A stretch of 24,000 nucleotides of DNA, taken from Metamycoplasma hominis ATCC 23114. GTDB taxonomy: Bacteria > Bacillota_I > Bacilli_A > Mycoplasmatales > Metamycoplasmataceae. The stretch lies in contig NC_013511.1 of assembly GCF_000085865.1 (NCBI RefSeq), positions 270,516 through 294,515 on the forward strand. Direction: 5' to 3'. The position numbers and the translations under genes were made by a program. Below are positions 1 through 24,000 of this stretch, one piece after another. The notes under the pieces were generated by a model. That model did not search any database, was not told the DNA's origin, and saw nothing but the letters and a program-made list of their open reading frames with translations. Positions within the stretch are counted from its first letter, which is position 1, and every line of letters begins with the position of its first letter.

Positions 1-3000
1 TTAATTGTTAGATGAAATAATTTTTACCTTTGTTTTGTCTATACCAGTATTTTCTCATTTTATATTACTTGCATCACCTTTATAAATTACTTCTTTAAGG
101 TTTGCGCAATCAGAAAACGCTCTTTCGCCAATTTCTTTTACCGAACCAGGAATAGTAATAGATTCAATGTTTGTATTTGAAAATGCCTCAGCGCCAATTT
201 TTTCAAGACCTTCATTTAAAATTACTTCTTTAAGGTTTTCGCACCAAGAAAACGCTCTTTCGCCAATTTCTTTTACTGTACCAGGAATAGTAATAGATTC
301 AATTTTTGTATGATTAAATGCCCCAGTGCTAATTTTTTCAAGACCTTCATTTAAAATTACTTCTTTAAGGTTTTCGCACCAAGAAAACGCTCTTTCGCCA
401 ATTTCTTTTACTGTACCAGGAATAGTAATAGATTTAATGTTTGGATTTGAAAATGCCTCAGCGCCAATTTTTTCAAGACCTTCATTTAAAATTACTTCTT
501 CAAGGTTTTTGCAACCAGAAAACGCTCTTCCGCCAATTTCTTTTACTGAACCAGGAATAGTAACTTTTGTGGTTTTTTTATCCAAATATGCTAATATCTT
601 TTTATTATTTTTATCAATAAAAAAGTTATCTTTAATTTCAAAATTTTTATTATTTGAATTAATTAAAATATTTGAAATTATTGAATAATTAAATGCCCAA
701 TCGTCTATTTCTTTTACCGAACCAGGAATAGTAATAGATTCAATGTTTGTATTTGAAAATGCATATCAGCCAATTCCTTCAAGGCCTTCATTTAAAATTG
801 CTTCTTTAAGGTTTAGGCAATCAGAAAACGCATATAAGCCAATTTCTTTTACTGAACTAGGAATAGTAATAGATTCAATGTTTGTATTTGAAAATGCATA
901 TCAGCCAATTCCTTCAAGGCCTTCATTTAAAATTGCTTCTTTAAGGTTTAGGCAATCATAAAACGCTCTTTCGCCAATTTCTTTTACTGAACCAGGAATA
1001 GTAATAGATTCAATTTTTGTTTTATAAAATGCCTCAGCACCAATTTTTTCAAGACCTTCATTTAAAATTACTTTCTTAAGGTTTTCGCAACCATAAAACG
1101 CACTTTCACCAATTTTTTTTACTGTACCAGGAATAGTAATAGATTCAATTTTTGTATCTGAAAAAGCACTTTCACCAATTTTTTCAAGACCTTCATTTAA
1201 AATTACTTCTTTAAGGTTTGTGCAACCATTAAACGCATAATCGCCAATTTCTTTTACTGAACCAGGAATAGTAATAGATTCAATTTTTGTATTTCAAAAT
1301 GCACAAGCGCCAATTTTTTCAAGACCTTCATTTAAAATTGCTTCTTTAAGGTTTAGGCAATCATAAAACGCTCTTTCGCCAATTTCTTTTACCGAACCAG
1401 GAATAGTAATAGATTCAATGTTTTTACCAGCAAATGCCTCAGCGCCAATTTTTTCAAGACCTTCATTTAAAATTACTTCTTTAAGGCTTTCGCACCAAGA
1501 AAACGCATATTTGTCAATTTCTTTTATTGAACCAGGAATAGTAATAGATTCAATGTTTGTATTTGAAAATGCATATCAGCCAATTCCTTCAAGGCCTTCA
1601 TTTAAAATTACTTCTTTAAGGTTTGTGCAACCATTAAACGCATCTTCGCCAATTTCTTTTACTGAACCGGGAATAGTAATAGATTCAATTTTTGTATTGC
1701 TAAATGCCCAAGCGCCAATTTTTTCAAGACCTTTATTCAAAATTACTTCTTTAAGGTTTTTGCAACCATAAAACGCTCATTCGCCAATTTCTTTTACTGA
1801 ACCGGGAATAGTAACTTTTGTGGCCTTTTCATCCAAATATGCTAATATTTTTTTATTATTTTTATCAATAAAAAAGTTATCTTTAATTTCGAAATTTTTA
1901 TTATTTGAATTAATTGAAATATGTGAAATTCTTGAAAAATCAAATGCCCTGACGCCAATTTCTTTTACTGAACCAGGAATAGTAATAGATTCAATGTTTG
2001 TATCTAAAAATGCCTTAGCGCCAATTTTTTCAAGACCTTCATTTAAAATTACTTCTTTAAGGTTTGTGCAACCAGAAAATGCACTTTCGCCAATTTCTTT
2101 TACTGTATCAGGAATAGTAATAGATTCAATGTTTGTATCTGAAAATGCAAAAGCGCCAATTTTTTCAAGACCTTCATTTAAAATTACTTTCTTAAGGTTT
2201 TTGCAACCAGAAAACGCACCTGCGCCAATTTCTTTTACTGAACCAGGAATAGTAATAGATTCAATTTTTGGATTATTAATTAACCCAGCAAATGCCGCAT
2301 AGCCAATTTTTTCAAGACCTTTATTTAAAATTACTTCTTTAAGGTTTTCGCAACCATAAAACGCTCATTCGCCAATTTCTTTTACTGAACCAGGAATAGT
2401 AATAGATTCAATTTTTGTTTTATAAAATGCCTCAGCACCAATTTTTTCAAGACCTTTATTTAAAATTACTTCTTTAAGGTTTGGGCACCAAGAAAACGCT
2501 CTTTCATCAATTTCTTTTACTGATCCAGGAATAGTAACTTTTGTGGCCTTTTTATCCAAATATGCTAATATCTTTTTATTATTTTTATCAATAAAAAAGT
2601 TATCTTTAATTTCAAAATTTTTATTATTTGAATTAATTGAAATATGTGAAATTATTGAAAAATCAAATGCCCAAGCGCCAATTTTTTCAAGACCTTCATT
2701 TAAAATTACTTCATGAAGGTCTCCGTGGCCTAAAAACGCACCTTCGCCAATTTCTTTTATTGAACTAGGAATAGTAACTTTTGTGGCCATTCAATCCAAA
2801 TATGATAATATTTTTTTATTATTTTTATCAATAAAAAAGTTATCTTTAATTTCAAAATTTTTATTATTTGAATTAATTAAAATAAGTGTAGTCATTCAAA
2901 AATCAAATGCTCAATTGCCAATTTCCTTTACTGAACCAGGAATAGTAATAATTCCAATTTTTGTATATCTAAATGCTTCAACGCCAATTTTTTCAAGACC

Positions 3001-5160
3001 TTCATTTAAAATTGCTTCATTAAGGTTTGTGCAACCATGAAACGCTCTTTCGCCAATTTCTTTTACTGAACTAGGAATAGTAATAGATTCAATGTTTGTT
3101 TTATAAAATGCCTCAGCACCAATTTTTTCAAGACCTTCATTTAAAGTTACTTCTTTAAGGTTTTCGCAACCAGAAAATGCACCTTCACCAATTTCTTTTA
3201 CTGAACTAGGAATAGTAACTTTTGTGGCCTTTTTATCCAAATATGATAATATTTTTTTATTATTTTTGTCAATAAAAAAGTTATCTTCAATTTCAAAATT
3301 TTTATTATTTGAATTAATTGAAATATGTGAAATGTCTGAAAAATGAAATGCACCAGCGCCAATTTTTTCAAGACCTTCATTTAAAATTACTTCTTTAAGG
3401 TTTTCGCAACCAGAAAATGCACCTTCACCAATTTCTTTTATTGAACTAGGAATAGTAACTTTTGTGGCCTTTTTATCCAAATATGATAATATTTTTTTAT
3501 TATTTTTGTCAATAAAAAAGTTATCTTCAATTTCAAAATTTTTATTATTTGAATTAATTGAAATATCTGAAATCATTGAAAAATCAAATGCTCAATTGCC
3601 TATTTCTTTTACTGTATCAGGAATAGTAATAGATTTAATGTTTGTATTTGAAAATGCCCGAGCGCCAATTTTTTCAAGACCTTCATTTAAAATTACTTCT
3701 TTAAGGATTTTGCAATCAGAAAACGCACTTTCGCCAATTTCTTTTACTGAACTAGGAATAGTAACTTTTGTGGCCTTTTTATCCAAATATGATAATATTT
3801 TTTTATTATTTTTATCAATAAAAAAGTTATCTTTAATTTCAAAATTTTTATTATTTGAATTAATTGAAATATCTGAAATCATTGAAAAATCAAATGATCA
3901 ATTGCCTATTTCTTTTACTGTATCAGGAATAGTAATAGATTTAATGTTTGTACGATCAAATGCCCGAGCGCCAATTTTTTCAAGACCTTCATTTAAAGTT
4001 ACTTCTTTAAGGTTTTCACATCTAAAAAATGCACCAGCGCCAATTTCTTTTATTGAACCAGGAATAGTAATAGATTCAATTTTTTTATCAGCAAATGCAC
4101 TTTCGCCAATTTTTTCAAGACCTTCATTTAAAGTTACTTTCTTAAGGTTTTTGCAACCAGAAAATGTACTTTTGTCAATTGCTTTTATTGAACCAGGAAT
4201 AGTAATAGATTCAATGTTTGTGCTTGAAAATGCACAAGCGCCAATTTTTTCAAGACCTTCATTTAAAGTTACTTTCTTAAGGTTTTCGCAACCAGAAAAT
4301 GTACTTTTGTCAATTTCTTTTATTGAACCAGGAATAGTAATAGATTCAATGTTTGTGCTTGAAAATGCACCAGCGCCAATTTTTTCAAGACCTTCATTTA
4401 AAATTACTTCTTCAAGGCTATGGCAACCAGAAAATGTACTTTTACCAATTTCTTTTACTGAACCAGGAACAGTAATAGATTTAATGTTTGTATTTAAAAA
4501 TGCCTCAGCGCCAATTTTTTCAAGACCTTCATTTAAAATTACTTCTTCAAGGTTTTCACAACCAGAAAACGTACTTTTACCAATTTCTTTTACTGAACTA
4601 GGAATAGTAATAGATTTAATGTTTGTATATTTAAATGCCTCAGCGCCAATTTTTTCAAGACCTTCATTTAAAATTACTTCTTTAATGTTTCTACAACCAG
4701 AAAACGCACCTTCGCCAATTTCTTTTACTGAACCCGCAATAGTAACCGATTGAATAACACTATTAAAAAAAGCATGATTATCAATTTCTGTAATATTTTT
4801 GCCTTGATATTCCTTAGGAATTGTTACTTTAGAATCATTTCCAATAAATTCTGTAATTTTTCAAGTATTTGATTTAGTTAGTTCGAATTTAAATTTTTTA
4901 TTTAAATTTGATGAATCTTCTTCTTTGGTAGGATTTTCTGGTTTAGGTTTATTTTCATCAGGTTTTGAATCTTCTTCTTTTGTAGGATTTTCTGGTTTAG
5001 AATTTGGTTTATTTTCATCAGGCTTTAAATCTTCTTTGTTTTCTTTTGAATTTTGTTTTACTCCATAATCACAAGAAATAGTTGCTAATGGAAGTATAGT
5101 AGTTAATGCTGAAATACTACTTAATATAAGTCATATCTTAATATTTTTTTTATTTTTCAT
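1..5160 (-). CDS. Giant surface lipoprotein built of BspA-type (LRR_5 / TpLRR-like) leucine-rich repeats; 1719 aa with TGA read as Trp
   Basis: ATG at 5160-5158 and TAA at 3-1. I checked every + strand frame-1 triplet across the gaps between the track's minus-strand fragments (55-585, 2365-2790, 2911-3576, 3592-3882) and from 3883 to 5160. No tta/cta (TAA/TAG) occurs, only tca (TGA). All four fragments are in frame with 5160. The N-terminus is MKNKKNIKIWLILSSISALTTILPLATISC|DYG, which is a signal peptide plus lipobox Cys. A K/P/E/N-rich linker follows, then dozens of repeats of the type TIPGSVKEIGERAFSGCENLKEVILNEGLEKIGAEAFSNTNIESI. Confidence 0.85.
60..4740 (-). repeat. Tandem coding repeat array with a basic 135/138-nt unit (45-46 aa, equal to two LRRs)
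   Basis: The strings ccaggaatagtaatagattcaat and gccaattttttcaagaccttcatttaaaattacttctttaaggtt recur along the whole interval. Examples are 745-823 vs 883-961 (period 138) and 4126-4260 vs 4261-4395 (period 135). Confidence 0.9.
3121..3566 (-). repeat. Near-perfect 240-bp tandem duplication inside the LRR gene
   Basis: Line-by-line comparison shows that 3121-3326 and 3361-3566 differ at only 2 positions over about 206 bp. A similar 240-bp pair lies at 2521-2640 vs 2761-2880, and a 306-bp pair at 3539-3660 vs 3845-3966. Confidence 0.85.
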
Positions 5161-5229
5161 TTTCTTACCTTTTATTACTATTTATAATTTTATTTTTATA
5201 TATATTAAAAAGTAAAACCTCTTAATAAT

Positions 5230-5246
5230 AAAAAAAAAAAAAAAAA
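5230..5246 (-). promoter_or_regulatory. Homopolymer A17 on + (T17 on the coding strand), 70-86 nt upstream of the LRR lipoprotein ATG; candidate slipped-strand expression switch
   Basis: Direct count gives a at 5230, ten a at 5231-5240 and six a at 5241-5246, followed by c at 5247. The tract lies in the 5' untranslated/promoter region of the gene starting at 5160. Confidence 0.45.
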
Positions 5247-5335
5247 CAGATTTTTAATATAATTGGTTGAAAAAATGGCTTATTTTCTATATTTTTTATG
5301 CAATTTATATATTCTTAAGGTCAAAAAAATGCAAT

Positions 5336-5367
5336 AAAAAAAACTCAGATTGAACTGAATTTTTTTA
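5336..5367 (-). terminator. Intrinsic terminator downstream of ftsZ (bidirectional shape)
   Basis: The stem is actcag (5343-5348) paired with ctgaat (5355-5360), 6 bp including one wobble, with a 6-nt loop. An A-run and a T-run flank it. It lies about 65 nt after the ftsZ stop codon. Confidence 0.45.
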
Positions 5368-5429
5368 TTTTTTAAATGGCAATAAAGATAATTAATTGCA
5401 TTTTTTTAAAACAGATTTCTTACATCATC

Positions 5430-6575
5430 TTAGTGTTTTAATATATCTGCAAGTTCATCGTTTGAATCTTCATCATTATCCATTGAAAAAAATGATTGTG
5501 TTTTAAATGTTCCTTCAGATACAAAGAATTCCTTTGTTTCATCGTTAACATAATTTAAATCGTCTTTTTTTATTACATTGATTACTTCATCTTGAATTTG
5601 ATCAATGTCTTTAGGAGCATCTTTTCTTAATCCCGTGGCGATTACCGAGACAAATAGCTCACCTAATTTGTTGCTTTCTTCAGATTCTAGAGTTGTTATA
5701 CCAAAAATAATGTTAATTTCATTACCAACAATTTCCCGCATAGCTCCCAAAGCACTTTGAATTTCATTTAAAGTTACTTTTTGAGAAGCACTGAAATTTA
5801 CTATTGCATCGCTAGCCCCAACAACACTTGATTCTAAAATTGGGCTTGTTATTGCAGATGTGATTGCTTTTACAGCCCTATCTTGGCCATTTGCTTGGCC
5901 AATGCCGATTAATGTTTCACCTTTATTTTTAATAATGGTTGATAAATCTGCAAAATCAAGATTAATAATGCTTGGGGTGGCAATAACATCAACTATTGTT
6001 CTAATAGTTTGCTTTAAGACATTATTTGCGCAAATAAATGCATCTGAAAAAGAAATATTTCCATATTGTTGTAATAGTTTATTGTTTGAAATAACAATAT
6101 ATGAATCAACACATTTTTTAATTTCTTGTAAGCCTTGCTTTGCAATTCTCATTCTCTTTGGACCTTCAAAGTCAAACGGAGTAGTTACAACTGCAACTAC
6201 TAAAGCATTGCATTCCTTGGCTATTTGTGCAATCACGGGCGCTGCACCTGTGCCGGTTCCACCACCCATTCCTGCAGTTATAATTACTAGATCAGCTCCT
6301 TGCAATCTACTTTTGATTTCTTCACGTGAAGATTCAGCAGCAGTTTTGCCAATTTCAGGGTTAGCACCCGCGCCAATTCCACGTTCATCACCTAAATGTA
6401 AAACGCATTCTTGAGGAAATTTTGCTAATACTTGTTTATCGGTATTGGCAGCAATAATTTGAAAACTATCTAAATGGCTATTTATCATAGTTTCAACACT
6501 ATTATTTCCGCCACCACCTACTCCAATAACAATTATTTTTGCCACCGGGTTATAATTATTTAATTCTTTTGCCAT
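5430..6575 (-). CDS. ftsZ: Cell division GTPase FtsZ (381 aa)
   Basis: Complete ORF ending in TAA. It carries the tubulin signature GGGTGTGAAPVIA, the N-terminal IGVGGGGNN motif and NTD. An AGGAG RBS sits at 6584-6580. Confidence 0.95.
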   Translation of the reverse strand: MAKELNNYNPVAKIIVIGVGGGGNNSVETMINSHLDSFQIIAANTDKQVLAKFPQECVLHLGDERGIGAGANPEIGKTAAESSREEIKSRLQGADLVIITAGMGGGTGTGAAPVIAQIAKECNALVVAVVTTPFDFEGPKRMRIAKQGLQEIKKCVDSYIVISNNKLLQQYGNISFSDAFICANNVLKQTIRTIVDVIATPSIINLDFADLSTIIKNKGETLIGIGQANGQDRAVKAITSAITSPILESSVVGASDAIVNFSASQKVTLNEIQSALGAMREIVGNEINIIFGITTLESEESNKLGELFVSVIATGLRKDAPKDIDQIQDEVINVIKKDDLNYVNDETKEFFVSEGTFKTQSFFSMDNDEDSNDELADILKH

Positions 6576-6582
6576 AGAACTC

Positions 6583-7650
6583 CTAATTTATATCGTTTAG
6601 CATTAAATTGTAATACTTTTTGGAATTACTATAAACTTCAATTGTAAATAATTCCCTACTAATTTCATTATTTAAAGCATTTTGTTTGATTTGACATTCT
6701 AAAATATTATCTATTGCAAGCATTTCGCAACTTAAATATTCATTTTTGATTTCATATTCAAAGTCACTAAATAAGTTAATTTTTTCATTTTGAATTAATA
6801 TATTATCAAAAAGTTTTAATTCGCTATTGAAATATAATTTGCAAACCTTTGAATCAATTTTATAATTATTAACAAAAGTTGCAACGCTAGTTAATAATTT
6901 ATTTATAAATTCGCCTAATATATTCTTTATTATTGGAGCAACATTGCATTTGTAGGTTAAACAATTTACAACTTCGCTAAATCAATTGCTTTCTGTACTT
7001 AATAAATTGCGTTGTAACATTCTTGCTTTTAATTTGTTTAGTCCTAAATCTAATACTTGGCTTACTATATTTGATTTATTAATGTTTAAAATAAATTTAG
7101 CTTTATCATCTAATACATCAACAAAAATAGCTACTTTTTGTTTTGGATTTTTAAACAAAACTGAATTTGTCTTTAAACTATCTAAGCAAAATATTTTGGC
7201 AATTTTTAAATCGTTGCTACTAAAAATTTCTTGCAATCTTAGACTATTAGCATTTGATATTGTTTTTAAAGAATAAATTTGCTTAATATTAGTTTTTTTA
7301 ACTAGTTTAAATTCCAATATTTTTTGGCCTATATTATTGAAGTTTGATCTAATATTTTTTAAATTACTAATATTAAAATTGTCGTTATTTAAGGTTAATA
7401 GTTTACTATTTATATTTCATTTGCTATCTTCAGACAACATAACAATAACTTCATTTATGCTTGCCGATATTAATTTTTGAATTTCATTCTTTGTTTGCTT
7501 TATAAAATTTTTTATATCGCTTTCAGTTAAATAAATATTATTAATTGCTTTTTTATAAATGCAAAAAGATAAAGTATTAGTTTTTTCCATAACTTCTACT
7601 TCGATACTATTTTTTAAAAATTTATATGCAGCAATAATAATTTTTTTCAT
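6583..7650 (-). CDS. Hypothetical division-cluster protein in the ftsA position (355 aa); highly divergent, possibly a degenerate FtsA-like protein
   Basis: Track fragments 7417-7650 and 6982-7317 are in frame and joined by tca (TGA) at 7417-7419 and 6982-6984. The true stop is TAG at 6585-6583, which overlaps the ftsZ RBS. The gene starts 4 nt after the rsmH stop. I could see no canonical actin-fold DxG phosphate motifs. Confidence 0.7.
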
Positions 7651-7654
7651 TTAA

Positions 7655-8557
7655 CTAATCCATTAATTTTGTAATAACGCGTAATTTTGCGCTTCTTGAT
7701 CTTTTGTTGATTTCTTCTTCTTTACTACTTGGAAAAATTACTTTTTGATGTCACTTATGAGTTTCAACAATTAGTATTTTTTTTAGCTTAGGGTCAAAAT
7801 AATTTAAATTTTGATAAAACTTTTTAACTATAACGTCTTCTTTACTATGAAATGTTATAATCGCTATTTTTCCGTCTTTTTTTAATAAATTAGGAAGTTG
7901 GCTTAGCATTTCACTTAAGGCATTTAGCTCATCATTCACTGCTATTCTAAAAGCTTGAAAAACTGCTTTAGAAGGATTTTTTTGTCTTACTATTTTAGCT
8001 GGCAATGAATCCTTTATTATTTGATTTAACGTAAATGAATCAGATATTGGTCGATTTTTTACAATTGCTTTCGCAATTAAATTACTTAATTTTACATCAG
8101 CATTAGATTGCAATATATCTATAATTTCTTTTTCAGTTGCATTATTAATAATTTCTTTTGCAGTTAGAGTATTATCTAAATCCATTCTCATATCTAAATC
8201 GGAATTGATTGAATAAGAAAATCCTCTATTTGGATCATCTAATTGAGGACTAGAAACTCCTAAATCTGCTAATATTCCATCGACTTTATCGATATTTAGT
8301 TTTTTTAGTTCACAAGTAATGTTTCTAAAATCACTTTTTATTAAAATAAAGTTTTGGCTTATTTTTATTAATTTTTCTCTACTTTCGTTTATAGCTTGAA
8401 TATCTTTATCAAAACAAATTAATTTTCCAGTTGTTAGTCTTTTTAAAATTTCTTGGCTATGACCACCACGGCCTAATGTTAAATCAACATATATTCCGTC
8501 TGGCTTTATTGATAATTGTTCTATTACTTCATTTAATAGAACTGGAATATGTTCCAT
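7655..8557 (-). CDS. rsmH: 16S rRNA (cytosine1402-N4)-methyltransferase RsmH/MraW (300 aa)
   Basis: The N-terminus is MEHIPVLLNEVIE...DLTLGRGGHS. The track ORF ends at TGA (7751-7753). Reading through gives WHQKVIFPSSKEEEINKRSRSAKLRVITKLMD, which contains the conserved RSRSAKLR tail, and then TAG at 7657-7655. Confidence 0.93.
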
Positions 8558-8998
8558 TTAGAACTTAACTCCTGCTTCAAATAATTTTTGAGCCAAGTCA
8601 TTTACATTATCATCATTTTCATAGTAGCTTTCTTGTTCATCATAAACTTCTTTAGCAAATAATTCACAAGTATCACCAGTTCCTAGGAAAACAACTTCTT
8701 TGTCGATAGCGGCTTTATTTAAAAGATGTTTGGGAATCATGATTCTGTTATTTTTATCAGGAGATACAACTTCAGTATTTCCAAAAATGTAGCGAATAAA
8801 ATCTCTTACGTTTTTGTTAAGTGTGTTTCCTTCTTCCAATTTAGTTTTCATTTTTTGAAACTCAGAAACCGTTCTTAATACTAAGTTTTTATCTATTCCA
8901 ATTGTGATATAGAATTCCTTGCCTAATTCTTGTAGTAATTTAGGTGGAACAACAACTCTATTTTTATCATCAATTTGGCGATAATATTTACCAAACAT
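8558..8998 (-). CDS. mraZ: Transcriptional regulator MraZ (two SpoVT/AbrB-like halves)
   Basis: The two DxxxR half-motifs are DDKNRVVVP and DKNNRIMIP. The ATG at 8998-8996 lies 8 nt downstream of GGAGG (9011-9007). The track's start at 9004 is a GTG immediately adjacent to the RBS and so is less likely. The TAA stop abuts the rsmH ATG. Confidence 0.9.
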   Translation of the reverse strand: MFGKYYRQIDDKNRVVVPPKLLQELGKEFYITIGIDKNLVLRTVSEFQKMKTKLEEGNTLNKNVRDFIRYIFGNTEVVSPDKNNRIMIPKHLLNKAAIDKEVVFLGTGDTCELFAKEVYDEQESYYENDDNVNDLAQKLFEAGVKF

Positions 8999-9033
8999 TC
9001 CCACATCCTCCCACTATCAACTTAATTCTAACA
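8990..9033 (-). promoter_or_regulatory. Putative mraZ promoter (-10 with TG extension, TGTTAGAAT) followed by GTGGG direct repeats at 10-bp spacing (candidate MraZ operator)
   Basis: The minus strand reads TGTTAGAATTAAGTTGATAGTGGGAGGATGTGGGAATGTTTGGT. GTGGG occurs at 9014-9010 and 9004-9000, and a degenerate TTGGT at 8994-8990. The -10 hexamer is at 9030-9025. Confidence 0.3.
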
Positions 9034-9187
9034 TATAAATCAAGTATTTTTTAATTTTTTATAAATAAAAATAAAAAAGAAGGCAAAAAAGCATTAGCCC
9101 TCTTGCAATAGACCATAGTAATTATTTTTTTAATTGTTTTATTAAAAAATAAATAACTGTATAAGTTTTTTGTTAAAATTAAAATAT

Positions 9188-9263
9188 GCTAGTTTAGCTC
9201 AGTTGGTAGAGCAATTGATTCGTAATCAATGGGTCGGGGGTTCGATCCCTCTAACTAGCACCA
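9188..9263 (+). tRNA. tRNA-Thr (anticodon CGT), CCA encoded
   Basis: The 76-nt cloverleaf was folded by hand. The acceptor is gctagtt/aactagc, the anticodon arm is attga-ttCGTaa-tcaat, and the T-loop is ttcgatc. Confidence 0.9.
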
Positions 9264-9353
9264 AATGCACAAAGTAAGCGCCAAAAATAAAAAATAAAAA
9301 ATTTATTAAAAAATTAATTTTTTTTAGTTATAATAATTAAGCATTTATTAAGT

Positions 9354-9428
9354 GCCGACTTAGCTCAGCGGTAGAGCAGCTGGCTGTTAACCAGTTTGTC
9401 GTTGGTTCAATCCCAATAGTCGGCGCCA
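9354..9428 (+). tRNA. tRNA-Asn (anticodon GTT), CCA encoded
   Basis: 75 nt. The acceptor is gccgact/agtcggc, the anticodon loop is ctGTTaa, and the T-loop is ttcaatc. Confidence 0.9.
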
Positions 9429-9432
9429 TTAT

Positions 9433-9508
9433 GGCCCTATGGTGAAGCGGTTAACACATATGGTTTTCATCCATACATTCGTGGGTTCAAGTCCCGCTAG
9501 GGTCACCA
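9433..9508 (+). tRNA. tRNA-Glu (anticodon TTC), CCA encoded
   Basis: 76 nt. The acceptor is ggcccta/tagggtc, the anticodon arm is tatgg-ttTTCat-ccata, and the T-loop is ttcaagt. Confidence 0.9.
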
Positions 9509-9510
9509 TT

Positions 9511-9586
9511 GGAGAATTAGCTCAGCTGGGAGAGCATTGCCCTTACAAGGCAAGGGTCGTGGGTTCGAGCCCCTCATTCTCCACCA
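9511..9586 (+). tRNA. tRNA-Val (anticodon TAC), CCA encoded
   Basis: 76 nt. The acceptor is ggagaat/attctcc, the anticodon arm is ttgcc-ctTACaa-ggcaa, and the T-loop is ttcgagc. Confidence 0.9.
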
Positions 9587-9604
9587 TTTGTTTAAATACA
9601 CCGC

Positions 9605-9627
9605 AAAAAAGGCCAACCGGCCTTTTT
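9605..9627 (+). terminator. Rho-independent terminator of the tRNA cluster
   Basis: In aaaaaggcc-aacc-ggccttttt the stem is 9 bp with a GGCC core and a 4-nt loop, followed by a T-run. Confidence 0.75.
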
Positions 9628-9666
9628 ATTTTTCATTTAGATTTAAATTAAATGTAATTTTTATAT

Positions 9667-9701
9667 AAAAAACTCGTAACCTTTTTGATTACGAGTTTTT
9701 T
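9667..9701 (-). terminator. Terminator after the ABC exporter operon (bidirectional shape)
   Basis: The stem is actcgtaa (9672-9679) paired with ttacgagt (9689-9696), 8 bp, flanked by A- and T-runs. It lies 12 nt beyond the TAA at 9713. Confidence 0.7.
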
Positions 9702-9712
9702 ATATCTAGTTT

Positions 9713-11536
9713 TTAATCATCAAATTGTGAGTAATATAACCTTGCATATTTTTTATTTAATTCTAGCAATTGCTTATGTGTTCCTTGTTCAATAATACGA
9801 CCATCATCCACAACTAAGATTAAATCAGCATTTTTAATCGTGCTTAGACGGTGAGCAATAACTATTGATGTTTTACCAACCATGATATTTTCTTTTAATG
9901 CTTGTTGAATTATTTTTTCTGTATTAGAATCCACGTTCGATGTTGCTTCATCTAGTATTAAGATTTTTTTGTTTCCTAATATTGCTCTAGCTATTGAAAG
10001 AAGTTGTTTTTCTCCTTTAGATAATATTGAAGTGCTATTATCAATTATAGTATCATATCCATGTTCTAACTTTTCAATAATATGATGAGCAGATGCTAAT
10101 TTTGCTGCCCTTATTACATCTTCTTTGGTTGCTTTTGGATTTCCTACTAAAAGGTTATTTAAAATACTTTCATTAAACATAAAGCTATCTTGTAAAACAA
10201 CTGCCGTAAAATCTCTTAAACTATCTTTTGAAATTTCTCTTAACTCTATTCCATCTATCTTTATTGAACCTTTTTCATAATCATAAAAACGATTCAATAA
10301 ATTTATAATAGTAGTTTTACCTGCTCCAGTTTCTCCAACTAAAGCAATAGTTTGTCCTGCTTTTGCATTAAATGAAGCATCTGTTAGTTGATATTTAGGC
10401 GAATTTTCATTATATCTAAAATATACATGATCAAATGTTATATTTCCAACAGGATTTTCTATCACAATTCCCTTTGAGTGGTTTTTTATGTGTGTGCTTG
10501 GTAAACTCAAAAGTGTATTAACCCTAACGGCAGATGCAATACCAATTCTAGCATAAACTAATATAGTAAGCATTGATTGAAGTGTTGATAAAAAACTATA
10601 TATAAGTGTTAAATAACTTATTAAAAATCCATGTTCTGCATTTGTATTAAAAAGCCCATAAACATGAATATTATTTCCCTTTAATACAAGTGTTACAGTA
10701 ACTATTAATATAACCAAAATATTGTTAGTAAAAACTATTCAAGGATTAATTATTTGGTTATTAAGATCTCCGGTGAAGGCTGTGTTAAATATGTTTCTTG
10801 CTATTTGTTTACCATGATTATTAACTTGTTCTTGTTGTTCAAAAGTTTTAATAATTTTAGAATTAGTTAGCATTTCTTCAACAAAAGCGTTTAATTCCCC
10901 AAAATGTTTTCTGGTTTGAATAAATGCTTTTTGAGCTTTTTTAGTAATTAATATCCCTATAAATGAAAATAAGAATAGAACAGGTAAAACAACAGCAGAT
11001 AAAACCAGACTAACCATTGATAAAAATATTACAGATAAAATAACATTTATAGCACATTGGATTAATTCATTTAATAGTTTAAATATTGTTTCAGATAAAC
11101 TATTAATATCATTTACTAAAATAGAAATAATATTACCTGATTTTTGATTATCAAAATACGAAACAGGAATATATAAAAGATTTTTCATGGCGGTTTTTCT
11201 TATATTCTCGCAAACTGAAAAAGTTATTTTTACAAAAAATACCCCTGAAACATATCTAAAAATTCCATACAATATAAACGATATAACCAAACATGAAGCC
11301 ATACCTATAAATAATTTTAAATTAAAAGGTGTTTTATGATCTAATACATCTTTTGTTAAACATATTGTAAAAATATATCCAATTAAAAATGAACCTATTG
11401 CATAAAAAATTGCATGAAAAAATGAAAACAAAACAGCCAATCAAAATTTTGTTTTTGATTCACCTGAATATTTAAAAACTAATTTAAACAAAGTAATAAA
11501 TGAAAGTTTTTGCTTTTCTTTAGTTCTTTTTTTCAT
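9713..11536 (-). CDS. ABC exporter half-transporter (TMD-NBD fusion, 607 aa) with a canonical catalytic NBD and a deviant signature motif
   Basis: Fragments 9713-10717 and 10739-11440 are in frame, joined by TGA at 10739-10741 and 11441-11443. The ATG at 11536 is preceded by GGAGG. Motifs are Walker A GETGAGKTT, Walker B ILILDEATS, H-loop IAHRLST and signature LSKGEKQ. Confidence 0.9.
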
Positions 11537-11550
11537 CACTGCCTCCTTTT

Positions 11551-13335
11551 CTATTGGCTTAATTGGTTATTGTATGATTCATTATAATATGAACATGATT
11601 TCATTAATTCTTCATGATTTCCTTTATCCAACATATTTCCATCAGATAAAACAATAATTTCATCAGCATTTTTTATTAATGGCAATTTTTGGCTAATTAT
11701 TATAGTTGAACATGAATATTTATTTTTTATATTTTGTAAAACTTGGTGTGCAGTAATATTATCTAAAGCACTAGTTGAGTTATCTAATATTAAAATTTTT
11801 GGTTTAGTTAATAAAGTTCTTGCAATTGAAAGACGTTGTTTTTGGCCACCTGAAAGGTTTGTTGCCCCTTGAGTAATGACATGATCTAAATTTTCTTCAA
11901 ATTTATAAACAAAATCATATGCACAAGCGTCACGTAATGCTTGATTTATTTCTTCATCTGTTGCATCATTTTTAGCAAAAAGCATATTTTCTTTTATTGT
12001 TCCTGTATTTAATAGGGCATCTTGGTAAACAATTCCGATTGTTTCATGTAAATTTTTTGTATTAACTTCTTTAATTTCATTATCCCCAATTAAAATCGAT
12101 CCTTCATTATATAGATAGTTATTAACCAATAAATTTGCAAGTATGCTTTTACCACTACCAGTAGGACCAACCAATCCAAGAGTTTTTCCAAACGGTAGGC
12201 TAAAACTTATATTGTGCAAAGTATAATTTGAATTTGAAGAATAATATTTAAAGCTTAAATTTTCAACTTTTAAATCGAAGTTTTTTGTTATTTTTTTGCC
12301 ATTTGATACATAAATTTTATCTTCGTTAGTATTTAATACTTCTATAACTCTAGTAGCAGAAATTTTTCCTTTTACAAATGCTGAAATAAATACTGCCCCC
12401 AATATAACGCCAAACGTTACATAAAATGAATAGTCAATAAAAATATTAAATCTTACAATTGTATCATATGTTGCTACATTGGAAATAACATCATGAACAA
12501 CTAATGAATAAAGCACCACAACAAATAAATTGAATATTCCAAAGAATAAAGGAGCAATTCCTACAAAAATGCTACCAGCATTAACATTAAAATTCTTTCA
12601 TGTTTTATTTATTTTTGCAAACTTTTCTTCTCTATTTTTATATAAATCATATATTTTTATTAAACGAGATCCTAATATATTTTCATCAACTTGCTTAGTT
12701 ATTTCTTCAACGGCTAATTGAGCCTTTTTAATTGAAGGACTTGCTTTTTTTGCCATAATAGAAACTATTGTTAAAATTATTGGAACTAACAAAATTAATC
12801 CTATTGCCATTTTTACGTTATTCATGACGGCTAAAATACATCCACCAATTATCATTGAAATAGCCCTTGTTAAGACGTTTGTAGCACTTATTAAAAATTC
12901 TCAGAAAACCGCAATATCATCACTCACCCTAGTAATTAATGATTCGGGTTTCAAATCAGATATATTTTTCAAACTTAATGTATTTAATTTTCTAATGAAG
13001 TTTTCTCTAATATATCTACTACTTCTTTCTGCTGCATATACAATTAAGCTAGTGCAGCCAAATGTTAAAGACATTGAAATTATAGTTAAAACTATTATAG
13101 AATAAATCATATAATTACGAGCATTAATAGCGTTATTAAATGTAAAGTTTATTAATCCATTAAAAAAACTTAAATCTACTTGACTATTTTTATTTTCAAT
13201 AAAAAGCAATCTAATGAATTGAGAAATCAATGTAGGAGTAATCAATTCAAATATAACTGAAATTAAAGAAATAAAGCTTCCTATAATAAACAATATTTTA
13301 ATTTTTCATGGTAAAAATTTAATAAGTTTCAACAT
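11551..13335 (-). CDS. ABC exporter half-transporter (TMD-NBD fusion, 594 aa) with degenerate Walker B and H-loop
   Basis: Fragments 11551-12519, 12598-12855 and 12901-13293 are all in one frame, joined by TGA codons. The ATG at 13335 is preceded by GGAG, and the stop is TAG at 11553-11551. Motifs are Walker A GPTGSGKS, signature LSGGQKQ, Walker B ILILDNSTS (Glu replaced by Asn) and H-loop position IISQKL (His replaced by Gln). Confidence 0.9.
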
Positions 13336-13435
13336 AATTTCTCCTTCTTTTAAATGTTTTTTATTGCCACTTTCAAGACTAATTAATAAATTATAATGAA
13401 ACATAAAAAAAAGTAATAATTTAATGCAAAAAACA

Positions 13436-13466
13436 CGAAAAAAAAGCGATTTTTCGCCTTTTTTTG
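13436..13466 (-). terminator. Intrinsic terminator between the lipoprotein locus and the ABC operon
   Basis: The minus strand reads A-run, GGCGA-AAAA-TCGCT, then T8. The stem is only 5 bp and includes one G-U pair. Confidence 0.5.
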
Positions 13467-13472
13467 TTTAAT

Positions 13473-14009
13473 TTATTTTTTTAAACTAATTTTATTTATA
13501 AATTCAACTTCTATTCCATTTCATTTAGCAGTGATTGTATATTTTATATATTCTTTACCTTTGTTTGTATGTTTTTTAACTGAGATTTTTTCAAATGTTA
13601 ATTCTTCTGGTAATTTGTATTCAAATTTAGAAATATCATCTTTAATTGCTTCATCAACTGTTTTTTTATCGCCAATGTATTTTACAGTTACTAATTTTCC
13701 AAAATGTTCTTTTAAAACTATTTTTTGCATAAAGTTTTTATCTTCATTTATCTTTTCATTAACATTGACACGTTTAGATGACATATTGCTAAAATCATTA
13801 TTTTGAAAATCTTGAATAGAAACTATAGAAACTCTAATTGATTTTACTTTATTATTTTCTATTTTAGGAAATGAAAAGATATAAACATTTTGTAAATTAA
13901 CCATATGTTTTGTATATTCAAACGCAAACATTGAATGTTTTAATTTTAATGTTGTTTTATCATAATCAAAATTTTGAACAGAAATGTAATTATCACCTTT
14001 TTCAATCAT
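13473..14009 (-). CDS. Hypothetical protein (178 aa from ATG 14009; a TTG at 14021 is also possible) with no signal peptide; possibly the frameshifted C-terminal part of the upstream lipoprotein
   Basis: The track ORF 13521-14021 reads through TGA at 13521-13523 to TAA at 13475-13473. It overlaps the end of the upstream gene (13990) by 20-32 nt in a different frame. No GGAG-type RBS precedes it. Confidence 0.55.
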
Positions 14010-15744
14010 TTCTTTTTTCAATGTCTTTGCTTAAAAGACTAATATTTTTCAATTTTTCTACAAACATAAATGTTGAAATATTTTTAACTTCATCGTTAGA
14101 TAATTTATCTTTGTTTTCTTTGAAATATTTCAAGAATGCATCTTTATTTAATTCTTTTACATCTTGGTCTTCAATAGTTGATGTTGGGGCTTGTTGGTCA
14201 TCTATTTCAGTTTCATTATTTTGTTTTCTAATCTTATTATATTCATCAACACCCAATTTACTTAAATCAATTTCAACAAATTTTGATTTCTTAGTACTAT
14301 TTTCATAATCTTTAAATGAAACAGTAAGATTAATCAAACACTTATCGCCTTCAAATTTTAATTCGCCTAATGTGTAATTAATTTCACTGTTTTTATTATT
14401 AATTCAGTATGATTTATTTTCTAATTTGTCAATAGATTTCTTTGAAATGTAATATTTGTCTTTACTATAAAATGGATAAATTGACGTTTCTAAAGCTTTG
14501 TTTAAAAGTTCATCTTGTTTTTCAAATGATAGCAATGCAATATTATCTAAACCGTTTGCAAATTTATCTAATTTAACTTCAATAGTTTTAGATTCACTTA
14601 TTTCTTTATTTAAAAGACTTGACAAAGTTAAAGTCAATGTTATTTTTTTATCTTCAACTTTTAAATTACTTAATGCTACTGAATATGAGGCTTGGTCGTA
14701 GCCTTGAACTGCAAAATTTGGCTTTTTATCAAAATTGTTTATTTGTTTATTTTTTAAAATATCTTGATATGACTTGGCATTTGCAACTAAAACATTTGTT
14801 TTTTCAATTTGATCTTTTAGTTCTTTTCTTGCCTTATCTATTTTTTCTTGCAATTCTGGAGTTAATTTAAAACCTTTGATTTCATAAATATATTTTTGAC
14901 TTGAGATTTGTTTATTTTTATATGATAAATAGTAAAGAATTGACAAGTCATATGTTCCATCTTCTCCTGTATTTTTAGTAATCTTTAATGAATCTTTAAC
15001 AATTGAAAAGTTTTCTTTAATAGTTTTTAAAAATACTTTTGATGTGTCCGCGTCTTTTATGTATGTTTCTTGTTTGTTAGGATAGTCAAAGACTAGATTT
15101 TTTGAAACTTCTTTAAAATCTTCTTCTGAAACTTGATCTAATCCAGAATCTAAGTTTCCCAAATTACTTTCATAAACCTTGTTTGAAATAATATGTTTAC
15201 CATTTTGTTTAAAAATTGCAACTTTATATTTCAAAATAAAGTTTCCTTTTTCATCTTTTGTTAATAATAATTTAGAGTTTAACTTGTCTCCACTTCTAAG
15301 AGGTTTTTCAGGATTTACCAATTGAACAGATACGCCTGATTTAGAATTTCATTTAGCAATAGCAAATTCTTGATTTTTAAAATCATATGCCCCTTCAAAA
15401 GCCATGATATTTTTGTTATTTCTTTCAAAAAGAATTTTGTATTTGTCTAGATTATTTAAAACCTTTTTAATAAATTCTAGATTTTCAGCATTTCATGTTA
15501 TTTTTGAAATTGATTCTTCACCATATTTATCAGCATCATTTTTATTTGTTTCTTCTTCATGACTTGGATCTTCTGGTTTAACTTCAGGTGTTGTTCCTGG
15601 CTTTTCACCTTCTGGTTTCTTAGGTTCTTCTGGTTTAACTTCAGGTTTCTTTGTTTTTATGCAACCTGCTGCCACTAATGGTATTGCAAAAACCGAGGTT
15701 GCAACACTACCTAAGGCTAATAAAATTTTTGTATGTTTTTTCAT
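13990..15744 (-). CDS. Surface lipoprotein of unknown function (584 aa)
   Basis: The N-terminus is MKKHTKILLALGSVATSVFAIPLVAAGC|IKT (signal peptide plus lipobox), followed by the linker KPEVKPEEPKKPEGEKPGTTPEVKPEDP. Fragments 15493-15744, 14404-15321 and 14002-14337 are in frame, joined by TGA codons. TAA lies at 13992-13990. Confidence 0.8.
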
Positions 15745-15990
15745 TTTTTATATTTCTTTTCCCTTTTTCTTAAATTAATAATTTAAAAATTTATCACACG
15801 AATAAAGGCTCAAGTTCAAATGACTGGTTTTTTCTTTAAAAAAGAAAAATAAATAACCGTTTGGTTATTTTTTATTTAAAGATAATGTTTTTAAAAGAAA
15901 TAAAAAAATAATAAATTACAAAAATTGTTACATTGATTTTTTGATTTAGCAAATATTATAATGTGTTTTTTTAGCCTATAAAAATATTTA

Positions 15991-16018
15991 AAAAACTAGC
16001 ATTTTAAGCTAGTTTTTT
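15991..16018 (-). terminator. Terminator downstream of the minus-strand tRNA cluster
   Basis: The stem is actagc (15995-16000) paired with gctagt (16008-16013) with a 7-nt loop, flanked by A5 and T5 runs. Confidence 0.6.
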
Positions 16019-16022
16019 AATA

Positions 16023-16098
16023 TGGTACATCCTGTGGGGCTCGAACCCACGACCCAGGGATTAAGAGTCCCTTGCTCTGCCAACTGAGCTAAGGATGC
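16023..16098 (-). tRNA. tRNA-Lys (anticodon CTT), CCA encoded
   Basis: The reverse complement folds with acceptor gcatcct/aggatgt (G1-U72 wobble), anticodon arm aggga-ctCTTaa-tccct and T-arm gtggg-ttcgagc-cccac. Confidence 0.88.
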
Positions 16099-16198
16099 GT
16101 GTTTTTGCGTTATTTATTATAACATAACTAAAACATTTTTTTAAAATTAAACAAATAAAAAGTAGCGTTTGCTACTTTTTTGTTACAACTTGATGATA

Positions 16199-16283
16199 TG
16201 GTACGCGAGGAGGGACTTGAACCCTCACGCCGCAAAGCATTAGTGCCTAAAACTAACGTGTCTGCCAATTTCACCACTCGCGC
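16199..16283 (-). tRNA. tRNA-Leu (anticodon TAG), long variable arm, CCA encoded
   Basis: 85 nt. The acceptor is gcgcgag/ctcgcgt, the anticodon arm is ttagt-ttTAGgc-actaa, the variable arm is tgctttgcggcgt, and the T-arm is gaggg-ttcaagt-ccctc. Confidence 0.88.
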
Positions 16284-16286
16284 ATA

Positions 16287-16362
16287 TGGTGCCGTTTATA
16301 GGACTTGAACCTACGACCTACTGATTACAAGTCAGTTGCTCTGCCAACTGAGCTAAAACGGC
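16287..16362 (-). tRNA. tRNA-Thr (anticodon TGT), CCA encoded
   Basis: 76 nt. The acceptor is gccgttt/aaacggc, the anticodon arm is actga-ctTGTaa-tcagt, and the T-loop is ttcaagt. Confidence 0.9.
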
Positions 16363-16570
16363 TTTTGTAAATGCTTTATTATTATATAAGGAAATTTTAA
16401 AAAATTTTACATTTTTATTCAAATTTAAAATTTTAATTATTCATAATATCTTAAAATAAATGTTGAAATATTATTTTTTACTATTACTATATGATTTTTT
16501 TATTAACTTTAATTTTTAAAGATAATAAATTAATATTTTTAATGTATGATTACATGGCAAGGACAAAATT

Positions 16571-17434
16571 ATGTTTTATAAGTTATATAAAAAAAGAGGC
16601 CAATCAAGTTTTTTTGCAATAAAAAAATTTGCAAAAAATAATAATATCAATAAAGTTGGACATTGTGGAACATTAGATCCCGAGGCTGAAGGTCTTTTAA
16701 TCGTAGCAACAGATGAAGATACAAAGGCCTTGTCTTTAATTGAAAATCAAAACAAGGAATACTATGTGGAAGCGAAATTCCATTACTCTTCAGATAGTTT
16801 TGATTTAGGAACATATGTAACTAAAATACAAAATTTTCAAATAATAACTAAATCTCAAATTATACAAGCACTAGAAATATTAAAAAAACAAACAAAACAA
16901 GTACCACCAATTTATAGTGCAAAAAAAATTAATGGAACAAGAGCATACAAACTTGCTAGAGATAATAAAGAATTTAGTTTAAAAGCCAATGATATAAAAA
17001 TAAATAATTTAGAATTAATTGAATTTAATGAAGTGAATCAATCAATCATCATTAAGGTCAATGTTTCAAAAGGCACATATATTAGATCATTGATTCATGA
17101 TTTAGCTAATATATGTAACACAGATGCAGTAGTAGTTGTTTTAAAGCGAATTAAAATTGGCAATATATGTTTAAATGGTCAAGAAGAATTTGAAAAAATT
17201 ACAAACTTAAACGAACTTTTTAATGTAAAATTATTTAAGCTAACCAAAAATGATATTCAAATATTAGCAAACCAAAATTCAAATAGTTGCTACTTTGAAT
17301 CATTGAAAAATTTTTGCGGAAACATTATTTTTATTTACTTGAATAACATAGTAGGATGAGGAAAATCAGAATTTGGAAATGTAACTATTTTCAAGCGATT
17401 TTTTAAACGCCTTACGATGTTAATTTCTAGCTAG
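16571..17434 (+). CDS. truB: tRNA pseudouridine(55) synthase TruB (287 aa)
   Basis: The catalytic motif is KVGHCGTLDPEAEGLL. The track ORF ends at TGA (17357-17359). Read-through continues to TAG at 17432-17434, which overlaps the RBS of the next gene. Confidence 0.9.
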
Positions 17435-17442
17435 GAGTAAAC

Positions 17443-18246
17443 ATGACAAAATACAAAATGATAGTATTTGATATTGATGGAACATTGTTGCCATTCGGAG
17501 TTACTCAATTAACACCTAGAATGCAAGAAATGTTTGAAAAATTAAAAGAACAAGGCTATGTAAATGTGTTGTGTTCTGGTCGTGATATTTTTACAGTGGG
17601 CGCCCAAATAGATAACCCTTATGTTGATTATTTTATAGGTGCAAATGGAACTTTTATTCTTGATTTAAGAACAAAAGAATATATTTTTGAAAAAACTATT
17701 AATTACAAAGATTTTGTTGAATTTAGAAAATATGCAAGCGAACATAAATTATCTTTTTCTTTTGTTGGAAACAAATGGGGATATTACAATGAATTATTTA
17801 ATATAGATCATTGATTTTACAGACCATATAAAGACAAATTTATTCCAGAAAAAGAATTCGAATCGCAACATGATAAAAATTATTTAATTACTATTTCAAC
17901 TCCAACACCATCTATAGTAGCAGCTGATTTAGAAAAATTCTTCAAAGAAAAAAATCTTGATTTATGAATTCTAGCTCAATGAAATGGTGGCATATTCATC
18001 TCTGCTAAAGGAATAACTAAGGCTGTAGGCTTAAAAATACTAGGAGATTTATTAAACATTTCTCTTGATGAAATGGTAGCATTTGGTGATTCAGAAAATG
18101 ATATTGAAATGCTTGAAAAAGTAGGATTAGGTATTGCTATGGGCAATGGAGAAGATGTTACTAAAGATGCTGCAAATGAAATTTGCTTGCCAGTTACTGA
18201 AGATGGTCCATATTGAAAATTAAGAGATAAAGGATTTTTTGACTAA
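17443..18246 (+). CDS. Cof-type HAD-IIB family phosphatase (267 aa)
   Basis: Motif I is IVFDIDGTLL and motif IV is FGDSENDIEML. Four in-frame TGA codons (17812, 17965, 17980, 18214) are read as Trp. The stop is TAA at 18244-18246, and AGGAG precedes the ATG. Confidence 0.88.
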
Positions 18247-18249
18247 TAA

Positions 18250-18275
18250 ATTTCAACCTTATGGTTGATTTTTAT
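18250..18275 (+). terminator. Rho-independent terminator after the HAD gene
   Basis: tcaacc (18253-18258), loop ttat, ggttga (18263-18268), followed by a T-run. Confidence 0.6.
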
Positions 18276-18315
18276 TTATTTTATTTTAAAATACTTATAT
18301 TAGGAAAAAAAACAC

Positions 18316-19041
18316 ATGGCAATTACAAGTACACAAGATCCAAAAATTCTAAAATATAAAAAATTACTTACTCCCAAAGGCAGACAAGAACAACAATTGT
18401 TTATTGTTGAAGGTTATCATTTAGTAAAAGAAGCAATCGAAGCAAATATAGTTATTGACATTTTAGAATTCAATGACATACTAACTTATAAAAACTCAAC
18501 TCAAGTAACTAGAGCAATTATTAAAACATTATCAACAACGCAAACACCTCAAAATATCATTGCAATTTGTAAAATACAAAATTTAAATATTAAAGCAAAT
18601 AAAATAATAGCCCTTAATAAATTACAAGATCCCGGAAATATTGGTACTATTTTTCGACTTGCTAAATCTTTTGGCTTTGATAGTGTTATAGTTGAAAATA
18701 TAGATATATACAATGAAAAGATAATTCGTTCATCACAAGGAGCAATGTTTTCACTAAACATTATTAAGACAAATGATTTAAGCAAAGAACTGTCAGCCTT
18801 TAAAAAAGATGATTTTTTAGTTTATAGTACAACATTAAATAAAAATTCAATTAAGCTCAATGACATTGATTTTAGAAATAAAAAAATTGTTATTGTTTTA
18901 GGGAATGAAGGAAATGGTATAGACGAAAAAATTATTGACTTAAGTGATTTTAATGTTTACGTTCCTATTGAATTTGAAAGTCTCAATGTTGCTTGCTGCG
19001 GCGCAATTATTATGAATAAAATTTATAATGGAGATAAATAA
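18316..19041 (+). CDS. SpoU/TrmH-family RNA 2'-O-methyltransferase (241 aa)
   Basis: Motifs are LQDPGNIGTIFRLA, LGNEGNGI and IPIEFESLNVACCGAII, the last being the SPOUT knot motif. The ORF is complete and ends in TAA. Confidence 0.85.
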   Translation: MAITSTQDPKILKYKKLLTPKGRQEQQLFIVEGYHLVKEAIEANIVIDILEFNDILTYKNSTQVTRAIIKTLSTTQTPQNIIAICKIQNLNIKANKIIALNKLQDPGNIGTIFRLAKSFGFDSVIVENIDIYNEKIIRSSQGAMFSLNIIKTNDLSKELSAFKKDDFLVYSTTLNKNSIKLNDIDFRNKKIVIVLGNEGNGIDEKIIDLSDFNVYVPIEFESLNVACCGAIIMNKIYNGDK

Positions 19042-19913
19042 TGCAAGTTTTTGATTGAGATTTTAAAGCAAAGTTAAACATAAATGAACCTTTAACAATT
19101 TGTTTAGGTTCGTTTGAAACATTACATTTAGGGCACAACGAATTATTTAAAATAGCAAAAGATTTAAAGCAAAGTTATCCAGATCAAAAATTAGCAATAA
19201 TGATGTTTAAAAATCCAGTTAAAAATTCTCAGGTATTAACAAAAAAAGCAATGCAACCAAAAACTAGATTATATACATTAGCAATGTTGGGATTTGATTA
19301 TGTTTTTTTAGTTGATGTAAACCAAACGATATTGAATTGTAGTTATAGTGATTTTATTCAAGGATTAAAAATAAACAACGTTAAAAATGTTGTTTGTGGT
19401 CAAGATTTTAGGTTTGGGTTCAATAGAGAGGGTAACATTGATAAATTAAAAAAATATTTCAATGTATATGTTGCCAATGAATTAAAGGTAAATAAACAAA
19501 AAATTTCTTCAACAATAATCAATGAATTTATTGAAGAAGGAAACATAAATGGCTTGAACAAATTACTAATAGACAAATATTCAATAATTGTAAATTCTCA
19601 AAAATTTAATTTCAAATATCCAGAACATTTAAATCAATTAAAAGCAGGAATTTATATTGCCAATGTCGTTTGAAATAACATTGAATATCACGGCTTAATT
19701 TTTATAAATAAAAATCAATTTGACTCAAATAATAACCTGCAAGAAAACAACATAATTTATTTATTTGATATTGATTATTTTATTTCGAAATATCAAGAAC
19801 TTTACATTGAATTTTTGCAATGCATTAGACATATAAATAATAATAGTGAAAATCAAATTTCAACAAATGATATTGAAATTGCAAAGAATTACTTCATTGC
19901 CAACAAAAAATAA
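19041..19913 (+). CDS. ribF: Bifunctional riboflavin kinase / FAD synthetase RibF (290 aa)
   Basis: The ATG overlaps the preceding stop (TAATG). The N-terminus LGSFETLHLGHNELF carries the nucleotidyltransferase HxGH motif. In-frame TGA codons lie at 19056 and 19671. The track fragment 19200-19673 is internal and in frame. The stop is TAA at 19911-19913. Confidence 0.85.
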
Positions 19914-19921
19914 TATTAAAC

Positions 19922-19956
19922 AAAAATAGCAAGTTTGTAACACTTGCTATTTTTTA
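19922..19956. terminator. Bidirectional terminator between the convergent ribF and helicase genes
   Basis: The stem is atagcaagt (19926-19934) paired with acttgctat (19942-19950), 9 bp, with a 7-nt loop. A5 lies upstream and T6 downstream. Confidence 0.75.
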
Positions 19957-19976
19957 ACAAAATATATTATTTTAAT

Positions 19977-22900
19977 TTAATCTTTGTTGTTCAAGTCAAT
20001 ATATTCAATATCGCCGTTTGAAATAACTTTAATTAACCCTAAATTATTTAAATATCCATATAGATCATTTAATTTTGAAATATTATTTTCTGTTCTTGCT
20101 ATTAGTAATGTTTTTAAAATAGTATTAGTTAAATTGTTTTTTAAAATAGAACTTTTTGAATTGTTTAAAACTTGTTTTATTAAATCAAACATTTCCAACG
20201 AACTTATTTCTGATATTTTTCTATTGTCACAATCCTTTGGCATTCTAAAAGTATTTGGCTTTGAAACATCATGATAAAAGATTTCGCCATCAGGATTTAT
20301 TAATTTTTCTAACATTTTATTATTAACAAAATAATTTATAGAATTTTCACAAAGAAATTTATAAGTATATTCGTCTTTATTTAAAGCTAGGTTCACGAAT
20401 ATATCTTTTATCATTTTATTGATTTCTTTTTCTCTATAAGTATGGCCATAATTAAACATTTGTTTAACAATTTCATAGCCATTTAACAAAGGATTTCTTT
20501 TGTTTGACTTTTCTATAAAATTTAGTGTCTTACGATATGAGTAATTAAACGGAAGTCATTCTTCAAAATTAAAATTATCTCTTTTTTCAATAATTTCAAA
20601 TTGACTATTTTCAATCGTTTTATATTCATTTTGCTTTACAACAAATTTTTTTTGTTTAATTTGATTTACTTTATCAACTATTTTTTCTAATTCTCTTTTT
20701 TTGTTTTTAAATCAATTTAAAGATCAAATTCTGTGAATTATTCAACCTCTTGACTCAAGTAGCATTTGTCTAATCGCATCTCTATCACGAGCGCTTTTTG
20801 ATGAATGATATGTGGCGCCATCGCATTCAATACCTAAAATATATTTCGATGGATTTTTATCATCAACAATTGCTAAATCTATTTTAAATTTTGAACATCC
20901 CACTTGAGTATTTACTTTAAATCCAAGCTTCTTAAGTTCATCATAAACTTGGATTTCAAACTCACTATCAAATATTTTAGTGTCATCTTGTAATATATCA
21001 TCTGATTTGCTGTCGTAACCAAATTCTGCAAATTGTAAATATTGCTTTAAAAATCTTAGTCCTTCGTTTTTTAAATCGTCTACTTTTAAATCAGAATATG
21101 ATATTGAAGATACAACAATAGTTGCTTCCTTGGCTCTACTTATTGCGACGTTTAGTCTCTTTTCACCGCCAACATTATTTAATGGTCCAAAGAATCTTGA
21201 CAATCTTCCGTTTTTATCCCAACTATTTGTAATTCCTAAAATAATGATGTCTCTTTCATCACCTTGAACACTTTCAATGTTCTTAACAAAAATTTTATTT
21301 TCTGTGTCTAAATCCATATATTCAGGATTTTCATTCATAAATAAGAATAATTTGTGATCAATTAAGTTAGCTTGTTTTAAATTAAACGTTACAACTCCAA
21401 ATGTTTTTGTATTGCCATAATAATCTTTTAATTGCTTTATTAATTCAATGATTCTATTTGCTTCAATTTCGTTTGTTTGATCTTCATAAATTCCATTAAC
21501 CTTAATAAATGAAACGCCTTCAAAAGGAAGCAATTCCCCGTCTTTCTTGGCGGTTTTTTGATATGTTGGAAAAGTAATTAATTTATTATCATAAACGAAC
21601 TTATTTGAAGGCAAAATTAATTCTTCAAATTTTGAACGATAGTGTCATTTTAATGCAACTTGTCTAAATGAGCTTTGCATTCTTTCAAGAAGTGAATCAT
21701 AATCATTTTCTTCGTTGACTATTTCTTCGTCTTCGTTTGGTTCTTGCTCGCTAGACATAGTTTTAAAGAAATTAGTTGGTGGCAATTGATTTATATCACC
21801 AGCAATAATAATTTGTTTAGCCTTAATCATTGATATCAAGGCATTTTCTGTCGTTAATTGAGAAGCCTCATCAAAAATTACACTATCAAATGTAATGCTA
21901 CTATCCGCTAAATATGTACTTAACGAAGAAGGAGACATCATAAAACAAGGCTTAATATTTTGAATTAAATTTGGAATTTCTTTAAATAGTTTTCTGATCG
22001 GTTTTTTATTTCTAACTTTTGAATATTCCTTCTTTAAAATTTCTAATTCATCATTGTATATTGTCGAATTTAACGTAGGCAAATTGTTTGATAAATTTTC
22101 AATTATTTTGAATTTAGCAATTTCATTTAGCTTTAAACAAGAGTCTTTAAAAACATTGATAATTTTTTCATATTCTCTATCGTTTCAATCTGCTAAATCA
22201 ATTGATAAATAGTAATCAATTAAAAGTTGATAAAATCTTTTATTAAAAATATTTTCAATACTATTTTGTTTTAAACAATCAATATCTAGCAATTCAATAG
22301 CATCCACAAAATCATTAGTAAAGGGGTTGTCTTTTAATTCTTGTCTTGATTTTATATAACTACAATATGCTTCAGGATATTCATCAGAATCAATTAAAAA
22401 ATTTAGTTTTTTTATAAAATCATTAACTTTATAATTTGAATTTGAATAATCTACATATTTATTGTTAAAGTAGTCATTGAATTTATCTTCAAAAGTCATT
22501 GAATTTTTATATAAATTTATGTAATTATTTGTTAATTGAATATGGCTTAATAAAAAGTTAAAAAAGCTAATTTTTAAATTTTGATCAAATTTTAATTCAC
22601 TTAATTGATTATTAATAATTTCATATTTAGAAAATATATTTAGTTGTTGCTTTAAACTATTAAGATCCATTTCATTATAGTTTTCTTTAAATAAAAAAGG
22701 AATTTTATTTGTTAAAAGCGTAATTGCATTTTTAGCAAGTTGAATGTTGTTTAATGCCACTAAATCTTTTAACAAGTTTTTGTAATTTAAATTAGAAGAT
22801 ATAAAATTAATTTTTAATTCTTTTTTTATTGCTCTATATCTCTTTGAAAAAAGACGCTTAAAAATATTATTTCGAGATTTCATAAAATCTAAATTCTTAT

Positions 22901-24000
22901 AAATTTCACTATTAAAAATATTTTGATTATATCTTGAAAGAATTCAGTCAATATCAGGTTGAATTCTTTCTTTTTGCAATAGTATTTCATTTAGGGTTTG
23001 TGTTGCATTTGTTTCATAATACGAAAAAATTTCTAAATATTTTGGATTTATATCTATATCTTGTATATTTGAAAAAATTTTAAAAAATGAATTAAATAAT
23101 GAATAATTGCTATTTTTAATATATTGTTGATAATTGTTTGGAATTTCAAGATCTAAGAAATTGATTAGGCTTTGAATTTCATTAATTAAATGGCTAGAAA
23201 TCTCTTTAATGTTTTCTAAATCTTGAAGCTTTACATCCAAAATCGAAAGCCCGTATCATAAACTTTCCTTAGCGTTGAAATTTATATTTTTATAATTTAA
23301 ATTAAACTTATTTAAACTACTTTGAATTTTAACAAACTGTTCATTATCCATTTTTTCAAAATCTCTAATATCGAAATTTATACCTTTTGTATTGGCAAGT
23401 AATTTTTGATAATCACCAATCATTAAATATAATGAGCGACCTAATGGTTTTCTATTTGATAATATCTTTCTAACAAAATCATTCATTTTTTCTAACGAGT
23501 CGCTATATAAGTAATCATTATTAGCAATAACTTCATTACTTACTTTTTTAAATTTTTGACCGTCTTGCAATGTTTCATACAAATCATTAGAAAAATCTTT
23601 TTTATTGCTGTTATTGCTATGAATAAGTAAAATAAAATTAGCAAATCCAAGATTTTGGATTGATTTATAAACAACATCCAAAGCAGCCTTTTTTTCAGCA
23701 ACAAATAGAACCTTTTTATCTCTTGCAATTAATTCACTTATTATATTTGCTATAGTTTGAGATTTTCCAGTTCCTGGAGGACCTTGAATAATAAAACTAT
23801 TTCCTTTAATTGCTGATTGAATAGCTGCTTCTTGCGAAGAATTAGTCATTAGGCAGTGATAATAGCCTTTAGGAGAAACTATATTATCAACTTCTTCTTC
23901 AGAATACAAATATTCAGAACTAAAAACATTGTTAATCCCTGTCATTGCATTCATAATTTCTGAATTAATGATATTATCTTTATTTTTATCAACATCTAAA
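19977..24000 (-). CDS. Giant Upf1-like SF1 helicase fused to a Vsr/DUF559-like (PD-(D/E)xK) nuclease and a DUF3320-like C-terminal region; 5' end lies outside the window (more than 1340 aa seen)
   Basis: Six track fragments (19977-20489, 20742-21614, 21645-22082, 22185-22883, 22944-23240, 23256-23954) share one frame. I checked every junction: only TGA intervenes, and the apparent fragment starts are internal TTG/ATG codons. Helicase motifs are motif I GPPGTGKSQT (23783-23760), VLFVAEKKAALDVV, motif II DEASQ (21872-21858), GDINQLPPT, HYRS, VQGDERD and RLNVAISRAK. The nuclease core is KIDLAIVDD...LGIECDGATYHSSKSARDRDAIRQMLLESRGWIIHRIWSLNW. The frame stays open to position 24000, and the stop is TAA at 19979-19977. 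Confidence 0.88.

What the first reader, a model, noticed from the sequence alone, without database searches (positions are those of the whole stretch)
1..5160. A single 1719-aa BspA-type LRR lipoprotein occupies 5.2 kb
What the track shows as four small minus-strand ORFs plus six long plus-strand ORFs is one minus-strand frame. It runs from a lipoprotein signal (…LPLATISC) to a TAA at positions 3-1. The body consists of dozens of 22-23-aa repeats with the BspA/LRR_5 pattern (IP.SV..IG..AF..C..L..V.L.EGLE.IG..AF). In other organisms, surface proteins of this class are adhesins or host-interaction factors. One of this size, lipid-anchored in a wall-less bacterium and placed immediately downstream of the division operon, is unusual and has probably been mis-annotated as fragments.
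Basis: partly seen in the sequence, partly recalled or inferred. Interest (0 to 1): 0.7.

Follow-up and report, generated by a model that had tools for sequence, protein, structure and literature searches.

The report
Known Mycoplasma hominis LRR lipoprotein MHO_2260
The 5.2-kb stretch is one gene for a giant leucine-rich-repeat surface lipoprotein of the human genital bacterium Mycoplasma hominis, but it is already annotated as a single gene (MHO_2260) and its strain-to-strain variability has been published, so the finding is correct but not new.

Summary
With genetic code 4, window 1-5160 (minus strand) is one 1719-aa ORF. It has a lipoprotein signal, a disordered K/E/P-rich linker and about 59 BspA-type repeats (Pfam LRR_5, E=0, 1876 bits). 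AlphaFold models fold as LRR_5 solenoids.

The organism is Metamycoplasma (Mycoplasma) hominis PG21, and the gene is MHO_2260. It was annotated in 2009 as one CDS, a "predicted lipoprotein", at RefSeq NC_013511 270515-275675, which is exactly 5160 nt. So "mis-annotated as fragments" is wrong: the fragments come only from reading the sequence with the standard code.

Calcutt & Foecking (2015) reported that this locus carries one to four repeat-lipoprotein genes depending on strain. M. hominis BspA-like proteins have also been discussed in the Trichomonas symbiosis literature. A published microarray table detects and shows regulation of MHO_2260-probe signal during HeLa infection.

I found no paper describing these details:
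- An A8 tract in codons 4-6 that is A7 (frameshifted) in two paralogues, as in the M. hominis Vaa switch.
- An upstream poly-T tract of 14-22 nt across assemblies.
- A 135-nt unit indel and a gene-conversion patch between near-identical strains.
- Locus expansion by tandem duplication, which leaves chimeric rsmE'-'ftsZ ORFs.

The function (adhesin or variable coat) is inferred, not shown.

The parts
1..5160 (-). MHO_2260 CDS: 1719-aa BspA-type (LRR_5) lipoprotein in code 4; stop TAA at 3-1
   Evidence: ORF and codons; LRR_5, E=0; PG21 locus tag and 5160-nt RefSeq coordinates
5071..5160 (-). Signal peptide plus lipobox (aa 1-30, MKNKKNIKIWLILSSISALTTILPLATIS|C); Cys30 is the predicted lipid-attachment site
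   Evidence: PROSITE-style rule matched. The same cassette is conserved in all paralogues and alleles.
5144..5151 (-). Poly(A)8 tract in codons 4-6 (AAA AAA AAt). It is in frame (ON) here. It is A7 (frameshift, 12-aa product) in two paralogues of other strains.
   Evidence: Adding one A restores an 806-aa lipoprotein ORF in L030. The Vaa A8-ON / A7- or A9-OFF precedent is in PMC524362.
4906..5070 (-). Low-complexity K/E/N/P-rich linker (aa 31-85), including an imperfect 54-nt tandem repeat
   Evidence: TRF 4912-5036; composition. The equivalent residues 1-122 of allele P0002 have pLDDT below 50.
4750..4905 (-). N-terminal cap of the LRR domain (aa 86-137, KFKFELTKSNTWKITEFIGNDSKVTIPKEYQGKNITEIDNHAF...)
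   Evidence: The same N-cap motif occurs in LRR lipoproteins of an uncultured code-4 mollicute.
94..4749 (-). LRR_5 solenoid array (aa 138-1689). About 59 units of alternating 23 aa (SITIPGSVKEIGEgAFsgCxNLK) and 22 aa (EVILNEGLEKIGAeAFxxTNIE). DNA period is 135 nt.
   Evidence: AlphaFold model of aa 524-749: pLDDT 89.5, pTM 0.84. Foldseek top hits are 4h09, 4cp6, 4gt6, 4fs7 and 6mlx.
3463..3588 (-). One of seven 42-aa insert modules (F[DHN][FY]S..S.ISINSNNKNFEI.DNFFIDKNNKKIL.YLDKKAT). The others are at 3769-3894, 3223-3348, 2782-2907, 2542-2667, 1819-1944 and 568-693. They divide the array into eight blocks.
   Evidence: In the model each module forms three short beta-strands continuous with the solenoid.
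4..93 (-). Non-repeat C-terminal tail (EVIYKGDASNIKWENTGIDKTKVKIISSNN), conserved in all paralogues, with no hydrophobic anchor
5230..5246 (-). Poly(T)17 tract, 70-86 nt upstream of the ATG. Its length differs between assemblies that are otherwise nearly identical here.
   Evidence: T17 in the window, L003 and L004; T15 in L001; T14 in L002 and L022; T16 in L022 copy 2; T18 in L023; T20 in L020; T22 in L021.
5187..5216 (-). Sigma-70-like promoter candidate (TTTACT, 18-nt spacer, TAAAAT) between the poly-T tract and the start codon. This is a consensus match only.
   Evidence: 9 of 12 matches; such sites are not enriched over shuffles
5333..5369 (-). A/U-rich hairpin followed by U8, downstream of the ftsZ stop codon: a candidate intrinsic terminator separating ftsZ from MHO_2260
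   Evidence: dG -10.3 kcal/mol, z -2.5; 6 of 200 shuffles fold as well
5430..6575 (-). ftsZ (MHO_2270), the upstream neighbour; identical to PG21 CAX37361.1

Best explanation
The feature is MHO_2260 of Metamycoplasma hominis PG21, a 186-kDa (mature) surface lipoprotein.

Shown by sequence and models:
- A lipobox signal peptide is followed by a roughly 55-aa disordered K/E/P-rich spacer.
- After the spacer comes a roughly 1,600-aa BspA-type (LRR_5) beta-solenoid.
- The solenoid consists of about 59 repeats in eight blocks, separated by seven conserved 42-aa three-strand insert modules.
- It ends in a short conserved tail with no second anchor.

Shown by comparison with other strains:
- The gene belongs to a family of one to at least four tandem paralogues that occupy the ftsZ-rsmE interval.
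- All paralogues share the same 5' cassette (promoter region, signal peptide, spacer) and the same 3' tail.
- They differ in the number of 135-nt double-repeat units, giving products of 430-2816 aa.
- Repeat number and sequence change by unit indels and by intragenic gene conversion.
- The locus itself expands by tandem duplication.

Inferred:
- After acylation of Cys30 the protein is held on the outer face of the single membrane. It presents a long LRR surface that binds host, or possibly Trichomonas vaginalis, surface molecules, as other BspA-type proteins do.
- Expression is probably switched by slipped-strand changes in the poly(A)8 tract in codons 4-6 (A8 is ON, as in this window; A7 is OFF). 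It may be modulated by the upstream poly(T) tract.
- The result would be size- and phase-variable surface display, like that known for the M. hominis adhesin Vaa.
For: Identity and annotation:
- FtsZ is identical to PG21 CAX37361.1.
- Gene order and locus tags MHO_2240-2390 match.
- RefSeq coordinates give a 5160-nt CDS, with ftsZ 269 nt upstream, as in the window.

Domain and fold:
- LRR_5 matches with E=0.
- PDB sequence hits are 4fs7, 4gt6, 4h09, PcpA 4cp6 and TpLRR 6mlx.
- AlphaFold gives pLDDT 89.5 and pTM 0.84 for window aa 524-749.
- It gives pLDDT 72.7 for the 998-aa allele, with residues 1-122 disordered.
- Foldseek top hits are the same LRR_5 structures, with probability 1.0.

Lipoprotein: the lipobox rule is met, and lgt (MHO_3410) is listed for PG21.

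Family and variability:
- The interval holds 1-4 paralogues with conserved ends in 17 loci.
- The LBD-4 four-gene array versus the single PG21 gene is published.
- Window versus L001: one 135-nt indel, plus a clustered 10-SNP patch whose L001 version is identical (0 of 131 mismatches) to another repeat 675 nt away.
- The chimeric ORF in L022 joins 21 aa of the RsmE N-terminus to 111 aa of the FtsZ C-terminus.

Switch candidates:
- A8 is found in 28 of 30 cassettes and A7 in 2. Adding one A restores a complete 806-aa lipoprotein ORF.
- The poly-T tract ranges from 14 to 22 nt, while three independent PG21-type data sets agree on T17.
- Vaa uses A8 for ON and A7 or A9 for OFF.
- BspA-like genes of Ca. 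M. girerdii phase-vary by simple repeats.

Expression: MHO_2260 microarray probes are up 1.5-2.9x at 4-48 h and down 2.1-3.5x at 336 h in HeLa infection with strain FBG.
Against: - No binding partner, surface localisation, acylation or switching has been demonstrated for this protein. I found no proteomic evidence.
- Homopolymer length differences between assemblies could partly be sequencing or assembly errors. The technologies of most assemblies are unknown to me.
- The A7 state was seen only in paralogues of other strains. It was not seen in MHO_2260 itself: all five PG21-type copies are A8.
- The poly-T tract lies upstream of the best promoter-like match rather than between its hexamers. 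An effect on transcription is therefore speculative, and promoter-like matches are not enriched over shuffles.
- The microarray used strain FBG, and its probes may cross-hybridise among paralogues.
Confidence: 0.7

Rival explanations
1. The protein acts mainly as a variable protective coat or antigenic decoy, not as a specific adhesin. Long or short LRR rods would shield the membrane from antibody, complement or phage. Size and phase variation would serve immune evasion, as with length-dependent shielding by Vsa lipoproteins in M. pulmonis (my own knowledge of that system).
For: - Sizes range widely, from 430 to 2816 aa, and copy number varies while the ends stay conserved.
- Repeats are homogenised by gene conversion rather than diversified at particular ligand-contact positions.
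- Signal is down-regulated in chronic (336 h) infection.
Against: LRR_5 relatives with known function are binders or adhesins: BspA as summarised, and PcpA (4cp6) among the closest structures. The two roles are not mutually exclusive.
Confidence: 0.2
2. The family is chiefly a symbiosis factor. It would recognise Trichomonas vaginalis, possibly through BspA-BspA-type interactions, and would have been acquired laterally among trichomonad-associated mycoplasmas, as Bailey et al. 2023 hypothesised.
For: - In the published network analysis, M. hominis BspAs cluster with those of Ca. M. girerdii and Ca. M. trichamica. LGT and a role in cell-cell recognition were proposed.
- T. vaginalis BspA genes respond to mycoplasmas.
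- The gene uses TGG for 7 of 21 Trp codons, against 13% genome-wide (nominal P=0.014, but the repeats are not independent). Its G+C is 28.5% against 25.6% for the rest of the window.
Against: - In my searches no named Ca. M. girerdii or Trichomonas protein appears in the top 120 hits.
- The nearest non-hominis relatives (48-54% identity) come from unnamed code-4 metagenome contigs of 24.5% G+C. They have the same lipoprotein N-cap and C-tail design, and one contig carries an ADI-family gene.
[quoted passage not shown] - PG21 is a genital isolate and was not reported as a trichomonad symbiont.
Confidence: 0.1
3. The long ORF is an assembly artefact or a decaying pseudogene that is not made as one protein.
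For: - Short-read contigs break 168 aa into the gene (L003, L004).
- A near-identical strain differs by one repeat unit and a mosaic patch, which could in principle be a mis-assembly.
Against: - There are 1719 codons with no TAA or TAG in 26% G+C DNA.
- The same architecture is intact in many independent complete genomes.
- PacBio assemblies resolve the same family.
- A transcript signal is detected.
- The conserved ends and in-frame unit indels (multiples of 135 nt) indicate selection for an open frame.
Confidence: 0.03

Closest known systems
MHO_2260 of M. hominis PG21 and the LBD-4 four-gene 'repeat-containing lipoprotein' array (Pereyre et al. 2009, PMC2751442; Calcutt & Foecking 2015, PMC4342427)
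   Same: It is the same gene: same locus, same length (5160 nt), same predicted-lipoprotein status. The strain-variable single-gene versus multi-gene arrangement that I re-derived from 17 loci is the one reported there.
   Different: Those papers do not describe the following, which I added here:
- the LRR_5/BspA nature of the repeats
- the unit structure
- the homopolymer tracts
- the gene-conversion patch
- the rsmE'-'ftsZ duplication junctions
BspA of Tannerella forsythia, TpLRR and Pfam LRR_5 proteins, including S. pneumoniae PcpA (4cp6) and the Bacteroides/Eubacterium structures 4fs7, 4gt6 and 4h09
   Same: They share the repeat family (LRR_5), the 22-23-aa unit and the predicted solenoid fold. 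They are surface-located, and those with known function act in adhesion or ligand binding.
   Different: - This protein is anchored by an N-terminal lipid, not by a choline-binding domain, a T9SS C-terminal domain or a cell-wall anchor.
- It is several times longer, with about 59 repeats in eight blocks.
- It uses code 4.
- No ligand is known.
BspA-like families of Ca. Mycoplasma girerdii (26-28 genes) and T. vaginalis (about 900 genes)
   Same: They have the same domain type, are expanded and length-variable surface families in urogenital or oral microbes, and include phase-variable members in Ca. M. girerdii.
   Different: - The girerdii proteins are dispersed in the genome, mostly have C-terminal transmembrane anchors and switch by CA dinucleotide repeats.
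- The M. hominis genes lie in tandem at one locus, are lipoproteins and carry homopolymer tracts.
Vaa adhesin of M. hominis (Zhang & Wise 1996/1997; summarised in PMC524362)
   Same: Same species; both are surface lipoproteins with a 5' poly(A) tract in which A8 is in frame and A7 is out of frame. Both vary in size by gain or loss of repeated cassettes.
   Different: - The sequences and folds are unrelated; Vaa is not an LRR protein.
- Vaa is a single-copy gene.
- Switching is shown experimentally for Vaa and only inferred here.
Lmp large membrane proteins of M. hominis
   Same: Both are large, repeat-containing, strain-variable surface proteins of the same species.
   Different: Lmp proteins have an N-terminal transmembrane helix and 57-aa / 0.5-kb repeats. 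MHO_2260 has a lipobox and 45-aa (135-nt) double-LRR units, so it is not an Lmp.

Membership tests
Pfam LRR_5 (BspA-type / TpLRR leucine-rich repeat) | Profile-HMM match above the curated gathering score | tested here: met
   PF13306: 1875.6 bits against a cut-off of 27.7, E=0, 20 stretches
Pfam LRR_5 (BspA-type / TpLRR leucine-rich repeat) | Right-handed LRR solenoid fold like the solved LRR_5 structures | tested here: met
   AlphaFold model of window aa 524-749: pLDDT 89.5. Foldseek best hits are 4h09, 4cp6, 4gt6, 4fs7 and 6mlx, with probability 1.0 and E from 1e-9 to 1e-7. The result is the same for allele P0002. TM-scores are modest (0.4-0.5).
Pfam LRR_5 (BspA-type / TpLRR leucine-rich repeat) | BspA-like function (binding of host matrix or receptors, TLR2 stimulation, co-aggregation) | not testable with these tools
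   Only literature on other proteins is available
Bacterial lipoprotein (Lgt / SPase II substrate) | Positively charged n-region, hydrophobic h-region and lipobox ending in Cys within residues 15-35 | tested here: met
   MKNKKNIKIWLILSSISALTTILPLATIS-C30 matches the PROSITE-style pattern. It was predicted to be a lipoprotein in the PG21 annotation.
Bacterial lipoprotein (Lgt / SPase II substrate) | Actual acylation and signal cleavage | not testable with these tools
   lgt (MHO_3410) is listed for PG21. There is no biochemical evidence for MHO_2260.
Mycoplasma size- and phase-variable surface lipoprotein systems (Vaa-type) | Size variation by gain or loss of in-frame tandem repeat units | tested here: met
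   A 135-nt unit indel separates the window from L001. Paralogues range from 430 to 2816 aa with the same ends.
Mycoplasma size- and phase-variable surface lipoprotein systems (Vaa-type) | Homopolymer tract in the 5' coding region whose length polymorphism shifts the frame while the downstream ORF stays intact | tested here: inconclusive
   The A8 tract is present in the window gene (5144-5151). A7 occurs in two paralogues (L029, L030), and adding one A restores 806 aa. No A7 or A9 was seen in MHO_2260 itself, and sequencing error is not excluded.
Mycoplasma size- and phase-variable surface lipoprotein systems (Vaa-type) | High-frequency reversible ON/OFF switching within clonal populations | not testable with these tools
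   This needs colony immunoblots or deep sequencing of clones
M. hominis Lmp family | N-terminal transmembrane helix and the 57-aa Lmp repeat motif | tested here: not met
   A lipobox is present instead of a TM anchor, and the repeats are 22/23-aa LRRs. MHO_2260 is not among the listed Lmp genes.
Ca. M. girerdii-type BspA-like proteins | C-terminal transmembrane anchor (23 of 26 members) | tested here: not met
   The C-terminal 30 aa (EVIYKGDASNIKWENTGIDKTKVKIISSNN) are hydrophilic.

The most novel reading that the evidence does not exclude
The MHO_2260 family may be a previously uncharacterised phase- and size-variable BspA-like system of M. hominis. Each tandem paralogue would be switched independently by a Vaa-type poly(A)8 frameshift tract in the signal-peptide codons, and possibly by an upstream poly(T) tract of 14-22 nt. 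Repertoires would be remodelled by 135-nt unit slippage, intragenic gene conversion and whole-unit tandem duplication between rsmE and ftsZ. The displayed LRR rods would set tropism for human epithelium versus Trichomonas vaginalis.
Probability: 0.25. Interest if true: 0.55.

Novelty: already known. Interest (0 to 1): 0.25.

Why it matters
As a discovery it adds little. The gene has had a locus tag and a "predicted lipoprotein" label since 2009, and the variability of its locus was reported in 2015.

It matters in three practical ways.
- It shows that the fragmented ORF track is purely a genetic-code artefact. Any scan of this genome must use table 4.
- MHO_2260 is among the largest predicted lipoproteins of a minimal human pathogen, and it has no experimentally assigned function. 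M. hominis is linked to preterm birth and lives inside T. vaginalis, so a variable BspA-type surface family is a sensible candidate for adhesion, immune evasion or symbiont recognition.
- The homopolymer tracts and recombination footprints found here give concrete, cheap experiments for testing whether the family is phase-variable.

Tried and rejected
- The scan of GTDB representative genomes with the protein returned only distant Clostridia and Anaeroplasma LRR proteins (27-34% identity) and no M. hominis locus. The source region is probably masked there, so the scan said nothing about the species.
- The exact 1719-aa and 1674-aa sequences are not in the protein collection, so I could not read an annotation from it. 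I identified the gene through the literature instead.
I used a TGA-free segment and an allele instead.
- Two metagenome scans gave 0 hits and 1 hit, too few to build a natural distribution of tract lengths.
- One literature search with loose term matching returned only plant LRR papers.
- The consensus terminator scan found nothing because it requires G-C pairs. Direct folding found an A/U-rich hairpin.
- I rejected the Lmp family because of its different anchor and repeat type.
- I rejected real antisense genes. The six plus-strand ORFs are mirror images of the stop-free repeat frame.
- I rejected an operon-function link to cell division. The ftsZ-rsmE interval is simply a plasticity hotspot that in other strains also holds DnaB-like or GmrSD-like insertions.

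Full report
**Observation**

Translating the minus strand of window 1-5400 with table 11 gives a frame broken only by TGA codons. With table 4 the same frame is open from ATG (5160-5158) to TAA (3-1), a product of 1719 aa. The frame holds 14 TGA, 7 TGG and no internal TAA or TAG.

The antisense ORFs are mirror images of a stop-free repeat and have no independent support.

Code 4 is confirmed by the neighbours. Twelve flanking genes contain 28 in-frame TGA and only 2 TGG.

**Anatomy**

- The N-terminus MKNKKNIKIWLILSSISALTTILPLATISC fits the lipoprotein rule, with Cys30 as the predicted attachment site.
- Residues 31-85 form a K/E/N/P-rich low-complexity spacer that contains a 54-nt imperfect tandem repeat.
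- Residues 86-137 form an N-terminal cap.
- Residues 138-1689 consist of about 59 alternating 23-aa and 22-aa units. At the DNA level this is a 135-nt period at 85-91% identity.
- The array is interrupted seven times by a conserved 42-aa module (F-D-F-S..ISINSNNKNFEIKDNFFIDKNNKKILSYLDKKAT).
- A 30-aa hydrophilic tail ends the protein.
- The mature protein is 1690 aa, 186 kDa, pI 5.2.

Pfam LRR_5 matches with E=0 and 1875.6 bits. By sequence, the closest solved structures are the LRR_5 proteins 4fs7, 4gt6, 4h09, 4fd0 and 4fdw, pneumococcal PcpA (4cp6) and T. pallidum TpLRR (6mlx).

A TGA-free segment of the window protein (aa 524-749, two insert modules plus repeats) folds without an alignment at pLDDT 89.5 and pTM 0.84. 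It forms one continuous solenoid in which each insert contributes three short strands. A 998-aa allele folds at pLDDT 72.7, with residues 1-122 disordered. Foldseek returns the same LRR_5 structures first for both models.

**Identity**

The window's FtsZ is identical to CAX37361.1 of Metamycoplasma hominis ATCC 23114 / PG21. The supplement of the PG21 genome paper gives this order: rplM MHO_2240, MHO_2250, MHO_2260, ftsZ MHO_2270, MHO_2280, mraW MHO_2290, mraZ MHO_2300, then ABC transporters, truB MHO_2350 and ribF MHO_2380. That matches the window. MHO_2260 is listed as "Conserved hypothetical protein, predicted lipoprotein".

The PLVAAGC lipobox that the paper notes for MHO_2340 is present in the window's 13990-15744 gene. 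A microarray table lists MHO_2260 as YP_003302763 at NC_013511 [270515:275675] on the minus strand, and ftsZ at [275944:277090]. That is a 5160-nt CDS with ftsZ starting 269 nt further on, exactly the geometry of the window.

The gene has therefore been annotated as one CDS since 2009. The suspicion of fragment mis-annotation is refuted. A related assembly (GCA_049915335.1) also carries it as one 1674-aa gene.

**What is already published**

- The LBD-4 draft annotation already labels such genes "Leucine rich repeats (6 copies)".
- Bailey et al. 2023 include M. hominis proteins in a 159-member mollicute BspA family. They propose lateral transfer among trichomonad-associated mycoplasmas and a role in symbiosis.
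- Fettweis et al. 2014 and Costello et al. 2017 describe the 26-28 BspA-like genes of Ca. M. girerdii. Several of these phase-vary through CA repeats.
- Henrich et al. 2017 give microarray data for strain FBG in HeLa cells. MHO_2260 probes are up 1.46-1.95x at 4 h, up 2.1-2.9x at 48 h and down 2.1-3.5x at 336 h.

**Comparative analysis of the locus**

I collected 17 M. hominis loci through exact matches to FtsZ, MraZ and two homologues.

The ftsZ-rsmE interval holds one gene (487, 645, 1674 or 1719 aa), two genes (541+474/519; 498+779+...), four genes (998, 430, 733, 597 aa; the LBD-4 type) or three very large genes (at least 1117 visible of a called 2816, then 1686 and 2246 aa in CP026341.1). 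Some strains carry unrelated insertions in the same interval, with DnaB_C or GmrSD_N genes.

All family members share the signal peptide, the spacer and the C-terminal tail ...GDASNINWENTGIDKTKVKIISSNN.

In CP026341.1 the copies are separated by identical 129-aa chimeric ORFs. Each consists of the first 21 aa of RsmE fused to the last 111 aa of FtsZ, with a 3-aa microhomology (EIQ) at the junction. So the whole unit, [ftsZ 3' end - promoter - LRR gene - rsmE 5' end], was tandemly duplicated.

**Micro-variation**

The window gene and the L001 allele differ by exactly one 135-nt unit (gene nt 759-893) and by 12 substitutions. Ten of these cluster at nt 3517-3634. The L001 version of that patch is identical over 131 nt to another repeat of the window gene at nt 4185. 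This is the signature of intragenic gene conversion, or less likely of a mosaic assembly.

**Candidate switches**

*Coding poly(A) tract.* Codons 4-6 contain A8 (window 5144-5151). Of 30 5' cassettes inspected, 28 have A8 and 2 have A7: L029 (strain with CP011538.1) and L030. With A7 the product stops after 12 aa. Adding one A restores a complete 806-aa lipoprotein ORF with the family tail. This is the arrangement described for the M. hominis adhesin Vaa, where A8 is ON and A7 or A9 is OFF.

*Upstream poly(T) tract.* A poly(T) tract lies 70-86 nt upstream of the ATG (window 5230-5246, T17). In other assemblies with nearly identical flanks it measures 14, 14, 15, 16, 17, 17, 18, 20 and 22 nt. 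The tract reads T17 in three independent PG21-type data sets. A second cassette type has short interrupted T-runs instead.

The tract lies just upstream of the best sigma-70-like match (5216-5187). That match is a consensus hit only and is not enriched over shuffles. A poly-T16 77 bp upstream of another M. hominis surface-protein gene has been noted before.

An A/U-rich hairpin with a U8 tail follows ftsZ (dG -10.3 kcal/mol, z -2.5). It suggests that MHO_2260 is transcribed mainly from its own promoter.

All of this is inference from static assemblies. Homopolymer errors cannot be excluded.

**Relatives outside M. hominis**

With the full protein, hits below the M. hominis alleles (56-66% identity) are very long LRR_5 proteins of gut Clostridia and similar organisms, at 24-31% identity.

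With a 226-aa block, the next-best relatives (48-54% identity) are unnamed metagenome proteins on code-4 contigs of about 24.5% G+C. These have a lipoprotein signal, a TP-rich spacer, the same N-cap (FEF...GTLKI.KYLG.D..V.IPSEY.GK.VT.IG..AF) and a related C-tail. Searching with one of them finds only M. hominis among named organisms.

No named Ca. M. girerdii or Trichomonas protein reached the top 120 hits. This does not refute the published clustering, but it shows that a closer uncultured mollicute lineage exists.

The gene's TGG share (7 of 21 Trp codons, against 13% genome-wide) and its G+C (28.5% against 25.6%) are mildly atypical. These are weak signals because the repeats are not independent.

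**Mechanism**

Shown:
- One open code-4 gene.
- An LRR_5 domain and a predicted solenoid.
- Lipobox, disordered spacer and conserved ends.
- Family expansion and size variation.
- A detected transcript signal.

Inferred:
- Lipid anchoring with surface display of a long LRR rod.
- Ligand binding or adhesion, by analogy with BspA and PcpA.
- ON/OFF switching through the A8 tract, and possibly modulation by the T-tract.

A shield or decoy role and a Trichomonas-recognition role are live alternatives and are not mutually exclusive. An artefact or pseudogene reading is very unlikely.

**Verdict**

The domain assignment is correct. The claim of mis-annotation is wrong, and the gene and the variability of its locus are already in the literature. 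Novelty: already known. Interest is low to moderate, and rests mainly on the untested phase-variation features and the lack of any assigned function.

Noticed in passing
window 13473-15744 (minus strand; junction near 13990-14021): The lipoprotein gene MHO_2340 (584 aa, PLVAAGC lipobox) and MHO_2330 (182 aa) are one gene of 744-885 aa in other strains. In PG21 and L001 it is split by an extra A in GAAAAAAG (A6 here, A5 implied by ...SKDIEKEMIEKGDNY in other strains). This is a homopolymer frameshift that could be phase variation or a pseudogene. The gene is also strongly size-variable between strains.
   Followed up: partly
L022 3492-3881 and 9344-9733 (CP026341.1): Two identical 129-aa chimeric ORFs, each made of the RsmE N-terminal 21 aa plus the FtsZ C-terminal 111 aa with an EIQ microhomology at the junction. 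They mark the joints of a tandem duplication of the whole LRR-gene unit.
   Followed up: yes
L027, L028, L032 (ftsZ-rsmE interval, about 13.9-19 kb in locus coordinates): In some strains the same interval also holds unrelated insertions: a DnaB_C-containing gene set in L027, and genes of 491, 429 and 647 aa with GmrSD_N (defence-island-like) in L028 and L032. The site is therefore a general plasticity hotspot.
   Followed up: no
L001 16576-16959: In GCA_049915335.1 the rsmE homologue downstream of the LRR gene reads as a truncated 127-aa ORF, against 220 aa in other strains. This suggests a frameshift or an assembly error.
   Followed up: no
window 19977-24000 (minus strand; ORF runs off the window end): MHO_2390 is a protein of more than 1325 aa with SF1 helicase domains (AAA_11, AAA_12) and a C-terminal MTES_1575/DUF559 endonuclease-like domain. 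It is annotated only as "conserved hypothetical" in PG21.
   Followed up: partly
window 6583-7650 (minus strand): The 355-aa gene between rsmH and ftsZ (MHO_2280, "hypothetical") has no Pfam match. It sits where ftsA is usually found in dcw clusters. It may be a highly diverged FtsA-like protein.
   Followed up: partly
window 9188-9586 (+) and 16023-16362 (-): There are two tRNA clusters: Thr-CGT, Asn, Glu and Val-TAC on the plus strand, and Lys-CTT, Leu-TAG and Thr-TGT on the minus strand. They flank the ABC-transporter and lipoprotein block.
   Followed up: yes
window 1-5160: Trp codon usage in the LRR gene is 14 TGA to 7 TGG, against 28 to 2 in the neighbouring genes and 87% to 13% genome-wide. 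G+C is 28.5% against 25.6%. This may be a trace of foreign origin or merely repeat copying.
   Followed up: partly
L033 5456-6595 (ENA ERZ27319425, code-4 contig, 24.7% G+C): An uncultured mollicute carries a related LRR_5 gene (52% identity) directly after lspA (signal peptidase II). The called product begins MKDEKTEK..., without a signal peptide. Related proteins from other samples (P0178, P0184) have a full lipoprotein signal.
   Followed up: partly

What the first reader, a model, noticed from the sequence alone, without database searches (positions are those of the whole stretch)
575..3966. The LRR protein is a concatenation of modules, each opening with a conserved motif, with near-identical DNA duplications
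A roughly 38-aa motif, I(S/L)INSNNKNFEI(K/E)DNFFIDKNNKKIL(S/A)YLD(K/E)K(A/T)TKVTIP, occurs seven times, with one copy degenerated to YLDWMATKV. Its DNA core tttttattatttgaatt starts at 644, 1895, 2618, 2858, 3299, 3539 and 3845. The spacings of 1251, 723, 240, 441, 240 and 306 nt are all multiples of 3. In stand-alone BspA-like proteins an equivalent segment sits at the start of the LRR domain. The gene therefore looks like eight LRR cassettes fused head to tail. Some cassette pairs are almost identical at the DNA level (3121-3326 vs 3361-3566 differ at 2 positions), which implies recent duplication or gene conversion. These pairs are ideal substrates for RecA-dependent or slippage-driven expansion and contraction, which would produce size variation of a surface antigen.
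Basis: seen in the sequence. Interest (0 to 1): 0.6.

Follow-up and report, generated by a model that had tools for sequence, protein, structure and literature searches.

The report
Size-variable LRR lipoprotein of M. hominis
A 5.2-kb Mycoplasma hominis gene encodes a surface lipoprotein made of about 60 leucine-rich repeats, and comparing strains shows whole repeats and whole genes of this family being gained, lost and overwritten; this is a familiar way for a mycoplasma to vary a surface protein, and I found no paper describing it for this gene family.

Summary
The 17-mer core occurs at exactly the seven stated sites (0.01 expected by chance), and 3121-3326 and 3361-3566 differ at 2 bases.

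The gene (1-5160, minus strand, TGA=Trp) is the only BspA-type (Pfam LRR_5) lipoprotein gene of M. hominis PG21. It encodes 1719 aa. The basic unit is a 45-aa pair of LRRs (135 nt). The 35-aa motif is an irregular LRR that carries a beta-hairpin.

The motif does not open a domain. It lies in mid-domain in solved structures 4h09 and 4gt6. An AlphaFold model runs as one rigid solenoid through three copies. A 597-aa paralog has no copy. The gene holds no internal signal peptide, linker or tail remnants. So it grew by internal duplication and gene conversion, not by fusion of cassettes.

The predicted size variation is real. Family members in other strains range from 385 to 2246 aa, and the ftsZ-rsmE interval holds one to four tandem genes. 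Near-clonal isolates differ only by:
- an exact 135-nt duplication;
- a 69-nt deletion;
- a 13-site conversion patch copied from 405 nt upstream;
- the length of an upstream poly(T) tract (15-24).

Verdict: a new member of a known kind, of moderate interest. Another report of this scan had already noted the poly(T) tract.

The parts
1..5160 (-). Complete CDS of a 1719-aa BspA-type LRR lipoprotein (table 4, 14 TGA=Trp; stop at 1-3).
   Evidence: ORF list and translation. Pfam LRR_5 E=0, 1875.6 bits, 20 stretches. It is the only strong family member in the 665,445-bp genome.
5071..5160 (-). Signal peptide with a lipobox ending in Cys30 (..LATISC).
   Evidence: Translation. The same N-terminus is seen in most family members retrieved from other strains; two carry a different signal peptide.
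4906..5070 (-). Pro/Lys/Glu-rich linker with about 2.2 copies of a 54-nt repeat (TRF coordinates 4912-5036).
   Evidence: TRF. Linker repeat number differs between otherwise identical alleles: a 17-aa unit is present or absent.
4756..4905 (-). N-terminal cap of the LRR domain (..FKFELTKSNTWKITEF..KVTIP..).
   Evidence: Translation. Occurs once only in the protein. Similarity to the X motif is not significant.
100..4755 (-). LRR array: 26 regular 45-aa pairs (a = 23 aa with ITIPGSVKEIG..AF..C; b = 22 aa with LKEVILNEGLEKIG..AF), extra a units, and 7 X units.
   Evidence: Period 135 nt. Unit alignment with 9 hypervariable columns. Architecture string.
3766..3870 (-). X1, a 35-aa irregular LRR with a hairpin (aa 431-465).
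   Evidence: The AlphaFold2 model shows its LRR strand plus three extra strands.
3460..3564 (-). X2 (aa 533-567).
   Evidence: Clusters with X1 in the cassette tree, a duplication specific to the PG21 allele.
3220..3324 (-). X3 (aa 613-647), preceded by a b unit.
   Evidence: Lies inside the 208-nt tract that differs at 2 bases from the X2 tract.
2779..2883 (-). X4 (aa 760-794), the copy with YLDWMATK.
   Evidence: In a related allele (P0137) two copies carry WMATK.
2539..2643 (-). X5 (aa 840-874), preceded by a b unit.
1816..1920 (-). X6 (aa 1081-1115).
565..669 (-). X7 (aa 1498-1532).
   Evidence: Lies within the 417-aa block that the related allele P0137 lacks.
3119..3566 (-). Most recent duplication or conversion tract: 3119-3326 vs 3359-3566, 208 nt, 2 mismatches, offset 240.
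3428..3952 (-). Second near-identical pair: 3428-3646 vs 3734-3952, 219 nt, 4 mismatches, offset 306.
   Evidence: TRF period 306, 93% matches.
1..99 (-). C-terminal tail (..YKGDASNIKWENTGIDKTKVKIISSNN) and stop codon; the tail is shared by the whole family.
5230..5246 (-). Poly(T)17 tract, 70-86 nt upstream of the ATG; a candidate slippage-prone expression switch.
   Evidence: Tract lengths are 15, 16, 17, 17, 20, 20, 22 and 24 in eight copies of the locus with otherwise conserved flanks. A weak promoter-like site lies just downstream at 5216-5187 and is not above chance.

Best explanation
The gene encodes one long, continuous BspA-type (LRR_5) solenoid anchored to the M. hominis membrane as a lipoprotein. 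It grew, and keeps changing, by unequal homologous recombination or slippage and by gene conversion among its own 135-nt double-LRR units and its 240- and 306-nt super-units (units that include the hairpin-bearing X repeat). The X motif is an integral irregular LRR, not a domain boundary or a fusion scar. The scaffold is kept uniform down to the codon, while about nine surface positions per 45-aa unit diversify. In the species, the ftsZ-rsmE interval is a hypervariable locus with one to four tandem paralogs of 385-2246 aa. PG21 carries a single long mosaic gene there. Shown here: the repeat architecture, the fold, the whole-unit indels between alleles, and the conversion patch between near-clonal isolates. 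Inferred, not shown: surface exposure, an adhesin or ligand-binding role, immune-evasion value, on/off control by the upstream poly(T) tract, and RecA dependence.
For: Architecture and chance. Family: Pfam LRR_5 E=0; Foldseek best hits are PcpA 4cp6, 4gt6 and 4h09. The motif lies inside single solved domains, and the AlphaFold2 model has pLDDT 88.8 and pTM 0.82 across three motifs. X-like motifs recur deep inside other large LRR_5 proteins: 37 of 116 have at least one and 23 have at least two. There are no internal signal, linker or tail remnants. Same locus in other strains: mraZ-rsmH-355aa-ftsZ upstream and rsmE-rplM-rpsI downstream. Alleles that are 100% identical in aligned residues differ only by a 45-aa unit or a 17-aa linker unit. 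L009 vs L010 over 11 kb differ only in poly(T) length, one SNP and an exact 135-nt tandem duplicate. Across 21 kb of L010-L013, outside the LRR genes only the poly(T) tract upstream of the first LRR gene and one single-base ftsZ deletion differ. Inside the LRR genes there is a 69-nt deletion and a 13-site patch in which one version equals the copy 405 nt upstream at 13 of 13 sites. The PG21-like allele P0137 has 10 mismatches over 840 aa but lacks 417 aa. Invariant residues use one codon in 23-26 of 26 units, third-position identity (0.85) exceeds first-plus-second-position identity (0.816), and pN/pS is 1.25. The cassette tree shows positional orthology between two strains plus PG21-specific duplicates X1/X2/X4. 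recA is present.
Against: The inter-isolate differences rest on public draft assemblies whose sequencing technology I could not check. Repeat collapse or expansion, polishing errors and homopolymer miscalls could mimic some differences; one of these assemblies also has a single-base deletion that splits ftsZ. Most units are only 82-91% identical, so much of the array is old and may be stable. Expression, lipidation and surface location are not shown. The pN/pS of 2.0 for the hypervariable columns is circular, because those columns were chosen for amino-acid variability; only the overall 1.25 is unbiased.
Confidence: 0.8

Rival explanations
1. Gene fusion or array collapse. The PG21 gene is long because recombination between adjacent paralogs of an ancestral multi-gene array deleted the intervening tails, intergenic DNA and signal peptides, joining formerly separate LRR genes. 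This is the nearest tenable version of the first reader's 'cassettes fused head to tail'.
For: PG21 has one gene between ftsZ and rsmE, where isolates L010-L013 have four (998, 430, 733/710 and 597 aa) and another strain has at least two. The PG21 5' end is mosaic. The poly(T)-bearing upstream region, the first 120 nt (99%) and the tail (97%) resemble gene 1 of the array. The linker, N-cap and first LRRs resemble genes 2 and 4 (up to 97%).
Against: The interior is only 82-93% identical to any gene of the sampled arrays, so no parental segments can be assigned. No fusion scars are present. The X motifs cannot be the junctions, because they occur within single solved domains and within the short paralogs. 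The tail is gene-1-like, not gene-4-like as a simple deletion would give. This reading is compatible with the best explanation and adds to it; it does not replace it.
Confidence: 0.3
2. Static repeat protein. The repeats are an old structural feature. The strain differences accumulated slowly, and there is no ongoing high-frequency size or phase variation.
For: Mean unit identity is 83%. Cassettes pair by position between two strains, which implies long persistence. Only five tracts of at least 100 nt are near-identical.
Against: Isolates with zero substitutions in about 15 kb of flanking DNA differ by whole-unit indels, a conversion patch and poly(T) length. Uniform synonymous codons argue for continuing homogenisation.
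Confidence: 0.15
3. Assembly artefact. The near-identical copies in the window were created by mis-assembly of a repetitive region.
For: Repeats of 135-306 nt with 95-99% identity are hard to assemble, and no reads could be examined.
Against: The frame is open over 5160 nt, with every unit in register. The genome is the finished 665,445-bp PG21 chromosome. An independent allele from other assemblies (P0137, 9 member sequences) reproduces residues 427-1266 with the same order of units and motifs and only 10 substitutions.
Confidence: 0.04

Closest known systems
BspA-like surface protein family of 'Candidatus Mycoplasma girerdii' (26-28 genes; PMC4206474, PMC5476646, PMC9239101)
   Same: A mycoplasma of the same urogenital and Trichomonas-associated niche. 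BspA/TpLRR-type LRR surface proteins modelled on PcpA. A variable gene set between strains. Simple-sequence repeats near or in the genes that vary in length within a population, read as phase variation.
   Different: There the family is many dispersed genes switched by dinucleotide repeats that cause frameshifts. Here one locus holds 1-4 tandem genes, with an upstream poly(T) tract and with size variation by whole LRR units. The best non-hominis matches in the family are only 38-46% identical.
Size- and phase-variable surface proteins of M. hominis (Vaa, Lmp family, P120)
   Same: Same species. Surface proteins with in-frame repeats whose number differs between strains. Pereyre et al. 2009 suggest that such size variation may contribute to genome-size heterogeneity (PMC2751442).
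   Different: The repeats are unrelated: coiled-coil or other modules there, a BspA-type LRR solenoid here. Vaa switches through a poly(A) tract in the coding region (my own knowledge). The PG21 genome paper does not mention LRR or this gene.
Solved BspA-type LRR_5 proteins: pneumococcal PcpA (4cp6), FAEPRAA2165_01021 (4gt6), EUBVEN_01088 (4h09), T. pallidum TpLRR (6mlx)
   Same: Same fold and the same alternating IP..V..IG..AF repeat. 4h09 and 4gt6 contain the same N.N(F/Y)....(L/F)(Y/I)..(K/N)....L..Y(P/L) hairpin insert inside the domain.
   Different: Those are single domains of about 200-400 residues with one insert. This protein has about 60 repeats and seven inserts. Sequence identity is about 20% and TM-score about 0.5, partly because of different curvature.
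M. hyorhinis Vlp lipoproteins (promoter poly(A) tract plus in-frame tandem repeats)
   Same: The combination of a homopolymer near the promoter and a variable number of in-frame coding repeats in a lipoprotein gene cluster.
   Different: In vlp the tract lies between the -35 and -10 elements and the repeats are short and low-complexity. Here the tract lies upstream of the only promoter-like site and the repeats are folded LRRs. No effect on expression has been tested.
Tannerella forsythia BspA / Treponema denticola LrrA / GBS HupY-LrrG adhesins
   Same: The same Pfam family. A cell-surface adhesin role is the functional inference borrowed here. NCBIfam HupY/LrrG gives 611 bits.
   Different: The HupY score is far below the equivalog cut-off of 1250, so this is not an ortholog. 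No binding data exist for the M. hominis protein.

Membership tests
Pfam PF13306 LRR_5 (BspA-type leucine-rich repeat) | Profile score above the gathering threshold. | tested here: met
   1875.6 bits against a cut-off of 27.7, in 20 stretches.
Pfam PF13306 LRR_5 (BspA-type leucine-rich repeat) | BspA/TpLRR solenoid fold. | tested here: met
   AlphaFold2 model with pLDDT 88.8 and pTM 0.82. Top Foldseek hits are 4cp6, 4gt6, 4h09, 4fs7 and 6mlx, E from 4e-13 to 6e-6.
Bacterial (mollicute) lipoprotein | N-terminal signal peptide with a lipobox cysteine. | tested here: met
   A basic n-region, a hydrophobic core and ..LATISC with Cys30. Most family members retrieved share this N-terminus. Seen in sequence only.
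Bacterial (mollicute) lipoprotein | Acylation and surface exposure. | not testable with these tools
   Needs Triton X-114 partitioning, palmitate labelling or surface proteolysis.
Size-variable mycoplasma surface antigens (Vaa/Lmp/Vlp/Vsa kind) | In-frame tandem coding repeats whose number differs between strains. | tested here: met
   Whole-unit indels of 45, 23, 17 and 417 aa between alleles; family lengths 385-2246 aa.
Size-variable mycoplasma surface antigens (Vaa/Lmp/Vlp/Vsa kind) | Variation arising at high frequency within a clonal lineage. | tested here: inconclusive
   Near-clonal public isolates differ only in the repeats and the poly(T) tract. Their relationship and assembly accuracy could not be checked, and reads were unavailable.
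Phase-variable contingency locus (homopolymer switch) | A hypermutable simple-sequence tract in or near the promoter or CDS. | tested here: met
   Poly(T) of 15-24 in eight copies of the locus with conserved flanks.
Phase-variable contingency locus (homopolymer switch) | Tract length changes expression. | not testable with these tools
   Only one weak promoter-like site was found, not above chance. No RNA data.
NCBIfam NF047961 adhesin HupY/LrrG (equivalog) | Score above the curated cut-off. | tested here: not met
   611.4 bits against a cut-off of 1250.
NCBIfam NF045861 gliding protein Gli349 | Score above the curated cut-off. | tested here: not met
   546.3 bits against a cut-off of 1750; the match is to a repeat region only.

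The most novel reading that the evidence does not exclude
The ftsZ-rsmE locus of M. hominis could be a dedicated diversity generator for an LRR binding surface. Gene conversion and unequal exchange among units within and between 1-4 tandem genes would shuffle about nine hypervariable, aromatic-rich positions per unit on a codon-uniform scaffold, and a poly(T) switch would gate the first gene. It would work somewhat like a bacterial counterpart of cassette-assembled LRR receptors. Its purpose would be to vary adhesion specificity (host epithelium, or the Trichomonas vaginalis host cell, which itself carries hundreds of BspA-like genes) as well as antigenicity.
Probability: 0.15. Interest if true: 0.7.

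Novelty: new member of a known kind. Interest (0 to 1): 0.4.

Why it matters
M. hominis is an opportunistic urogenital pathogen and a symbiont of Trichomonas vaginalis. Its known variable antigens are Vaa, Lmp and P120. None of the papers I could search describes a BspA-type LRR lipoprotein locus in this species, although NCBI names the proteins generically.

This work shows that the species carries a hypervariable locus of 1-4 such genes, with products of 385-2246 aa, that changes by whole-repeat indels and conversion even between near-clonal isolates. That gives three things:
- a candidate adhesin and antigenic-variation system to test;
- a useful typing target;
- a warning that this region is unreliable in short-read assemblies.

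It also corrects the reading of the conserved 35-aa motif. It is an internal hairpin-bearing LRR found across the LRR_5 family, not a marker of a domain start.

Tried and rejected
No reads could be laid, and neither within-strain heterogeneity nor RNA evidence could be tested.
- The genome search on the handles of the strain loci failed because the records are not held. I obtained strain context through the look-up of encoding contigs instead.
- The locus of the PG21-like allele P0137 is not on record, so that comparison is at protein level only.
- A blastn self-comparison returned only one HSP because of culling. I replaced it with an ungapped offset scan.
- I tested whether the protein's own N-cap is a diverged copy of the X motif. 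The local alignment score was 26 against a shuffle mean of 23.3, with 293 of 1000 shuffles as high, so the idea is rejected as unsupported.
- I looked for an exact donor of the 13-site patch anywhere in the 21-kb locus. No full-length exact copy exists, but the copy 405 nt upstream matches at all 13 sites in two tracts.
- Painting the PG21 gene with the four genes of another strain gave no clean parental blocks in the interior.
- The coiled-coil repeat insert of allele P0002 has no counterpart in PG21 and no Pfam family.
- I rejected HupY/LrrG and Gli349 membership; both scores are below the cut-offs.
- A literature search by assembly accession found nothing.


Full report
**Identity of the sequence**

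The window has about 26% G+C. It reads as long ORFs only with TGA=Trp. It lies in a single 665,445-bp contig, which is exactly the size published for Mycoplasma (Metamycoplasma) hominis PG21. The closest database proteins are all named Metamycoplasma hominis.

The finding sits in one ORF, 1-5160 on the minus strand, 1719 aa. From the N-terminus the protein has:
- a lipoprotein signal peptide ending in ..LATISC (Cys30);
- a Pro/Lys/Glu linker with a 54-nt repeat;
- an N-cap;
- a very long BspA-type LRR array (Pfam LRR_5, E=0, 20 stretches);
- a 32-aa tail.

The flanks are mraZ-rsmH-(355 aa)-ftsZ upstream and rsmE-rplM-rpsI-rpsO downstream.

**Checking the observation**

The 17-mer core is at the seven stated positions and nowhere else, against 0.01 expected. 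All seven sites encode the stated motif, and the fourth has YLDWMATK. 3121-3326 and 3361-3566 differ at two bases.

An ungapped scan of all offsets found five tracts of at least 100 nt with 0-4 mismatches. Their offsets are 135, 240 or 306 nt. A sixth tract, at offset 546, overlaps the two longest. The remaining units are 82-91% identical.

The period is 135 nt, or 45 aa: an 'a' LRR of 23 aa (ITIPGSVKEIG..AF..C.N) plus a 'b' LRR of 22 aa (LKEVILNEGLEKIG..AF....). The motif (X, 35 aa) begins with its own LRR strand (ISIN), followed by a longer insert. X+a+b is 240 nt and X+a+b+a' is 306 nt. That the spacings are multiples of three follows trivially from one ORF.

**What the motif is**

A sequence search of solved structures aligned the motif to the middle of single LRR_5 domains. 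In 4h09 the aligned stretch reads ..SSNNKNYVAENYVLYNKNKTILESYP..TEFTIP.. In 4gt6 it reads ..SESYPAIDNVLYEK..YALIRYP..FKIP..

An AlphaFold2 model of residues 381-700, which hold three X units, has mean pLDDT 88.8 and pTM 0.82. It shows a regular strand about every 22 residues. Each X adds three short strands between its own LRR strand and the next. The best Foldseek matches are PcpA (4cp6), 4gt6 and 4h09.

A loose pattern for the motif hits 37 of 116 large LRR_5 proteins from other bacteria. In 23 of them it hits twice or more, at positions deep in the chains. Within M. hominis, a 430-aa paralog has its single X after 3.5 a-b pairs, and a 597-aa paralog has none.

The PG21 protein contains the signal peptide, N-cap motifs and tail motifs only once each. 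Its N-cap is not significantly similar to X. So X is an integral, hairpin-bearing irregular LRR. It is neither a domain start nor a fusion scar.

**How the array evolves**

Twelve invariant residue columns use a single codon in 23-26 of 26 units, for example CTT for Leu33 in all 26. Third-position identity (0.85) exceeds first-plus-second-position identity (0.816). Overall pN/pS between units is 1.25.

Amino-acid variation is concentrated in nine columns just after the IG and AF dipeptides, and these are rich in W, Y and R. This pattern fits a scaffold homogenised by recombination, with diversification of surface positions. The per-column pN/pS of 2.0 is circular and I give it no weight.

In a tree of 29 X cassettes, the six cassettes of the first gene pair by position between two strains, which indicates old cassettes. 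PG21 X1, X2 and X4 cluster together, which indicates lineage-specific duplication. A separate clade holds the cassettes preceded by a b unit.

**Other strains**

Proteins from other M. hominis genomes mostly share the signal peptide, and all share the tail. Their lengths are 385, 430, 498, 518, 539, 597, 614, 708, 710, 733, 760, 779, 780, 821, 878, 912, 981, 992, 998, 1043 and 2246 aa, with 0-6 X units; the 518- and 878-aa entries lack the N-terminal signal peptide and look truncated.

Synteny was verified for the loci I could fetch. In four isolates the ftsZ-rsmE interval holds four tandem paralogs (998, 430, 733 or 710, and 597 aa). One strain has at least three. Another has an LRR gene of at least 1686 aa plus the 2246-aa gene. 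PG21 has one.

Alleles that are 100% identical in aligned residues differ only by a 45-aa a-b unit or a 17-aa linker unit. At the DNA level, L009 and L010 differ over 11 kb only by poly(T) length, one SNP in the first LRR gene and an exact 135-nt tandem duplicate.

L010-L013 show no difference in 21 kb outside the LRR genes, except the poly(T) length and a single-base ftsZ deletion in one isolate. Inside the LRR genes they differ by one or two SNPs, a 69-nt (one LRR) deletion and a 13-site patch in 140 nt. In that patch one version equals the copy 405 nt upstream at 13 of 13 sites. That is the signature of a patchy intragenic gene conversion.

A PG21-like allele (P0137) has 10 substitutions over 840 aligned residues but lacks PG21 residues 1267-1683. 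It also carries the WMATK variant in two X units instead of one. P0137 also independently reproduces the unit order in the region of the near-identical copies, which argues against an assembly artefact.

**Origin of the long PG21 allele**

Painting the gene with the four genes of another strain shows the following:
- a gene-1-type upstream region, first 120 nt (99%) and tail (97%);
- a gene-2/4-type linker, N-cap and first LRRs (up to 97%);
- an interior that is 82-93% identical to everything.

Exchange between paralogs has clearly occurred. Collapse of an array into one gene is possible; I give it about 0.3. It cannot be reconstructed from the sampled strains.

**Upstream switch**

A poly(T)17 tract lies 70-86 nt upstream of the ATG. 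Its length is 15, 16, 17, 17, 20, 20, 22 and 24 in eight copies of the locus, including isolates whose first-gene product is identical. The downstream paralogs have a different upstream region with only T7-T8 runs.

Only one weak promoter-like site lies just downstream of the tract, and it is not above chance. Homopolymer lengths in draft assemblies can be miscalled, so this is a lead and not a result.

**Function**

The sequence shows a lipoprotein signal and a BspA-type LRR solenoid. By analogy with BspA, LrrA, PcpA and HupY/LrrG, a surface adhesin or ligand-binding role is the most likely function. Size, sequence and possibly phase variation would then serve immune evasion or changes in binding. 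This is inference.

The protein is not an ortholog of HupY or Gli349; both scores are far below the cut-offs. LRR_5 proteins occur in 45 of 121 sampled genomes of the family, but the best non-hominis matches are 38-46% identical. recA is present, so homologous recombination is available. RecA dependence is untested.

**Comparison with what is known, and novelty**

Size-variable repeat lipoproteins and homopolymer switches are classic in mycoplasmas. A variable, phase-switching BspA-like family has been described in 'Ca. M. girerdii'. I found no paper describing this locus in M. hominis. It is a new member of a known kind.

**Limits**

No reads were available. The inter-isolate evidence depends on public assemblies. 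Not all of the listed proteins were placed on the chromosome, so some length classes are paralogs and not alleles.

Noticed in passing
window 5230-5246 (minus strand poly(T)17): A homopolymer 70-86 nt upstream of the LRR gene start. Its length is 15-24 in eight copies of the locus from other strains, including isolates with an identical gene product. It is a candidate expression switch. Another follow-up of this scan (e1-2468672) had already noted it.
   Followed up: yes
L010:6307-16376 (also L011, L012, L013): In other M. hominis isolates the ftsZ-rsmE interval holds four tandem paralogous LRR lipoprotein genes (998, 430, 733/710 and 597 aa) with the same signal peptide and tail. PG21 has a single gene there.
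   Followed up: yes
L006:4001-10741 (protein P0002, residues about 80-1180): One strain's 2246-aa family member carries about 1100 aa of roughly 115-aa coiled-coil-like repeats inserted between the linker and the LRR domain. The insert has no counterpart in the PG21 genome and no Pfam family. The gene upstream of it (at least 1686 aa) is also an LRR_5 protein.
   Followed up: partly
proteins P0149 and P0151 (other M. hominis strains): Two LRR family members carry a different signal peptide ending in PLVAAGC. This is the conserved lipobox that Pereyre et al. 2009 reported for five unrelated PG21 lipoproteins. It suggests modular exchange of signal-peptide cassettes between lipoprotein genes.
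   Followed up: no
L012:5512 (ftsZ; also L005): A single-base deletion splits ftsZ into ORFs of 221 and 144 aa in one near-clonal isolate. It is either a sequencing error, which would warn about indel accuracy in these assemblies, or a real ftsZ frameshift.
   Followed up: no
window 4912-5036: A 54-nt repeat (2.2 copies) encodes the Pro/Lys/Glu linker. In other alleles a 17-aa linker unit varies in copy number independently of the LRR units.
   Followed up: partly
window 1113-1120: A T8 run on the plus strand (A8 in the coding strand) inside one repeat unit (VKKIGE instead of VKEIGE), flagged by another first-reader note (e1-2468673) as a possible frameshift hotspot. It lies within the 417-aa block absent from allele P0137. 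No evidence of frameshifting was sought.
   Followed up: no
G000:C1:588043-588345: The only other LRR-like match in the PG21 genome: weak (E 4.7e-12, 39% identity over about 100 aa), in a 230-aa open frame.
   Followed up: no

Follow-up and report, generated by a model that had tools for sequence, protein, structure and literature searches.

Homopolymeric tracts in promoter regions are established switches of surface lipoprotein genes in mycoplasmas. Metamycoplasma hominis is a human urogenital opportunist with one of the smallest genomes known and very few transcription factors, and the mechanisms behind the variation of its surface are known for few genes, e.g. Vaa, which varies through a poly(A) tract in its coding sequence. 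The closest described systems include the poly(A) promoter tract of the vlp genes of M. hyorhinis and the poly(T) promoter tract of maa2 of M. arthritidis (Citti & Wise 1995; Washburn 1998, both as summarised in PMC2268961); the same source reports that insertions and deletions in the promoter spacer switch vlp, maa2 and vmm. For the promoter T-tract of M. agalactiae vpma, experiments showed no part in variation (PMC2268961). In Helicobacter pylori, the T-tract of sabA, situated next to the -35 element, acts as a multiphasic rheostat (Aberg 2014, PMC4081817). A poly(T) tract before one surface gene of M. hominis itself has been known since 2004, vmp-1 carrying a T16 located 77 bp before its ATG (Boesen 2004, PMC524362).

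The locus described here lies in a stretch of 24,000 nucleotides (the window, 270516-294515 of the contig) from the genome of M. hominis PG21, a single contig of 665,445 bp with 27.1% G+C. Read with genetic code 4, positions 1 to 5160 of the window encode on the minus strand a BspA-type leucine-rich repeat (LRR) lipoprotein of 1719 aa, with the lipobox LATISC in its signal peptide and 20 stretches matching PF13306 (LRR_5) in Pfam. The gene name MHO_2260 for this open reading frame is taken from PMC4342427 and PMC7648426. According to Calcutt & Foecking, PG21 has only one large lipoprotein gene with repeats, MHO_2260, and its counterpart in LBD-4 is a four-gene array (PMC4342427). The order of genes on the minus strand is mraZ, mraW, an open reading frame of 355 aa, ftsZ (5430-6575, minus strand; Pfam Tubulin and FtsZ_C), an intergenic region of 269 nt and then MHO_2260. 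A terminator-like hairpin read from the sequence, TTCAG-ttcaat-CTGAG followed by T8, stands after ftsZ (5344-5359, minus strand); a strict terminator scan made no call at 5344-5359. The hairpin would set the promoter region of MHO_2260 apart from the dcw operon. Nearer the gene, a putative ribosome-binding site, AAAGGTAAG, was read at 5164-5172 (minus strand), and a search of the leader against Rfam gave no known RNA, only sub-threshold noise. Upstream of the T17 tract, a segment of 110 nt holds three copies of the heptamer ATTGCAT/ATGCAAT (window 5298-5304, 5329-5335 and 5395-5401), which lie around the ftsZ terminator hairpin, two of them falling within a 13-bp inverted repeat; the heptamer could be a protein-binding site.

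The tract itself consists of 17 uninterrupted T's in the sense of the gene, read as A17 on the plus strand (5230-5246; the feature is assigned to the minus strand), and is hypervariable in length. It ends 69 nt before the MHO_2260 ATG at 5160 and spans 70-86 nt upstream, exactly as the sequence-only reading of this DNA had given it, and the proposal of the same reading that it belongs to the promoter region of a gene for a surface lipoprotein holds, with the LRR lipoprotein ATG at that distance.

A census of homopolymers in the whole genome sets this tract in a small group. Runs of A with lengths of 5 to 9 nt number 2912, 1364, 583, 137 and 5, respectively, and runs of T are similar; A or T runs of 10-14 nt are absent from all 665,445 bp, and exactly five runs of 15-18 nt occur. 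The distribution of homopolymer lengths in PG21 is therefore bimodal, with the long tracts forming a separate class far beyond chance. Read along the gene that follows, each of the five is poly(T); they lie 36-134 nt before its start codon and precede genes for signal-peptide or lipoprotein products, and so make up a non-random class of tracts. Besides the LRR lipoprotein MHO_2260 (1719 aa), these products are a Pro/Glu-rich lipoprotein of 334 aa, an Lmp-like protein of 1366 aa with an uncleaved-type signal peptide, a DUF31 peptidase lipoprotein of 808 aa, and a membrane-anchored AAA ATPase of 602 aa with a lipobox. A lipobox is present in four of the five. Since predicted lipoproteins account for 43 of the 537 coding sequences of PG21 (about 8%; PMC2751442), four lipobox proteins among five would arise by chance with a probability of the order of 2 in 10,000. 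Long repeats are thus over-represented and tied to genes for surface or host-interaction functions, as in contingency loci, and this pattern is genus-wide. A common spacing between tract and -10 element was sought across the five PG21 loci and none was found.

Two further observations concern other tracts in PG21. The T16 of the AAA ATPase gene (PG21 genome 598997-600857; L009:4998-6858) stands only 36 nt before it, and the neighbouring genes encode a D12-class DNA methyltransferase and DUF6339 proteins; this locus could be a phase-variable module of the defence type and not a classical surface antigen. Homopolymers of G or C occur at six sites of the PG21 genome (67673-67684, 384870-384877, 385473-385481, 649647-649656, 650261-650268 and 14206-14216). 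They include a C12 directly after the ATG at 67670, poly(C) or poly(G) runs of 8-10 nt with identical flanks within the hsdS genes of both type I restriction-modification loci, and a C11 in a type III mod pseudogene, the sole G/C tract discussed in the genome paper (PMC2751442).

To locate the same locus in other assemblies of M. hominis, exact matches of the conserved neighbouring proteins were used. Five assemblies sharing the FtsZ allele of PG21 were compared along a 4.9-kb stretch that runs from mraZ into the LRR gene. In four of them the tract reads T14, T14, T15 and T16, against T17 in PG21, with the sequence otherwise identical over the 4.9 kb; the fifth, L005, an independent short-read assembly, has T17 and is identical to PG21 throughout. 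The T8 runs in the same 4.9 kb are invariant among these PG21-like assemblies. Strains further removed from PG21 that share this upstream cassette (type A, as distinct from the type-B cassette described below) carry T16 (A136), T18, T19 (Sprott) and T32 (SS10); a T10 in two assemblies was discounted for visibly compressed homopolymers and broken genes. Across M. hominis assemblies the tract therefore ranges from T14 to T19, with T32 once, and the other four tracts of PG21 range over 14-18, 17-20, 13-19 and 15-17. The comparison between strains that the sequence-only reading had proposed as a check thus came out in its favour, with lengths differing and flanks unchanged, and the length of the MHO_2260 tract changes much faster than the flanking sequence.

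We lean towards an explanation in which slippage at the tract changes transcription of MHO_2260. T17 would be a homopolymer prone to slippage and retained within the promoter region, where replication slippage would add or remove T's; the number of T's would alter promoter geometry and, through it, transcription of MHO_2260, and a clonal population would then mix cells with different amounts of the MHO_2260 protein on their surface. The probability that we give to this explanation is split about evenly between two models of the promoter.

According to the first model, the tract would make up most of the spacer of an ON/OFF switch of the vlp/maa2 type. The candidate -35 is TTAAAA (5252-5257, minus strand), which matches TTGACA at four of six positions, lies 5 nt upstream of the tract and is kept in all type-A strains; the candidate -10 is TATTAT (5225-5230, minus strand), which abuts the tract and uses its last T. 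With its 21-nt spacer, PG21 would be OFF or weak. The sequence-only reading, from which this pairing derives, had quoted the flanks correctly; their order is TTAAAA (5257-5252), ATCTG, T17 and TATTAT (5230-5225), which gives a spacer of 21 nt, and a further hexamer, TAAAAT, is at 5192-5187. A -10 element abutting the tract is common in relatives. The tract lengths observed would correspond to spacers of 18-23 nt and of 36 nt, in no case of 17, and no TTGnnn hexamer abuts the MHO_2260 tract. Furthermore, four of the ten tract-bearing type-A lineages (L033, L042, L108 and L111) carry a 3-nt deletion of ATT, T(n)ATTAAGAGG, which converts TATTAT into TATTAA and removes its critical final T. TATTAT as a -10 partner of TTAAAA is thus destroyed in these lineages. 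Of the tract-length toggle as it had been proposed, the promoter position and the length variation are supported, and the TATTAT -10 is in doubt.

According to the second model, the core promoter would be TTTACT-18-TAAAAT, formed by a candidate -35 TTTACT (5211-5216, minus strand) and, 18 nt after it, a candidate -10 TAAAAT (5187-5192, minus strand), both obtained from a consensus scan in which this predicted promoter was the only minus-strand match. The tract, which ends 13 nt upstream of TTTACT, would occupy about -50 to -66, and a gain or loss of T's would rotate and shift the AT-rich DNA further upstream with respect to the core promoter, which would make the tract a dial similar to that of H. 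pylori sabA. TAAAAT is kept in all type-A strains, and so is the TTTACT/TAAAAT block apart from TTTATT in two strains and a 9-nt duplication in Sprott. We would give roughly equal weight to the two models. In Sprott (L038:8251-8350), the T19 type-A cassette carries the duplicated ATATATAAA between the -35 and -10 candidates and continues past TAAAATTAT into another lipoprotein gene (MKKSKKILLTMGG...), the shared cassette ending just after TAAAAT; this other gene and the gene behind the PG21 tract at genome position 254625 are members of one family.

Tracts of at least 14 T's are present in 16 of the 18 genomes sampled from the same genus. A search for sites with ATGAARAA 25-140 nt past a T14 identified loci in 12 of 33 genus genomes, most of them encoding lipoprotein-type N-termini. 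In one same-genus genome, G012, nine lipoprotein paralogues are preceded by TTGnnn-(G)-T14-16-G-TAAAAT or TAGAAT, so that the tract constitutes the whole spacer between -35 and -10, set to 16-17 nt. The precedent of vlp and maa2 on which the sequence-only reading had drawn (PMC2268961) is in this way matched within the genus, the tract being the exact spacer, and the G012 family looks like a ready-made multi-gene phase-variation system. It comprises at least nine lipoprotein genes (MKKSKKALSLLLASVG...; G012:C1:211600-216620, 398000-399300 and other sites, L083-L091), which share a conserved leader with a GTTACTTG...CAAGTAAC hairpin. Other relatives have a good -10 element 0-13 nt past the tract, e.g. 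T(n)ATAAT in G005, and T(n)GTAAAAT was also seen. In the G005 draft, a long T tract (up to T27) lies about 220-280 nt from the contig end in C1, C3, C5, C6, C7, C11 and C13, which suggests a repeated element or gene family whose tract-bearing promoter breaks the assembly.

Most M. hominis strains drive their LRR genes, including every paralogue of the arrays, from the second upstream cassette, type B. It was seen after ftsZ in L034, L035, L039, L040 and L103-L112 and recurs before each paralogue in arrays of two to three genes; in some strains a GmrSD-containing islet lies between ftsZ and the LRR genes. In type B the T run, which lies as far from the ATG as in type A, is broken by an A (T6-8 A T7) and varies much less, and the core of the cassette, TTTGCT ... 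ATATATAGAATATAAAAATT, is homologous to the TTTACT/TAAAAT block, a conservation that supports this predicted promoter. The use of an interrupted run in these strains argues that a long uninterrupted tract is not needed for expression of the LRR gene family.

This bears on the strongest alternative to a regulatory tract, namely that T17 is hypermutable and has no regulatory effect, being either tolerated or a static T-rich, UP-like element, with TTTACT-18-TAAAAT working regardless of its length. In favour of such a reading, a conserved candidate core promoter is located at least 13 nt downstream of the tract; the homologous core of type B lies next to an interrupted run, the lengths spread widely (14-19 and 32) around no preferred value, and the T-tract of vpma, with no role in variation, provides a precedent (PMC2268961). 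A neutral tract, however, should decay, and the genome shows instead a gap at 10-14 nt and five runs of 15-18 nt before genes for surface proteins. The tracts have also been retained across strains and across the genus, and lipoproteins of the same family stand behind unrelated T-tract cassettes at different loci. On balance we regard the neutral reading as unlikely, while keeping it as a serious competitor of slippage-driven regulation.

The tracts are also places where sequences are joined. In A136 (L036), the 3' end of the MHO_2260 tract directly adjoins the prophage MHoV-1, whose terminal repeat is AAAGTCCC; in L043 and L044, MHoV-1 directly adjoins the locus-4 tract, again at its 3' end. 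The junctions with the MHoV-1 end (AAAGTCCCGAAGGGGC...) were observed at L036:8252-8300 and, in L043 and L044, at 2290-2340. Henrich et al. (2020) placed the A136 prophage insertion in the intergenic region by MHO_2260, with the T-rich direct repeats TTTTTTTT/CTTTTTTT, and reported no systematic pattern of MHoV-1 insertion sites (PMC7648426). At locus 3 (PG21 genome 369072-369089), the allele encoding the Lmp-like protein and an allele with a restriction-modification islet diverge inside the tract, of which the latter keeps T6. These alleles follow ATP-synthase-like genes (L020, L021 and L023 versus L022, at about 4000-4010), and the islet consists of a MutH-type gene and a cytosine methylase gene. 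In addition, vmp-2 and vmp-3 were found to be insertions located at a poly(T) tract (Boesen 2004, PMC524362). Together, the MHoV-1, locus 3 and vmp cases show that poly(T) tracts also mark junctions of genome plasticity, and long T tracts may be preferred targets of MHoV-1.

These junctions speak for a reading in which the tract would be mainly a hotspot of recombination and integration, i.e. the 5' edge of exchangeable surface-gene islets and a target of MHoV-1, with any effect on expression secondary. MHoV-1 inserts at short runs of T5-T8 elsewhere too, however (PMC7648426), and a hotspot would leave unexplained both the strict sense orientation and promoter-proximal position of the five tracts and the spacer geometry in G012. 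As the main function of the tract we therefore consider it quite improbable. A role in recombination is nonetheless compatible with a regulatory role and not opposed to it. Both would be combined if the M. hominis tracts were dual-purpose, serving as a slippage dial on the promoter of a surface-protein gene and as a preferred junction for the exchange of surface-gene or defence-gene islets and of MHoV-1, so that the five together would form a 'variability scaffold' of the surface, a proposal that we put forward as speculative and doubtful.

A tract stable at T17, with all differences between strains due to sequencing or assembly, is very improbable: homopolymers of at least 14 nt are error-prone on all platforms, L042 and L108 clearly compress homopolymers and short-read contigs often stop at tracts, but the PG21-like assemblies lack other differences in the 4.9 kb, T8 runs included, hybrid-polished complete genomes also differ (A136 and SS10), L005 arrived at T17 independently, and all five loci vary with the variation confined to the tracts. 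Any single length value may carry a homopolymer assembly error, and we argue that the polymorphism itself is probably real. Two other roles considered for T17 were rejected, that of a terminator T-tail, with no G+C-rich hairpin before the tract and a distance of about 100 nt past the ftsZ hairpin, and that of an antisense or divergent promoter, with both neighbouring genes on the minus strand. Folding of the intergenic RNA is unremarkable (z = -1.4).

If the five tracts are switches or dials, as slippage-driven regulation would have it, M. hominis would possess a compact set of independently variable surface functions, made up of a BspA-type LRR lipoprotein, a Pro/Glu-rich lipoprotein, an Lmp-like protein, a DUF31 protease and a membrane AAA ATPase. 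Such a set would account for the differences in antigen profile from strain to strain and from culture to culture. Because the concept is established in mycoplasmas, the gain would consist of a catalogue and a test case and not of a new principle. Transformation tools now exist for M. hominis, a transposon of the pMT85 type having been used in strain M132. In the searchable literature we found no description of the MHO_2260 tract, of the set of five PG21 tracts or of their length polymorphism; papers naming MHO_2260, retrieved by full-text search, contain nothing on the tract and no expression data, and the PG21 genome paper mentions neither 'poly' nor 'homopolymer' (Pereyre 2009, PMC2751442).

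Among the described systems, vpma, which encodes a variable lipoprotein, shares with MHO_2260 a homopolymeric T tract immediately before the promoter, and its case warns against taking the position of a tract as proof of a switch. The vmp tract is the nearest in origin, being from the same species, before a large signal-peptide surface protein and at the edge of a strain-variable islet; it belongs to a different gene and locus, and its function, like that of the MHO_2260 tract, is putative. H. pylori sabA offers the likeness for the second promoter model: a T-tract with a length of some 13-18 nt, found upstream of an adhesin gene's -35 and highly variable among isolates, in a bacterium with few transcription factors, and with rotation of upstream AT-rich DNA relative to the core promoter as the proposed mode of action in both cases. 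The tract of sabA directly adjoins the -35 element, whereas in the second model the tract lies 13 nt further upstream of a promoter that is itself predicted. With respect to vlp and maa2, MHO_2260 differs in that no TTGnnn abuts its tract, the putative spacer measures 18-23 nt, and the -10 is lost in several strains. MHO_2260 resembles these systems in that a mycoplasma of the Hominis group has a long A/T homopolymer within the promoter region of a gene for a surface lipoprotein with repeats; and just as the vlp and maa2 tracts change length by slippage, so the MHO_2260 tract is variable in length, here between assemblies.

Follow-up and report, generated by a model that had tools for sequence, protein, structure and literature searches.

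Metamycoplasma hominis has a genome of about 0.67 Mb, among the smallest of self-replicating cells, and it spends 4.7 kb of this on a single gene that encodes a fused helicase and nuclease. What such a large enzyme does in so small a genome is the question raised by this locus. We examined whether the gene is intact, what its domains are, which known systems it resembles, and which of several functions its features favor.

Reading frame and domain organization

The gene lies at the end of the window, which is the 24,000-nucleotide stretch of M. hominis DNA that was analyzed. Under genetic code 4 (TGA = Trp), minus strand positions 19977-23999 form a single open frame of 1340 codons that reaches the window edge. 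Translation with table 4 shows that 19980-23999 is free of stops, with a TAA stop at 19977-19979, and the in-frame codons include 8 TGA versus 1 TGG. Table 11 instead cuts the frame into six ORFs (19977-20489, 20742-21614, 21645-22082, 22185-22883, 22944-23240 and 23256-23954). A preliminary description, made from the letters of the window, had merged these six fragments into one frame still open at the edge, and the code-4 translation bears this out. It had also placed the missing N-terminal part beyond the window. The full-length orthologue P0001 (1572 aa, 98% identical to the window protein) shows that just 232 N-terminal residues, DUF4011 among them, lie outside, which by length comparison puts the start codon about 696 nt past the edge. 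Relative to a second strain, the gene has 63 nucleotide differences, 0 indels and no frameshift, with a dN/dS of 0.136. The 4.7-kb gene is real and intact, and encodes one large helicase-nuclease protein.

The domain order of the full protein is DUF4011, an Upf1-like SF1B helicase split by a 515-aa insert, an MTES_1575 nuclease and a tandem winged-helix tail. The motif and Pfam matches of the window protein are far beyond chance. Pfam, PDB sequence and fold matches agree with the preliminary anatomy in almost every detail: all motifs quoted there were located in the window protein at the residues given below, and the approximately 250 residues said to follow the last motif were counted as 248. 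The features are as follows (residues in window numbering).

19977..23999, minus strand: partial CDS of the M. hominis DUF4011 helicase-nuclease (code-4 ORF; C-terminal 1340 of 1572 codons plus TAA)
23589..23846, minus strand: RecA domain 1A, N-terminal part, with Q-motif region, Walker A and motif Ia (Pfam AAA_11 residues 52-137; motifs)
23760-23783, minus strand: Walker A GPPGTGKS, residues 73-80; its lysine is at position 79 (K311 in full-length numbering)
22026..23570, minus strand: predicted all-alpha insert of ~515 aa between motif Ia and motif II (AF2 model m498eafbcf74b)
21741..22025, minus strand: RecA domain 1A, C-terminal part, with motifs II and III (Pfam and motif positions)
21858-21881, minus strand: Walker B/motif II VIFDEASQ, residues 707-714
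21777-21809, minus strand: motif III IIAGDINQLPP, residues 731-741
21105..21698, minus strand: RecA domain 2A (AAA_12), including the motif IV-like WHYRS (Pfam AAA_12 residues 768-965; PDB profile and fold matches)
21249-21269, minus strand: motif V VQGDERD, residues 911-917
21129-21158, minus strand: motif VI RLNVAISRAK, residues 948-957
20670..20960, minus strand: Vsr-type PD-(D/E)xK endonuclease domain, REase_MTES_1575 (Pfam MTES_1575 residues 1014-1110), with motifs KIDLAI 1039-1044, GIECDG 1056-1061, ARDRDAIRQ 1070-1078 and GWIIHRIW 1085-1092
19980..20522, minus strand: predicted tandem winged-helix tail, apparently a divergent DUF3320 (hhalign and fold)
20193-20225, minus strand: conserved R..I..I...E motif of the tail
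19922..19954, no strand assigned: hairpin with a 13-bp stem and A-run and T-run flanks (terminator scan, 1 found versus 0.0 expected in shuffles)

The helicase belongs to the Upf1-like SF1B group, in agreement with the preliminary assignment. Pfam matches are AAA_11 (4.6e-23) and AAA_12 (5.6e-21), and motifs Q, I, Ia, II, III, V and VI were all located and are invariant in 17 homologues. The core matched PDB sequences of Upf1, Sen1, IGHMBP2 and Dna2 at 1e-10 to 4e-19. Structure models were built on a segment of the 98%-identical orthologue in place of the window protein, and with these Foldseek gave a probability of 1.00 for SETX, Dna2, IGHMBP2, Upf1 and Sen1, with AddAB also among the fold matches. 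Family membership would predict ATP-dependent translocation in the 5'→3' direction. The insert in domain 1A is modeled as about 25 helices (pLDDT 85-95) that may form a helical array or stalk, and family members share it as a homologous region (hhalign 100%, E 1.6e-44). When the 942-residue model was searched, some 290-440 columns aligned with canonical Upf1-like helicase chains, a short span, reported without itemized residues, that suggests the insert lacks a PDB counterpart.

The nuclease is a member of the Vsr-type PD-(D/E)xK family. It matched Pfam MTES_1575 at 2e-35 (121 bits versus a cutoff of 38.2) and DUF559 weakly (2e-4, 21.6 bits versus a cutoff of 20.6). The putative catalytic residues are D1041 in KIDLAI and E1058 and D1060 (E1290 and D1292 in full-length numbering) in GIECDG, followed by RDRD and GW..RIW; the D, E and D, numbered D59, E76 and D78 in the aligned segment, are the same in all 18 homologues compared. 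Foldseek with the AF2 model retrieved 3hrl (TM 0.71) and I-Bth0305I, 3r3p (TM 0.67), consistent with the Vsr/DUF559-like nuclease first proposed.

The DUF4011-helicase architecture recognized from the window is confirmed by the N-terminus missing from it, since P0001 carries DUF4011 (PF13195) at residues 19-167 (E 3.5e-31), outside the window. The proposal of a DUF3320-like tail was supported in part. Pfam's own DUF3320 model (PF11784) gave no match to the M. hominis tail even at E<=10, but a profile of the tail aligned with DUF3320-bearing tails at 99.7% (hhalign, E 4.5e-26), or at 99.4% (E 7e-22) when the end of the nuclease domain was omitted. In the homologue P0080, Pfam DUF3320 falls on the stretch that is aligned to the M. 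hominis tail. AF2 models most of the tail with a pLDDT above 85, and the Foldseek matches of this model are the tandem winged-helix proteins Nse1/Nse3, ESCRT-II and DndG. By profile alignment and predicted fold, the tail appears to be homologous to DUF3320 but too divergent for the Pfam HMM.

Relation to known helicase-nuclease families

As judged by HMM scores, each of the nearest families is either a defence family or a candidate for one. The best PADLOC family for the full-length orthologue was PDC-S37 (960.7 bits, model positions 11-1524 of 1550; the window fragment gave 839 bits over positions 248-1524), with Hhe as runner-up at 462 bits. The best NCBIfam match was NF058533, anti-phage ProA (960.4 bits, E 2e-288, residues 14-1530 of the orthologue). 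The ProA equivalog cutoff of 1500 was not reached by the orthologue at 960.4 bits or by the window fragment at 823.6, and the alignment begins at position 361 of the 1903-position model. NCBIfam Hhe (NF042953) scored 674.8 bits with the orthologue and 593 with the window fragment, below its equivalog cutoff of 2000, and its best stretch was limited to orthologue residues 621-1372. The M. hominis protein adds to a known DUF4011 helicase-nuclease family, in a PDC-S37/ProA-like branch related to Hhe, and is not a new system. Under any reading of its function, it is an incremental addition to that family and no new kind of system.

PDC-S37 resembles the M. hominis protein in its end-to-end HMM match, its size (~1550 aa) and its domain order. 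It is a single-gene phage defence candidate from a guilt-by-embedding set, a status that it owes to copies lying within BREX, DISARM or Type I R-M loci (Payne et al. 2024). The M. hominis copy differs in lying between tpiA and ribF, without BREX, DISARM or R-M neighbors. The match to ProA is continuous over DUF4011, helicase, insert, nuclease and most of the tail, but ProA is about 1900 aa long versus 1572 aa, and its first ~360 model positions have no counterpart in M. hominis. Literature searched for ProA and for PDC-S37 yielded no primary description of ProA, and the name is used here as the title of the NCBIfam model alone.

Hhe is likewise a single-gene defence protein with DUF4011, an SF1 helicase and a Vsr nuclease (Gao et al. 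2020), acts on lambda, T3, T7 and PhiV-1, and loses defence in the Vsr-domain mutant E1731A. HMM coordinates place E1731, by estimate, close to the glutamate of the conserved ECDG motif. Hhe is triggered by phage DNA-metabolism genes and countered by phage-encoded anti-Hhe factors. The preliminary description had called the family functionally uncharacterized, which this glutamate-dependent anti-phage activity contradicts; its defence lead is reasonable in view of the best-scoring families. Hhe is, however, larger (models of ~1800-1900 positions) and only its C-terminal half aligns well; for a plasmid-borne Hhe, the alignment with the M. hominis protein covers about 48%.

More distant relatives share parts of the design. 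MTES_1575-type proteins also have a Vsr-family REase followed by two wHTH that overlap DUF3320, fused to an SF1 helicase (Anantharaman et al. 2013), whereas the additional HEPN and transglutaminase domains of the prototype were not matched by Pfam in the M. hominis protein. A motor coupled to a nuclease, in one polypeptide or in a complex, is found in the housekeeping enzymes Dna2 and AddAB and in the defence proteins Hna, Nhi and MkoA. Dna2 and MkoA have the Upf1-like SF1B core in common with the M. hominis protein, but the group departs from it in nuclease type and domain order; the nuclease of Dna2 is RecB-like and N-terminal, and Hna differs as a 3'-5' ssDNA exonuclease. Work on Hna indicates that ATPase-nuclease partitioning and phage SSB can gate a helicase-nuclease. 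Mokosh MkoA/MkoC showed no full-length similarity, with scores of 129-130 bits confined to the helicase 2A region.

Locus, distribution and variation

In M. hominis the gene is preceded by tpiA and followed by ribF, SpoU, HAD and truB genes, and the flanks examined contain no adjacent defence, mobile or partner genes. The upstream partner genes that had been suggested are therefore absent, the neighbor being tpiA, which in the orthologous locus lies 241 nt away. Downstream, ribF is convergent. The hairpin at 19922..19954 lies between the stop codons of ribF and the helicase-nuclease gene, which converge at a distance of 66 bp, and is probably a shared bidirectional terminator. An operon with partner genes was rejected on these grounds: tpiA and the gap upstream, convergent ribF and the terminator downstream. 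Read-through and antisense transcription has been reported across the locus.

The gene is under purifying selection, its dN/dS falling within the range of its neighbors (0-0.17). It is full length in all 15 alleles listed, of 230 in the M. hominis cluster. Variable sites make up 8-10% of DUF4011, insert and tail versus 1-3% of the catalytic cores, for instance 8.5% in the insert and 1.1% in the C-terminal part of domain 1A. Variation focused outside the catalytic cores is compatible with recognition surfaces that evolve around a conserved chemistry. In clinical strain 4788, ICEHo4788 is inserted inside the gene, which is thus dispensable.

Within the genus the distribution appears patchy, with M. 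hominis and M. phocae the only Metamycoplasma species among the strong matches listed. The gene tree is at odds with taxonomy. In it the copies from Mollicutes group as a single clade, a sign of long residence. The genomic position differs in every mycoplasma examined and no synteny is kept between species. Homologues in M. canis and M. gallopavonis have R-M, KilA-N or IS neighbors, R-M being seen in these two only, and uvrC lies near the homologue in the M. flocculare and Methanobrevibacter loci. Around non-Mollicutes homologues, defence genes are only mildly enriched, a qualitative result from family counts without a matched control. A search of genome contigs found the family in most bacterial phyla and in Archaea among the matches listed; its tblastn confirmation used table 11, by which code-4 genes fragment and rank low, and it is read here for breadth across phyla. 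Plasmid records contain 15 full-length and 452 partial members, and one Acinetobacter plasmid copy adjoins an integrase, a WYL regulator and a ThiF cassette. A phage origin was rejected, as 50,697 phage records gave 1 partial match. P. aeruginosa has a DUF4011 gene in its core genome, and in M. bovis the orthologue has been detected as a protein.

Strict conservation in housekeeping surroundings had been named beforehand as speaking against defence, and the survey across strains, R-M and mobile context comes near to it: all sampled isolates have the gene, its flanks are housekeeping genes and no defence or mobile genes adjoin it. It is nevertheless patchy in the genus, in conflict with taxonomy and disrupted by an ICE in strain 4788.

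Function of the helicase-nuclease

On balance, we think it somewhat probable that the protein is a defence-type, ATP-driven helicase-nuclease that serves M. hominis as an innate barrier to foreign DNA from phage, ICE or plasmid. For such an enzyme we infer polarity, substrate, trigger and foreign-DNA target as follows. The SF1B motor would load on nucleic acid, single-stranded or branched, that an invading or replicating element produces, and translocate 5'→3'. Substrate recognition and autoinhibition might reside in the N-terminal DUF4011 domain, the large insert of helices and the winged-helix tail. Upon engagement, the Vsr-type, presumably Mg2+-dependent endonuclease (D1041/E1058/D1060) would cut the DNA, and replication of the element would stop, possibly at a cost to the cell. 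A true barrier of this kind might account in part for the difficulty of transforming M. hominis and for the way in which ICEs, prophages and tet(M) elements spread in this species, and would offer a compact, partner-free PDC-S37/ProA-like member for mechanistic work.

Family placement, the Hhe phenotype, the intact enzyme with its pattern of variation, breadth across phyla, plasmid carriage, patchiness, tree conflict, shifting position and dispensability all suggest defence. Against it stand the fixed tpiA-ribF locus without defence or mobile neighbors and the full-length state of the 15 listed alleles of 230, which is unusual for a defence gene, as well as the missed ProA and Hhe cutoffs, the Mollicutes clade, the core DUF4011 gene of P. 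aeruginosa, the mild neighbor enrichment and the embedding-based candidate status of PDC-S37. Defence may be the role in Mollicutes, a suggestion kept conditional because retention and a housekeeping locus in M. hominis weigh against patchiness, tree conflict and ICE disruption.

Several of these opposing features would be expected of an enzyme domesticated for genome maintenance, acting like Dna2 or AddAB on broken ends, stalled forks and recombination intermediates of the cell's own chromosome and not on foreign DNA. We consider this the main alternative, a possibility to be taken seriously though an unlikely one. It accommodates the fixed position amid housekeeping genes, the full-length copy in every sampled M. 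hominis allele, a dN/dS of 0.136 within the neighbors' range, the monophyletic Mollicutes-specific clade, Dna2 and AddAB among the fold matches, the core gene in P. aeruginosa and the nearby uvrC in the M. flocculare and Methanobrevibacter loci; moreover, mycoplasmas are not known to carry RecBCD/AddAB. It accords poorly with a gene that is dispensable in strain 4788, unseen in most Metamycoplasma species among the strong matches listed, without synteny between species, plasmid-borne elsewhere in the family and nearest by HMM to defence or defence-candidate families, and for the uvrC proximity no more than two independent cases can be counted. If this alternative is correct, the gene would be a case in which a minimal genome has domesticated a defence-type module. 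An RNA or R-loop helicase, which would act in transcription termination, R-loop removal or RNA surveillance and whose nuclease would cut the displaced strand, is improbable. By sequence and by fold, the core does match RNA or RNA/DNA helicases best (Sen1, SETX, IGHMBP2, Upf1), and the read-through and antisense transcription at the locus would fit, but the DNA enzyme Dna2 scores equally well, the effector joined to the motor is a DNA endonuclease of the Vsr type, the tail is of a DNA-binding tandem winged-helix type, and known phenotypes of the family give no pointer to RNA. Hardly credible is an inactive or decaying remnant, whether a pseudogene or a protein that has lost catalysis. The six table 11 ORFs and the one ICE-disrupted copy could be cited for it, and it was rejected since all interruptions are TGA in a code-4 organism (8 TGA versus 1 TGG), no frameshift separates the two strains, dN/dS is 0.136, the catalytic motifs are intact and invariant, and the M. 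bovis protein is detected.

A combined scenario, which we rate as quite unlikely, would join defence and maintenance. A defence-family gene long kept as near-core in one Mollicutes branch might have become the main end-processing or anti-ICE enzyme in place of RecBCD/AddAB, and the ICE insertion in strain 4788 would then be no accident, as it would disable a factor that restricts the entry of ICEs or foreign ssDNA.

Reading frame and domain architecture

With a G+C content of about 25%, the window contains long genes that break up when read with translation table 11. With code 4, positions 19980-23999 of the minus strand form one stop-free frame of 1340 codons, which is open at the window edge, has its TAA stop at 19977-19979 and contains eight TGA codons versus one TGG. 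The six track fragments merged in the preliminary description proved to be six table-11 ORFs of this frame, and all motifs quoted there were found and placed by residue and nucleotide. A protein search gave a 98%-identical match, P0001, of 1572 amino acids, annotated as 'DUF4011 domain-containing protein [Metamycoplasma hominis]'. The window copy differs from it by 63 nucleotides and no indels, which leaves just 232 N-terminal residues (about 696 nt) beyond position 24000.

These differences comprise 39 synonymous and 24 non-synonymous changes (dN/dS = 0.136); flanking genes gave values of 0-0.17, from few changes. In the 90% cluster of 230 distinct sequences, each of the 15 listed is 1571-1572 amino acids long. 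The gene is intact and under purifying selection, and it is extremely improbable that it is a pseudogene. In DUF4011, insert and tail 8-10% of sites vary, versus 1-3% in the catalytic cores.

Pfam domains of the helicase-nuclease (window-protein residues unless stated)
19-167 of the full-length orthologue: DUF4011 (E 3.5e-31)
52-137 and a second stretch: AAA_11
768-965: AAA_12
1014-1110: REase_MTES_1575, a Vsr-type nuclease (E 2e-35)

The motor is a Upf1-like SF1B helicase. PDB searches with the single sequence and with a profile matched the helicase only to IGHMBP2, Sen1/SETX, Upf1/NAM7, Dna2, Aquarius and nsp13, and the same proteins were matched at probability 1.00 by an AlphaFold2 model covering this region (mean pLDDT 80). 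A 515-residue insert separates motif Ia from motif II, and AlphaFold2 predicts it at high confidence to form about 25 helices. Since Foldseek alignments with canonical helicase chains span only about 290-440 columns of the model (942 residues), this insert appears to have no counterpart in the PDB; a designed coiled coil, matched faintly by profile, was the sole other hint.

In the nuclease, the pattern D...ExD...RDRD...GW..R.W is invariant. Its model resembles the DUF559-like NGO0050 (3hrl, TM 0.71) and the Vsr-like catalytic domain of I-Bth0305I (3r3p, TM 0.67), and the Pfam DUF559 match was barely over the cutoff. The final 240 or so residues gave no match to Pfam DUF3320; a profile of the mycoplasma tails matched DUF3320-bearing tails at 99.7% (E 4.5e-26), or 99.4% (E 7e-22) after removal of the nuclease-domain end, and Pfam DUF3320 falls on the aligned stretch of the latter tails. 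The tail is modeled as tandem winged helices resembling those of Nse1/Nse3, ESCRT-II, kleisin WH domains and DndG, which is consistent with how MTES_1575 proteins were first described, with a Vsr nuclease preceding two wHTH domains that overlap DUF3320. Comparison by hhalign of members from Mollicutes and from elsewhere aligned the DUF4011 N-terminus (100%, E 1e-46) and the insert (100%, E 2e-44), indicating that the six-part architecture is ancestral to the family. The anatomy proposed earlier is thus borne out by Pfam, PDB, fold and profile-profile evidence.

Family placement and known relatives

The top PADLOC model was PDC-S37, a phage defence candidate family, with 839 bits for the window fragment and 960.7 bits for the full protein (model positions 11-1524 of 1550); Hhe (462 bits) and the Mokosh protein MkoA (130 bits) were the runners-up. 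The top NCBIfam model was 'anti-phage protein ProA' (824 bits for the fragment and 960 bits for the full protein, against a cutoff of 1500), with an alignment beginning at model position 361 of 1903, and Hhe came second (593 and 675 bits, cutoff 2000). Plasmid-borne Hhe can be aligned over just about 48% of the protein. By these scores the protein can be placed in the PDC-S37-type branch; it is related to ProA at a below-threshold level and to Hhe more distantly.

PDC systems are 'guilt-by-embedding' candidates taken, without individual testing, from within BREX, DISARM or Type I restriction-modification loci. Hhe, in contrast to the preliminary view of the family as functionally uncharacterised, has been validated, with protection shown against lambda, T3, T7 and PhiV-1 and lost in the Vsr-domain mutant E1731A. 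Its triggers are T7 class II DNA-metabolism genes and Bas63 g40, which are toxic on co-expression, and it is countered by a phage ORF. Residue E1731 lies at about the glutamate of the ECDG motif (E1058 here), as estimated from HMM coordinates rather than by alignment to the E. coli protein. The M. hominis protein is a new, Mollicutes-adapted addition to an already known family.

Locus, distribution and function

In two M. hominis contigs, tpiA lies upstream of the gene across a 241-nt gap, and no partner gene is present on that side. The convergent downstream genes, in these contigs and in the window, are ribF, a SpoU-type methyltransferase, a Cof-type HAD hydrolase and truB. The spacer contains one further element.

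19922-19954: strong hairpin with A- and T-runs, in the 66-bp spacer between the convergent stops of ribF and the helicase-nuclease

One terminator-type hairpin was found in this spacer versus none in shuffled sequence, and it is probably a bidirectional terminator; despite it, published RT-PCR detected transcripts across the junction in clinical strain 4788. In that strain ICEHo4788 is inserted within this DUF4011 gene, beside ribF, so the gene is dispensable. Both the gene annotation and the locus as an ICE insertion site were already known.

Members of the family occur across most phyla of Bacteria and in several lineages of Archaea. Plasmids yielded 15 full-length and 452 partial records, and phages almost none. 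Of the roughly 23 named species of Metamycoplasma, only M. hominis and [M.] phocae appear among the 120 matches listed; the best non-hominis match among these is from Mycoplasmopsis primatum (54-55% identity). In a neighbor-joining tree without support values, all Mollicutes copies, including one from an Acholeplasmatales MAG, form one clade, in which phocae stands apart from a grouping of M. hominis with primatum, procyoni and opalescens.

Gene location differed in all eight mycoplasmas examined, and neighbors were mainly housekeeping genes. Within a few kb of the gene, M. canis carries KilA-N and a Type III restriction-modification-like pair of N6_N4 methyltransferase and ResIII helicase (L091, 14277-18686), and M. 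gallopavonis an N6_Mtase/Eco57I-type methyltransferase with IS transposases (L005, 12879-16451). On Acinetobacter baumannii plasmid pOXA58_005078 (L092, 963-16641), the gene for a 1718-residue DUF4011 protein is flanked by a large site-specific integrase and by a cassette of WYL-domain protein and ThiF-family adenylyltransferase, an arrangement suggestive of an accessory or defence islet. When 141 flanking ORFs from about 37 loci were tallied in a crude census, most proved to be ordinary genes, the defence-type ones being SLFN/AlbA_2 (four), GmrSD_N (three), and Cas2, PD-T4-6-like kinases, mad6 and MkoA (two each). This agrees with the published remark that enrichment in defence islands is frequently lacking for such candidates.

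The best-supported reading, which we consider somewhat favored, is a stand-alone helicase-nuclease, powered by ATP, that serves to restrict foreign DNA. Family placement and the Hhe precedent uphold the defence lead of the preliminary description as the best current explanation; the family, however, was already known and in part characterised. The protein may act in the manner of Hhe and, in broader terms, of gated helicase-nucleases such as Hna, in which the ATPase/nuclease balance and phage SSB control cutting; helicase polarity, substrate, trigger and target are what we infer in this model. The main rival, a domesticated role in genome maintenance, would fit species-wide retention at a housekeeping locus (among the M. 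hominis sequences listed), the Mollicutes-specific clade and the core status of a DUF4011 gene in P. aeruginosa, but dispensability, apparent patchiness across species and plasmid-borne relatives make it rather unlikely. A role on RNA or R-loops seems highly doubtful.

In M. flocculare (L007, 15776-17329) and in three related Methanobrevibacter genomes (L054, L059, L063), uvrC and the DUF4011 gene are 2-3 kb apart. This only hint of a repair link amounts to at most two independent cases and is probably coincidence. In [M.] phocae (L089, 16398-18707), a second AAA_11/AAA_12/MTES_1575 protein of 1074 residues is encoded about 5 kb downstream of the DUF4011 gene; its gene is cut by the locus end, DUF4011 is not listed for it, and it is possibly a paralogue with a different N-terminus.

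Other features of the window

Minus-strand features
4-5181: second giant code-4 ORF, about 1719 residues, with signal peptide and lipobox (…LATISC)
5433-9013: division/cell-wall-type cluster, consisting of the next four genes
5433-6587: ftsZ
6586-7650: 355-residue protein, no Pfam match
7658-8557: rsmH
8561-9013: mraZ
13476-14030: 178-residue ORF overlapping the lipoprotein ORF, no Pfam match
13993-15747: predicted lipoprotein, 584 residues, no Pfam match

Nearly all of the giant ORF is made up of LRR_5 repeats of BspA type (Pfam 4.9e-113 for its first 483 residues); it is very repetitive internally and is also fragmented under table 11. In [M.] phocae, the DUF4011 gene is directly downstream of the same mraZ-rsmH-ftsZ-type cluster. 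GC skew is negative at 1-16000 and 20001-24000, where genes are on the minus strand, and positive at 16001-20000; its sign thus tracks the coding strand, and the switches are attributed to gene orientation and not to a replication origin.
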